In this document: one piece after another, positions 1-44,299 of the stretch
How the letters are laid out: the number at the start of each line of letters is the position of its first letter
Numbering within the stretch: the first letter of the stretch is position 1
Assembly: GCA_964649665.1 (NCBI GenBank)
Contig: CAZYPU010000003.1
Span: 1-44,299, forward strand
Length of the DNA stretch: 44,299 nucleotides
Origin: an uncultured Planctomycetia bacterium
Lineage (GTDB): Bacteria > Omnitrophota > Gorgyraeia > JABMRN01 > RBG-13-46-9
Direction: 5' to 3'
The notes under the pieces: model-generated
What the model was told of the DNA's origin: nothing
What the model saw: the letters and a program-made list of their open reading frames with translations, nothing else
Database searches by the model: none
Made by a program: the position numbers and the translations under genes

Positions 1-69
1 ATCATAGGGTATATTAACGCAATAAGAGAAACCATGGGAAAGAAAGAACTACTTGAGGATATGATATGA
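1..69 (+). CDS. 3' end of an upstream CDS (partial, ...IIGYINAIRETMGKKELLEDMI*)
   Basis: Open frame from base 1 to TGA at 67-69, overlapping the next start in an ATGA arrangement. Confidence 0.5.
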   Translation: MIGYINAIRETMGKKELLEDMI

Positions 70-1178
70 AAAGAATCATAGCATCTCTTTTATTTACTAT
101 ATGTATCTTCGTTTTTTCGGACACCAAGGGATTTTCAGATTCGGGTCACATTGCCTCTTCAAAGAAACACGACAACGATCTGATACATGTAGAAGCAAGA
201 GGAATGGGTATATTTTTTGATCGTAGCAGTGATTTTCAAATTGCAAATACCGGTGATTGGGCTGCGGACGTTCTTCGGCAACATGGTGACGAATCCCACC
301 TTTCTTATGGGATAAATAAATGGGGCGGCGGATATGGGGTCGATGTGCTATTGCCGAACAAAGAACTAGTTGACATACAAGTCTCGTTCGAGCAGTATTT
401 TATGTCAGGAAAACAGAACGATTTAGTGCCGGGAAATGCTGCAAGCCTTTTTGCGACAATGGCTTTTATTGATGGAAAGCGCCGTGGTCCTCGAAACACA
501 CATGGTTTTTTTATCAGCGCAGCTCCGGTGGGGAATGCGCCGGGAGAAGTTAATCTGAGTTACACGCTCAATCACTATATGATATCATTGGCGGCAGTTC
601 GCAATCTTTGGAAACAGGATTCAATAGCCGTAGATCTGTTTGTAGGTCCGTCATATGCCGTTTTCTCGCAGGAATATTTATTCAAAACCAGAGGTTGTGA
701 GCCCGGCACAAACACTGCAGCTACTTCGTCTACCAAGGAGGAATTAAGCGATTATCTTTTTGGCGGAGAAATCGGTGTTAAAGGAAAAATGAATGTTTGG
801 AAAGGATTTTTCATTTCACTCAAGCAGGACTTCGGTCTTTTCGCTCGACGCAGCCATTTTTATGGCAGACAAAATGTCGTGAATGTAGCTGTGGCTGCGC
901 CAGGTGCTTTTGCCGGTTTGACGGCCCTTATCAATGCCCGTGATGTTGACACCGGTTTCACGTCACGCTTTACCAGCAATGCGGCTTTTGGCTATGATCT
1001 TGCGGATTGGATATCAATAAAGGTTTTCTATGAATTTGACATGTGGCTCAATCTAACACGCATTAATAACATCGTTGTTTCAACTGATTTAATGAGAGAA
1101 ATCCCTGGTGCTACCCTGATCAAGGGGGACGATCTTCGTGCCAGCATGATTGGCGGATCCGCGGTTATCAAATTTTAG
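66..1178 (+). CDS. Exported hypothetical protein, probable outer-membrane beta-barrel
   Basis: 370 aa; N-terminal signal peptide (MKRIIASLLFTICIFVFS); alternating hydrophobic beta-strand pattern; C-terminal Phe (…AVIKF). Confidence 0.6.
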   Translation: MKRIIASLLFTICIFVFSDTKGFSDSGHIASSKKHDNDLIHVEARGMGIFFDRSSDFQIANTGDWAADVLRQHGDESHLSYGINKWGGGYGVDVLLPNKELVDIQVSFEQYFMSGKQNDLVPGNAASLFATMAFIDGKRRGPRNTHGFFISAAPVGNAPGEVNLSYTLNHYMISLAAVRNLWKQDSIAVDLFVGPSYAVFSQEYLFKTRGCEPGTNTAATSSTKEELSDYLFGGEIGVKGKMNVWKGFFISLKQDFGLFARRSHFYGRQNVVNVAVAAPGAFAGLTALINARDVDTGFTSRFTSNAAFGYDLADWISIKVFYEFDMWLNLTRINNIVVSTDLMREIPGATLIKGDDLRASMIGGSAVIKF

Positions 1179-1313
1179 TTCTTCAAACCCCTTTAATATC
1201 GATATGAGTCAGCAGCGCTGATATAAGGAAAATCAAGTAAAGAGCCCAGCGGCTAGGAGTGAAATATCAAACGTTTATTTCAGAGATTCCACATCAGATT
1301 GCCGGCTGATGGT

Positions 1314-1342
1314 TGGACAACTTCTCATATGTATGCTATACT
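1314..1342 (+). promoter_or_regulatory. Sigma70-type promoter for the nucleotidyltransferase pair
   Basis: TGGACA-17 nt-TATACT with TG extended -10, about 47 nt before the CDS. Confidence 0.55.
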
Positions 1343-1389
1343 AAAGCTGTATTTGAATTTGCTAAGATAACAGTAATAAGAGATAAAAG

Positions 1390-1929
1390 GTGAATTTCGA
1401 TCTCGTACTAAAATATTTACTCGAGCTATTCAATAAACGCAAGATCCCATATGTACTTATTGGCGGTTTAGCTTTAGGCATACATGGCATCATAAGAACC
1501 ACTCAGGATATAGATTTTATAATTCCCCTAAGCGATATACAAGAAATAGAAGATTTTTTATTAACGCATGGTTACGAAAAGTTATTTAGAAATGATGATA
1601 TTGCCAGTTATGTGTCCGATAATTTTGAATTGGGTAGAGTAGATTTTATACTAGCGCATAGAAAATATACTCAAAACATGCTTAATAACACCATTCCTTT
1701 TGATATAGAAGCAAGCACTTATAAATTAATGGTGGCTCCACTGGAGGACATAATAGGCCTTAAATTGCAGGCTTATTTTAACAGAAAAGATAGGAAAACC
1801 GATGATATGAAAGATATAGAGAATATAATTAAACAGTTCAAATCAAAACTTGATTATGAAAAGATAAAAGAATATGCTTCTATTTTTAATGCGCAGGATT
1901 TATTGAATAAGCTTTGGAAAAGGAAGTAA
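1390..1929 (+). CDS. Pol-beta-type nucleotidyltransferase (AbiEii/DUF6036-like), possible toxin-antitoxin component
   Basis: GG-x-A...R-x-T-x-DID motif (IGGLALGIHGIIRTTQDIDF); C-terminal K-x-x-A...R-x-x-D-x-x-D pattern; GTG start. Confidence 0.75.
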   Translation: MNFDLVLKYLLELFNKRKIPYVLIGGLALGIHGIIRTTQDIDFIIPLSDIQEIEDFLLTHGYEKLFRNDDIASYVSDNFELGRVDFILAHRKYTQNMLNNTIPFDIEASTYKLMVAPLEDIIGLKLQAYFNRKDRKTDDMKDIENIIKQFKSKLDYEKIKEYASIFNAQDLLNKLWKRK

Positions 1930-1930
1930 T

Positions 1931-2158
1931 ATGTTTAGTGAACGAGAGAAGAAAGAGATGCTCGAAGATGCCCTAAGCGCGAAAAGGCGGAAAGGCTTTG
2001 AAGCCGCTGATAAAAAAGCAGCGAAAATTTATAAAAAATATCTATCTTCCTTGACAGCGGATAGAGTAATCAAGTTCCTTATGGATACCCAGAAGGTCAC
2101 AGGGCCATTCCCTGTCTCAAAAACCGTTCCTATCTTCGTGGGAAAATCTAAATTGTAA
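1931..2158 (+). CDS. Small basic hypothetical protein, partner of the nucleotidyltransferase
   Basis: 75 aa, starts 1 nt after the upstream stop. Confidence 0.65.
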   Translation: MFSEREKKEMLEDALSAKRRKGFEAADKKAAKIYKKYLSSLTADRVIKFLMDTQKVTGPFPVSKTVPIFVGKSKL

Positions 2159-2269
2159 AAGAGCCACAAAAAACTTGACAAAATACTAATCTCGGTAATC
2201 TCGGGACGGTTCTGACGGCGAACTTGCATCTGTCTCCAACCGATTAACTAACTAAATCACTCTTGCTCG

Positions 2270-2290
2270 GTTAGATAACATTTATCTAAC
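2270..2290. promoter_or_regulatory. Perfect palindrome GTTAGATAA-cat-TTATCTAAC, candidate operator
   Basis: 9-bp inverted repeat with a 3-nt spacer, 5 nt upstream of a -35 hexamer. Confidence 0.35.
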
Positions 2291-2295
2291 GGGGC

Positions 2296-2323
2296 TTGCA
2301 ATTCCTGCCCGGTGTGATATAAT
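2296..2323 (+). promoter_or_regulatory. Sigma70-type promoter driving the structured leader and tRNA(CAU)
   Basis: TTGCAA-16 nt-TATAAT with TGn extended -10. Confidence 0.6.
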
Positions 2324-2342
2324 TGTCAAGCTGTATTGATAG

Positions 2343-2586
2343 GCACTTCGACTGGTGGCAAATGCTTTCTAAGGGTCGCATTTGCAACACCGCTCAGTGC
2401 GAAATTTGCTTCGCAAATTTCGGGGCCATCCGCCTTCGCCGGTGGAGAAACTCACAGAAGGTGTGCTACGGCGGGATTGGCCTGTAGGCAGAAATTCAAA
2501 GATGGGTACTTCGGAAGTCATGAATCCTCTCATAGGTCGGATTCATAAGACTTCCTCAGTATCAAAAATTCTTTAGGCGAATTTTT
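2343..2586 (+). ncRNA. Candidate structured RNA/leader (four abutting stem-loops) directly 5' of the tRNA
   Basis: Helices GCAAATGC/GCATTTGC, CGAAATTTGC/GCAAATTTCG, GGCC-ATCCGCC/GGCGGGATTGGCC and GGAAGTC-ATGAATCC/GGATTCAT-GACTTCC. Confidence 0.4.
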
Positions 2587-2659
2587 GGGGCCATAGCTCA
2601 ATTGGTTAGAGCATCTGACTCATAATCAGAGGGTTCATGGTCAAGTCCATGTGGCCCCA
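2587..2659 (+). tRNA. tRNA with CAU anticodon (Ile2 or elongator Met); T-loop is 6 nt instead of 7; no encoded CCA
   Basis: Cloverleaf: GGGGCCA/TGGCCCC acceptor, GCTC/GAGC D-stem, TCTGA-CTCATAA-TCAGA anticodon arm, CATGG-TCAAGT-CCATG T-arm. Confidence 0.85.
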
Positions 2660-2673
2660 CTCTATACGCTTAA

Positions 2674-2712
2674 AAAAAATGCCTTTGATTATAGTAATCA
2701 AAGGCATTTTTT
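2674..2712. terminator. Bidirectional intrinsic terminator
   Basis: Perfect 18-bp inverted repeat AAAAAATGCCTTTGATTA-tag-TAATCAAAGGCATTTTTT between convergent tRNA and CDS. Confidence 0.85.
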
Positions 2713-2734
2713 ACTTTCTCCGGACGGGTGGACG

Positions 2735-3061
2735 CTATTTCTTATTTTCTTTCCACCCCGCAACCTTGTCGTTTTTCAGGTAGAAAGTAATGCTTTCCAC
2801 CTTATCGTCGTCCATCCAGCCCGAAAAGGTGATCCATTCCTGATTGCCATCCTTAGCATACGCTGTCTGGTGGTAATGGGGCAATGCTTGCTGGAGACTA
2901 TCTTTTGACATTCCGATATGGATACGGCCTAAAGTCTGCGTAAGTCTTTCAGCGGCCATTTCTTCGGCGGGGGTAACTTCGGGCAGTGGCTCATAGCCGC
3001 CTTCTGTTTGGGCAAAGGCGAGGGAGGAAAACAGAAAACAAAGCACAAAAAGATATTTCAT
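2735..3061 (-). CDS. Small exported hypothetical protein, SmpA/OmlA-like fold possible
   Basis: 108 aa; signal peptide ending AFA; IHIGMSK...W...ITFYLKNDKV pattern. Confidence 0.65.
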   Translation of the reverse strand: MKYLFVLCFLFSSLAFAQTEGGYEPLPEVTPAEEMAAERLTQTLGRIHIGMSKDSLQQALPHYHQTAYAKDGNQEWITFSGWMDDDKVESITFYLKNDKVAGWKENKK

Positions 3062-3183
3062 ATAAACTTCCTTTCTTAAGACAACAAGAACACCTTCTTT
3101 TATTTCAAATATACACCATTACTCCGGAATTTGCAAATCTCTAGAATGGTATGCTACGGAGCTTAAACAGCAATTTTAGCGAG

Positions 3184-3233
3184 CGGACATTTTAACTTTG
3201 GTAAGAACCGGACATTTTAACTTTGGCTTGACA
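3184..3233. mobile_element. Orphan insertion-sequence end (IS1202/ISNCY-like terminus)
   Basis: Two identical 18-mers CGGACATTTTAACTTTGG (3184-3201, 3209-3226) ending in ...CTTGACA (5'-TGTC on the minus strand); no transposase nearby. Confidence 0.55.
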
Positions 3234-3249
3234 ATTCAATTTACACACC

Positions 3250-3277
3250 TTGCAATTTCGCCTGATTATGGTATAAT
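3250..3277 (+). promoter_or_regulatory. Promoter of tRNA-Val
   Basis: TTGCAA-16 nt-TATAAT with TGn extended -10. Confidence 0.6.
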
Positions 3278-3300
3278 ACTCCGCTTAAAAGGGCACGGAT

Positions 3301-3377
3301 GGGCACATGGCTTAGCTGGTTAAAGCGCTGCCCTCACATGGCAGAGATCGAAGGTTCAAATCCTTCTGTGCCCACCA
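3301..3377 (+). tRNA. tRNA-Val (anticodon CAC)
   Basis: Full cloverleaf: GGGCACA/TGTGCCC acceptor, CTGCC-CTCACAT-GGCAG anticodon arm, GAAGG-TTCAAAT-CCTTC T-arm, encoded CCA. Confidence 0.95.
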
Positions 3378-3441
3378 GATCTTGTAAACGTAGCGAGCAA
3401 AATCCGACCCTAACGGAGCGAGGGGCAACGTTAAAAAATTT

Positions 3442-4158
3442 ATGACTGAAACAAGTATGCAAGATACGATAAAGATGCTGATAGAGTTGCAGGGGTTCGA
3501 CGGTGTCATATTCGACAGGAAGAGATTACTGGAGGAAATTCCGGACAAAATAAGAGAGTTTGATAGAATGCTGGAAGAAAAATCCTTTAATCTTAAGGCC
3601 CTGGAAGAAGAGTCGAAGAAGCTGCAGGTAAGTCACAAGGAAAAAGAGGGGGATCTCAAGGAAAAGGAAGAGGCCATAAGAAAACACCAGACGAAGCTAT
3701 ATCAGGTGAAAACAAATCCGGAATTTACGGCGCTTGAAAAAGAAATAGGGAGCATAACCGCTGACAGCTCTCTCCTTGAAGAGGAAATTATTATGCTTCT
3801 TGACCGGGTAGATGAAATTAAGAAAAAGGTCGCAAAAGAAAAAGAAATTCTTGATGGAGAAAAGAAGAAAGTGGATGAGGAGAAGGAGAAGATAGATCTC
3901 CAGAGGAAAGCGGCAGAAGCGGAATACAACGATTTGAGCGGAAAGCGCAAAGAATTTGCCTCCGGGATCGATAAAGGCGTGCTGGCAAAATACGAAAGAA
4001 TATTGCACAAGAAAGACGGCCTGGCGATGGTTCCGGTAGTCGGCGGCGCCTGCGGCGGCTGCAACATGAATTTACCGCCACAGGTGATAAACGAGGCGCA
4101 GATGAAAAAAACGCTCACTTTCTGCGGCAATTGCGCGAGGATTTTATATTCGGAATGA
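3442..4158 (+). CDS. Coiled-coil protein with C4-type zinc ribbon (DUF164/CT398-like)
   Basis: Long coiled coil followed by CGGC...CGNC. Confidence 0.9.
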   Translation: MTETSMQDTIKMLIELQGFDGVIFDRKRLLEEIPDKIREFDRMLEEKSFNLKALEEESKKLQVSHKEKEGDLKEKEEAIRKHQTKLYQVKTNPEFTALEKEIGSITADSSLLEEEIIMLLDRVDEIKKKVAKEKEILDGEKKKVDEEKEKIDLQRKAAEAEYNDLSGKRKEFASGIDKGVLAKYERILHKKDGLAMVPVVGGACGGCNMNLPPQVINEAQMKKTLTFCGNCARILYSE

Positions 4159-4175
4159 TGGTTTATTGTTGAAGG

Positions 4176-4589
4176 ATGAGTAAAAAATTAAGTATATATG
4201 TGGACGGCGGTTCAAGAGGGAATCCCGGCCCATCGGGAATCGGGGTTGTGGTACTGGACGGCAAAGGAAAAAAACTCAAAGAATTTAATAAGTATATAGG
4301 TATTGCGACAAATAATATCGCCGAATATAACGCGGTGATATACGGCCTGCAGGAGGCACTGATTGAAAAAGCCGACGAGATCGAGCTCAATCTTGACAGC
4401 GAATTGGCCGCCCAGCAGCTCAAGGGCGAATACAGGGTAAAAAATACCAATATCAAACCGTTGTTCGAACAGGCGCTCCATCTTCTCTCGGGATTCAAAA
4501 AATTTACCATAAAGCATATAGCGAGGGAGAAGAACAAAGAGGCCGATAAGCTTGTTAATAAGGCAATAAACCTGGGCGGATTGTTATAA
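4176..4589 (+). CDS. rnhA: Ribonuclease HI family protein
   Basis: DGGSRGNPG, TNNIAEY, DSEL and NKEADKL catalytic motifs. Confidence 0.9.
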   Translation: MSKKLSIYVDGGSRGNPGPSGIGVVVLDGKGKKLKEFNKYIGIATNNIAEYNAVIYGLQEALIEKADEIELNLDSELAAQQLKGEYRVKNTNIKPLFEQALHLLSGFKKFTIKHIAREKNKEADKLVNKAINLGGLL

Positions 4590-4610
4590 TCCGCCTTCGC
4601 TCATTAAAAA

Positions 4611-4959
4611 AGCAGAGTAGGTCGGGCGGCCGCCCGGCCCTTTCGCGAAAAAGGGCCGGGAGGAAAGTCCGAGCTCCAGAGAGCAGTGTAGCGGCTAACA
4701 GCCGTCCACCGCAAGGTGAGGATTAGAGCAACAGAGACGAGTCCGGCGCTAATAATTAGCGCCGGGGTGAAACGGGCAATCTCTACGCGGAGCAAGGCCA
4801 AACAGATCCCGATCCAGGAACTGCTCGTTCCTATCGTATATCATCGATATCGGGAAGGGTAGGCTGCATGAGGCCGCCAGCAATGGCTGTCCCAGATAGA
4901 TGGCTGCCGGGTGGGCGACGAGTCCACTCACAGAACTCGGCTTATAGACCTACTCTGCT
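4611..4959 (+). ncRNA. rnpB: RNase P RNA (type A)
   Basis: GAGGAAAGTCCGAGC near the 5' end and CAGAACTCGGCTTATAG near the 3' end; P1 pairing AGCAGAGTAGGTC/GACCTACTCTGCT. Confidence 0.95.
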
Positions 4960-4965
4960 GCTTGT

Positions 4966-4999
4966 CCCGTTGGCGATTTTTCGCCAACGGGTTTTTTTT
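4966..4999 (+). terminator. Intrinsic terminator after rnpB
   Basis: CCCGTTGGCGA-tttt-TCGCCAACGGG followed by a T-run. Confidence 0.85.
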
Positions 5000-5002
5000 A
5001 AG

Positions 5003-5054
5003 AAAAGGTGCCAGGCACCTTGGATAATCTCAACTAAGGTGCCAGGCACCTTTT
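5003..5054. repeat. Tandem pair of REP-like palindromes AAGGTGCC-A-GGCACCTT
   Basis: Identical 17-mers at 5005-5021 and 5036-5052. Confidence 0.7.
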
Positions 5055-5165
5055 CTTCTAACATCCCGCAATTTCAATACCTTGCGACTTAGCCGTGGCC
5101 TGCGCACTATATGTGGTATGGCCCCGCGGCGCCTGAAAATACACAAAAAAGTTAGAAATTCCGTC

Positions 5166-5230
5166 TTGACAAAGGTGGTTCCATGATGTATATTTGGTAT
5201 TGTAAGTGGTTTAAAGTGGAGTAAAGTGGA
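5166..5230 (+). promoter_or_regulatory. dcw promoter with MraZ-binding repeats
   Basis: TTGACA(5166)-17 nt-TATATT; GTGG cores at 5206, 5216 and 5226 with exact 10-bp period. Confidence 0.8.
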
Positions 5231-5238
5231 GAGGCAAA

Positions 5239-5679
5239 ATGTTTTACGGCGAACACGAACATAAGCTTGACAAAAAAGGCAGGATCATAATCCCCTCGAA
5301 ATTCCGCGAAGCCAGCAAGGAAAACTACATCGATAAATTTTATGTAACGAGGGGGCTTGATATGTGCCTTTTCATGTTCCCGGAGGATGAGTGGAGGCAG
5401 CAGGAGTCAAAGTTCAAAGTGCTTTCGTTCACAAAAAGAGAAGCGAGAAAATTCAACCGGCTTTTTTTCTCCGGCGCGATCGAAGTCACAGCCGACAAGC
5501 AGGGTAGGATCCTGATACCGTCATATCTCAAACAATACGCCGACATCAAAAAAGACATAATCCTGATCGGCGTTTCAAACCGGATCGAAATCTGGAGCAA
5601 GGATAGATGGCGTGAATTTTACACGGCGACAAAGGAATCATTCGAGGACGTTGCCGAAAAATTGATCGACCTGGAATAA
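5239..5679 (+). CDS. mraZ: Division/cell-wall cluster transcriptional regulator MraZ
   Basis: MFYGEHEHKLDKKGRIIIP, DKQGRILIP and GVSNRIEIWS repeats. Confidence 0.97.
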   Translation: MFYGEHEHKLDKKGRIIIPSKFREASKENYIDKFYVTRGLDMCLFMFPEDEWRQQESKFKVLSFTKREARKFNRLFFSGAIEVTADKQGRILIPSYLKQYADIKKDIILIGVSNRIEIWSKDRWREFYTATKESFEDVAEKLIDLE

Positions 5680-5700
5680 AAGGAATGAAAGGCGGTAGCT

Positions 5701-5877
5701 ATGTTTACATTTAGTGTCGTGAAGAAAATAGGGGAAGGCAGCTATCTTGATGAAGCGCTTTTTATCATCGAAAGAGTCAGAAGGGAAAGGTCCCTCGGCG
5801 CGCACAGGATGAAAAGCGAAAGCGGTAAACACAAGCCCAAATCTTCTACCGGAAATGAAAAGGGCAAGTCCTCATAA
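5701..5877 (+). CDS. Putative 58-aa small protein between mraZ and rsmH (below the ORF-track cutoff)
   Basis: ATG at 5701 preceded by SD-like AAGGCGGT; open to TAA at 5875-5877; MFTFSVVKKIGEGSYLDEALFIIERVRRERSLGAHRMKSESGKHKPKSSTGNEKGKSS. Confidence 0.5.
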   Translation: MFTFSVVKKIGEGSYLDEALFIIERVRRERSLGAHRMKSESGKHKPKSSTGNEKGKSS

Positions 5878-6754
5878 ACCGGTAATGCCCGATGAGGTTC
5901 TTGGGTTCCTGCGTTTAAAGAACGGTTGCAGAGTTTTAGACGCAACTTTGGGTTGCGGAGGGCATGCCGCGCTTATACTTCAAAAGATCCTGCCCGACGG
6001 ATTACTTATAGGAATCGACAGGGACAAGGAGTCACTCGAGACCGCCAGAAGCTATCTTGACGCGCCCGAGAAGGCATTCAGGTTAATACAGGCTAATTTC
6101 AGGGATATAGACACGGCCCTTAAGGGCCTGGGCATCAAGAAAATCGATGCGGCGCTCTTTGATTTGGGCCTTTCAAGTTATCAGTTAGAAGACCCGGTCC
6201 GCGGGTTCAGTTTTGAGCGTGACGGACATCTCGATATGCGAATGGACCGTTCGCAGACTCTCTCGGCCTATGATATTGTTAACAGGGTTAAATGGGAGGA
6301 CCTGGAACGAATTATTCGCGATTTCGGCGAGGAAAGATACTCAAGGCGGGTAGCGGACTTTATCGTTGAACAAAGAAAAAAGGCCCCTATCGCCTCGACA
6401 GGCGAACTGACGGGCCTCATAAAAATGGCCCTCGGAAGGCGATACGGCTCGCAGCGGATACATCCGGCCACGAGGACATTTCAGGCGCTGCGGATCGCGG
6501 TAAACGGGGAGCTGGACAATCTTGACGGGGCGCTCGTTAAAATTTTAGAGGTCCTGAACCCCGGGGCAAGGCTCCTGGTTATTTCGTTTCATTCACTGGA
6601 AGACAGAATCGTCAAAAACAGATTCAGGGAATTCGCCAAAGCGGTCCGGGGACGCATACTCACAAAAAAACCGCTTACGGCAAAATCCGAAGAGATAAGG
6701 CAAAATCCGCGCTCCAGAAGCGCGAAACTTCGGGTTTTTGAGGGGCAGGGATAA
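5855..6754 (+). CDS. rsmH: 16S rRNA C1402 methyltransferase
   Basis: HKPVM, DATLGCGGHA, DLGLSSYQL, HPATRTFQALRIAVN and NPRSRSAKLR motifs. Confidence 0.97.
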   Translation: MKRASPHKPVMPDEVLGFLRLKNGCRVLDATLGCGGHAALILQKILPDGLLIGIDRDKESLETARSYLDAPEKAFRLIQANFRDIDTALKGLGIKKIDAALFDLGLSSYQLEDPVRGFSFERDGHLDMRMDRSQTLSAYDIVNRVKWEDLERIIRDFGEERYSRRVADFIVEQRKKAPIASTGELTGLIKMALGRRYGSQRIHPATRTFQALRIAVNGELDNLDGALVKILEVLNPGARLLVISFHSLEDRIVKNRFREFAKAVRGRILTKKPLTAKSEEIRQNPRSRSAKLRVFEGQG

Positions 6755-6760
6755 AAGCTT

Positions 6761-7045
6761 ATGGCAAAAACAAAATTTGTACGGACAATTGCCGGCATCG
6801 TACTCTCGGCCGCATTCGCGCTTTTTTACGCCCACCAGCAGGTAGAGCTTGTCAAGACGAGCTTCCTCATAAATAAACACGACCGCGAGGTAACCTTACT
6901 GCTTGACCAATACAGGGGTTTGATATATAATCTTTCCCGACTGGAATTGCCGGGGAGAATCGAAAACACGCTTAGCGTGAAAGATATCACCCTCTGCATG
7001 CCTAAAAAAAAGAACATACGCCAAAAACAGAATCTAAAATTGTAA
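6761..7045 (+). CDS. ftsL: FtsL-like cell division protein
   Basis: Single TM plus short coiled coil, at the canonical position between rsmH and ftsI. Confidence 0.65.
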   Translation: MAKTKFVRTIAGIVLSAAFALFYAHQQVELVKTSFLINKHDREVTLLLDQYRGLIYNLSRLELPGRIENTLSVKDITLCMPKKKNIRQKQNLKL

Positions 7046-8749
7046 GTGCATATTAATTTTAGCAAAACTCGCCACTTTTCCATTCTAATCGTATTCTGCG
7101 CTCTTTTCACGGTACTTATCGCGCGCCTCCTATATATCCAGATAATACGCAGTAAGCAGTTCTCTGCGCTCGCCGACAAGCAGCATAAGCTCTTCCTCAG
7201 GCTCGAGCCGCAAAGGGGGAGCATATACGACAGGCGAAACAGGGTGCTGGCCATATACATGGATGCGCCGTCCATATACGCTGTCCCCAGAGAGATAAGC
7301 GACAAGGAAAATGCCGCGGGCGTTCTGGCGGAGAAACTCGGCATCGACAGAAAACAGCTTGCACAAAAATTGCAGAAAGACAACTATTTCGCCTGGGTAA
7401 AAAGAAAAGTAGATCCTGAAACAGCGGATAAAATTGAAAAGTTGGGCATTCGCGGCGTGCTCCTGATGGACGAGCCGAAGAGGTTTTATCCCGGCGGCAA
7501 GCTCTCCTGTCATGTTTTGGGTATGACAGGCGTCGATAACGAGGGCCTGGAGGGCATAGAGCTTTATTACGACAGGGAGCTCAAGGGTGAACCCGGCTGG
7601 CGCCTTTCTTCGAGAGATGCCAAGAGGAGGGAAGTTATTTCTTTTCAAAGAGGCTTTGTGCCCGCGCGTGAGGGCAAAAGCGTTGTCCTTACCGTTGACG
7701 AAGTTATACAGCATATCATAGAGAAAGAGATCGAGTATCTCCTGCAGCAGTACAAACCCGCGGCCGTTTCCGTAGTGGCGCTTAACCCGCGGACCGGCGA
7801 AATCTTAGGCATGGCAAATTATCCCTGGTTTGACCCGAACGATATTTCCGGCGTGGACGCCTCCGCGGTAAGGAACAGGGCCATAACCGATTCGTTTGAG
7901 CCGGGCAGTGTTTTTAAAGTAGTAACCGCAAGCGCGGCGCTCGAGGAAGGAATCGTTGACTTTGACAGCGAATTCTACTGCGAGAAAGGCGCCTACAAAA
8001 TCGGTAAAAGAACGTTGCACGATTACCGGCCTTATGGTACATTAAAATTCAGCGAGATAATAGAGAAGTCGAGCAATATAGGCACTGTCAAGGTGGCCGG
8101 CAAATTGGGCAGGGAGAAACTGGCGGAGTATATAAAGCGCTTTAATTTTGGCGAAACCACAGGTATTGACCTGCCGGGCGAGGCCGCGGGCATAATACGC
8201 AATCCCTCGGGCTGGACATATGTTGACATGACGACGATACCCATGGGCCAGGGCATCGCCGTTACGGCGCTGCAGCTTGCGTCCTGCGTTTCAGTTATCG
8301 CAAACGACGGCGCCTTAATGCGGCCATACGTCGTTAAAAAATTTCTGGACAAAGAAGGCGCCGCCATAGAAGAAAACAAGCCGAGAACGGTGCGAAGGGT
8401 AATTTCGAAAGAAACCGCCCGCAAGGTTAAGAAATTGCTTGCCGGGGTCGTGGAGAAGGGCACCGGGACCCGGGCGCGCCTTGAAAATTTTACCGCATGC
8501 GGGAAAACCGGCACCGCCGAAAAGGTAAATCCGAGAGGCGGTTATTACAAAAACAAATACATAAGTTCTTTTATCGGTTTCGCGCCCTGCGAGAAGCCTG
8601 CGGTGGCGCTTGTTGTTTGCGTGGACGAGCCCGTGAGGGAACATTTCGGAAGCCGCGTTGCGGCCCCCGCGTTTAAACGAATGATGGAAAAGATTTTGCC
8701 CTATTTGGAAATCGAAAGCGATAAAGGTGAAACTAAAAAAAGTTCTTGA
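7046..8749 (+). CDS. ftsI: Divisome transpeptidase PBP3
   Basis: RGSIYDR, EPGSVFK (SxxK), SSN and KTGT motifs. Confidence 0.93.
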   Translation: MHINFSKTRHFSILIVFCALFTVLIARLLYIQIIRSKQFSALADKQHKLFLRLEPQRGSIYDRRNRVLAIYMDAPSIYAVPREISDKENAAGVLAEKLGIDRKQLAQKLQKDNYFAWVKRKVDPETADKIEKLGIRGVLLMDEPKRFYPGGKLSCHVLGMTGVDNEGLEGIELYYDRELKGEPGWRLSSRDAKRREVISFQRGFVPAREGKSVVLTVDEVIQHIIEKEIEYLLQQYKPAAVSVVALNPRTGEILGMANYPWFDPNDISGVDASAVRNRAITDSFEPGSVFKVVTASAALEEGIVDFDSEFYCEKGAYKIGKRTLHDYRPYGTLKFSEIIEKSSNIGTVKVAGKLGREKLAEYIKRFNFGETTGIDLPGEAAGIIRNPSGWTYVDMTTIPMGQGIAVTALQLASCVSVIANDGALMRPYVVKKFLDKEGAAIEENKPRTVRRVISKETARKVKKLLAGVVEKGTGTRARLENFTACGKTGTAEKVNPRGGYYKNKYISSFIGFAPCEKPAVALVVCVDEPVREHFGSRVAAPAFKRMMEKILPYLEIESDKGETKKSS

Positions 8750-11480
8750 GGGCCTGAACCTAAAAATACCTCCCCGACTCGCGGAAGCCGGCATTTCCTG
8801 TGTTTCGGATGATTCCAGGCGCGTGAAAAGGAAGTGTCTCTTTATCGCGGTAAAAGGCTTTAAGCGCGACGGGCATAAGTTTATAAATGAAGCGTTTGCC
8901 CGGGGCGCCGCGGCTGTGATCGTGGATGGAAAAAAACGCATACCGCAAAACCGGAAGAACATTATTAAAGCCGGGGATACGCGTGAGGCGCTTTCCGTAG
9001 CGGCAGAAAACTTCTACCGTTCGCCTTCAAAAAAGTTTAAGGTTATCGGGATAACGGGGACAAACGGCAAGACGACAACGTCGCTTTTGATAGAGAGTAT
9101 ATTCAAGGCGGCGGGCATCCCCTGCGGCGTAATAGGCACGATAGAGTACAGGGCAGGCTCGCGCAGCATGCCCGCCCTGCGAACCACGCCGGGACCGCTC
9201 GAAGCAAACGCATTACTGGATAAAATGATTAAAAACGCTTATCCCGCGGCCGTTATGGAAATTTCAAGCCACGCTCTCGACCAGAAAAGAGCCCGGGGTA
9301 TTTATTTTGACGCCGCCGTTTTTACAAATCTTACACATGAACACCTTGATTACCACGGCACTTTAAAACGCTATTTTGCGAGCAAAGTAAAGATCTTCGA
9401 GAACCTTAAAAAAGGCGGTACCGCGATAATCAACGCGGACGAAAAATTCGCCGCATTGTGCGCGAGAAAGATAAAAGATCACAGAATAATCAGATACGGC
9501 TTTTGCAGAAACGCGGATGTCAGCGCGGATATCCGCAAAACGGGCCTCGCCGGATCCTCTTTTATCATCAGGGCAGGAAAGACGCTCTCGATCCCCATCC
9601 GGACGCGTCTGGTGGGCCCGCATAATGTTTCGAACATTCTCGCGGCCGCCTCGGCCGCAATCGCGCAGGGTATTGACGCGGGCGCGATAAAGAAAGGGAT
9701 CGAGAGCGTTAAAAATGTGCCGGGCAGGCTTGAGCCGGTCGAAGCGCGCCAGGCGTTCAGGGTATTCGTGGATTACGCCCACACGCATAATGCCATGGAA
9801 AATGTCCTCAAGTTCCTGAGACGCGTTAAGTCAGGGAATATCATTACGGTTTTCGGCTGCGGCGGAGAAAGGGACAGAAAGAAAAGGCCCCTTATGGGCG
9901 CCGTCGCGCAGAAATTTTCCGATTTTGTAATAATAACCACTGATAACCCGCGAAACGAAAACCCCGCCAGGATTACCCGTGAAATACTGAAGGGGATAAA
10001 CGGGAAAAATCGAAATTATTGTATTATTCCGGACAGAAAGGCGGCCATAGAGAAGGCTTTGGAAAAAGCGGGTGAAGGCGACATAGTGCTGATAGCCGGC
10101 AAGGGCCACGAGCGCGCGCAGATTATAGGCGGCAGGGAGATACCGTTTGACGATAAAAAGGTCGCGGAGGATGTATTAAAAAAAACAGTTCTTGAACGGC
10201 TGGATCCAAATCGGATCTCCACGGATTCTCGGACGATAGAAAAGGGCGAAATATTCGTGGCCATAAAAGGCAAGAAGTTTGACGGCCACGATTTTGTCGA
10301 TGAAGTATTTAAGAAAGGCGCCCGGTGGGCTGTTATTTCAAACAGCCGCGGCATAAAATCCCGCCGCGGGACGATAAAGGTTGAAAATACCACAAAGGCA
10401 TTGGGCGATATCGCTAAAACGCACAGGCGGAAGTTCGATATTCCCGTAGTGGCCGTTACCGGCTCAACCGGCAAAACAACGGCAAAAGAGATGATAGCGC
10501 ATGTTCTCTCGGCGAAGTATAACGTGCTTAAGAACGAAAAATCGAACAACAGTTTCGTGGGCCTTCCGCTTACGCTGGCAAAACTCAATAAAGGGCACCA
10601 GGTGTGCGTGTTGGAGATGGGAATGAATCATGCCGGCGAAATTGATAAACTGTGCAAAATCGCAAAGCCGGACATAGGCGTAATCACAAATATAGGCCCG
10701 GCGCACATAGGGCTTTTGGGCAGCATGCGGCGCATATTCACGGCCAAGGCGGAACTTTTGAATAATCTGCCGGAAAGCGGCGCCGCGATTTTAAATAAGG
10801 ACGACGTTTACCTGAAGGGCATTACGCGCCTGAGGTGCCGTAAGGTTTACTTCGGATTTGACAAACGATGCGATTTTCGCGCCGATAACCCGGAGCGCAA
10901 AGGGGACGGATGGCGGTTTTCCGTGGGGAAGGAGAGTTTTGAGCTTGGTCTTATCGGGAAACACAATATTTACAATGTCTTAATCGCGATCGCCGTCGCG
11001 CAGCAATTTAACATAAGCCTCCGCCTTATCGGCAGGATGATAAAATCCTTCAGGCAAAGGTGCCCGATGCGGCTCGAATTCAAAAACGTGCGCGGCGTAA
11101 AAATAATGAATGACAGCTATAACTCGAATCCCTCTTCCATGGCCGGCGCGATAGAGGCGCTTGCCGATTACGATACCGGGGGGAAAAGAATTATCGTAAG
11201 CGGGGACATGTTTGAACTGGGAACGCGGGCAAAGGCCCTGCACGAGGGGCTGGGAAGGGCAATCGCGAAAAGCCCGGCGGAAGTTCTCATAACGCTGGGG
11301 AAGCTCTCAAAATTTACAAATCGCGCAGCCGCGCAAAAAGGCGTGTGCGTTCTTTATCACGCCGCATCCTGCGGCGACGCCGCCGGATTTTTGAAAAAAG
11401 TCGCGAAACCGGGCGACGTGGTGCTGGTGAAAGGCTCGCGGGAAATGCGGATGGAAAAAGTCATCGAAAAGTTCAAGTAG
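8727..11480 (+). CDS. murE-murF: Bifunctional MurE-MurF fusion ligase
   Basis: 917 aa with two complete Mur ligases: GITGTNGKTT...DYAH...DNPR (MurE, meso-DAP type), then STDSR...VTGSTGKTT...NDSYNSNP...VKGSR (MurF). Confidence 0.93.
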   Translation: MKLKKVLEGLNLKIPPRLAEAGISCVSDDSRRVKRKCLFIAVKGFKRDGHKFINEAFARGAAAVIVDGKKRIPQNRKNIIKAGDTREALSVAAENFYRSPSKKFKVIGITGTNGKTTTSLLIESIFKAAGIPCGVIGTIEYRAGSRSMPALRTTPGPLEANALLDKMIKNAYPAAVMEISSHALDQKRARGIYFDAAVFTNLTHEHLDYHGTLKRYFASKVKIFENLKKGGTAIINADEKFAALCARKIKDHRIIRYGFCRNADVSADIRKTGLAGSSFIIRAGKTLSIPIRTRLVGPHNVSNILAAASAAIAQGIDAGAIKKGIESVKNVPGRLEPVEARQAFRVFVDYAHTHNAMENVLKFLRRVKSGNIITVFGCGGERDRKKRPLMGAVAQKFSDFVIITTDNPRNENPARITREILKGINGKNRNYCIIPDRKAAIEKALEKAGEGDIVLIAGKGHERAQIIGGREIPFDDKKVAEDVLKKTVLERLDPNRISTDSRTIEKGEIFVAIKGKKFDGHDFVDEVFKKGARWAVISNSRGIKSRRGTIKVENTTKALGDIAKTHRRKFDIPVVAVTGSTGKTTAKEMIAHVLSAKYNVLKNEKSNNSFVGLPLTLAKLNKGHQVCVLEMGMNHAGEIDKLCKIAKPDIGVITNIGPAHIGLLGSMRRIFTAKAELLNNLPESGAAILNKDDVYLKGITRLRCRKVYFGFDKRCDFRADNPERKGDGWRFSVGKESFELGLIGKHNIYNVLIAIAVAQQFNISLRLIGRMIKSFRQRCPMRLEFKNVRGVKIMNDSYNSNPSSMAGAIEALADYDTGGKRIIVSGDMFELGTRAKALHEGLGRAIAKSPAEVLITLGKLSKFTNRAAAQKGVCVLYHAASCGDAAGFLKKVAKPGDVVLVKGSREMRMEKVIEKFK

Positions 11481-11485
11481 AAAAA

Positions 11486-12574
11486 ATGCTGTACTATCTA
11501 CTATACCCCTTAAAAGACCTGTGGTTCGGGTTTAACGTATTCAAGTACGTTACCTTTAGAGCGGCGATGGCGAGCATAACGGCCTTTGTCCTGAGCGTCA
11601 TAATAGGCCCGTTCGTTATCAAAAAACTTTCCCTCATGAAAATAGGCGACTCGCCGAGAAGGCAGCATGTCGAAGACCTCTATGAGCTGCACAAGCACAA
11701 AGAAGGAACGCCGACAATGGGCGGCATCGTTATCATATTATCCATGCTTATTTCCACGTTTCTCTGGGCCCGGCTCGATAACACTTTTATTATCCTCTGC
11801 CTCATAAGCGTCCTCTGGCTCGGTATAGTCGGTTTCGTAGATGATTATATAAAACTGGTCAAGGTAAAATCGCCCGGATTGAGCGCTACGGCAAAATTCG
11901 CCGGGCAGCTTGTGTTAGGCATAGGAGTAGGGCTTTACCTTTATTTTGACGCTCAGGTTTCCACGGCCCTTTATGTGCCTTTTTTAAAGCACGCGCTTTT
12001 TAATCTGGGCGTGCTGTATATTTTATTTGTCGTCCTTGTTATTGTCGGCACGAGCAACGCTGTAAACATAACGGACGGGCTGGACGGCCTGGCGGTCGGC
12101 TGCGTCAGTTTCATAGCCCTAAGCTACAGTGTGATCAGCTATCTGACCGGCCACCTTGGATTCAGTAACTACCTGAATATTTATTACCTTGCCGGAAGCG
12201 GAGAACTCACGGTATTCTGCGCAACCATAGTGGGCGCGGGGCTCGGATTTTTGTGGTTTAATTCTTATCCGGCGACGATTTTCATGGGCGATACGGGGTC
12301 GCTGCCGCTCGGAGGGGCTATCGGCATAGTAAGTGTCCTTATAAAAAAAGAGGTGCTTCTCCTTGTGGTGGGCGGGATATTTGTCGCGGAAGTCCTTAGC
12401 GTGATAATCCAAGTCGTATCGTTCAGGGTTTACAAGAGGCGTGTTTTCCGGATGGCCCCGCTTCACCATCACCTGCAGCTTTTGGGATGGCCGGAACCCA
12501 AAATTATCGTGCGTTTCTGGATAGTGGGGATTCTGCTGGCACTATTCGGGCTTGCAACACTGAAACTGATGTAA
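11486..12574 (+). CDS. mraY: Phospho-MurNAc-pentapeptide transferase
   Basis: Start re-assigned to MLYYLLY; GTPTMGG, NAVNITDGLDGL, FMGDTGS and MAPLHHH motifs. Confidence 0.96.
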   Translation: MLYYLLYPLKDLWFGFNVFKYVTFRAAMASITAFVLSVIIGPFVIKKLSLMKIGDSPRRQHVEDLYELHKHKEGTPTMGGIVIILSMLISTFLWARLDNTFIILCLISVLWLGIVGFVDDYIKLVKVKSPGLSATAKFAGQLVLGIGVGLYLYFDAQVSTALYVPFLKHALFNLGVLYILFVVLVIVGTSNAVNITDGLDGLAVGCVSFIALSYSVISYLTGHLGFSNYLNIYYLAGSGELTVFCATIVGAGLGFLWFNSYPATIFMGDTGSLPLGGAIGIVSVLIKKEVLLLVVGGIFVAEVLSVIIQVVSFRVYKRRVFRMAPLHHHLQLLGWPEPKIIVRFWIVGILLALFGLATLKLM

Positions 12575-12576
12575 GA

Positions 12577-13950
12577 ATGGACCTTCGCAACAAAAAAGTT
12601 ACCGTAGTGGGACTCGGCAATAGCGGCATAGGCAGCGCGATCCTTTTACATTCGGAGGGCGCCGTTGTTTCCGTTACGGATAGCGCTGATACCGGGAGCG
12701 TAAGGAAAAACAAGGCGCTTCTTAGAGAAAAATATATTGACGCGGAAATAGGCGTTCATAGCGAAAATTTCCTGAAGGGGACGGAGCTGTTTGTGGTGAG
12801 CCCCGGCATAGAGAATTCTTCGCTGCCTCTCCGCTACGCGAAAGAGAACAGTATTCCGGTAATAAGCGAGCTGGAGCTGGGATACAATTTCTGCAAAGCG
12901 CCGGTAGCAGCCGTTACCGGCACAAACGGAAAATCTACGGTAGTTTCCCTGATCGGCCGCATTCTGCAGGCGGCGGGTGTTCCGGCGGTGGTGTGCGGTA
13001 ACATAGGAAATTCGCTGTCAGGAGAAATATGCGCTCCCGGCCCCAAGCGCATCACAAAGAACACGGTGGTGATTCTCGAAGTAAGTTCATTCCAGCTCGA
13101 GCGGATAATCTCCTTCCGGCCGAAAATATCCGTTATACTCAATGTCAGCGAAGACCACATGGACAGGCACAGCGATTTTAAGGATTATCTCGGGGCCAAA
13201 AAAAATATATTCAAAAATCAGAAAAAAGACGATATTACAGTATTGAATTACGATGACAGCAATTCACGGAAGTTGGGCGCTTCCGGCGAGATCGCTTCCA
13301 GGGTCCTTTATTTCAGCGCCGGGAAAAAGGTTGAAGGCGCGTATCTCGAGAAAGGGGCGGTGAAGACGTTCCTGAAAAAGAAGGTGAAATGGCTTTTCGA
13401 CCTGAAAGAACCGGGCTTCAAAGGCGCTCACAATGCAGAGAACATTCTGGCGGCGGTATTGGTATCGGTTCTGCTCGGCGCGGATAGGGCCGCCATGGAA
13501 AAATCGGTGAAGCATTTTACCCCGCTGGCGCACAGGTTCGAAGTAATAGCAAAAGTGGACGGAGTTGATTTTATCGACGACTCCAAGGCGACAAACGTGG
13601 ATTCGACTTACCGCGCGCTCAAAGTAGCCGGACGGCGCACTATCCTAATAGCCGGCGGGAAAGATAAAAACCTTCCGTACGAGAAGATCGTACCCGCGTT
13701 GAAAAAAGGCGTAAAGAAAGTTGTCCTGATAGGCGAGGCGCGGGGTAAAATGCGGGGCATCTTCGAAAAATACGTGGACGTCGAAGAGAAGGATTCGCTT
13801 GAAGAAGCCGTTTTTACCGCCTATAAAAGCGCCTCTCCGGGCGACTGTGTGCTCCTTTCGCCCATGTGCTCGAGTTTCGACATGTTCACTGACTATCGAC
13901 ATCGGGGCGAGGTGTTTCGCGAAGCGGTAAAGAAATTAAAAAATGCCTGA
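12577..13950 (+). CDS. murD: UDP-MurNAc-L-Ala:D-Glu ligase
   Basis: Start re-assigned to MDLRNKK; VTGTNGKSTV, LEVSSFQL, DDSKATN and LSPMCSSFDMF motifs. Confidence 0.96.
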   Translation: MDLRNKKVTVVGLGNSGIGSAILLHSEGAVVSVTDSADTGSVRKNKALLREKYIDAEIGVHSENFLKGTELFVVSPGIENSSLPLRYAKENSIPVISELELGYNFCKAPVAAVTGTNGKSTVVSLIGRILQAAGVPAVVCGNIGNSLSGEICAPGPKRITKNTVVILEVSSFQLERIISFRPKISVILNVSEDHMDRHSDFKDYLGAKKNIFKNQKKDDITVLNYDDSNSRKLGASGEIASRVLYFSAGKKVEGAYLEKGAVKTFLKKKVKWLFDLKEPGFKGAHNAENILAAVLVSVLLGADRAAMEKSVKHFTPLAHRFEVIAKVDGVDFIDDSKATNVDSTYRALKVAGRRTILIAGGKDKNLPYEKIVPALKKGVKKVVLIGEARGKMRGIFEKYVDVEEKDSLEEAVFTAYKSASPGDCVLLSPMCSSFDMFTDYRHRGEVFREAVKKLKNA

Positions 13951-15028
13951 GATAAGAAGGTCGGTTTTTATCACTGCGTTTACGCTCATAGCGATAGGCG
14001 TTGTTATGCTGTATTCCTCGAGCGCCATATACGCGTATGAAAAAAGCGGCGACGCCGCCTTTTTTTTAAAAAAGCACCTGTGGTTTTTACTGCTCGGATT
14101 TATTTTTATGTTTTGCGCCATGTCCGTAAAACTCGCAAAAGTCGAGAGGTCATCGCGAATTTTAATGTCAGCGGCGATTTTGCTGCTGCTGGCCGTGCTG
14201 GTTCCGGGCGTTGGCGTTGCGGTGCGCGGGGCGCGGCGGTGGTTCAGGATCGCAGGCGTCGTAAGTTTCCAGCCGTCCGAATTCGCAAAGTTCGCGGTTA
14301 TAATATACCTGGCCTCATTCGTAAGCAGAAAGGGATACAGGATTAAAGATTTGCTCCGGGGCTACATCCCGGTCAGTGCGGTGATTTTGCTGACGAGCGG
14401 CCTTATTTTACTCCAGCCCGATTTCGGGACATCCGTGTCAGTTTTTATTATGGGATTTCTCATTATTTTTGCCTCCGGCGCAAAACTCAAACACCTGATG
14501 ACAACGGCGCTTCTTGCGATTCCGTTTCTGTACTACCTGGTATTCAGCGTGCCTTACAGGCGCAAGAGAATGCTTATATTCCTTAATCCGTGGCGAGAGG
14601 CGGAAGGCGGCGGTTTTCAGATTGTCCAGTCGCTTATCGCGCTCGGGTCGGGTGGGCTGCTTGGTGTCGGCCTGGGGCAGTCGAAGCAGAAACTTTTCTA
14701 CCTTCCCGAGTCTCATACGGATTTTATTTTTTCCATAATAGGCGAGGAGCTCGGTTTCGCGGGCGCGATCTGCGTTGTTATATTATTCGGCGTTTTTGTG
14801 TGGCAGGGAATGCGCGCCTTTTTCAGGGAACATCGCCCGTTTAATAAAATCCTCATATTCGGCATAACGGGCATGATAGGTTTTGAGGCGCTGGTCAATA
14901 TCGGCGTAAACATGGGCGCTTTTCCCACAAAGGGCCTGCCGCTTCCGTTTGTGAGCTACGGCGGTTCGTCGCTCGTATTCCACATGGCTGCCCTGGGGCT
15001 TCTGTTAAATGCGATGAGGGAAGAATGA
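13943..15028 (+). CDS. ftsW: SEDS glycosyltransferase FtsW
   Basis: GARRW, FQPSEFAK, QPDFG, LPESHTDFIF and SYGGSS motifs; dcw position. Confidence 0.95.
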   Translation: MPEIRRSVFITAFTLIAIGVVMLYSSSAIYAYEKSGDAAFFLKKHLWFLLLGFIFMFCAMSVKLAKVERSSRILMSAAILLLLAVLVPGVGVAVRGARRWFRIAGVVSFQPSEFAKFAVIIYLASFVSRKGYRIKDLLRGYIPVSAVILLTSGLILLQPDFGTSVSVFIMGFLIIFASGAKLKHLMTTALLAIPFLYYLVFSVPYRRKRMLIFLNPWREAEGGGFQIVQSLIALGSGGLLGVGLGQSKQKLFYLPESHTDFIFSIIGEELGFAGAICVVILFGVFVWQGMRAFFREHRPFNKILIFGITGMIGFEALVNIGVNMGAFPTKGLPLPFVSYGGSSLVFHMAALGLLLNAMREE

Positions 15029-16116
15029 AGGTACTGATCGCTTCGGGGGGAAGCGGCGGCCATATTTTTCCGGCCGTTTCCCTTGCAAGGGAGTTAAGAA
15101 AAATCGGCGCCGAGATAATTTTTGTCGCCTCGAGAAGGCGCCTTGACAGGAGCATTCTTGAAAAAGAGCCGTATAAAAAGATATTTCTATCCGTCAATCC
15201 CATGCCGTATAAATTCGGCCTGCGCGCGCTTATCTTTCCCTTTAAACTGGCGCTGGACGCGCTGGCGGCTTTCGCTATCCTTGTTAAATACAGGCCGGAG
15301 ACGGTTATCGGTTTTGGCGGCTACACTTCCGGCGCCATGGTGCTGCTGGGCTCGGTGATGAACGTGAGAACAATCATACATGAGCAGAACGTAATCCCCG
15401 GCAGGACAAACAGGTTTCTTGACAGAGTTGCAGGATCGGTAGCGCTGAGTTTTTCTGAAACGGGAAAATATTTTTCCAACAGGAATGTGATAATCACCGG
15501 GAACCCGCTACGGGAAGAGAGCCTCAAAGAGACCCGGACAGGCGCCCTCGGGGGTTTTAAACTCGATACCGAAAGAATGACTATCCTCGTCATGGGCGGG
15601 AGTCAGGGCGCAAGTTCCCTTAACAGGCTGGTTTCGGAAAGCGTGGTGCTTCTTCCGGCTGCGAAAAAAAAGCGGTTGCAGATTATTCATATAGCCGGCG
15701 CGAAAAAAACAGGGGAAATCCAAAAACGTTATGACGAAGAGGGCATACGCGCCCGGGTGTACGCATTTATACCGAACATAAACGAGGCCTACAGCGTAAG
15801 CGACATGGCAATCAGCCGTTCGGGCGCCGCGGCGGTATTTGAACTCGCTGCGTTCAGGAAGCCGATGATCCTGATACCTTACCCGGAGGAAAAGAATAAC
15901 CAGCGTTTTAACGCGATTTATTTTGCGGAAAAAAACGCCGCGATTTACAGGGACGAGAAAAACCTGCGAATAGAAGAGCTGCGGGACCTGATATCGGCCC
16001 TTATGGACGATTCGGCTAAACGCGGGATGCTCGCGGACAATGCCGGCAAACTTAGCGTTACGGACGGGGCGAAGAAATTAGCGGAGATTGTATGCATGAT
16101 AAAAAAATCCACATGA
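15025..16116 (+). CDS. murG: MurG GlcNAc transferase
   Basis: GGSGGHIFP, GFGGY, HEQN, TGNP, GGSQGA and RSGA motifs. Confidence 0.96.
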   Translation: MKVLIASGGSGGHIFPAVSLARELRKIGAEIIFVASRRRLDRSILEKEPYKKIFLSVNPMPYKFGLRALIFPFKLALDALAAFAILVKYRPETVIGFGGYTSGAMVLLGSVMNVRTIIHEQNVIPGRTNRFLDRVAGSVALSFSETGKYFSNRNVIITGNPLREESLKETRTGALGGFKLDTERMTILVMGGSQGASSLNRLVSESVVLLPAAKKKRLQIIHIAGAKKTGEIQKRYDEEGIRARVYAFIPNINEAYSVSDMAISRSGAAAVFELAAFRKPMILIPYPEEKNNQRFNAIYFAEKNAAIYRDEKNLRIEELRDLISALMDDSAKRGMLADNAGKLSVTDGAKKLAEIVCMIKKST

Positions 16117-17522
16117 TCGGTATTGGCGGTATCGGCATGAGCGCGCTTGCGTTTATCCTGGCCGAGAAGGGATCAAACGTAAGCGGCTCGGATATCGAAG
16201 AAAATAATATTGTAAAAAAACTGCACAAAAAAGGAATAGCGGCGGACATAGGCCATGACGCCTCCCGCGTGAACGGCCGGGATCTCGTGGTATTTTCCTC
16301 GAGCATCCGTGCGGATAATCCAGAACTTTTACAGGCCCGTAAGAACCGGGCGAAAGTAATATCACGGATAGAACTTTTGAAAATGGTCATGGAAAAATAT
16401 GAAAGGGTTATCGGCGTTACGGGTACTCACGGAAAGACGACCATTACGGCAATGGCGGCACATCTTTTGGAGGAGGCGGGTTTTGACCCCACAGTTCTTA
16501 TCGGAGGCGAATCGCCGCATTTCGCCGGGAACGCTAAACTTGGAAAAAGCGGGACACTCGCGGCCGAAGTGGACGAAAGCGACGGCAGGCTCGTAACACT
16601 TACGGGGCTTACGCATATTATCGTTCCGAATCTCGAGCGTGAGCACCTGGAGCATTACAGGGATGAGGCGCATCTCGTGAATACGTTCAGGGATTTTCTA
16701 CGCGGGCAAACGAAAAAAGGAACCCTTTTCTGCAATTCTGACGACGGCAACCTGAAAAAAATAAAAGGCGCCTATGGCGGAAAGGTTACGTGTTTCGGTT
16801 TTTCCGAAGACGCGGACGCGCGCCTAAGCGCCGTGCAAAAAGGAATATTAAAAATTGATTTCGACTGTTCCGTCCGGCAAAAGAAAATAGGACGTTTTAC
16901 GATAAACATACCCGGCATCCACAATGCGCTGAACGCCGCGGCAGTAATTTCCCTCGGCCTGGAACTCGGCATAGGCGCGGACACGATAAAGCGCGCGCTC
17001 GCCGGTTATAGGGGAGTTAAAAGGCGATTTGAGATCATAGGCACCCTTAACGGCGCCAGGGTAGTGGAGGATTACGCGCATCATCCAACGGAAGTAAAGG
17101 CGACTATTTCCGCCGCCTGTTCCCTGAAGCCGAAAAGGTTGATAGCGGTGTTTCAGCCTCACCGCTACACGAGGACAAAATATTTCTATAAAGAATTTGC
17201 GTCCGCTTTTTCGGGAGCGGATGAAGTCATTCTTGCGGGCGTGTATTCCGCCAGCGAGGAAAAAATAGAAGGCGCAAGCTCGAAACGCATATACGACATC
17301 ATGGTGAGGGATAAGACGCTGCCCGTGAAGCTCGTGGAAACCGGTAAAATAGGGGAATATCTTTGCAGAAACGCAAAAAATGGAGACCTTGTTCTCGTGA
17401 TGGGCGCAGGGGATATAGGGAAGGTAATGCGGGGTATCGGATTGTCAACATATCAGGAGGGAAGTGGCCCAAGTGGAAATGAGGCGCGTCTTTTCGAAAA
17501 TAAAAGGGAAAGTATTATTTAA
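16092..17522 (+). CDS. murC: UDP-MurNAc:L-Ala ligase
   Basis: IGIGGIGMS, VTGTHGKTT, EVDESD, DYAHHPTE, FQPHRYTRT and GAGDI motifs; C-terminal tail overlaps murB. Confidence 0.95.
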   Translation: MHDKKIHMIGIGGIGMSALAFILAEKGSNVSGSDIEENNIVKKLHKKGIAADIGHDASRVNGRDLVVFSSSIRADNPELLQARKNRAKVISRIELLKMVMEKYERVIGVTGTHGKTTITAMAAHLLEEAGFDPTVLIGGESPHFAGNAKLGKSGTLAAEVDESDGRLVTLTGLTHIIVPNLEREHLEHYRDEAHLVNTFRDFLRGQTKKGTLFCNSDDGNLKKIKGAYGGKVTCFGFSEDADARLSAVQKGILKIDFDCSVRQKKIGRFTINIPGIHNALNAAAVISLGLELGIGADTIKRALAGYRGVKRRFEIIGTLNGARVVEDYAHHPTEVKATISAACSLKPKRLIAVFQPHRYTRTKYFYKEFASAFSGADEVILAGVYSASEEKIEGASSKRIYDIMVRDKTLPVKLVETGKIGEYLCRNAKNGDLVLVMGAGDIGKVMRGIGLSTYQEGSGPSGNEARLFENKRESII

Positions 17523-18438
17523 CGAACCGCTCAAACGGCACACGACATTTCGCATAGGCGGGCCCTGCGGGGTCTGGGCCGAACCCCGCAGCGAAAGAGA
17601 CTTGCGGGAAATTTTAAAGCTGGCAAAGGCAAGAAAGAAAAGAACTGTTCTGATGGGCGCCGGGAGCAATATCCTGCCCGGGGACAGGGCCGCAAGCGGC
17701 GTAGTGATTCACCTGGGAGGCAAATATTTTAAAAGGGTACATTTTTCCGGCCGGAAGGTTACAGCCGGAGCGGGGATATCATTAGCCTATTTAATCAACC
17801 TTCTGTGTGAAAAGGGGCTTGGGGGCACGGAAGGGCTCGCCGGCATTCCGGGCACGCTCGGCGGCGCGATTTTCATGAATGCCGGATACAGGGGAAACAT
17901 ATCGGATTGCCTGGAATCTGTGCGGGTAATGAGTAAGAAAAGCGGGAAAATCTCTGTATTAAAAAAGTCACGCAAAGAGAATTCCGCAGAAGGATCTTTG
18001 CGGGATCCCGCAGAATTTCATCAGGAGAAACTTCATGCGGGAAAAAAAATAAAATTTAGTTATCGACATTCAGGCCTGTACGGCTATATAATACTGGAGG
18101 CGACGCTCAGCCTCAAAAAATCCGATAAAAAGAAGCTGTTGAAAAAAAGAAATAAGGTCCTGAGGGTCAAAAAATCCGAGCAGCCACTCGGCTCGATGAA
18201 TGCAGGGTGCGTTTTTAAAAATCCCGGAAGGGCGCTTCCGGCGGCCCTGTACATCGACATGCTGGGGTTTAAAGGAAAGAGAATAGGGGGCGCGAAGGTT
18301 TCGGAGAAGCACGCCAATTTTATAATTAATGAAAAAGGCGCGAAAGCAAGCGATGTCTTGCGTCTCATGGACATTATAAAAAAGCGCGTTAAATCCGAAT
18401 TCGGAGTTGAACTGGCCCCTGAGATAGAGATATTGTAG
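17479..18438 (+). CDS. murB: UDP-GlcNAc-enolpyruvate reductase with a ~25-aa internal insertion (start may be GTG 17464)
   Basis: HTTFRIGG, GAGSN, GIPGTLGGA..MNAG, FSYR, GCVFKN, HANFIIN and EIEI motifs. Confidence 0.94.
   Translation: MRRVFSKIKGKVLFNEPLKRHTTFRIGGPCGVWAEPRSERDLREILKLAKARKKRTVLMGAGSNILPGDRAASGVVIHLGGKYFKRVHFSGRKVTAGAGISLAYLINLLCEKGLGGTEGLAGIPGTLGGAIFMNAGYRGNISDCLESVRVMSKKSGKISVLKKSRKENSAEGSLRDPAEFHQEKLHAGKKIKFSYRHSGLYGYIILEATLSLKKSDKKKLLKKRNKVLRVKKSEQPLGSMNAGCVFKNPGRALPAALYIDMLGFKGKRIGGAKVSEKHANFIINEKGAKASDVLRLMDIIKKRVKSEFGVELAPEIEIL
17968..18042. repeat. 75-bp double-hairpin insert in frame within murB
   Basis: CGCAAAGA/TCTTTGCG and TCCCGCA/TGCGGGA arms; flanked by A-tracts. 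Confidence 0.6.
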
Positions 18439-18447
18439 CGTTTAGGC

Positions 18448-18524
18448 GTCATTGCGAGGGCGCGAAGCGCCCGAAGCAATCTCAATGGGATTGCTTCGTC
18501 GGCCTCCGGCCTCCTCGCAATGAC
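18448..18524. repeat. REP/RPE-like cruciform element (GTCATTGCGAG...CTCGCAATGAC), copy 1
   Basis: Terminal inverted repeat plus internal GAAGCAATC/GATTGCTTC; intergenic murB-ddl. Confidence 0.85.
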
Positions 18525-18536
18525 GGAGTTTAAACT

Positions 18537-19472
18537 ATGAAAGACTACGGTAAGATAGCCGTGTTTGCCGGCGGCCTTTCCAGCGAGCGCGAAATCAGTT
18601 TACAGAGCGGCCGCGCCGTCTACGGGGCGCTTAAAAAAAAGAATCAGGACGCGGAATTCGTGGATGTAGGCGCCGATGCGGGCGCTGTCCTTGCGAGCGC
18701 GCTCGCCGATATTGTTTTTATTACCCTCCACGGGCGCTTCGGTGAAGACGGAACGGTCCAGTCGATTCTTGAAGAGGCGCGCACTCCTTACACCGGGTCC
18801 GGCGTCGGGGCGTCGCGGCTTGCGCTGGACAAAATCGCTTCTAAAGAACTTTTTTTAAAAAACGGTTTAAAGGTGCCGTCCTGCAAGGTTATAAGAGACA
18901 ATGCCGGGGCGAATGGCGCATGCCGGGGATTTGAGACGCCGCTTGTGATAAAGCCGCAGCGCGAAGGTTCGAGCATGGGGCTTTCCATCGTAAGCGACAG
19001 GGCACACATAAATACGGCTTTGGATATGGCGTTCGGCTACGGCGGGGCGGCTATTGTGGAAGAATATATACACGGCAGGGAGCTCACTGTGGGCATTCTG
19101 GAGGAGAAGGCGCTGCCCGTTGTGGAAATCGTGACCGAACGCAATGTTTACGATTTCAGGGCGAAATACCTGGACGAGGGAACAAAGTATTTCGTTCCGG
19201 CGGCGCTCGGAGCGGATGAATTTAAGCGGGCGCAGGAATCCGCGCTCAAGGCCCACCGAATTCTTGGCTGCAGGGATTTTTCGAGGGTCGATATGAGAAT
19301 GGATCGTGACGGCAACATTTATGTCCTGGAGGTAAACACGATTCCGGGCATGACCGAACGCAGCCTCCTGCCCAAGGCGGCGATGGCTGCAGGTATAAGT
19401 TACGAAGGTTTGTGCATGAAACTCATTGATTTAGCGCATGAAAGAAGGGGGAAAAAGGATGGCGAAAAGTAG
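18537..19472 (+). CDS. ddl: D-alanine-D-alanine ligase
   Basis: GGLSSEREISL, LHGRFGEDG, GSSMG and LEVNTIPGMT motifs. Confidence 0.96.
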   Translation: MKDYGKIAVFAGGLSSEREISLQSGRAVYGALKKKNQDAEFVDVGADAGAVLASALADIVFITLHGRFGEDGTVQSILEEARTPYTGSGVGASRLALDKIASKELFLKNGLKVPSCKVIRDNAGANGACRGFETPLVIKPQREGSSMGLSIVSDRAHINTALDMAFGYGGAAIVEEYIHGRELTVGILEEKALPVVEIVTERNVYDFRAKYLDEGTKYFVPAALGADEFKRAQESALKAHRILGCRDFSRVDMRMDRDGNIYVLEVNTIPGMTERSLLPKAAMAAGISYEGLCMKLIDLAHERRGKKDGEK

Positions 19473-20235
19473 CAGGAAGAAAGTAAGGAAAGAAGTGAAA
19501 ATACCGGACAGAAAAAAAACACTGATTAAAAAGGCCCTGTGCGCAGCGGTTGTTCTTGCCGTTATTGCCGCGGCGGCGCTTGCAATAAGGAATTCGAGCT
19601 ATTTTAAACTGGAGAGCGTAGAAGTTCTTGATGTAAGCCGCGCCGCCGGCAGCCTGGAAACGGACGACGCGTTACAGGTAAATATGGGGCGAAACATTTT
19701 CGATATTGACATAGCCTCCCTTGCCTCGCGGATTGAAATTAACTATCCGGTTATAAAGAAAGCCGTCGTACGGAGAATCCTGCCGAACCGGCTTGAAATA
19801 GGCATCATCCCGCGGCTTCCGATCGCCAAAATAAAGGACAAGCGCGGCTATTTTCCCATAGACGAAACCGGCATGGTTTTATCGGCGGACATAAAAAGCG
19901 ACAGACAGCCGGTTATAATCGGATTTTTCATGTGGCGCCCGCCAAACCCCGGCGAGCGGCTTACAAATAAACAGCTGGAAAACACGGTCCGCCTTATAGA
20001 AGCAATAAACGAAACGCTGGTCTTACGGGACTACGGGATAACTACTATCGACGCATCCAATCACAGAAATCTTTCTTTTTACCTTGATAGCGGCATTGAA
20101 GTGAAAATAGGGGGCGAGGACTTTCCCGCAAGGCTGCGGAAGTTGAAAGAAACCCTCGCTGAAGAGGGCCTGAACAAGGATAATATCAAATATCTGGACT
20201 TAAGATTTGATAGCGTTGTAATAGGGCCCAAATAA
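19459..20235 (+). CDS. ftsQ: FtsQ/DivIB family protein
   Basis: Basic N-tail, one TM, POTRA domain, C-terminal YLDLRF; start MAKSS after AAGGA. Confidence 0.88.
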   Translation: MAKSSRKKVRKEVKIPDRKKTLIKKALCAAVVLAVIAAAALAIRNSSYFKLESVEVLDVSRAAGSLETDDALQVNMGRNIFDIDIASLASRIEINYPVIKKAVVRRILPNRLEIGIIPRLPIAKIKDKRGYFPIDETGMVLSADIKSDRQPVIIGFFMWRPPNPGERLTNKQLENTVRLIEAINETLVLRDYGITTIDASNHRNLSFYLDSGIEVKIGGEDFPARLRKLKETLAEEGLNKDNIKYLDLRFDSVVIGPK

Positions 20236-20271
20236 AGATAATGGTCATTTGCGAAATCTGCGTTAAATAAT

Positions 20272-21333
20272 ATGAGTAAGTTAGTGACTGTTATAGATCT
20301 GGGGTCGCGCAGGATCGCAGCGGCCATGGCTGAAGCGGCAACCGACGGCCGCGTCAGGCTTTTAGCGCTGGAGAATATGAACTCAAACGGCATAAGCGGC
20401 GGCTGCATAACCGACATAGGCAAAACCGTCAAGGATATATCCAGCGTGATGCATAGAGTTCATAGCCGCGCGGGGCGAAAGGCAAAGAATGTGCTGGTCA
20501 CAACCGGCGGCGCGGACACAAAAATGGTTATTTCGCGGGGAATGGTACCGCTGGCCGGGGCGCCGCGGCAGATTACGGCAAAAGACGTGAAGAGATGCCT
20601 GGAGATAGCGGCAATGATAAACCTTCCGCTGGACAGGGTTTGCGTAGAGAAAATCGTAAGGAGATTTTATATAGACGGCGCTTCGGCGGGCGTTAAAGAT
20701 CCCGTGGGGCTTTATGGAATAAAGCTTGAGGTCGAAACTTTTGCGGCGACGGCGAATCATTCTAAAATTCAGAATATCACAAAGTGCGTAGACCATGCCG
20801 GGTTCCTGATGGATGGCATATACCTTTCGTGCACTGCATCCGCCGGGAGCGTTCTGGACGCGGAGGAAAAGACAAGAGGCGTGCTCCTGATTGCTATAGG
20901 AAGTTCCCTCACCGAGGCCCTTATTTTCAAGAACGATATTTTGCAAAGTTTTAAAATTATCGGGAAGGGAATGGCCGCGATTCTGGATAATGACATGCGT
21001 CCCGACAGCAAAAAGTCCGGCCGGCTATTAGACGAAGTTTCCTGCGTCCCGGGCCGAAGAACGGACGATTTTTCTTCGGTCGTCGTGACGGGCGGCGGCG
21101 CCTTGCCCGACGGCGTAATAGAGGAGGCGGAAAGACGATTTAATGTCCCTGCCAGAATGGGTATCGTGCGGAAAACGGGTTATAATCTAAACTCGCAGGA
21201 CGCAATTATTCACACCTCGACCATCGGTCTTATAGACCGGAAAGCCCGCGAGTACAAAAACGCCAATGCCGATAAGAATACCGTTCGAAAAGCCCTCCGG
21301 AAAATAATAGACGTATACGAGAGTTACTTTTAA
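20272..21333 (+). CDS. ftsA: Divergent, internally shortened FtsA
   Basis: IDLGS, SRGMVPL, DPVGLYGIKLE, SVLDAEEK.RGV and VVTGGG motifs plus a C-terminal amphipathic helix; only 353 aa. Confidence 0.85.
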   Translation: MSKLVTVIDLGSRRIAAAMAEAATDGRVRLLALENMNSNGISGGCITDIGKTVKDISSVMHRVHSRAGRKAKNVLVTTGGADTKMVISRGMVPLAGAPRQITAKDVKRCLEIAAMINLPLDRVCVEKIVRRFYIDGASAGVKDPVGLYGIKLEVETFAATANHSKIQNITKCVDHAGFLMDGIYLSCTASAGSVLDAEEKTRGVLLIAIGSSLTEALIFKNDILQSFKIIGKGMAAILDNDMRPDSKKSGRLLDEVSCVPGRRTDDFSSVVVTGGGALPDGVIEEAERRFNVPARMGIVRKTGYNLNSQDAIIHTSTIGLIDRKAREYKNANADKNTVRKALRKIIDVYESYF

Positions 21334-21342
21334 GCCCTCAGC

Positions 21343-21370
21343 GGGCGCCATTTCGGCTCGTCCTTTTTTT
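21343..21370 (+). terminator. Intrinsic terminator closing the dcw operon immediately after ftsA
   Basis: GGGCG-CC-atttc-GG-ct-CGTCC hairpin followed by T7. Confidence 0.65.
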
Positions 21371-21464
21371 ATACTTTGCAATTTGGAAAATGACGTGTTG
21401 TAACTTGTATATTTATGATAGATTACAGCAAAGTGAAACGTCCCCCTTTGGATATAAGTAAAAA

Positions 21465-21699
21465 AAGAAAACCGGGATTCTGGATGCATCTGAAAGATTT
21501 TAAAATCGTGTCGGCATCCGGCAGCAGGATGCCCTGGAGGCGAAAAATTTTGTGTGCGAGCGTTGCAATTGAGTGCTCAAATCTTGTGCACATCAATTGC
21601 AGCGAGCCACAAAATTCGCCGGAAGGGCGCCTGCTGCCGGATGCCGATCGGGTTAAAAATGAGTAAAAATCTTTCAGCGGGCAAAATCCCGGTTTTCTT
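21465..21699 (+). ncRNA. ~235-nt rod-like imperfect inverted repeat (candidate ncRNA or MITE)
   Basis: Nested arms 21465-21479/21685-21699 (15 bp), 21490-21501/21666-21677 (12 bp), 21511-21528/21630-21647 (18 bp), 21561-21572/21593-21604 (12 bp) plus shorter helices. Confidence 0.6.
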
Positions 21700-21723
21700 C
21701 TTTAACACCCGCATCATTTTCAA

Positions 21724-21752
21724 TTGACAGCCTATGGCTTATATGCTACGCT
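21724..21752 (+). promoter_or_regulatory. Promoter of the yggS operon
   Basis: TTGACA-17 nt-TACGCT with TGn extended -10. Confidence 0.55.
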
Positions 21753-21841
21753 ATCCCGAATGAAGATCGCTTCTTTAGGGGCTCTTCGGGATCCCGATGA
21801 GCATCCTAAAGACGTTTCTCCGTTCGGGAAATCGTTAAAAA

Positions 21842-22498
21842 ATGGTCAAAAAAAACCTCGCAAACGTTAGAAAGAGGATCGCCGAGGCCGCCGAGAAGTC
21901 GGGGCGCGACCCGGAAGCGGTAAGGCTCATAGTTGTCACGAAAGAAGCCGATGCCGAAGAGATCAAAGAGGCGATCGCCTCGGGCGTGAGGGACATTGGG
22001 GAAAATCGCGTAAAAGACGCCCGCTTAAAGAAGGAACTGCTGGACAGTCATGTACTGGCCTGGCATATGATAGGACACCTTCAGACCAACAAAGCCGCAG
22101 ACGCCGTTAAAATGTTTTCGATTATTCACTCCGTAGATAGCATTAAATCAGTCCATGCGATAGACAGCCAGGCCAAAAAGATCCGTAAGGTTCAGGATAT
22201 TATGATTGAGGTCAATGTTTCGGGGGAGGGGAGTAAATTCGGCATTAAGCCCGAAGCGCTGGGAAATTTTCTTGAAGAAACCCGATCCCTGAAGCATGTG
22301 AAGGCGCTGGGCCTTATGACGATGGCGCCGTTTACGGATGACGCCGAAACAGCACGGCCTTATTTCCGAAAATTAAAGAAATTGAGAGATGCCTGCGGCT
22401 TGAAGGAGCTCTCCATGGGGATGACACAGGACTTTGAGGTGGCTGTGGAAGAAGGCGCTACGATGGTCCGGGTGGGCAGCGCGATATTTAAAAGTTAA
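21842..22498 (+). CDS. yggS: PLP-binding homeostasis protein YggS/YlmE
   Basis: VVTK, GENRV, WHMIGHLQTNK, GLMTM, LSMGMTQDF and GATMVRVGSAIF motifs. Confidence 0.96.
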   Translation: MVKKNLANVRKRIAEAAEKSGRDPEAVRLIVVTKEADAEEIKEAIASGVRDIGENRVKDARLKKELLDSHVLAWHMIGHLQTNKAADAVKMFSIIHSVDSIKSVHAIDSQAKKIRKVQDIMIEVNVSGEGSKFGIKPEALGNFLEETRSLKHVKALGLMTMAPFTDDAETARPYFRKLKKLRDACGLKELSMGMTQDFEVAVEEGATMVRVGSAIFKS

Positions 22499-22505
22499 AA
22501 AAACT

Positions 22506-22585
22506 GTCATTGCGAGGCGCCGAAGGCGCCGAAGCAATCTAAAACGATGAGATTGCTTCGGGCGCTGGCGCGCCCTCGCAATGAC
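22506..22585. repeat. REP/RPE-like cruciform element, copy 2
   Basis: GTCATTGCGAG...GAAGCAATC...GATTGCTTC...CTCGCAATGAC. Confidence 0.85.
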
Positions 22586-22604
22586 GGCTTAAAGTAGGTA
22601 CATC

Positions 22605-23402
22605 ATGAAATTGGGCATAATCGGTTGCGGGAACATGGGAAGCGCTATTGCCAGCGGCACTCTCTCCATGAGGGTATTGTCGTTCGGCAATATTTACGTG
22701 AGCGATAAAGATTCATCCAGGACCAGAGCCCTCAACAAAAAATTCGGTATCCGCGTGGGCACAAACGTTGAGGTTGTTAAAAAGTGCGGCATTATCATCA
22801 TTGCGGTTAAGCCGCAGGATTTCAAGGCGTTGCTGCCGTCAATTTCAGATCACCTCGACAATTCCAAGTACCTGGTTTCAATCATGGCCGGCGTTACCAT
22901 AGCGCGGATCGAGGAGCTCATAAAGAAGAAAATTGCCGTAACACGGGCGATGCCGAATATAGCGGCCATGGCGGGAAAGGGCATAACCGTTTTAAGCCAT
23001 AACAGGATGGTGAAAAGCGAAGCGGCGGTACGCATGATTTTTGCTTCCGTAGGCGAGGTAGTGGAAATCAACGAAAAAAAGATGGATGCGGTAACCGCGG
23101 TAAGCGGAAGCGGCCACGCTTATTTCTATTATCTGACGGAAGCGCTTAAGGAAGCGGCGGTAAAATTGGGCATAACAAAAGAGCTCGCGGCAAAGCTTGC
23201 AAGCGCAACGCTTATCGGCAGCGGCGCGCTTTTGGAAAGCATGGACGAGCCCCCTGAGGTTTTAATAAAGCGCATAACTTCCAAAAAGGGCACGACGGAA
23301 GCGGCGCTTAACGTTTTTAAAATGAAAAGGCTTGAAAGAATTGTGATCAAGGCGGTAGAGGCGGCCGCGAAAAGATCCCGGGAACTTTCGAGGGAGGCGT
23401 AA
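22605..23402 (+). CDS. proC: Pyrroline-5-carboxylate reductase
   Basis: IGCGNMG, AVKPQ, SIMAG, RAMPN, TAVSGSG and TSKKGTT motifs. Confidence 0.96.
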   Translation: MKLGIIGCGNMGSAIASGTLSMRVLSFGNIYVSDKDSSRTRALNKKFGIRVGTNVEVVKKCGIIIIAVKPQDFKALLPSISDHLDNSKYLVSIMAGVTIARIEELIKKKIAVTRAMPNIAAMAGKGITVLSHNRMVKSEAAVRMIFASVGEVVEINEKKMDAVTAVSGSGHAYFYYLTEALKEAAVKLGITKELAAKLASATLIGSGALLESMDEPPEVLIKRITSKKGTTEAALNVFKMKRLERIVIKAVEAAAKRSRELSREA

Positions 23403-23406
23403 AAAC

Positions 23407-23706
23407 ATGTTTGTTATAGGAAATTTCATATTTGCCGTAGCCGTTATTCTTCAATATCTGATTACGATATTGACCTGGATCATAATCATAAGGGCGCTCA
23501 TCAGCTGGGTTAATCCCGATCCGTATAACGTAATCGTGCAGATTCTGCACAGGATAACGGAGCCGATACTGGCGCCGTTAAGAAGGATTATCCCGATGCA
23601 GAACGCCGGCATAGACATATCTCCGATAATCGCGATACTTCTTTTGTGGTTTGTGAGATTATTTATTGTTAACAGCTTATTAGGGCTTGCCCTTCGCCTG
23701 AGATAA
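23407..23706 (+). CDS. yggT: YggT/YlmG family membrane protein
   Basis: IRALISWVNPDPYN...TEPIL.PLRR...DISPI. Confidence 0.93.
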   Translation: MFVIGNFIFAVAVILQYLITILTWIIIIRALISWVNPDPYNVIVQILHRITEPILAPLRRIIPMQNAGIDISPIIAILLLWFVRLFIVNSLLGLALRLR

Positions 23707-23728
23707 TGGGCCGGTTAGAAAGGTTTAT

Positions 23729-24589
23729 ATGGCAAAAATAGGCGTGATCGGCGGAAGCGGGTTATACGATATTGAAGGCATGGAAGTAAAAGATAAAAAA
23801 AGGCTTAAGACGCCTTTCGGCGAACCTTCCGGCGAATTTATCGCGGGAAAACTGGAAGGAAAAGAAGTTGTGTTTTTACCCCGGCACGATAGGGGTCATC
23901 GCATAAACCCGACTCAAATAAATTACCGGGCGAACATTTACGGCATGAAAGAGCTGGGCGTAGAGCATATAATTTCCGTTGCCGCCTGCGGCTCTTTAAG
24001 GGAGGAACTAAAGCCCCTCGATTTTGTAATTCCCCTTCAGTTTGTGGACAGGACAAACCATGCCAGGCAGTATACGTTTTTTGACGATGGGATTGTCGCG
24101 CACATAAGCTTCGCGCACCCTGTTTGTGAAAGCCTTGCCAATGTAGCGCATAACGCTGCAAAAGATAGCGGCGTTACCACCCACCTCGGAGGGACATACA
24201 TTAATATGGAGGGCCCGCAGTTTTCCACCCTGGCCGAGTCAAACCTGTATCGGAGTTGGGGGATGGATGTAATAGGGATGACTAACATGACGGAAGCGCG
24301 CCTCGCGCGGGAGGCGGAAATGTGCTACGTATCCCTGGCAGCGGTTACTGATTATGACTGTTGGCATGAAACGGCGGACTCGGTTACGGTCGAGATGATT
24401 ATCGATAACCTGAACAAGAACGTCGCGAACGCGAAGAAAGTATTGAAAAACATGGTCGGCCGGCTTGATGGGGAAAGGACGTGCGCTTGCAAGGACGCGC
24501 TCAAATACGCCATAATAACCGACCCAAAGGCGATCCCGGGCCACACAAAGAAGAAATTGGCCCTCATAATAGGAAAGTACATGAAATGA
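23729..24589 (+). CDS. mtnP: S-methyl-5'-thioadenosine phosphorylase
   Basis: IGGSG, PRHDRGH, RANIY, EGPQFST..ES, GMT and TDYDCWH motifs. Confidence 0.93.
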   Translation: MAKIGVIGGSGLYDIEGMEVKDKKRLKTPFGEPSGEFIAGKLEGKEVVFLPRHDRGHRINPTQINYRANIYGMKELGVEHIISVAACGSLREELKPLDFVIPLQFVDRTNHARQYTFFDDGIVAHISFAHPVCESLANVAHNAAKDSGVTTHLGGTYINMEGPQFSTLAESNLYRSWGMDVIGMTNMTEARLAREAEMCYVSLAAVTDYDCWHETADSVTVEMIIDNLNKNVANAKKVLKNMVGRLDGERTCACKDALKYAIITDPKAIPGHTKKKLALIIGKYMK

Positions 24590-25488
24590 GTATCCTGGTC
24601 GTAGGTTCGATGGCGCTCGATACCATAAAAACACCTTTTGGCAAATGCAGGGAGGTCCTGGGCGGTTCAGCCACGTATTTTTCCGTAAGCGCGAGATTTT
24701 TCGAATCCCATGTGAATCTGGTCGCCGTGGTCGGGAAAGATTTTCCGCAAAAGTACGTAAACTTCTTAAAGAAAAAGAGAATCGATCTCGGCGGGCTGGA
24801 AGTGGGAAAAGGGAAAACGTTCAGGTGGGAGGGCGAATACGGCTGGGATTTCAGCAATCCCCGCACGATAGCGACACACCTTAATGTTCTGGCCGATTTT
24901 GACCCGGTCATACCGGAAGAATATAAGAGAAGCAAATATGTATTCCTGGCCAATATCGACCCGCATTTGCAGAACAAGGTTTTGGCCCAGATGAAAAACC
25001 CTGCCCTGGTTGCCTGCGACACCATGAATTACTGGATCGGGCACAGGCGTAAGGAGCTCGTAAGGCTGTTAAAAAAAATAGACCTTTTCTTTCTGAACGA
25101 ATCCGAGGCAAAGGAGCTTACCGGCGAGTCGAGCCTCATAAAGGCGGCCAAAGGGGTATTTAAGATGGGGCCGGAGAAGATCATTATAAAAAAAGGCGAA
25201 CACGGAGCGCTGCTTTTTTCGGGCGATTCCATTTTCAGCGCGCCGGCTTATCTGATGGAATCGATTTTTGATCCCACCGGAGCGGGGGATACGTTCGCGG
25301 GCGGCGTCATGGGATATCTGGCGAGAGAAAATCTGATTAACGGGACGACTCTAAGAAATGCAATCGTGCGCGGGACCGTAATGGCGACATTCGCCGTGGA
25401 AGATTTTAGCCTCCGCCGCCTGGGCGCTATTAACAAATCCGATATCGCCCGGCGGCTTAAAAATTTCAAAAAACTTACGCATTTTTAA
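24586..25488 (+). CDS. PfkB family carbohydrate/nucleoside kinase
   Basis: Start re-assigned to MSILVVGS (ATGA overlap); LGGSATY and DPTGAGDTFAGG motifs. Confidence 0.92.
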   Translation: MSILVVGSMALDTIKTPFGKCREVLGGSATYFSVSARFFESHVNLVAVVGKDFPQKYVNFLKKKRIDLGGLEVGKGKTFRWEGEYGWDFSNPRTIATHLNVLADFDPVIPEEYKRSKYVFLANIDPHLQNKVLAQMKNPALVACDTMNYWIGHRRKELVRLLKKIDLFFLNESEAKELTGESSLIKAAKGVFKMGPEKIIIKKGEHGALLFSGDSIFSAPAYLMESIFDPTGAGDTFAGGVMGYLARENLINGTTLRNAIVRGTVMATFAVEDFSLRRLGAINKSDIARRLKNFKKLTHF

Positions 25489-25491
25489 CAA

Positions 25492-25516
25492 TGACCCTTC
25501 GACAGGCCGAGGGTCA
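25492..25516. repeat. Short REP-like hairpin TGACCCT-TCGACAGGCCG-AGGGTCA
   Basis: 7-bp arms; the CCCTTCGACAGGC core is related to the GCCTGTCG segment inside the 38090 element. Confidence 0.45.
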
Positions 25517-25543
25517 CGCTGCGCGGCCGGAGGAAATTGAAGC

Positions 25544-28369
25544 ATGGGTTACAAGGATACACTAAACCTGCCAAAAACAGCTTTCAGCATGAAGGCCAAC
25601 CTTGTGCAGAAAGAACCTGCTTTGATTGAGGCGTGGAAGAAAGAGGACGTTTACGGCTCTATAAGGAAGAAAGCCGCGGGAGAAAAAAAGCGTATCCTGC
25701 ACGACGGACCGCCTTATGCCAACGGCCATATCCACATGGGCCACGTGCTGAACAAGGTCCTGAAGGATATCGTTGTAAAATCTTATACCATGAAAGGATT
25801 TGATTCTCCCTTCATACCGGGGTGGGACTGTCACGGCCTCCCCGTAGAGCATCAGCTTTTTAAGGAACTCGGGATTTCGAAACACGATATAGACCAGATC
25901 GAATTCAGGAAAAAAGCACGGGAGTACGCGCTGAAGTTTGTCGGGATACAGAAAGAGGAGTTTAAACGGCTCGGCGTTTTCGGCGACTGGGAAAACGCGT
26001 ATTTAACGCTGGATCCCAAATACGAGGCCTCGACTGTGCGGGCTTTCGGGCAGCTTGTAAAAGAGGGCTATATTTACAAGGATTTAAAACCGGTAAACTG
26101 GTGCACGTCGTGCGAGACCGCCCTCGCAGAAGCCGAAGTTGAATACGAGGAACACATATCCCCGTCGGTTTACGTTAAATTCCGAGTTAGTGCGGGGACA
26201 GGTCTTTCATCAGGCGGGCATAGTGTCGGGGCAAGACCTGTCCCCGCAAGAAGTACTTATTTTATCATCTGGACAACGACGCCGTGGACGCTTTTAGGAA
26301 ATGTCGCGATAGCGGTTCATCCCGACATGGAATATGTAATTTTACGCCTTGGCGAAGAAGAATGGATAATGCTTGATGGACTTGCAGGCAACGCGCTGCA
26401 GAAATTTAAAAAGCCCTACAAGGCAATAAAAAAGCTGAAGGGTAAAGAACTCGAAGGCATAATATGCGCTCATCCCTTTATTGAGAGAGATTCAAAAGTC
26501 GTTCTCGCCGGCTATGTTTCCGCCGAAGAAGGGACCGGCTGCGTCCACACCGCGCCCGGACATGGCCAGGAAGATCATGCAACCGGCAAGAAATACGGAC
26601 TCCCGGTAATCATGCCCGTGAATTCAAAAGGTATTTTTGACGATACATGCGGAGAATTCGGCGGTTTAAACGTGCACAAGGCGAATTCTAAAATACTGGA
26701 ACGCCTGAAAAAGGATAACGCACTCGTCCTGGCCGAAAATATCGCCCATTCCTATCCGCACTGCTGGCGCTGCAAAAAACCCATTATCTCCAGAGCGACA
26801 GAGCAGTACTTTCTTGGCATAGACCATAAAAATTTGCGAAAAAGAATGCTCGATTCAATCAAGGAAGAAGTTAAGTGGTACCCCGCCCCCGGTCAGGGGC
26901 GAATATCCGCAATGGTCGCAGAGAGGCCCGACTGGTGCCTTTCGCGGCAAAGATACTGGGGCGTGCCGATCGTGGCCTTTAGGTGCGGGAAGTGCGGCGA
27001 GGCCGTATTGGATCACAGGATAATAGGTCATGTCGCGGACATTGTTGAAAAAGAGGGTTGTGAGGCGTGGTTTATCAAAGACGAAAAGGATCTTCTTCCG
27101 AAAGGCGCACTTTGCAAAAAATGCGGGGCAAAAGACCTTCATAAGGAAAAAGATATCATCGACGTGTGGTTTGAGTCGGGCGCGAGCTACGAGCAGGTCC
27201 TGAAGAAAATGAAGGAACTCGACTTTCCCTGCGAGCTCTACCTGGAAGGTTCCGACCAGCACAGGGGGTGGTTTCAATCCTCGCTCATTATCTCCCGCGC
27301 CATAGAAGACAAAGCGCCGTACCGAAATGTCCTCACCCACGGTTTTGTTGTTGACGGGAAAGGAAAAAAAATGTCCAAGTCGCTCGGCAACGTTATTTCG
27401 CCGGAAGACGTTATGCGAAAATACGGCGCAGATATTTTAAGGCTCTGGGTCGCCTCAAGTAATTACCACGATGACGTGAGGCTTTCCGAAGAGATCCTGC
27501 AAAGGCTCGCCGACGCGTACAGGAAGATAAGAAATACTTTCAGATATCTCCTGGGCAACGTTCACGATTTTAAACCCGAAACCGATTCACCCGAGCCGAA
27601 AAACATGCTGGAAATCGACCGCTGGATGCTTTCCCGCCTTGCCGGCGTTATTGAGGAAGCGGAGAAATACTATTCCGGTTATACGTTCTACAGGGTATTT
27701 CGCTCGGTATACAATTTCTGCGTGTATGAGATCTCAAGCCTTTATCTCGATATCTCCAAGGATAGGCTCTATACGTTCGGACAAAATTCACCCGAGCGGC
27801 GCTCCTGCCAGGCCGTATTACACGAAATCCTGAGGGCGCTTCTAAAGATACTGGCGCCGATAATTCCTTTTACCGCGGAGGAGGCCTACCGGGAGCTTTT
27901 CCCGGCCGGGGGGTCCGTGCATCTCCAGCGATGGCACTGGCGGGATAAAGATTTAAAGAAATGGAAGGACAGGGCGCTGGACGAAAAATGGGCGCATCTC
28001 CTGGAAGTGCGGGAAGAGGTTCTGAAGGCGCTGGAATCCAAAAGAATCGCCGGCGTGATACGAAGCCCTCTCGAGGCAAAAATAGTTTTATACAGCAATA
28101 AACCCGATTTTAAAAAGTTCCTGAAAGCAAACATGCATAGCCTGCCCTCACTTTTCATAACTTCTCAGGCCGAGATTTCGGACCGGAAAGAAAAAGATTC
28201 GCGAAAAGCGGAAAACCTGCCTCTTTGGATATCCGTAAAAAAGGCAGAGGGTAAAAAGTGCGCAAGGTGCTGGAGCTTTGGCGAAACCGTCGGAAGTTGC
28301 GAAGAATTTCAGGATATCTGCTCAAGGTGTATAGGCGTGGTCAAATCAACAAAGGAGAATGGAAAATGA
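25544..28369 (+). CDS. ileS: Isoleucine-tRNA ligase (type 1)
   Basis: HDGPPYANG..HMGH, GWDCHGLP, WTTTPWT, LSRQRYWG and KMSKS motifs; C-terminal CARC...CSRC zinc finger. Confidence 0.98.
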   Translation: MGYKDTLNLPKTAFSMKANLVQKEPALIEAWKKEDVYGSIRKKAAGEKKRILHDGPPYANGHIHMGHVLNKVLKDIVVKSYTMKGFDSPFIPGWDCHGLPVEHQLFKELGISKHDIDQIEFRKKAREYALKFVGIQKEEFKRLGVFGDWENAYLTLDPKYEASTVRAFGQLVKEGYIYKDLKPVNWCTSCETALAEAEVEYEEHISPSVYVKFRVSAGTGLSSGGHSVGARPVPARSTYFIIWTTTPWTLLGNVAIAVHPDMEYVILRLGEEEWIMLDGLAGNALQKFKKPYKAIKKLKGKELEGIICAHPFIERDSKVVLAGYVSAEEGTGCVHTAPGHGQEDHATGKKYGLPVIMPVNSKGIFDDTCGEFGGLNVHKANSKILERLKKDNALVLAENIAHSYPHCWRCKKPIISRATEQYFLGIDHKNLRKRMLDSIKEEVKWYPAPGQGRISAMVAERPDWCLSRQRYWGVPIVAFRCGKCGEAVLDHRIIGHVADIVEKEGCEAWFIKDEKDLLPKGALCKKCGAKDLHKEKDIIDVWFESGASYEQVLKKMKELDFPCELYLEGSDQHRGWFQSSLIISRAIEDKAPYRNVLTHGFVVDGKGKKMSKSLGNVISPEDVMRKYGADILRLWVASSNYHDDVRLSEEILQRLADAYRKIRNTFRYLLGNVHDFKPETDSPEPKNMLEIDRWMLSRLAGVIEEAEKYYSGYTFYRVFRSVYNFCVYEISSLYLDISKDRLYTFGQNSPERRSCQAVLHEILRALLKILAPIIPFTAEEAYRELFPAGGSVHLQRWHWRDKDLKKWKDRALDEKWAHLLEVREEVLKALESKRIAGVIRSPLEAKIVLYSNKPDFKKFLKANMHSLPSLFITSQAEISDRKEKDSRKAENLPLWISVKKAEGKKCARCWSFGETVGSCEEFQDICSRCIGVVKSTKENGK
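26191..26248. repeat. Palindromic element in frame within ileS
   Basis: Perfect 16-bp arms TGCGGGGACAGGTCTT (26191-26206) and AAGACCTGTCCCCGCA (26233-26248). Confidence 0.75.
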
Positions 28370-28770
28370 AAAAGCGAAGCAAGATGGGCAAGAAAGAGCT
28401 GAAAAGCTTTAAGGATCTTTTAATAAAGAAGAAGATCAATCTCTTACGGGAGATGAACCATCTGACTAGCGGGACGCTTAAAAAATCGCAGCGCGAAACA
28501 TCGGGTGATCTTTCGGGCTACTCCTACCACATGGCGGATATGGCGAGCGACGTTTACGAAAGGGATTTCCTCCTGCAGCTTGCCGAAGGGGAGCGCGAGT
28601 TTCTTTTTAAGATCGACGATGCCTTGAAAAGGATAGAGGAGGGGGAATACGGCTGGTGTCTCGGGTGCAAAAAGAAAATATCAAAAATCCGCCTTAAGGC
28701 CATATCGCATACCGCCTACTGCCGTCTTTGCCAGGAAAAAAAGGAGAAAGAGCAAAGCAGGGGCAAATGA
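28366..28770 (+). CDS. TraR/DksA C4 zinc-finger protein
   Basis: HMADMASD coiled-coil tip; YGWCLGC...YCRLCQ; start MKKRSK at an ATGA overlap. Confidence 0.9.
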   Translation: MKKRSKMGKKELKSFKDLLIKKKINLLREMNHLTSGTLKKSQRETSGDLSGYSYHMADMASDVYERDFLLQLAEGEREFLFKIDDALKRIEEGEYGWCLGCKKKISKIRLKAISHTAYCRLCQEKKEKEQSRGK

Positions 28771-29207
28771 ATAAAATGATCTGGGTTGTCGCGACCGTTG
28801 TTTTCATCCTGGACCAGTTTTCAAAATTTTTAGCCATACGCCGTTTGAATCTCAATGAATCCCTGGCTGTAATAAAGGATACTTTTCATCTCACCCTTGT
28901 CCGCAACACGGGAGCGGCTTTCGGCATTTTCAAAGGAGCGACGTTTTTTTTCATCGTTATTGCGATTTTAACGGTGACGGCAATCGTTGTATATATAAGA
29001 AAAACGGCAAAGCCGCTTTTCTTAAGGGACGCCGCCCTTGGACTGATTCTGGGCGGCGCTCTCGGCAATCTTGCCGACAGGTTGCGGTTCGGATACGTAA
29101 TCGATTTTTTGGATTTCAGGATATGGCCGGTGTTTAATGTCGCCGATTCGGTCGTAACAATCGGCGCTATCATGCTTGTAATATGCATCCCATACTCTTC
29201 GAAATAG
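28767..29207 (+). CDS. lspA: Lipoprotein signal peptidase II
   Basis: LDQFSK, NTGAAFG, GALGNLADR, VIDF and FNVAD motifs. Confidence 0.96.
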   Translation: MNKMIWVVATVVFILDQFSKFLAIRRLNLNESLAVIKDTFHLTLVRNTGAAFGIFKGATFFFIVIAILTVTAIVVYIRKTAKPLFLRDAALGLILGGALGNLADRLRFGYVIDFLDFRIWPVFNVADSVVTIGAIMLVICIPYSSK

Positions 29208-29932
29208 GCCCTGTCACGATACGCTCCTATGGTGTTTTTGCCGCCGCGGGGTTTTTCACGGCGTTCTCTCTTTTATACAGCGAGGCAAAAAGAAAAAATT
29301 TTTATCCGCAGAAAATTCTTGACCTGGAACTTATAATTCTCGTGTTCGGCCTACTCGGCGCGCGAGCGCTCCACGTCCTGGTTAATCTTGATTTTTATGC
29401 GAAAAATATACCCGATATATTTTTAATCTGGAGGGGAGGCCTCGCCTTTACCGGCGGATTTATTCTGGCGATCCCGGCCTGCCTGGTTTTCACCGCAAAG
29501 AACAGGCTGCCGTTCTGGAAAATCGCGGATTTCGTAGCTCCATATATGGTTCTCGGGCACGCGATAGGAAGAATCGGCTGCTTTTTGAACGGGTGCTGTT
29601 TCGGGAAACCGGCGGCATGGCCTTTTTTGGGAGTTCTTTTTCCGGGCGATGCGCTTTACCGGTACCCGACGCAGATTTACGCCTCTTTCGCGCTTTTATG
29701 TATCTTCGTCGTCTTGAAACTGGCCGGGGAGCGGCCGCATGCCGCCGGCGCGGTATTCGCGCTTTATCTTGCGCTCTACAGCGGCCAGCGTTTTTTTCTC
29801 GATTTTTTGCGCGGCGATAATCCGACTTACGCCTTCGACCTGACCGTCTCGCAGTTTATAAGTGCCGCCATCTTCGCAGTCGCGGTGTTACTGTTATTTT
29901 TCAGAAGGAAATATGGAAGAGATACAGGTTAA
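29183..29932 (+). CDS. lgt: Prolipoprotein diacylglyceryl transferase
   Basis: MHPILF, RSYG, GARALH, GGLAFTGG, GRIGCFLNGCCFG and YPTQIY motifs. Confidence 0.95.
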   Translation: MHPILFEIGPVTIRSYGVFAAAGFFTAFSLLYSEAKRKNFYPQKILDLELIILVFGLLGARALHVLVNLDFYAKNIPDIFLIWRGGLAFTGGFILAIPACLVFTAKNRLPFWKIADFVAPYMVLGHAIGRIGCFLNGCCFGKPAAWPFLGVLFPGDALYRYPTQIYASFALLCIFVVLKLAGERPHAAGAVFALYLALYSGQRFFLDFLRGDNPTYAFDLTVSQFISAAIFAVAVLLLFFRRKYGRDTG

Positions 29933-30824
29933 AGCAGAGGCGAAGGACGCGGGTGAGAGGCTCGATAAATTTCTTGTAGGGGCTCTCGCGAAGAAGTTTT
30001 CGCGAACGTTTATAAAGAAGCTGATTGACGGCGCCCATGTGACGGTAAACCGGTCGAGGACAAACGCTCACCAGAGAGTTTCCGAGGGGGATCTGATCAT
30101 GGTAACGATTCCCGAGCCGAAAGTCATGGAGCTTTTGCCGGAAAATATTCCGCTCGAGGTCGCATATGAAGACAGCGACCTCATGGTTGTCAACAAACCG
30201 CCCGGGGTGTCGGTCCATCCCTCCGGAGCGCACCTCAAGGGGACGCTCGTAAACCACCTCCTTTTCCATTGCGTGGGCCTTTCGGGCATCGGCGGTGTTC
30301 TAAGGCCCGGCATTGTCCACCGGCTGGACAAGGAAACGTCCGGGCTTTTGGTGGTGGCGAAAAACGACCGCGTACACATTAACCTCTCAAACCAGTTTAA
30401 AAATCGAAAGACAAAACGGTATTATATCGCGCTCGCAAGGGGGTGCGTGCAGCTTGATAACGGCAGGATCGAGCTCGCGATTGCCAGGAAAAAAAAAGAC
30501 GTGACAAAAATGGGCGTTTCGTTTGCCGGCGAAAACAGGAAGAACGCGATTACCAATTACAAAGTCCTTGAGAGGCTAAAGGGTTTCACGGTGCTTTCAC
30601 TTTCTCTCGAGACGGGAAGGACGCACCAGATCCGGGTGCATCTGGCGTACCTGGGCCACCCCGTTATCGGGGATAAGCTGTACGGGTCAGCGAAAGGGTT
30701 GAACCGCCAGGCGCTCCACGCAAAGACGCTCGGCTTTTTTCACCCGGCGACGAAGAAGTTTATGGAATTCGACAGCGAAATTCCCCGCGACATGGCAGAC
30801 TTGATTGCGAAGGGCGAACTGTGA
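29913..30824 (+). CDS. rluD: RluA/RluD family pseudouridine synthase
   Basis: S4 domain (RLDKF); VHRLDKETSG, ETGRTHQIRVH and GDKLYG motifs; start MEEIQ. Confidence 0.93.
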   Translation: MEEIQVKAEAKDAGERLDKFLVGALAKKFSRTFIKKLIDGAHVTVNRSRTNAHQRVSEGDLIMVTIPEPKVMELLPENIPLEVAYEDSDLMVVNKPPGVSVHPSGAHLKGTLVNHLLFHCVGLSGIGGVLRPGIVHRLDKETSGLLVVAKNDRVHINLSNQFKNRKTKRYYIALARGCVQLDNGRIELAIARKKKDVTKMGVSFAGENRKNAITNYKVLERLKGFTVLSLSLETGRTHQIRVHLAYLGHPVIGDKLYGSAKGLNRQALHAKTLGFFHPATKKFMEFDSEIPRDMADLIAKGEL

Positions 30825-30931
30825 TAGAATAACCCCGTGCCGGAGTTTACTCCAAGCGGCAGCGAAGGACATGGGGTATGCGCGGTACAACAAAGGATAC
30901 CACATACGGAAGCGTGTGAAGGGCGTAAAAC

Positions 30932-32215
30932 ATGAACAGGACAATTGAACCAATAGAGTGCCTGCGCGGAGAGATCGCGCTTCCGGGCGACAAGTCCATA
31001 TCGCACAGGGTTGTTTTTGTCGGGAGTATTTCCGCGGGCAAGACCTCCGGCAAGAATTTTCTTGAGGCCGAAGACTCCATGCGAAGCGTTTCAGCATTCC
31101 GCGATATGGGCATCGATATCGAGGTTAAAAGCAAAAATGTTACCGTTATCTCAAGTGGCCCAAATGCCCTTAAAAAGCCGGCCGGGGATTTATATCTCGG
31201 CAATTCCGGGACAACAATGCGAATTCTTCCGGGCATCCTGGCGGGCCAGGATTTTGAAGCAACTCTTACCGGCGATGAGTCGCTTTCAAAAAGGCCGATG
31301 GACAGGGTTATAGAGCCGTTAGAAAAAATGGGCGTGGATATAAAATCGAAAAACAGAAACGGCTTCCCGCCGCTTGCAGTAAAGGGCGGCAAGGTAAGCC
31401 CTATACGATACGCCACAAAGGTTGCAAGCGCCCAGGTAAAATCATGTATTTTATTTGCCGGTCTCTACGCAAAAGGCATTACAGCCGTGACAGAGCCGTT
31501 TGCTTCGAGGGACCATACCGAGCGCATGCTGAAATTCTGCGGCGCAAAAATTTCCAAAAAAGGCCTCACGGTTTCCGTTGAAGGCGGCCGCCGGCTATGC
31601 GGAAAAGAATTTTTCATACCCGGCGACATCTCAAGCGCGGCGTTCTTTATCGCGGGCGCCTGCATATTGGAAGGGTCGAACCTGACGATAAGGGATGTAG
31701 GGCTAAATCCCACGAGGCTCGGATTTTTAAACGCCCTTCTAAAAATGGGCGCCGATATTAAAATTGACAAAAAAACTGAAGCGGCCGAACCCTATGGCGA
31801 TATCCGCGTAAGATACGCGCCACTCAAAGCAACCGTTATAGAAGAGCGGGATTTGCCTCTTCTCATTGATGAGGTTCCGATATTGTCCGTTGTCGCCTCG
31901 CAGGCAAGCGGTAAAACCGTCATAAAAGGCGTAGCCGAGCTTAAAGTCAAGGAAACGGACAGGGTCTCCTCGATACTGACCAACCTGGGCCGGATGGGCG
32001 CCGATATAAAATCCGAAAAGAATAACATTGTTGTTAACGGCCCAAAACGCAGATTGCGCAAGGCGCGCCTGGAGAGTTGCGGGGACCACAGGACGGCCAT
32101 GAGCGCGACAATAGCGGCCCTTGCTTCCGCCGGCGATTGCGTTATAGAAAATGCTGACTGCGTAAATATTTCTTTTCCGGAATTTTTTGAATTACTCAGC
32201 TGTTTAAAAAAATGA
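30932..32215 (+). CDS. aroA: EPSP synthase
   Basis: PGDKSISHR, LGNSGTTMR, SAQVKS, RDHTERM, PGDISSAAF, KETDR and DHR motifs. Confidence 0.97.
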   Translation: MNRTIEPIECLRGEIALPGDKSISHRVVFVGSISAGKTSGKNFLEAEDSMRSVSAFRDMGIDIEVKSKNVTVISSGPNALKKPAGDLYLGNSGTTMRILPGILAGQDFEATLTGDESLSKRPMDRVIEPLEKMGVDIKSKNRNGFPPLAVKGGKVSPIRYATKVASAQVKSCILFAGLYAKGITAVTEPFASRDHTERMLKFCGAKISKKGLTVSVEGGRRLCGKEFFIPGDISSAAFFIAGACILEGSNLTIRDVGLNPTRLGFLNALLKMGADIKIDKKTEAAEPYGDIRVRYAPLKATVIEERDLPLLIDEVPILSVVASQASGKTVIKGVAELKVKETDRVSSILTNLGRMGADIKSEKNNIVVNGPKRRLRKARLESCGDHRTAMSATIAALASAGDCVIENADCVNISFPEFFELLSCLKK

Positions 32216-33888
32216 AAATAAATTTAGCACCCTTTATCATAAAAGCCATGGCGCCGGCGGCAATGGCGTTTGAGCGCGCCACCAGGGATCCGCTGAAGGC
32301 CCAGCGAAAGATCCTTTTTGAATTTTTGGCCCGCAATAAAAATACGGAGTACGGCCTGAAACATAATTTCGCCGGCGTAAAATCAATAGGGGATTACCAG
32401 CGGTTTGTGCCATTGACGGACTGCGAGCTCATGCGTCCGTATGTGGCCAGGATGACAAAGGGGGAGTCAGACGTCCTTACGCTCGAGAAACCGATCCTTT
32501 TCAGCCTCACAAGCGGATCAAGCGGGCAGCCCAAATTTGTGCCGATTACAAAGTACGCGCGGGCAAAAAAGGCGGAGGTTATAAATCTATGGGCGTACTA
32601 CATATTGAAGGACCACCCGAAAATAACCGCCGGAAAAATACTGGCAATCGTGAGCCCCGAAGTCGACGGGTTTACCCCCTCCGGCATACCCTATGGCGCA
32701 GAAAGCGGGCATGGCTATAAAAATCTGCCCGATGCGGTTAAGCGCCTTTACGCGCTTCCGTACGAAGTTTTTGAAATCAAGGATTACGACGCGAGGTATT
32801 ACGCCATATTACGTATAGCGATGGAGCGGAACATTGCCACCATAGCTACCATGACGCCGAGCACGATAATTCTGCTTTGCCAGCGAATAAAAAAGGTAAA
32901 AGACGATGTTATGAGCGACATAGAAAAGGGCACCCTAAAGAAGGGCCTGGACATCTCTCCCGGGATTAGAAGGGTGATAGAGGGAAATCTCAAGCCAAAT
33001 CCGAAAAGGGCAAGTCAGCTGCGGCGCATTCTCGCGGAAAAGAAGGAGCTTCTGCCTAAATATTTCTGGCCCCGCCTGGAACTGATAGAATGCTGGAAGC
33101 GCGGGACGGTGGGGTTGTATCTGAGGGAATTCCCGAAATACTTCGGCGGCGTGCCCGTAAGGGACTTCGGGTATTTTTCGAGCGAGGCGCGCTGCTCTAT
33201 ACCGATAAGCGACGAAGGGGCGGGCGGGGTGCTTGCCGTTAATTCCAACTTTTATGAGTTTATCCCGAGGGAAGATGTCGTCAAAAAAGAAAAAAGAGTG
33301 CTTTTATGCGACCGGCTGGAAAAAGGGAAGGAGTACTTTATAGTGCTGACCACCCCGGGCGGCTTATATAGGTATGATATAGACGACGTGATTCGCGTTG
33401 CGGGTTTTTTTAATAAAACACCCGTAATTGAATTCGTCCAGAAGGGCACAAACGTTACTTCCATAACAGGCGAGAAGCTCTACGAATCGGAGGTGGTCGA
33501 GGCGGTGGAACGGGCGCAGGATCGGCACAAGCTGTCCATCGAGTTCGTTACGGCCTCGATAGAACTGAGAAAGATGCCGCGATACATATTCCTGGTGGAG
33601 TTCAGCGAAAATCCGCCCGCGCGCAAGAAGAAGGATTTTTTGAAGTCGGTCGAAGAAGAACTTTGCAGCATAAGCGAAGAATATGACTTTAACAGAAAAG
33701 CTCAGGAACTCCGGCCCCCGGCGCTGAAGGTCGTTGCCAGCGGCGAGTTCGAACGCTTCCGCGTCAAAAAGGTAAAAGAAGGCGCGCACGACGGCCAGTT
33801 TAAAATGCCGCAGCTGACGAGCGATATAAATTTTCAGAAAAATTTCAAAATTGAAGAAGAAATTTTTATTGATAAAGTAAAAAAATAG
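32212..33888 (+). CDS. GH3-family acyl-acid amido synthetase-like protein
   Basis: GH3 motifs TSGSSGQPK, YFSSE and LYRYDIDD; C-terminal GQFKMPQL; ATGA-coupled to aroA. Confidence 0.88.
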   Translation: MKINLAPFIIKAMAPAAMAFERATRDPLKAQRKILFEFLARNKNTEYGLKHNFAGVKSIGDYQRFVPLTDCELMRPYVARMTKGESDVLTLEKPILFSLTSGSSGQPKFVPITKYARAKKAEVINLWAYYILKDHPKITAGKILAIVSPEVDGFTPSGIPYGAESGHGYKNLPDAVKRLYALPYEVFEIKDYDARYYAILRIAMERNIATIATMTPSTIILLCQRIKKVKDDVMSDIEKGTLKKGLDISPGIRRVIEGNLKPNPKRASQLRRILAEKKELLPKYFWPRLELIECWKRGTVGLYLREFPKYFGGVPVRDFGYFSSEARCSIPISDEGAGGVLAVNSNFYEFIPREDVVKKEKRVLLCDRLEKGKEYFIVLTTPGGLYRYDIDDVIRVAGFFNKTPVIEFVQKGTNVTSITGEKLYESEVVEAVERAQDRHKLSIEFVTASIELRKMPRYIFLVEFSENPPARKKKDFLKSVEEELCSISEEYDFNRKAQELRPPALKVVASGEFERFRVKKVKEGAHDGQFKMPQLTSDINFQKNFKIEEEIFIDKVKK

Positions 33889-33917
33889 TTTGACCCTCCG
33901 TTTCGCGGAGGATCAAA
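33889..33917. terminator. Hairpin after the GH3 gene (no plus-strand U-tract)
   Basis: TTTGA-c-CCTCCG/CGGAGG-a-TCAAA. Confidence 0.45.
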
Positions 33918-33951
33918 TATAATTTTAAATCGGATAAAACGAAAATTATGT

Positions 33952-33980
33952 TTGACAAATACCGGCCGGTTTGTTAGTAT
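33952..33980 (+). promoter_or_regulatory. Promoter of the mre operon
   Basis: TTGACA-17 nt-TAGTAT with TGn extended -10. Confidence 0.55.
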
Positions 33981-34005
33981 TATATCCTGATAGCACGGAG
34001 TAAAG

Positions 34006-35079
34006 ATGAATTTTAATGCACTTGCCGAACTTATCTCAAAGGGCTTCAACAATCTGTTGGGCCTCTTTTCGAATGATATGGGTATCGACCTCGGTACAGC
34101 CACCACGCTTGTCTACATAAAAAATCAGGGCATTGTCCTTTGCGAGCCGTCCGTCGTAGCGATTCAGGCCGGCACCTCGAACGTTCTCGCTGTCGGGGAA
34201 GAGGCGAAAAGGATGCTCGGAAGAACACCGGGCAATATCGTTGCGATACGGCCGATGCGAAACGGCGTAATAGCTGATTTCGAGATTACCGAAGCGATGC
34301 TCAGGTATTTTATAAAAAAAGTTCACAATTCCCGCCGTTTAGTAAGGCCGAGAATGGTTATAGCTATTCCTTCCGGCATTACGGAGGTGGAAAAAAGGGC
34401 GGTTAAGGATTCGGCGCTTCATGCGGGCGCGCGTGAGGTTTACATGATAGAGGAGCCGGTAGCCGCGGCCATAGGCGTGGGCCTGCCGATTCAGGAGCCC
34501 TCGGGCAGCATGATCATCGACATAGGCGGCGGAACGACCGAGATGGCGGTTATATCATTGGCAGGAATAGTTTTTGCAAAGTCAATAAGGGTTGCGGGCG
34601 ATGAAATGGACGAAGCGATCATCAATTATTTAAAAAAGACCTACAACCTCATGATAGGGGAGCGTACCGCGGAAGAGATTAAGGTAAAAATCGGTTCGGC
34701 CTACCCGCTGGACGAAGAATTAACTATGGAAGTAAGGGGAAGGGATCTCGTGGCCGGCCTTCCGAAAATGATTACCGTTTCAAGCGAGGAAGTGAGGGAG
34801 GCGCTCGCAGAGCCCATAGCCCAGATTGTCGAGTCCATCAGAATAACACTTGAGAGAACCCCTCCGGAACTTTCGGCGGATTTGATGGAAAAAGGCCTTA
34901 TTATGGCCGGCGGCGGATCTCTCTTGCGCGGCCTGGACAAGCTAATCTCAGAGGAAACGGGCCTGCCGGTTCACATCTCCGAAGATCCCTTAACAGCCGT
35001 TGCGCTTGGCACCGGCAAGGTGCTTAGCGAAATGCGATACCTTAAAAGACTTGCCGTAAGTCCAAAAGTAGAAAGATAA
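34006..35079 (+). CDS. mreB: Rod shape-determining actin MreB
   Basis: [39 protein letters not shown] and AGGGSLL motifs. Confidence 0.98.
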
Positions 35080-35097
35080 AAACCTACGTGGGCGAAG

Positions 35098-35877
35098 TTG
35101 CGCATTTACAGGATAAGAAAGTTTCCCACCGTACTATTTCTTCTTGTTCTCGCCGTAATCATAATAGCGTTTAATTCAAAAATCCTTCCGTACCTCAGGG
35201 GACCCGCGTTTGGAATCATGACGAAACCCTTCAGCGCCTTAAAAGGCGTGAAAGCGTATTTTGCGCGGCCCGGATATTCCGAGGAAAACCTGCGCCTCAA
35301 ACAGCACATCGGCGCGCTTTCGGTTACGCTGGCGCGAATGAAGGAGATAAGCCGCGAAAATGAAAGGCTGCGCGATATCCTGGATTTCAAAAAAAACCTG
35401 CCTTACACCGTTATAACCGCGCGTGTCATAGCAAGAAATCCGACCGACTGGAGAAAGGCGATAATAATAAACAAAGGCAAACGCCACGGTGTAATCAAAG
35501 GCATGCCGTGCGCGACGGCCAAAGGTCTGATCGGCAGCGTGGAGGAGGCCTCCGGCGACTCAAGCAAGATCATGCTCATAACGGATCCCAATTCCAAAAT
35601 AGGGGTGTTGCTTGAGAATTCGAGAGAAAGCGGTCTTTTAACCGGTTCACCGCGGGGCGAATGTAAGATTATATATCTCCCCCTGGAAAGCAAGATCCAA
35701 AAAGGCGAGAAGGTTGTTACCGCCGGATTCGGCCAGGCGGCGCCGAAGGGCCTGGCGATAGGAAAAATTGCCGCAATCGGCGTTGAAAATTCCAACCTGT
35801 ACAAATACGCGATCGTGGAGCCGATGGAGGACATGAGCAAGGTTGAGGAGGTTTTGTGTATTGATGCGGGCGAATAG
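35098..35877 (+). CDS. mreC: MreC (start uncertain)
   Basis: TM, coiled coil (ENERLRDIL), INKG..HGV..GM, GLIG and GLAIGKI; operon position. Confidence 0.92.
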   Translation: MRIYRIRKFPTVLFLLVLAVIIIAFNSKILPYLRGPAFGIMTKPFSALKGVKAYFARPGYSEENLRLKQHIGALSVTLARMKEISRENERLRDILDFKKNLPYTVITARVIARNPTDWRKAIIINKGKRHGVIKGMPCATAKGLIGSVEEASGDSSKIMLITDPNSKIGVLLENSRESGLLTGSPRGECKIIYLPLESKIQKGEKVVTAGFGQAAPKGLAIGKIAAIGVENSNLYKYAIVEPMEDMSKVEEVLCIDAGE

Positions 35878-36364
35878 CAGGCTAAAAATATACACAGTTA
35901 TCCTTATTTTGTTTTTCCTTGAAGCCGCGCTCATCGGCAGGCTTCGAATCCACGGCGCAAGCCCGGGACTCTTACTGATAGCGGTTATTTTTTTCGGATT
36001 CCATTTCGGGAGAGCCCGCGGCGCCGAGGCGGGCCTTATAGCGGGTATTCTTAAAGACATATTCAGCCTGACCAATTTTGGCGTCAATGCTTTTTCTTTC
36101 TTATTGGTCGGAGCTTTGGCCGGATACCTTAGAAAGAAACTGGCCAGGGAAAATTTCGTTACGGAATTTTTTATTTCAGCAGCGGCCGTTTATCTTACCT
36201 CAAGCGTTTCCTTCCTTGACCTGTCGCGCCTTGCGGGAGAAACCGCGCTCGAGGGCTTCTGGGCGATAATTTTTTACAAAAGCCTGTATACGGCTTTCGC
36301 GGCGGCGCCGATATTTTTTGTGCTCGGAAAAATATTCGGGCCAAAGGAAACGCCGCGCATATGA
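35864..36364 (+). CDS. mreD: MreD
   Basis: Hydrophobic multi-TM protein with GLIAGILKDIFS...FG motif, between mreC and mrdA. Confidence 0.85.
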   Translation: MRANSRLKIYTVILILFFLEAALIGRLRIHGASPGLLLIAVIFFGFHFGRARGAEAGLIAGILKDIFSLTNFGVNAFSFLLVGALAGYLRKKLARENFVTEFFISAAAVYLTSSVSFLDLSRLAGETALEGFWAIIFYKSLYTAFAAAPIFFVLGKIFGPKETPRI

Positions 36365-38082
36365 GGGTAAGAATATTCAAAGCCGCTATTTTATTTACCT
36401 TCCTTTTGATTATCGCCGGACTTTTCTACACCCAGATATTAAACGGCCGTTTATACAGGACGCTCTCCGAAAATAACAGAATCCGTGTGCTCCCGCTTGA
36501 GGCGCCGAGGGGGAACATGTACGACAGGAAAGGAAGGCTTGTTGTGGGCAACAGGCTTTCCTTCGATGTCCGGGTTATTTTCCGCGAGATGAAGGACACG
36601 AAATACGCCGCCGGGCTCATTAGCAACATTACCGGTATCGAAGAGGAAACCCTTTTTCGCAGGATAAAGGCGGCGGCTAAGACGCCGTTCGCGCCGATAA
36701 AAATTGCCGAGGACGTTGAAAAAGATAAGGCGATCCGGATTGAAGAAGCCGGCAGGGATTTACCGGGCGTTATCGTGACCACAAGGCCGCTGCGGAATTA
36801 CATTTACAGGGATGCGTTTTCCCATGTAACGGGCTATCTGGGCAAGATTAGCGGAGATAAATTAAAAAAGTACAGGACATACGGTTATCATATGCAGGAT
36901 TTTGTAGGCAAGGATGGGCTGGAGCGTACGTTTAACGATTACCTGAGGGGCACCGGCGGCGGCCTTCAGGTCGAGGTTGATTCCAGGGGCAGGCAGCTGA
37001 GGCGGCTTGCCGTGAAAGAAGCAGAGAGGGGAAAAGACATTTACCTGAACATCGACCTGGAGCTTCAGCAGTTTTGCGACTCGCTCTTGGCCGGCAAAAA
37101 AGGCGCTATCGTCGCCATGAACCCCACAAGCGGCGCGGTTTTGGCGCTTTTAAGCCGCCCCGCTTTTGACCCCGGTGTATTTATTATGCCCGGAAATTCC
37201 GAGAAAGTGAAAGCCATTTTGAACAATTCGTCCGCATTCCCGCTCCTGAACCGAGCTATAAGCGCCACCTACCCGCCGGCATCTGTTTTTAAAATAGTTG
37301 TCGCCTCCGCCGCGCTGGATTCCGGAAAATTCAGTGAAAAGAATACGTTTTCGTGCGACGGGAGCTTTCGCGTGGGAGGCAGGGCCTTTAAGTGCTGGAA
37401 AGAAGAGGGCCACGGCCCGCAAGACATTACAGAGGCGATTAAAAATTCGTGCAACGTGTTCTTTTACCAGCTCGCGCTTCTTGCGGGTGTAAACGATATA
37501 TCAAAGTACGCGTTTAAATTCGGGTTTGGGAGGGCGACAGGGATAGACCTGCCGGGGGAGGCAAGCGGCCTTGTTCCGACGGTGGCATGGAAAAAACGAA
37601 AATTAAAAATGCCCTGGTTCAAAGGTGAAACGGCAAATTACGCGATAGGACAGGGCTACCTTCTTGTGACGCCTATTCAGATTGCGCGGATGACAAGCGC
37701 CGTTGCCAACGGCGGAAAGCTCGTTCGGCCCGCCGTTTGCGAGCGGATAGAAGACATAAATTTCCGGCGCCGCGAGGCGCAGGATGTAGGGCTTGAAATA
37801 GAAACTTTGCAGACGCTGAAAAAAGGATTAAGGGATGTCGTCAACGAGCCCCGCGGTACCGGCTTGTACGCGCGGTCAAAGAAAATTATCATATCGGGAA
37901 AGACCGGCACCGCCCAGAATCCGCGCGGCCAATCGCACGCCTGGTTTACGGGGTTTGCCCCGTTTGAAAATCCCAAAATTTGCGTTGTTGTATTTATTGA
38001 ACATGGCGGAAAGGGTGGGCTTCAGCCGGCGCGCTTTGCCAGGAAGATTATCGAAAAAGCGAAGGAACTGGAGCTTTTGTAA
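36361..38082 (+). CDS. mrdA: Elongasome transpeptidase PBP2
   Basis: APRG..YDR, YPPASVFK, SCN, IGQG, KTGT and HAWF motifs. Confidence 0.95.
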   Translation: MRVRIFKAAILFTFLLIIAGLFYTQILNGRLYRTLSENNRIRVLPLEAPRGNMYDRKGRLVVGNRLSFDVRVIFREMKDTKYAAGLISNITGIEEETLFRRIKAAAKTPFAPIKIAEDVEKDKAIRIEEAGRDLPGVIVTTRPLRNYIYRDAFSHVTGYLGKISGDKLKKYRTYGYHMQDFVGKDGLERTFNDYLRGTGGGLQVEVDSRGRQLRRLAVKEAERGKDIYLNIDLELQQFCDSLLAGKKGAIVAMNPTSGAVLALLSRPAFDPGVFIMPGNSEKVKAILNNSSAFPLLNRAISATYPPASVFKIVVASAALDSGKFSEKNTFSCDGSFRVGGRAFKCWKEEGHGPQDITEAIKNSCNVFFYQLALLAGVNDISKYAFKFGFGRATGIDLPGEASGLVPTVAWKKRKLKMPWFKGETANYAIGQGYLLVTPIQIARMTSAVANGGKLVRPAVCERIEDINFRRREAQDVGLEIETLQTLKKGLRDVVNEPRGTGLYARSKKIIISGKTGTAQNPRGQSHAWFTGFAPFENPKICVVVFIEHGGKGGLQPARFARKIIEKAKELELL

Positions 38083-38089
38083 TGCATTC

Positions 38090-38240
38090 GTCATTGCGAG
38101 CCCCGACGAAGTTGGGGCGAAGCAACTTCAAGCGAAGAGATTACGGAGCCTGTTCCGAGCCTGTCGTCGAGATTGCTTCGGTGCCTTCGGCACTTCGCAA
38201 TGACAGGCGAAGGAATCCCTTCGGCCCTCCTCGCAATGAC
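38090..38240. repeat. Composite REP/RPE-like element, copy 3 (two 3' ends, nested insert)
   Basis: GTCATTGCGAG at 38090; TTCGCAATGAC ending 38204 and CTCGCAATGAC ending 38240. Confidence 0.8.
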
Positions 38241-38280
38241 GGAGAAGTAAAATGCTCAATTGTCTTGGCACTACGAATAT

Positions 38281-39351
38281 ATGAACAAACTTGACAAGGT
38301 TCTGTTGCTTGCTGTCGCGGCGATCCTGCTCATAGGCCTTGCGGTGCTTTACAGCGCCTCAAAGGAATATGGCCAGCAAAATATCGTTTTGCGCCAGGCC
38401 TTCTGGATTTTGTTCGGTGTCGCGCTTATGTTTGCGGCGACACGCATTGATTACCAGAGGTTCATAAGTATCTCGTACCTCGCGTACGGAGTAAATATAT
38501 TACTTCTTGTTCTGGTATTGTTTTTCGGGAAGGCCGCCGGCGGCGCCCACAGGTGGATAAGTTTCGGCGCGTTCAACATTCAGCCTTCCGAGCTTGCCAA
38601 GATAACTCTTATCCTGGCGCTTTCGGCGTATATGAGCCGCAGGGAAGCACGCGCCGCGAAAATAGGCTTTCCGCTCGGAGCTTTATTGATTGCCCTGCCG
38701 GCGTTCGTCCTTATTCTTATCGAACCGGACCTCGGAACAGCGCTGCTTCTTTTGCCGATAACCCTTGCAATGCTCTTTGTGGCCGGCGCCAGGCTCAAAC
38801 ATCTCGCTGGTTTGATTTTTCTCGGTATCGCGTCACTCCCCATTGTCTGGCACTTCTTAAAGGGTTATCAGAAACAGAGGCTTTTTGTTTTTGTGAACCC
38901 GAATGCGGATCCCCTCGGGTCGGGGTATACCATAATCCAGTCAAAAATCGCCGTTGGCTCCGGAGGGCTTTTCGGAAAAGGATGGCTTGGCGGCACGCAG
39001 AACCAGCTGAATTTTCTGCCGGAGCGCCATACGGATTTTATATTTTCAGTCGTAGGGGAAGAATGGGGTTTTTTTGGCGCGCTGATTCTGATGCTTCTCT
39101 ACGCCCTCGTTATATACAGAGGCGCAAAAATTATCGGAACAACCCCGGATACGTACGGTAGTCTGATGGCCGCGGGTTTTGTGGCACTTTTTTTTCTCCA
39201 GGTTGTCATAAACGTCGGCATGACAATGGGTTTTTTGCCTGTCGTAGGCCTTACCCTGCCGCTTATAAGCTATGGCGGGTCGAGTCTCGCGGCGACGCTG
39301 GTATGTATCGGTCTCTTGCTTAACATAGGTATGCGGCGGCCGCTCTTCTGA
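38281..39351 (+). CDS. rodA: SEDS glycosyltransferase RodA
   Basis: GAHRW, IQPSELAK, EPDLG, QSKIAVGSGG, FLPERHTDF and SYGGSS motifs; start MNKLDK. Confidence 0.95.
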   Translation: MNKLDKVLLLAVAAILLIGLAVLYSASKEYGQQNIVLRQAFWILFGVALMFAATRIDYQRFISISYLAYGVNILLLVLVLFFGKAAGGAHRWISFGAFNIQPSELAKITLILALSAYMSRREARAAKIGFPLGALLIALPAFVLILIEPDLGTALLLLPITLAMLFVAGARLKHLAGLIFLGIASLPIVWHFLKGYQKQRLFVFVNPNADPLGSGYTIIQSKIAVGSGGLFGKGWLGGTQNQLNFLPERHTDFIFSVVGEEWGFFGALILMLLYALVIYRGAKIIGTTPDTYGSLMAAGFVALFFLQVVINVGMTMGFLPVVGLTLPLISYGGSSLAATLVCIGLLLNIGMRRPLF

Positions 39352-39427
39352 GGCATGGGCCGGGGGCTGCGAGTTGCGGGCAAGGGGAAGTCCATAGCCT
39401 TAAGCGCACGGCCCGCGGCTCGGGACA

Positions 39428-39456
39428 TTGACAAAACAGCATATATCAAGTATACT
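39428..39456 (+). promoter_or_regulatory. Promoter of the GGDEF-pilT-MshEN-pilB cluster
   Basis: TTGACA-17 nt-TATACT. Confidence 0.7.
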
Positions 39457-39486
39457 TGCAGGATAAACGGTAAAAAGGAGTAAAAA

Positions 39487-40932
39487 ATGAAGAGATTTTC
39501 AATCTTAAAAAAGCTTTCGCTGCTGCCGCAGGGAATACGGTACAAGCTGCTGATTGCCTTCAGCCTGATGTCCGTCATACCGCTTCTTGTCATAGGGTAC
39601 CTTGTAAATAATTTCTTGTTGCTGGAAACAAATGTCACGCTCGGCCAGGTGAGTGTCGTAGTGCTTTTCTGTGTTATCGTGGCGTGGCTCGGGCTATTTC
39701 TCGCGAAAGACATAATGGAGCGTGTCATAGATATAGCCCTGGAAGCCAAGATCATTACGAACGGAAATTTCGACAGAAAAATTTCCGTGCGCACTGACGA
39801 TGAAATCGGCCAGATCGGCGAGGCGATAAACTTTCTTACCAAAAAGATAAAAACGAACATGGCCGACCTTAAGGATTACCAGGGCAAGATGAGGGAGGTA
39901 AACATGGACATACAAAGGAGGGTTTCGGTTTTGTCCAACCTCATTCAGATAGGCGAGCTTATTTCCTCCTCTGTTAAGCTGGACAGCATACTGGAGCTTG
40001 TGGCAGGCAAGTTAGCTCAAATTTATGAAAACGGGTTCGCGGCTTTATATTACTCTTCGTCCGCCGAGAGCAAGCAGTATATCCTGAAGGCCTCGTGCAA
40101 TTTAGAGGGCAAGGACCTCTTGGCCGAGCCGGTGGAGGAAGGCAGGGGGCTTCTGGGAAAAGCGCTTATCCGGCGAAAGCATATTACGGTAGACGCCTCG
40201 ACAAGATTTTCCTCGGTGGAACAGCAATTCAAAGCAAAATATAAATGCGAAAACATGGTTGCCTATCCCATAGTTGTTTCCAGAGATGTTCGGGTGCTCA
40301 TAGTTGCCGGCAACGACATGAAGAATTTTACGTATACAAGCGATGATATAGGGATAATCAAGGTTTTTGCGGAACAAATCTCGATAGCCATAGAGAACGA
40401 TATTCTTTTAAAGAAAGCCGAGAAACTGGAGATAAAAGATGACCTAACCGGCCTTTTCAACAAAACCTATATCCTAAATCGCCTGAAAGAAGAAATAGAG
40501 CGATCCGTTGTTTCGCAGAGGCCGTGCGCATTCATTCTTATGGGCATTGATGATTTCAAGGAATATGAAGACAAAAATGGAACGCCACAGGCCGAGATAA
40601 CCCTCAGAAAAATTGCCGCTTTTATGACCCAGATTTCAAAGCCGCTGGGAAAGCCCGGCGTAATCGACAGGGATACATTCGCCCTTATACTGCCGGAGGT
40701 AAACAAGAAGGAAGCGATGGAAATTGCGGAAAACGCGAGGAAAAAAATAGAAAAACTTGAGCTTTCTTCCGAGAAGGCCGACAGGGTAACCGCTTCGGGC
40801 GGAGTGAGCGAGAACCCCCTTGACGGCGCGAATCTGGATGAGATTCTTGAGAAGGCGAAGGACGCGCTCGCCAGGGCCAGGCAAAAAGGAAAAAATAGAG
40901 TCGTAGGCGAGGGGCATAGCTCGAAGGACTAA
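39487..40932 (+). CDS. Membrane protein: 2 TM, HAMP, GAF and a degenerate GGDEF domain
   Basis: DDEIGQI HAMP; GAF ending QISIAIEN; DDLTGLFN and DDFK, but the GG(D/E)EF position reads IDRDT. Confidence 0.85.
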   Translation: MKRFSILKKLSLLPQGIRYKLLIAFSLMSVIPLLVIGYLVNNFLLLETNVTLGQVSVVVLFCVIVAWLGLFLAKDIMERVIDIALEAKIITNGNFDRKISVRTDDEIGQIGEAINFLTKKIKTNMADLKDYQGKMREVNMDIQRRVSVLSNLIQIGELISSSVKLDSILELVAGKLAQIYENGFAALYYSSSAESKQYILKASCNLEGKDLLAEPVEEGRGLLGKALIRRKHITVDASTRFSSVEQQFKAKYKCENMVAYPIVVSRDVRVLIVAGNDMKNFTYTSDDIGIIKVFAEQISIAIENDILLKKAEKLEIKDDLTGLFNKTYILNRLKEEIERSVVSQRPCAFILMGIDDFKEYEDKNGTPQAEITLRKIAAFMTQISKPLGKPGVIDRDTFALILPEVNKKEAMEIAENARKKIEKLELSSEKADRVTASGGVSENPLDGANLDEILEKAKDALARARQKGKNRVVGEGHSSKD

Positions 40933-40964
40933 CCTACGAGAGACGACAAGAAGGGGAGCAGCGG

Positions 40965-42032
40965 ATGAAGGTAGACATAAGAAGTTTGCTTAAGGTCATG
41001 ATGCAGAAAAACGCCTCGGACCTGCATGTTACGGCAAATTCGCCGGTGCATTTCAGGATAGACGAAAGGCTTTACCCGGTGGATAAAAGGATCCTGGGCC
41101 GCGAGGACACTATGGAGAGCGTGTATGCGCTCCTCAAGCCCGAGCAGATAAAACAGTTCGAGAGGAACTGGGAACTGGATTTTTCTTTCGAAATCCAGGA
41201 TCTGGCGCGTTTCAGAGTAAATGTTTTTTACCAGAGGGAAGCGGTGGGTTGCGCCATAAGACTTATCCCGTTTGAAATAATGACGTTCGAGCAGTGCGGC
41301 ATTCCGATGGGGGTAGTAATCGACCTTTGCGCCAAGCCGAAAGGGCTCGTACTTGTTACGGGGGCCACGGGGAGCGGAAAATCCACCACTCTTGCCTCGA
41401 TGATAGATTTCATAAACCAGCGCAGGGAGTGCCACATTGTAACAATTGAAGATCCGATCGAGTTCGTACATAAAAACAAAAAATCTATCGTGGACCAGAG
41501 AGAGGTTTACAGGGATACCCATTCCTTTGATACTTCTTTGAAACACGTATTAAGGCAGGATCCGGATGTCATACTGATAGGCGAGATGAGGGACCTCGAG
41601 ACAATAAAAAGCGCTTTGATAATCGCCGAAACCGGGCACCTGGTTTTTGCTACACTGCACACTTCGGACGCCGCCCAAACAATAAACAGGGTAATCGACG
41701 TATTTCCCGCCCACCAGCAGCAGCAGATAAGAACGCAGCTTTCGTTTGTTCTTCTCGCTGTTCTTTCGCAGCAGCTGATTCCGAAAGCCGCCGGCCTGGG
41801 CAGAGTTCTCGGCACAGAGGTTCTCATCGCCACGTCGGCGGTCAGGAGCCTTATACGCGAGGGAAAAATTCACCAGATATATTCCGTCATACAGACCTCG
41901 CAGAGAAGCGGTATGAAGACGATGAATCAGTCGCTCGCGGAACTGTGCAACAGGGGCATCGTATCCCATGAGTTGTGCCTGTACAAGACCACGAATCCGG
42001 ATGAATTTGAAAAACTGATCAAAGAGAGGTAG
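40965..42032 (+). CDS. pilT: Type IV pilus retraction ATPase
   Basis: SDLH, GATGSGKSTT, TIEDPIE, LRQDPD..LIGEMRD, TLHT and AVRSLIRE motifs. Confidence 0.93.
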   Translation: MKVDIRSLLKVMMQKNASDLHVTANSPVHFRIDERLYPVDKRILGREDTMESVYALLKPEQIKQFERNWELDFSFEIQDLARFRVNVFYQREAVGCAIRLIPFEIMTFEQCGIPMGVVIDLCAKPKGLVLVTGATGSGKSTTLASMIDFINQRRECHIVTIEDPIEFVHKNKKSIVDQREVYRDTHSFDTSLKHVLRQDPDVILIGEMRDLETIKSALIIAETGHLVFATLHTSDAAQTINRVIDVFPAHQQQQIRTQLSFVLLAVLSQQLIPKAAGLGRVLGTEVLIATSAVRSLIREGKIHQIYSVIQTSQRSGMKTMNQSLAELCNRGIVSHELCLYKTTNPDEFEKLIKER

Positions 42033-42039
42033 CAGGTTT

Positions 42040-42495
42040 ATGCTTCCGTTCAAACGCCTTGTAAAAAAGCAGCTGGGGGAACTTCTGATAGAGAGGGGGC
42101 TTATCACTAAGACCCAGCTCGATAAAGCGTTGGAGGTGCAGCGGCAGAAAGGCGGCCTCATAGGGCAGATTCTCGTCGTATTGGGATTTACCAGGGAAGA
42201 GGAGATAGCGCAGGCCCTGACCGTGCAGTATGGATTCCCTTACCTGCCCCTTGCGAACTATGAACTCTCGAAAAACATTGTGCAGCTCATACCTGAAAAC
42301 GTAGCCCGCCAGTATTGCCTGATGGCCGTAGATAAAATAGGGGACACGCTCACGGTCGCCACGGCGAATCCCCTAAACGTAAAAGCGATCGAAGACATAG
42401 AACTCTTAACCAAGTGCAACGTGCAGGTATTCGTCAGCACCATGACGGATATCTCAAACGCAATTGCAAAATTCTACGCCAAAGAAAAAAAATAA
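42040..42495 (+). CDS. Stand-alone MshEN (T2SSE_N) domain protein
   Basis: Tandem 24+5+24 MshEN motif QLGELL...EVQ-RQKGG-LIGQIL...TVQ followed by the N1b/N2-type region; no ATPase domain. Confidence 0.85.
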   Translation: MLPFKRLVKKQLGELLIERGLITKTQLDKALEVQRQKGGLIGQILVVLGFTREEEIAQALTVQYGFPYLPLANYELSKNIVQLIPENVARQYCLMAVDKIGDTLTVATANPLNVKAIEDIELLTKCNVQVFVSTMTDISNAIAKFYAKEKK

Positions 42496-44229
42496 ATGCG
42501 CGATGACATCCTATCCATAAAAGACAGGGTAATGGATACCCTTTGCAAAAAAAAGCTCCTTGTCGAAAATGATATTAAAAAAGCCCTCACTATACAGAAA
42601 GAAAAGGGCGGCAAGCTGAGCGACATACTGGTCGGCATGGGCCTTGTTTCAAGAAACGACCTTATTTCCGCCTTAAGCGAAGAACTCGGCATCCCGCCTA
42701 TTGACCTCTCGCGTTATAAAATTTCCCCCGAGGTGATAAAGTTTCTCCCAAAGAAAGTGGCAAAAAACTACCATGTTTTACCGGTTTCGAAAATAGGTGA
42801 ATTTTTGACGATAGCTATCGCCGACCCGCTTAACGTATTCGCCACCGATGACATAGCCGCCATTACCGGCTGCAAGATAAGCGTTGTCATAGCGGGCGAA
42901 AAAGACATAGACGAGGGCATAGCCGAATATTACGAGGCCGGCACGCATGAGGCGATCGAAAAGATTATAGACGGCATGGAATCCGAAGGTGACATAGAGG
43001 TGGTGGAGGAAACCGAGGATGCCGCTTCGGCCTTGCAGCTTGTAAAACTCATTCAAGATGCTCCGGTTGTCAAAATTACAAATATGCTGCTTGCCGCAGG
43101 CGTTAAAGCGCGGGCAAGCGATATTTTGATAGAGCCGCTTGAGAATACTCTGAGGGTAAGGTATAGGATAGACGGTATTTTGCAGGAAGCGCAGCATTCG
43201 CCGAAGAAAATCCACTCCGCGATTGTTTCCCGGTTAAAGGTTATATCGAATTTGAACATAGCCGAAAGGCGGCTTCCGCAGGACGGCCGCTTCAAAGCCA
43301 GAATAGACAACAAGGAGGTCGACTTCAGAATTTCCGTCATACCCTCCTCAAACGGTGAAAAGGTGGCGCTCAGGATATTGGACAAAGCTCAGGCGATGCT
43401 CGACCTGACTAAGCTCGGTTTCGAAGGAGAAAACCTGGAAAAACTAAAAAAAGCCGCCGCGAAGCCGCACGGAATGATCCTTTTGTGCGGGCCGACGGGA
43501 TGCGGTAAAACAACCACCCTTTATTCTATATTGAAATTAGTGGATTCTCCGGAAAAGAACATAATTACAGCCGAGGATCCGGTGGAATACCAGCTGGAAG
43601 GCATAAATCAGCTTACGGTGAGGCCGAGCCTGAACCTTACTTTTGCCAGCAGTCTGCGTTCATTTCTACGGCAGGACCCGGATATTATAATGGTCGGCGA
43701 GATAAGGGATTTTGAAACCGTGGATATAGCGATTAAGGCGGCCCTGACCGGGCATCTTGTTTTGAGCACACTGCATACGACGACCGCCAGCGGTTCCGTG
43801 GTGCGTCTGGTCAACATGGGGGTGGAGCCGTTTCTTATAACCTCGAGCATGATCCTGGTGGCTGCGCAGCGCCTTGTCCGCAGGATTTGCGAAAACTGCA
43901 AGGAGCCGCATAGGATTGACGAGGTAACTTCAAAGAAACTCGGACTTAAACCCGGCGCGAAAAACACCGCTTACAGGGGTAAGGGCTGCAAGACGTGCCG
44001 GGATACGGGATATAAAGGAAGAATAGGCCTGATGGAAACACTCCCACTATCACCGGAGGTCCGCCGCTTTATTCTGGAGAAGTCCCAGGAGCACTTAATA
44101 AGGGAACAGGCGCGCAGAGAAGGAATGAGTACACTGCGAGAAAACGGCGTAAAAAAAATTCTGTGCGGCGAAACTACCATAGAAGAAGTGCTGCGCGTTA
44201 CCGTAGGGGATCAGGATATTCCGCTTTAG
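42496..44229 (+). CDS. pilB: PilB/GspE family assembly ATPase
   Basis: ASDILIEP, RLPQDGR, GPTGCGKTT, EDPVEY, LRQDPD, TLHT and tetracysteine (CENC...CKTC) motifs. Confidence 0.92.
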   Translation: MRDDILSIKDRVMDTLCKKKLLVENDIKKALTIQKEKGGKLSDILVGMGLVSRNDLISALSEELGIPPIDLSRYKISPEVIKFLPKKVAKNYHVLPVSKIGEFLTIAIADPLNVFATDDIAAITGCKISVVIAGEKDIDEGIAEYYEAGTHEAIEKIIDGMESEGDIEVVEETEDAASALQLVKLIQDAPVVKITNMLLAAGVKARASDILIEPLENTLRVRYRIDGILQEAQHSPKKIHSAIVSRLKVISNLNIAERRLPQDGRFKARIDNKEVDFRISVIPSSNGEKVALRILDKAQAMLDLTKLGFEGENLEKLKKAAAKPHGMILLCGPTGCGKTTTLYSILKLVDSPEKNIITAEDPVEYQLEGINQLTVRPSLNLTFASSLRSFLRQDPDIIMVGEIRDFETVDIAIKAALTGHLVLSTLHTTTASGSVVRLVNMGVEPFLITSSMILVAAQRLVRRICENCKEPHRIDEVTSKKLGLKPGAKNTAYRGKGCKTCRDTGYKGRIGLMETLPLSPEVRRFILEKSQEHLIREQARREGMSTLRENGVKKILCGETTIEEVLRVTVGDQDIPL

Positions 44230-44238
44230 CAGGCACTA

Positions 44239-44299
44239 ATGAAAAAAAAGACGATATCGGATAAGCTTTTAGACCTCCTCCAGGAGAATAATATTCTGA
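44239..44299 (+). CDS. 5' end of the next CDS (MKKKTISDKLLDLLQENNIL...), possibly another MshEN/PilB-type protein
   Basis: ATG at 44239, open to the window end; resembles the N-terminus of the preceding PilB. Confidence 0.45.
   Translation, partial: MKKKTISDKLLDLLQENNIL

What the first reader, a model, noticed from the sequence alone, without database searches (positions are those of the whole stretch)
20272..21841. dcw operon ends at ftsA with no ftsZ: candidate FtsZ-less or FtsZ-uncoupled division system
Seen: an otherwise complete dcw operon (mraZ to ftsQ-ftsA) is followed 10 nt after the ftsA stop by a hairpin plus T7 terminator. The 508 nt before yggS contain no FtsZ-like ORF in any frame (no GGGTG(S/T)G tubulin motif). 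The downstream yggS-proC-yggT...ileS-lspA-rluD block also lacks sepF and divIVA, which accompany it in several phyla. Known: ftsZ normally follows ftsA directly; Chlamydiae and Planctomycetes lost ftsZ, and Chlamydiae divide using MreB. Inference: this lineage may have lost or relocated ftsZ while keeping FtsQ/L/W/I and a full mreBCD-mrdA-rodA set, possibly an intermediate stage of FtsZ loss.
Basis: partly seen in the sequence, partly recalled or inferred. Interest (0 to 1): 0.8.

Follow-up and report, generated by a model that had tools for sequence, protein, structure and literature searches.

The report
Omnitrophota division cluster lacking ftsZ
This window comes from an Omnitrophota bacterium whose cell-division gene cluster really does stop at ftsA with no ftsZ; the phylum-wide lack of ftsZ is already published, but the retained FtsA has lost most of its FtsZ-binding subdomain, and I found no report of that.

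Summary
A complete dcw cluster (mraZ to ftsQ-ftsA, 5239-21333) is followed by 508 non-coding bases and then yggS-proC-yggT. No FtsZ is detectable anywhere in the 44 kb.

The organism is an Omnitrophota bacterium (PVC superphylum). The same ftsA-yggS junction without ftsZ occurs in every related locus with enough flank. In 22 of 24 control loci from other phyla, ftsZ sits directly after ftsA.

The inference of ftsZ loss rather than relocation matches published work. Seymour et al. 2023 (Supplementary Note 1) found no ftsZ across 421 Omnitrophota genomes, apart from one archaeal-like contaminant. Pende et al. 2021 list Omnitrophica as FtsZ-less but FtsA-positive. The headline is therefore already known.

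What I add:
- The junction looks like a clean in-place deletion, and a conserved promoter for yggS sits in the gap.
- The retained FtsA (353 aa) keeps its 1C domain and C-terminal tail. Its 2B region, which holds the FtsZ-binding site, is 42-65 residues in most clade members against 115-118 in canonical FtsA.
- Some clade members still have a full-length 2B, so erosion followed ftsZ loss.
- The "terminator" after ftsA is weak.
- Most of the gap is a multi-copy palindromic repeat.

The parts
5239..21333 (+). dcw cluster: mraZ, rsmH, ftsL-like ORF, ftsI, murE-murF fusion, mraY, murD, ftsW, murG, murC, murB, ddl, ftsQ, ftsA
   Evidence: Pfam hits for every gene except the 94-aa ftsL-like ORF
19438..20235 (+). 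ftsQ (POTRA_1 plus FtsQ_DivIB_C)
20272..21333 (+). ftsA, short Omnitrophota form (353 aa; alternative GTG start at 20284 gives 349 aa)
   Evidence: SHS2_FTSA 6e-14. PDB profile hit to FtsA 7q6g at E 2e-45. AF2 model pLDDT 87.7; Foldseek top hit FtsA 7q6f with TM 0.81, against about 0.6 for PilM
20509..20739 (+). FtsA subdomain 1C (residues 80-156), full length
   Evidence: Pfam SHS2_FTSA covers residues 80-156. Region is 75-76 aa in the clade against 73-75 aa in canonical FtsA
20902..21090 (+). Remnant of FtsA subdomain 2B (residues 211-273), between the phosphate-2 and adenosine motifs
   Evidence: 64 residues here against 115-118 in canonical FtsA. The PDB alignment skips FtsA residues about 241-317
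21280..21330 (+). FtsA C-terminal helix ending ...IDVYESYF, the presumed amphipathic membrane tail
   Evidence: Helix 337-352 in the model, at low confidence. E350, Y352 and F353 are invariant in the family. It resembles canonical ...WFSDLF tails
21334..21370 (+). Two small stems followed by a U7 run: a weak terminator-like site after ftsA
   Evidence: -11 kcal/mol, z -1.4 to -2.1; not called by the scan
21458..21706 (.). Imperfect palindrome of about 250 nt (long hairpin); its core is a multi-copy repeat. Specific to this genome
   Evidence: MFE -141.5 kcal/mol, z -13.6. Inverted repeat I7. Depth 278 against 15 in run X1. Absent from relatives. No Rfam family
21724..21752 (+). Conserved sigma-70-type promoter for yggS: TTGACA (21724-21729), 17-nt spacer with an extended -10 TG in the window, TACGCT (21747-21752)
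   Evidence: TTGACA is invariant, and the T-TG-TA-C core of the -10 region is invariant, across 8 Omnitrophota ftsA-yggS intergenic regions
21748..21835 (+). Hairpin just upstream of the yggS start; conserved in two relatives
   Evidence: -44.9 kcal/mol, z -6.0. 76-87% identity to L005 and L004 at the same position
21842..23706 (+). yggS, proC, yggT: the block that follows ftsA directly
   Evidence: Pfam. yggS-proC follows ftsA directly in L004, L005, L008, L010, L011, L012, L015 and L041; yggT was seen in only some of them
34006..39351 (+). mreB, mreC, mreD, mrdA (PBP2), rodA: complete elongasome set
   Evidence: Pfam

Best explanation
The window is from an Omnitrophota bacterium, a phylum that lost ftsZ in its common ancestor.

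The gene was most likely removed in place, between ftsA and yggS. I infer this because yggS follows ftsA directly across the clade while ftsZ follows ftsA in other phyla. The rest of the dcw cluster stayed intact, and a separate, conserved promoter now drives yggS-proC-yggT.

Division therefore proceeds without a Z-ring, using the retained septal peptidoglycan machinery (FtsQ, an FtsL-like protein, FtsW, FtsI) together with FtsA. That FtsA no longer tethers FtsZ. Its 2B subdomain, which binds the FtsZ C-terminal peptide in model bacteria, is eroded to varying degrees within the clade, and its nucleotide-binding motifs are degenerate. The 1C subdomain and the C-terminal tail are kept.

Shown here:
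- ftsZ is absent at this locus and in relatives.
- The synteny is conserved.
- 2B is shortened.
- 1C and the tail are conserved.

Taken from the literature: genome-wide and phylum-wide absence of ftsZ.

Inferred: FtsA works as a membrane-bound adaptor or scaffold that recruits the FtsQ/FtsW/FtsI proteins through 1C, perhaps together with MreB, as in Chlamydiae.
For: Taxon. FtsA relatives are named Omnitrophica/Omnitrophota.

ftsZ absence.
- No FtsZ in the window.
- 0 of 14 loci of this FtsA clade with at least 1 kb of downstream sequence carry ftsZ after ftsA, against 22 of 24 control loci from other phyla.
- The closed genome CP070780.1 also ends its dcw cluster at ftsA.
- Published phylum-wide absence: Seymour 2023 Supplementary Note 1; Pende 2021 figure legend and Supplementary Data 2.

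In-place deletion.
- The order murB-ddl-ftsQ-ftsA-yggS-proC-...-ileS is conserved even where FtsA identity falls to 25-37% (L012, L015) and in L041.
- The ftsA-yggS gaps are 83-731 nt.

Separate transcription unit. TTGACA-N17-TAnnCT is conserved in 8 of 8 intergenic regions.

FtsA remodelling.
- The 2B region is 42-65 aa against 115-118 aa, while 1C is unchanged.
- The profile alignment to FtsA structures skips residues about 241-317. The E. coli FtsZ-peptide pocket involves residues 234-245 and 294-304.
- Deleting 2B abolishes FtsZ binding, and 1C recruits FtsQ and FtsN.
- Clade members with a full-length 2B also lack ftsZ (L041, L040, L017), so erosion followed the loss.
- The representative search splits cleanly into a short form and a canonical form.
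Against: - I could not scan the source genome, or any complete Omnitrophota genome, for FtsZ myself. Genome-wide absence rests on two published surveys.
- A 2025 survey states that dcw genes are 'highly conserved' in Ca. Omnitrophota, without singling out ftsZ.
- The role proposed for the short FtsA is inference only. Shortening 2B should also disturb the longitudinal IIA-IIB filament contact, so filament formation is uncertain.
- Degenerate ATP motifs could mean the protein is a decaying relic. Its universal retention at the same position, and invariant residues, argue against that.
Confidence: 0.85

Rival explanations
1. ftsZ has been moved elsewhere in the genome and is simply uncoupled from the dcw cluster.
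For: The window is only 44 kb of a contig recorded as 67 kb. ftsZ outside the dcw cluster occurs in some bacteria (general knowledge). The iScience 2025 survey calls dcw genes highly conserved in Omnitrophota.
Against: Two independent genome-wide surveys found no ftsZ in true Omnitrophota. The single KO list visible in the stored supplement has K03587-K03590 (ftsI, ftsW, ftsQ, ftsA) and no K03531 between K03529 and K03536. The FtsZ-binding subdomain of FtsA is eroded, which would not be expected if FtsZ were still the partner.
Confidence: 0.06
2. Assembly artefact: ftsZ lies between two copies of the repeat at 21458-21706 and was collapsed out of the assembly.
For: The hairpin core is multi-copy (depth 278 against 15). 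The independent Logan assembly breaks there, leaving 55 nt (21552-21606) not spanned by a single exact contig.
Against: The two flanks form the two arms of one palindrome. Relatives that lack this repeat have the same ftsA-yggS adjacency, with gaps as short as 83-137 nt. Depth is even on both sides, 15.7 and 13.
Confidence: 0.02
3. A highly divergent tubulin-like protein, or a non-homologous cytoskeletal protein, has taken over the FtsZ role and was missed by marker-based surveys. FtsA would then serve that partner.
For: Omnitrophota FtsA is itself so divergent that it falls below the Pfam FtsA threshold, so divergence beyond marker thresholds is conceivable. The invariant C-terminal E-x-Y-F and the conserved 1C domain suggest a retained partner.
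Against: FtsZ is among the most conserved bacterial proteins, and tblastn detected it easily in CPR, TM6, WOR-3 and other divergent phyla. Nothing tubulin-like appears in about 0.3 Mb of Omnitrophota sequence held here. 2B, the known FtsZ site, is variably deleted.
Confidence: 0.07

Closest known systems
FtsZ-less division in Chlamydiota and Planctomycetota (PVC superphylum)
   Same: Same superphylum. ftsZ is absent while the peptidoglycan-synthesis and FtsQ/FtsW/FtsI genes and MreB are retained.
   Different: Chlamydiota and Planctomycetota also lost ftsA. Omnitrophota keep ftsA at its ancestral position, and the dcw cluster is unfragmented here.
Canonical FtsA (E. coli, Vibrio maritimus, T. 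maritima; PDB 7Q6D, 7Q6F, 4A2A)
   Same: Actin fold with the FtsA-specific 1C (SHS2) domain. Gene sits after ftsQ. C-terminal helix. Best structural matches, TM about 0.8.
   Different: About 50-75 residues of subdomain 2B, the FtsZ-peptide site, are missing. The phosphate-2 motif DxGGGT is replaced by AIGSSLTE. There is no FtsZ partner gene.
PilM (type IV pilus FtsA-like ATPase-fold adaptor; PDB 5EOU, 2YCH)
   Same: Similar size (about 350 aa) and FtsA-like architecture. It binds the N-terminal tail of a bitopic membrane partner in the IA-IC cleft, which makes it a plausible functional analogy.
   Different: Structural match is clearly weaker (TM about 0.6 against 0.8). The gene context is dcw, not pilMNOPQ. 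The Pfam hit is SHS2_FTSA, and no PilM_2 hit was returned for the window protein.
Published reports of Omnitrophota lacking FtsZ (Seymour et al. 2023 Supplementary Note 1; Pende et al. 2021 figure legend and Supplementary Data 2)
   Different: In the passages I read, those papers only tabulate presence or absence. I did not find the locus architecture, the 2B erosion of FtsA or a mechanism described there.

Membership tests
FtsA (cell-division actin homologue) | Actin-like fold carrying the FtsA-specific 1C / SHS2 insertion | tested here: met
   SHS2_FTSA 6e-14 at residues 80-156. Foldseek top 19 hits are all FtsA, TM up to 0.81. PDB profile E 2e-45.
FtsA (cell-division actin homologue) | Gene located in the dcw cluster directly after ftsQ | tested here: met
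   ftsQ 19438-20235, ftsA 20272-21333. Same order in all relatives.
FtsA (cell-division actin homologue) | Full subdomain 2B with the FtsZ C-terminal-peptide binding pocket | tested here: not met
   64 residues between the phosphate-2 and adenosine glycines, against 115-118 in 21 canonical FtsA. Alignment to 7q6g skips residues about 241-317. The pocket residues are 234-245 and 294-304.
FtsA (cell-division actin homologue) | C-terminal amphipathic membrane-targeting helix | tested here: inconclusive
   A terminal helix is predicted at 337-352 but with low pLDDT. The tail ...IDVYESYF resembles canonical ...WFSDLF. Membrane binding was not tested.
FtsA (cell-division actin homologue) | Intact ATP-binding motifs (phosphate 1, phosphate 2, adenosine) | tested here: inconclusive
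   Phosphate 1 is DLGSRRI and adenosine TGGGA is present. Phosphate 2 GGG is lost (AIGSSLTE). Other clade members are more degenerate.
FtsA (cell-division actin homologue) | Pfam FtsA domain (PF14450) above the gathering score | tested here: not met
   28.8 bits against a cut-off of 31.8.
Canonical dcw cluster (mraZ ... ftsQ-ftsA-ftsZ) | Conserved gene order from mraZ through ftsA | tested here: met
Canonical dcw cluster (mraZ ... ftsQ-ftsA-ftsZ) | ftsZ immediately downstream of ftsA | tested here: not met
   No FtsZ by tblastn in the window. The positive control found ftsZ after ftsA in 22 other-phylum loci.
FtsZ-less PVC bacteria | No ftsZ anywhere in the genome | not testable with these tools
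   Only 44 kb of this genome and stretches of about 20 kb from relatives could be read. The claim rests on Seymour 2023 and Pende 2021.
FtsZ-less PVC bacteria | Peptidoglycan synthesis, FtsQ/FtsW/FtsI and MreB retained | tested here: met
FtsZ-less PVC bacteria (Chlamydiota/Planctomycetota type) | ftsA lost together with ftsZ | tested here: not met
   ftsA is present here and in all relatives. This sets Omnitrophota apart from the other two phyla.
Intrinsic terminator after ftsA | Stable GC-rich hairpin immediately followed by a U run | tested here: inconclusive
   The U7 run is present, but the stems are 4 and 3 bp, a 6-nt spacer intervenes, and z is -1.4 to -2.1. The scan did not call it.

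The most novel reading that the evidence does not exclude
Omnitrophota run a Z-ring-free divisome organised by a remodelled FtsA.

- After ftsZ was deleted, FtsA was kept for its 1C domain and its membrane tail. Through these it acts as a membrane-bound adaptor, PilM-like or MreB-like, for FtsQ, the FtsL-like protein, FtsW and FtsI.
- The now useless FtsZ-binding 2B subdomain and the ATP-binding motifs decayed stepwise. The 2B region is 115, then 65, then 53, then 42 residues across lineages.
- That series would be a natural dissection of which FtsA functions are independent of FtsZ.
- It would also be the only known bacterial lineage that divides with FtsA but without FtsZ.
Probability: 0.5. 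Interest if true: 0.65.

Novelty: already known. Interest (0 to 1): 0.35.

Why it matters
How bacteria divide without FtsZ is an open question, studied so far in Chlamydiota and Planctomycetota, both of which also lost FtsA. Omnitrophota offer a third, different solution. They have a complete and orderly dcw cluster, peptidoglycan, MreB and FtsA, but no FtsZ.

The published record notes the absence only in a supplementary note and a figure legend. The graded erosion of the FtsZ-binding subdomain seen here is consistent with real and ancient loss. It also points to the FtsZ-independent job of FtsA, namely 1C-mediated recruitment of the septal synthase.

For genome annotation and completeness estimates, the practical message is that a missing ftsZ in these genomes is biology, not an assembly gap.

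Tried and rejected
- Exact-sequence look-up of the 353-aa FtsA found nothing. The database form starts 4 codons later (P0001). Its look-up returned only a 3-kb Logan contig, so the contig could not be extended beyond the window.
- Rfam found no family for either intergenic hairpin. I first suspected 6S RNA for the long one, but only chance-level microRNA matches appeared.
- I considered scanning genome contigs with FtsZ. The single scan went to FtsA contexts instead.
- I considered a big-database FtsZ search to look for Omnitrophota-labelled FtsZ. I rejected it because hits cannot be filtered by taxon and a negative would be meaningless.
- My first promoter pattern had the wrong spacer length and found nothing. 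The coordinates were then read directly from the sequence and the alignment.
- I at first thought the invariant C-terminal ...YESYF might be a special interaction motif. Comparison with canonical tails (...WFSDLF) shows it is the usual amphipathic tail type.
- The PilM identity was rejected on structural score and gene context.
Full report
**What is in the window.**

Pfam scans confirm an uninterrupted + strand dcw array:

| Gene | Coordinates |
|---|---|
| mraZ | 5239-5679 |
| rsmH | 5855-6754 |
| ftsL-like ORF (94 aa) | 6761-7045 |
| ftsI | 7046-8749 |
| murE-murF fusion (917 aa) | 8727-11480 |
| mraY, murD, ftsW, murG, murC, murB, ddl | 11345-19472 |
| ftsQ | 19438-20235 |
| ftsA | 20272-21333 |

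The ftsL-like ORF has no Pfam hit. It has an N-terminal hydrophobic stretch, and its assignment rests on that and on position.

After ftsA come 508 non-coding bases, then yggS, proC and yggT. These are followed by a purine-nucleoside-phosphorylase-family gene, a pfkB kinase, ileS, lspA, lgt, rluD, aroA and a GH3-family gene. Next comes the full mreB-mreC-mreD-mrdA-rodA set, then pilus ATPases.

tblastn with E. coli and B. subtilis FtsZ finds nothing better than E = 0.27 anywhere in the 44 kb. The same queries found ftsZ with E of 1e-79 to 1e-110 in 22 control loci.

**Assembly check.**

A freshwater metagenome run from 2018 (X1) holds 94% of the sampled words of this region. Its independently built Logan contigs match 19500-21551 and 21607-22534 with zero differences and similar depth, 15.7 and 13.

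The 55-nt break sits at the tip of a long hairpin whose core has depth 278. That is a repeat, and it explains the break. Relatives without this repeat have the same gene junction. A collapsed ftsZ is therefore very unlikely.

**What fills the gap.**

- *The "terminator".* It consists of two tiny stems followed, after a 6-nt spacer, by U7 at 21364-21370. The fold is -11 kcal/mol with z of -1.4 to -2.1, and my scan did not call it.
- *The large palindrome.* Positions 21458-21706 form an imperfect palindrome of about 250 nt (-141.5 kcal/mol, z -13.6). It has no Rfam match and is absent from relatives.
- *A conserved promoter.* Aligning eight Omnitrophota ftsA-yggS spacers reveals an invariant TTGACA, then a 17-nt spacer, then TAnnCT. 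In the window these are 21724-21729 and 21747-21752, and the window spacer carries an extended -10 TG. yggS therefore starts its own conserved transcription unit.
- *A second hairpin.* Positions 21748-21835 (-44.9 kcal/mol, z -6) are conserved in two relatives.

**Whose genome, and is ftsZ really gone?**

All named homologues of the FtsA are Candidatus Omnitrophica/Omnitrophota. So are the genome records found with a family profile.

I examined 14 loci of this FtsA clade that have at least 1 kb of downstream sequence: the window, L004-L008, L010-L012, L015, L017, L040, L041 and L042. L007 is the closed 1.43-Mb chromosome CP070780.1. None has ftsZ after ftsA.

In contrast, 22 of 24 loci from other phyla returned by the same scan have ftsZ starting 200-450 nt after ftsA. 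These include Thermodesulfobacteriota, WOR-3, Babeliales, Nealsonbacteria and Halothiobacillaceae. The two exceptions are a contig end (L021) and a partial Bacillota match that I did not examine further (L035).

In eight of the Omnitrophota loci, yggS-proC follows ftsA directly, mostly with the PNP-family gene and ileS after them. The gaps are 83-731 nt, even where FtsA identity to the window is only 25-37%. This is the signature of an ancient in-place deletion of ftsZ, not a rearrangement.

I could not scan whole genomes. The literature has done so:

- Seymour et al. 2023 analysed 421 Omnitrophota genomes of 276 species. [quoted passage not shown] The exception was 89% identical to an archaeal protein.
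- The same paper shows that OLB16, the only "Omnitrophica" with FtsZ in older surveys, belongs to another phylum (PMC10066038, Supplementary Notes 1 and 2).
- Pende et al. 2021 list Omnitrophica with Planctomycetes and Chlamydiae as FtsZ-less. Their table shows FtsA but no FtsZ in three true Omnitrophica genomes (PMC8178401).
- Rivas-Marin et al. 2016 had left the question open.

**The FtsA itself.**

It is a real FtsA:

- SHS2/1C domain hit.
- Profile E of 2e-45 to FtsA crystal structures.
- A confident AlphaFold model (pLDDT 87.7, pTM 0.84).
- The best structural matches are all FtsA (TM 0.81), well ahead of PilM at about 0.6.

It is also about 60 residues short. Alignments place the deficit between the phosphate-2 and adenosine motifs, which is subdomain 2B. 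That interval compares as follows:

| Group | 2B-region length |
|---|---|
| 21 canonical FtsAs from very different phyla | 115-118 residues |
| The window FtsA | 64 residues |
| Other members of the Omnitrophota clade | 42-65 residues |
| 1C region, clade versus canonical | 75-76 versus 73-75 residues |

In model bacteria 2B carries the pocket for the FtsZ C-terminal peptide. In E. coli that pocket involves residues 234-245 and 294-304. There is a salt bridge to FtsZ in the T. maritima co-crystal. Deleting 2B abolishes FtsZ binding, whereas 1C recruits FtsQ and FtsN.

The C-terminal tail (...IDVYESYF) is conserved and resembles ordinary FtsA membrane tails.

A search of 1.8 billion representative proteins splits cleanly in two. 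About 28 full-length representatives of 343-361 aa match in one stretch. Canonical proteins of about 400-456 aa match in two stretches that break at the 2B site.

**Order of events.**

A second search found clade members with the same ...YF tail but a full-length 2B region of 115 residues. One is an Omnitrophota-labelled contig (L041, FtsA 417 aa) with exactly the window's synteny, ftsQ-ftsA-yggS-proC-PNP-ileS-...-lspA-lgt-rluD, and no ftsZ. Another (L040) has groES-groEL after ftsA.

So ftsZ loss came first and 2B shrank afterwards, to different extents in different lineages: 115, 65, 53, 46 and 42 residues.

Nucleotide-binding motifs are also degenerate across the clade. Phosphate-2 DxGGGT becomes AIGSSLTE, DIGSDTTE or EIDNSYTS. 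The adenosine motif TGGGA becomes CAGRT or TGSIV in some members.

The parts that persist are 1C and the tail. I infer that FtsA survives as a membrane-anchored adaptor for the FtsQ/FtsW/FtsI septal machinery, not as an FtsZ tether. Whether it still forms filaments is open, because 2B also contributes to the longitudinal filament contact.

**Verdict.**

- The interpretation (loss of ftsZ) is supported.
- Novelty of the headline is nil, because it is recorded in two papers, though only in a supplementary note, a figure legend and a table.
- In this library I found no discussion of the locus architecture, of FtsA remodelling, or of how Omnitrophota divide.

The graded loss of the FtsZ-binding subdomain is the new and testable piece.

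Noticed in passing
window 21458-21706: Imperfect palindrome of about 250 nt (MFE -141.5 kcal/mol, z -13.6). Its core is about 18 times more abundant than the flanks in the source-like metagenome. It is absent from related genomes and has no Rfam family. It may be a MITE-like or REP-like mobile palindrome. An 83-aa ORF (21415-21666) inside it has no Pfam hit.
   Followed up: partly
window 18448-18485, 22504-22590, 38169-38206: Short intergenic repeat GTCATTGCGAGG...CGAAGCAATCT, three copies in both orientations. The copy after yggS forms a hairpin. Depth is 230-490 against 13 in three unrelated metagenomes, so this element is very widespread.
   Followed up: partly
window 21724-21835; L004, L005, L008, L010, L011, L012, L015 at the same position: A conserved TTGACA-N17-TAnnCT promoter lies upstream of yggS in all eight Omnitrophota loci aligned. 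It is followed in the window, L005 and L004 by a conserved 88-nt hairpin that overlaps the -10 element and runs to the yggS start codon. This may be a regulatory leader for the yggS-proC-yggT unit.
   Followed up: partly
window 8727-11480; L002 6135-8357: Lineage-specific Mur enzyme fusions. The window has a murE-murF fusion (917 aa, two sets of Mur ligase domains). The relative CP070780.1 has a murC-murB fusion (740 aa).
   Followed up: no
window 4176-4960: An RNase H gene (4176-4589) is followed directly by the RNase P RNA gene (4614-4960, 231 bits), just upstream of mraZ.
   Followed up: no
window 32212-33888: A GH3-family protein (the plant auxin-amido-synthetase-type acyl-adenylate enzyme family, all three domains) is encoded between aroA and mreB.
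   Followed up: no
window 1390-1929: A 179-aa ORF has weak hits to NTP_transf_5 and the AbiEii toxin nucleotidyltransferase. It covers only part of each profile, so it may be a toxin-antitoxin remnant.
   Followed up: no
L015 9977-11029; L013 1565-2617; proteins P0243, P0241: Some Omnitrophota FtsA orthologues have lost key nucleotide-binding residues. Phosphate-1 DxG becomes SVH in L015, and adenosine TGGGA becomes CAGRT in P0243. This suggests a pseudo-ATPase state.
   Followed up: partly
literature: PMC10066038 Supplementary Note 1: The same note reports that Omnitrophota also lack ftsY (the SRP receptor) phylum-wide and ribosomal protein L30. The ftsY absence is said to be unique to this phylum. 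This could not be examined in the window.
   Followed up: no
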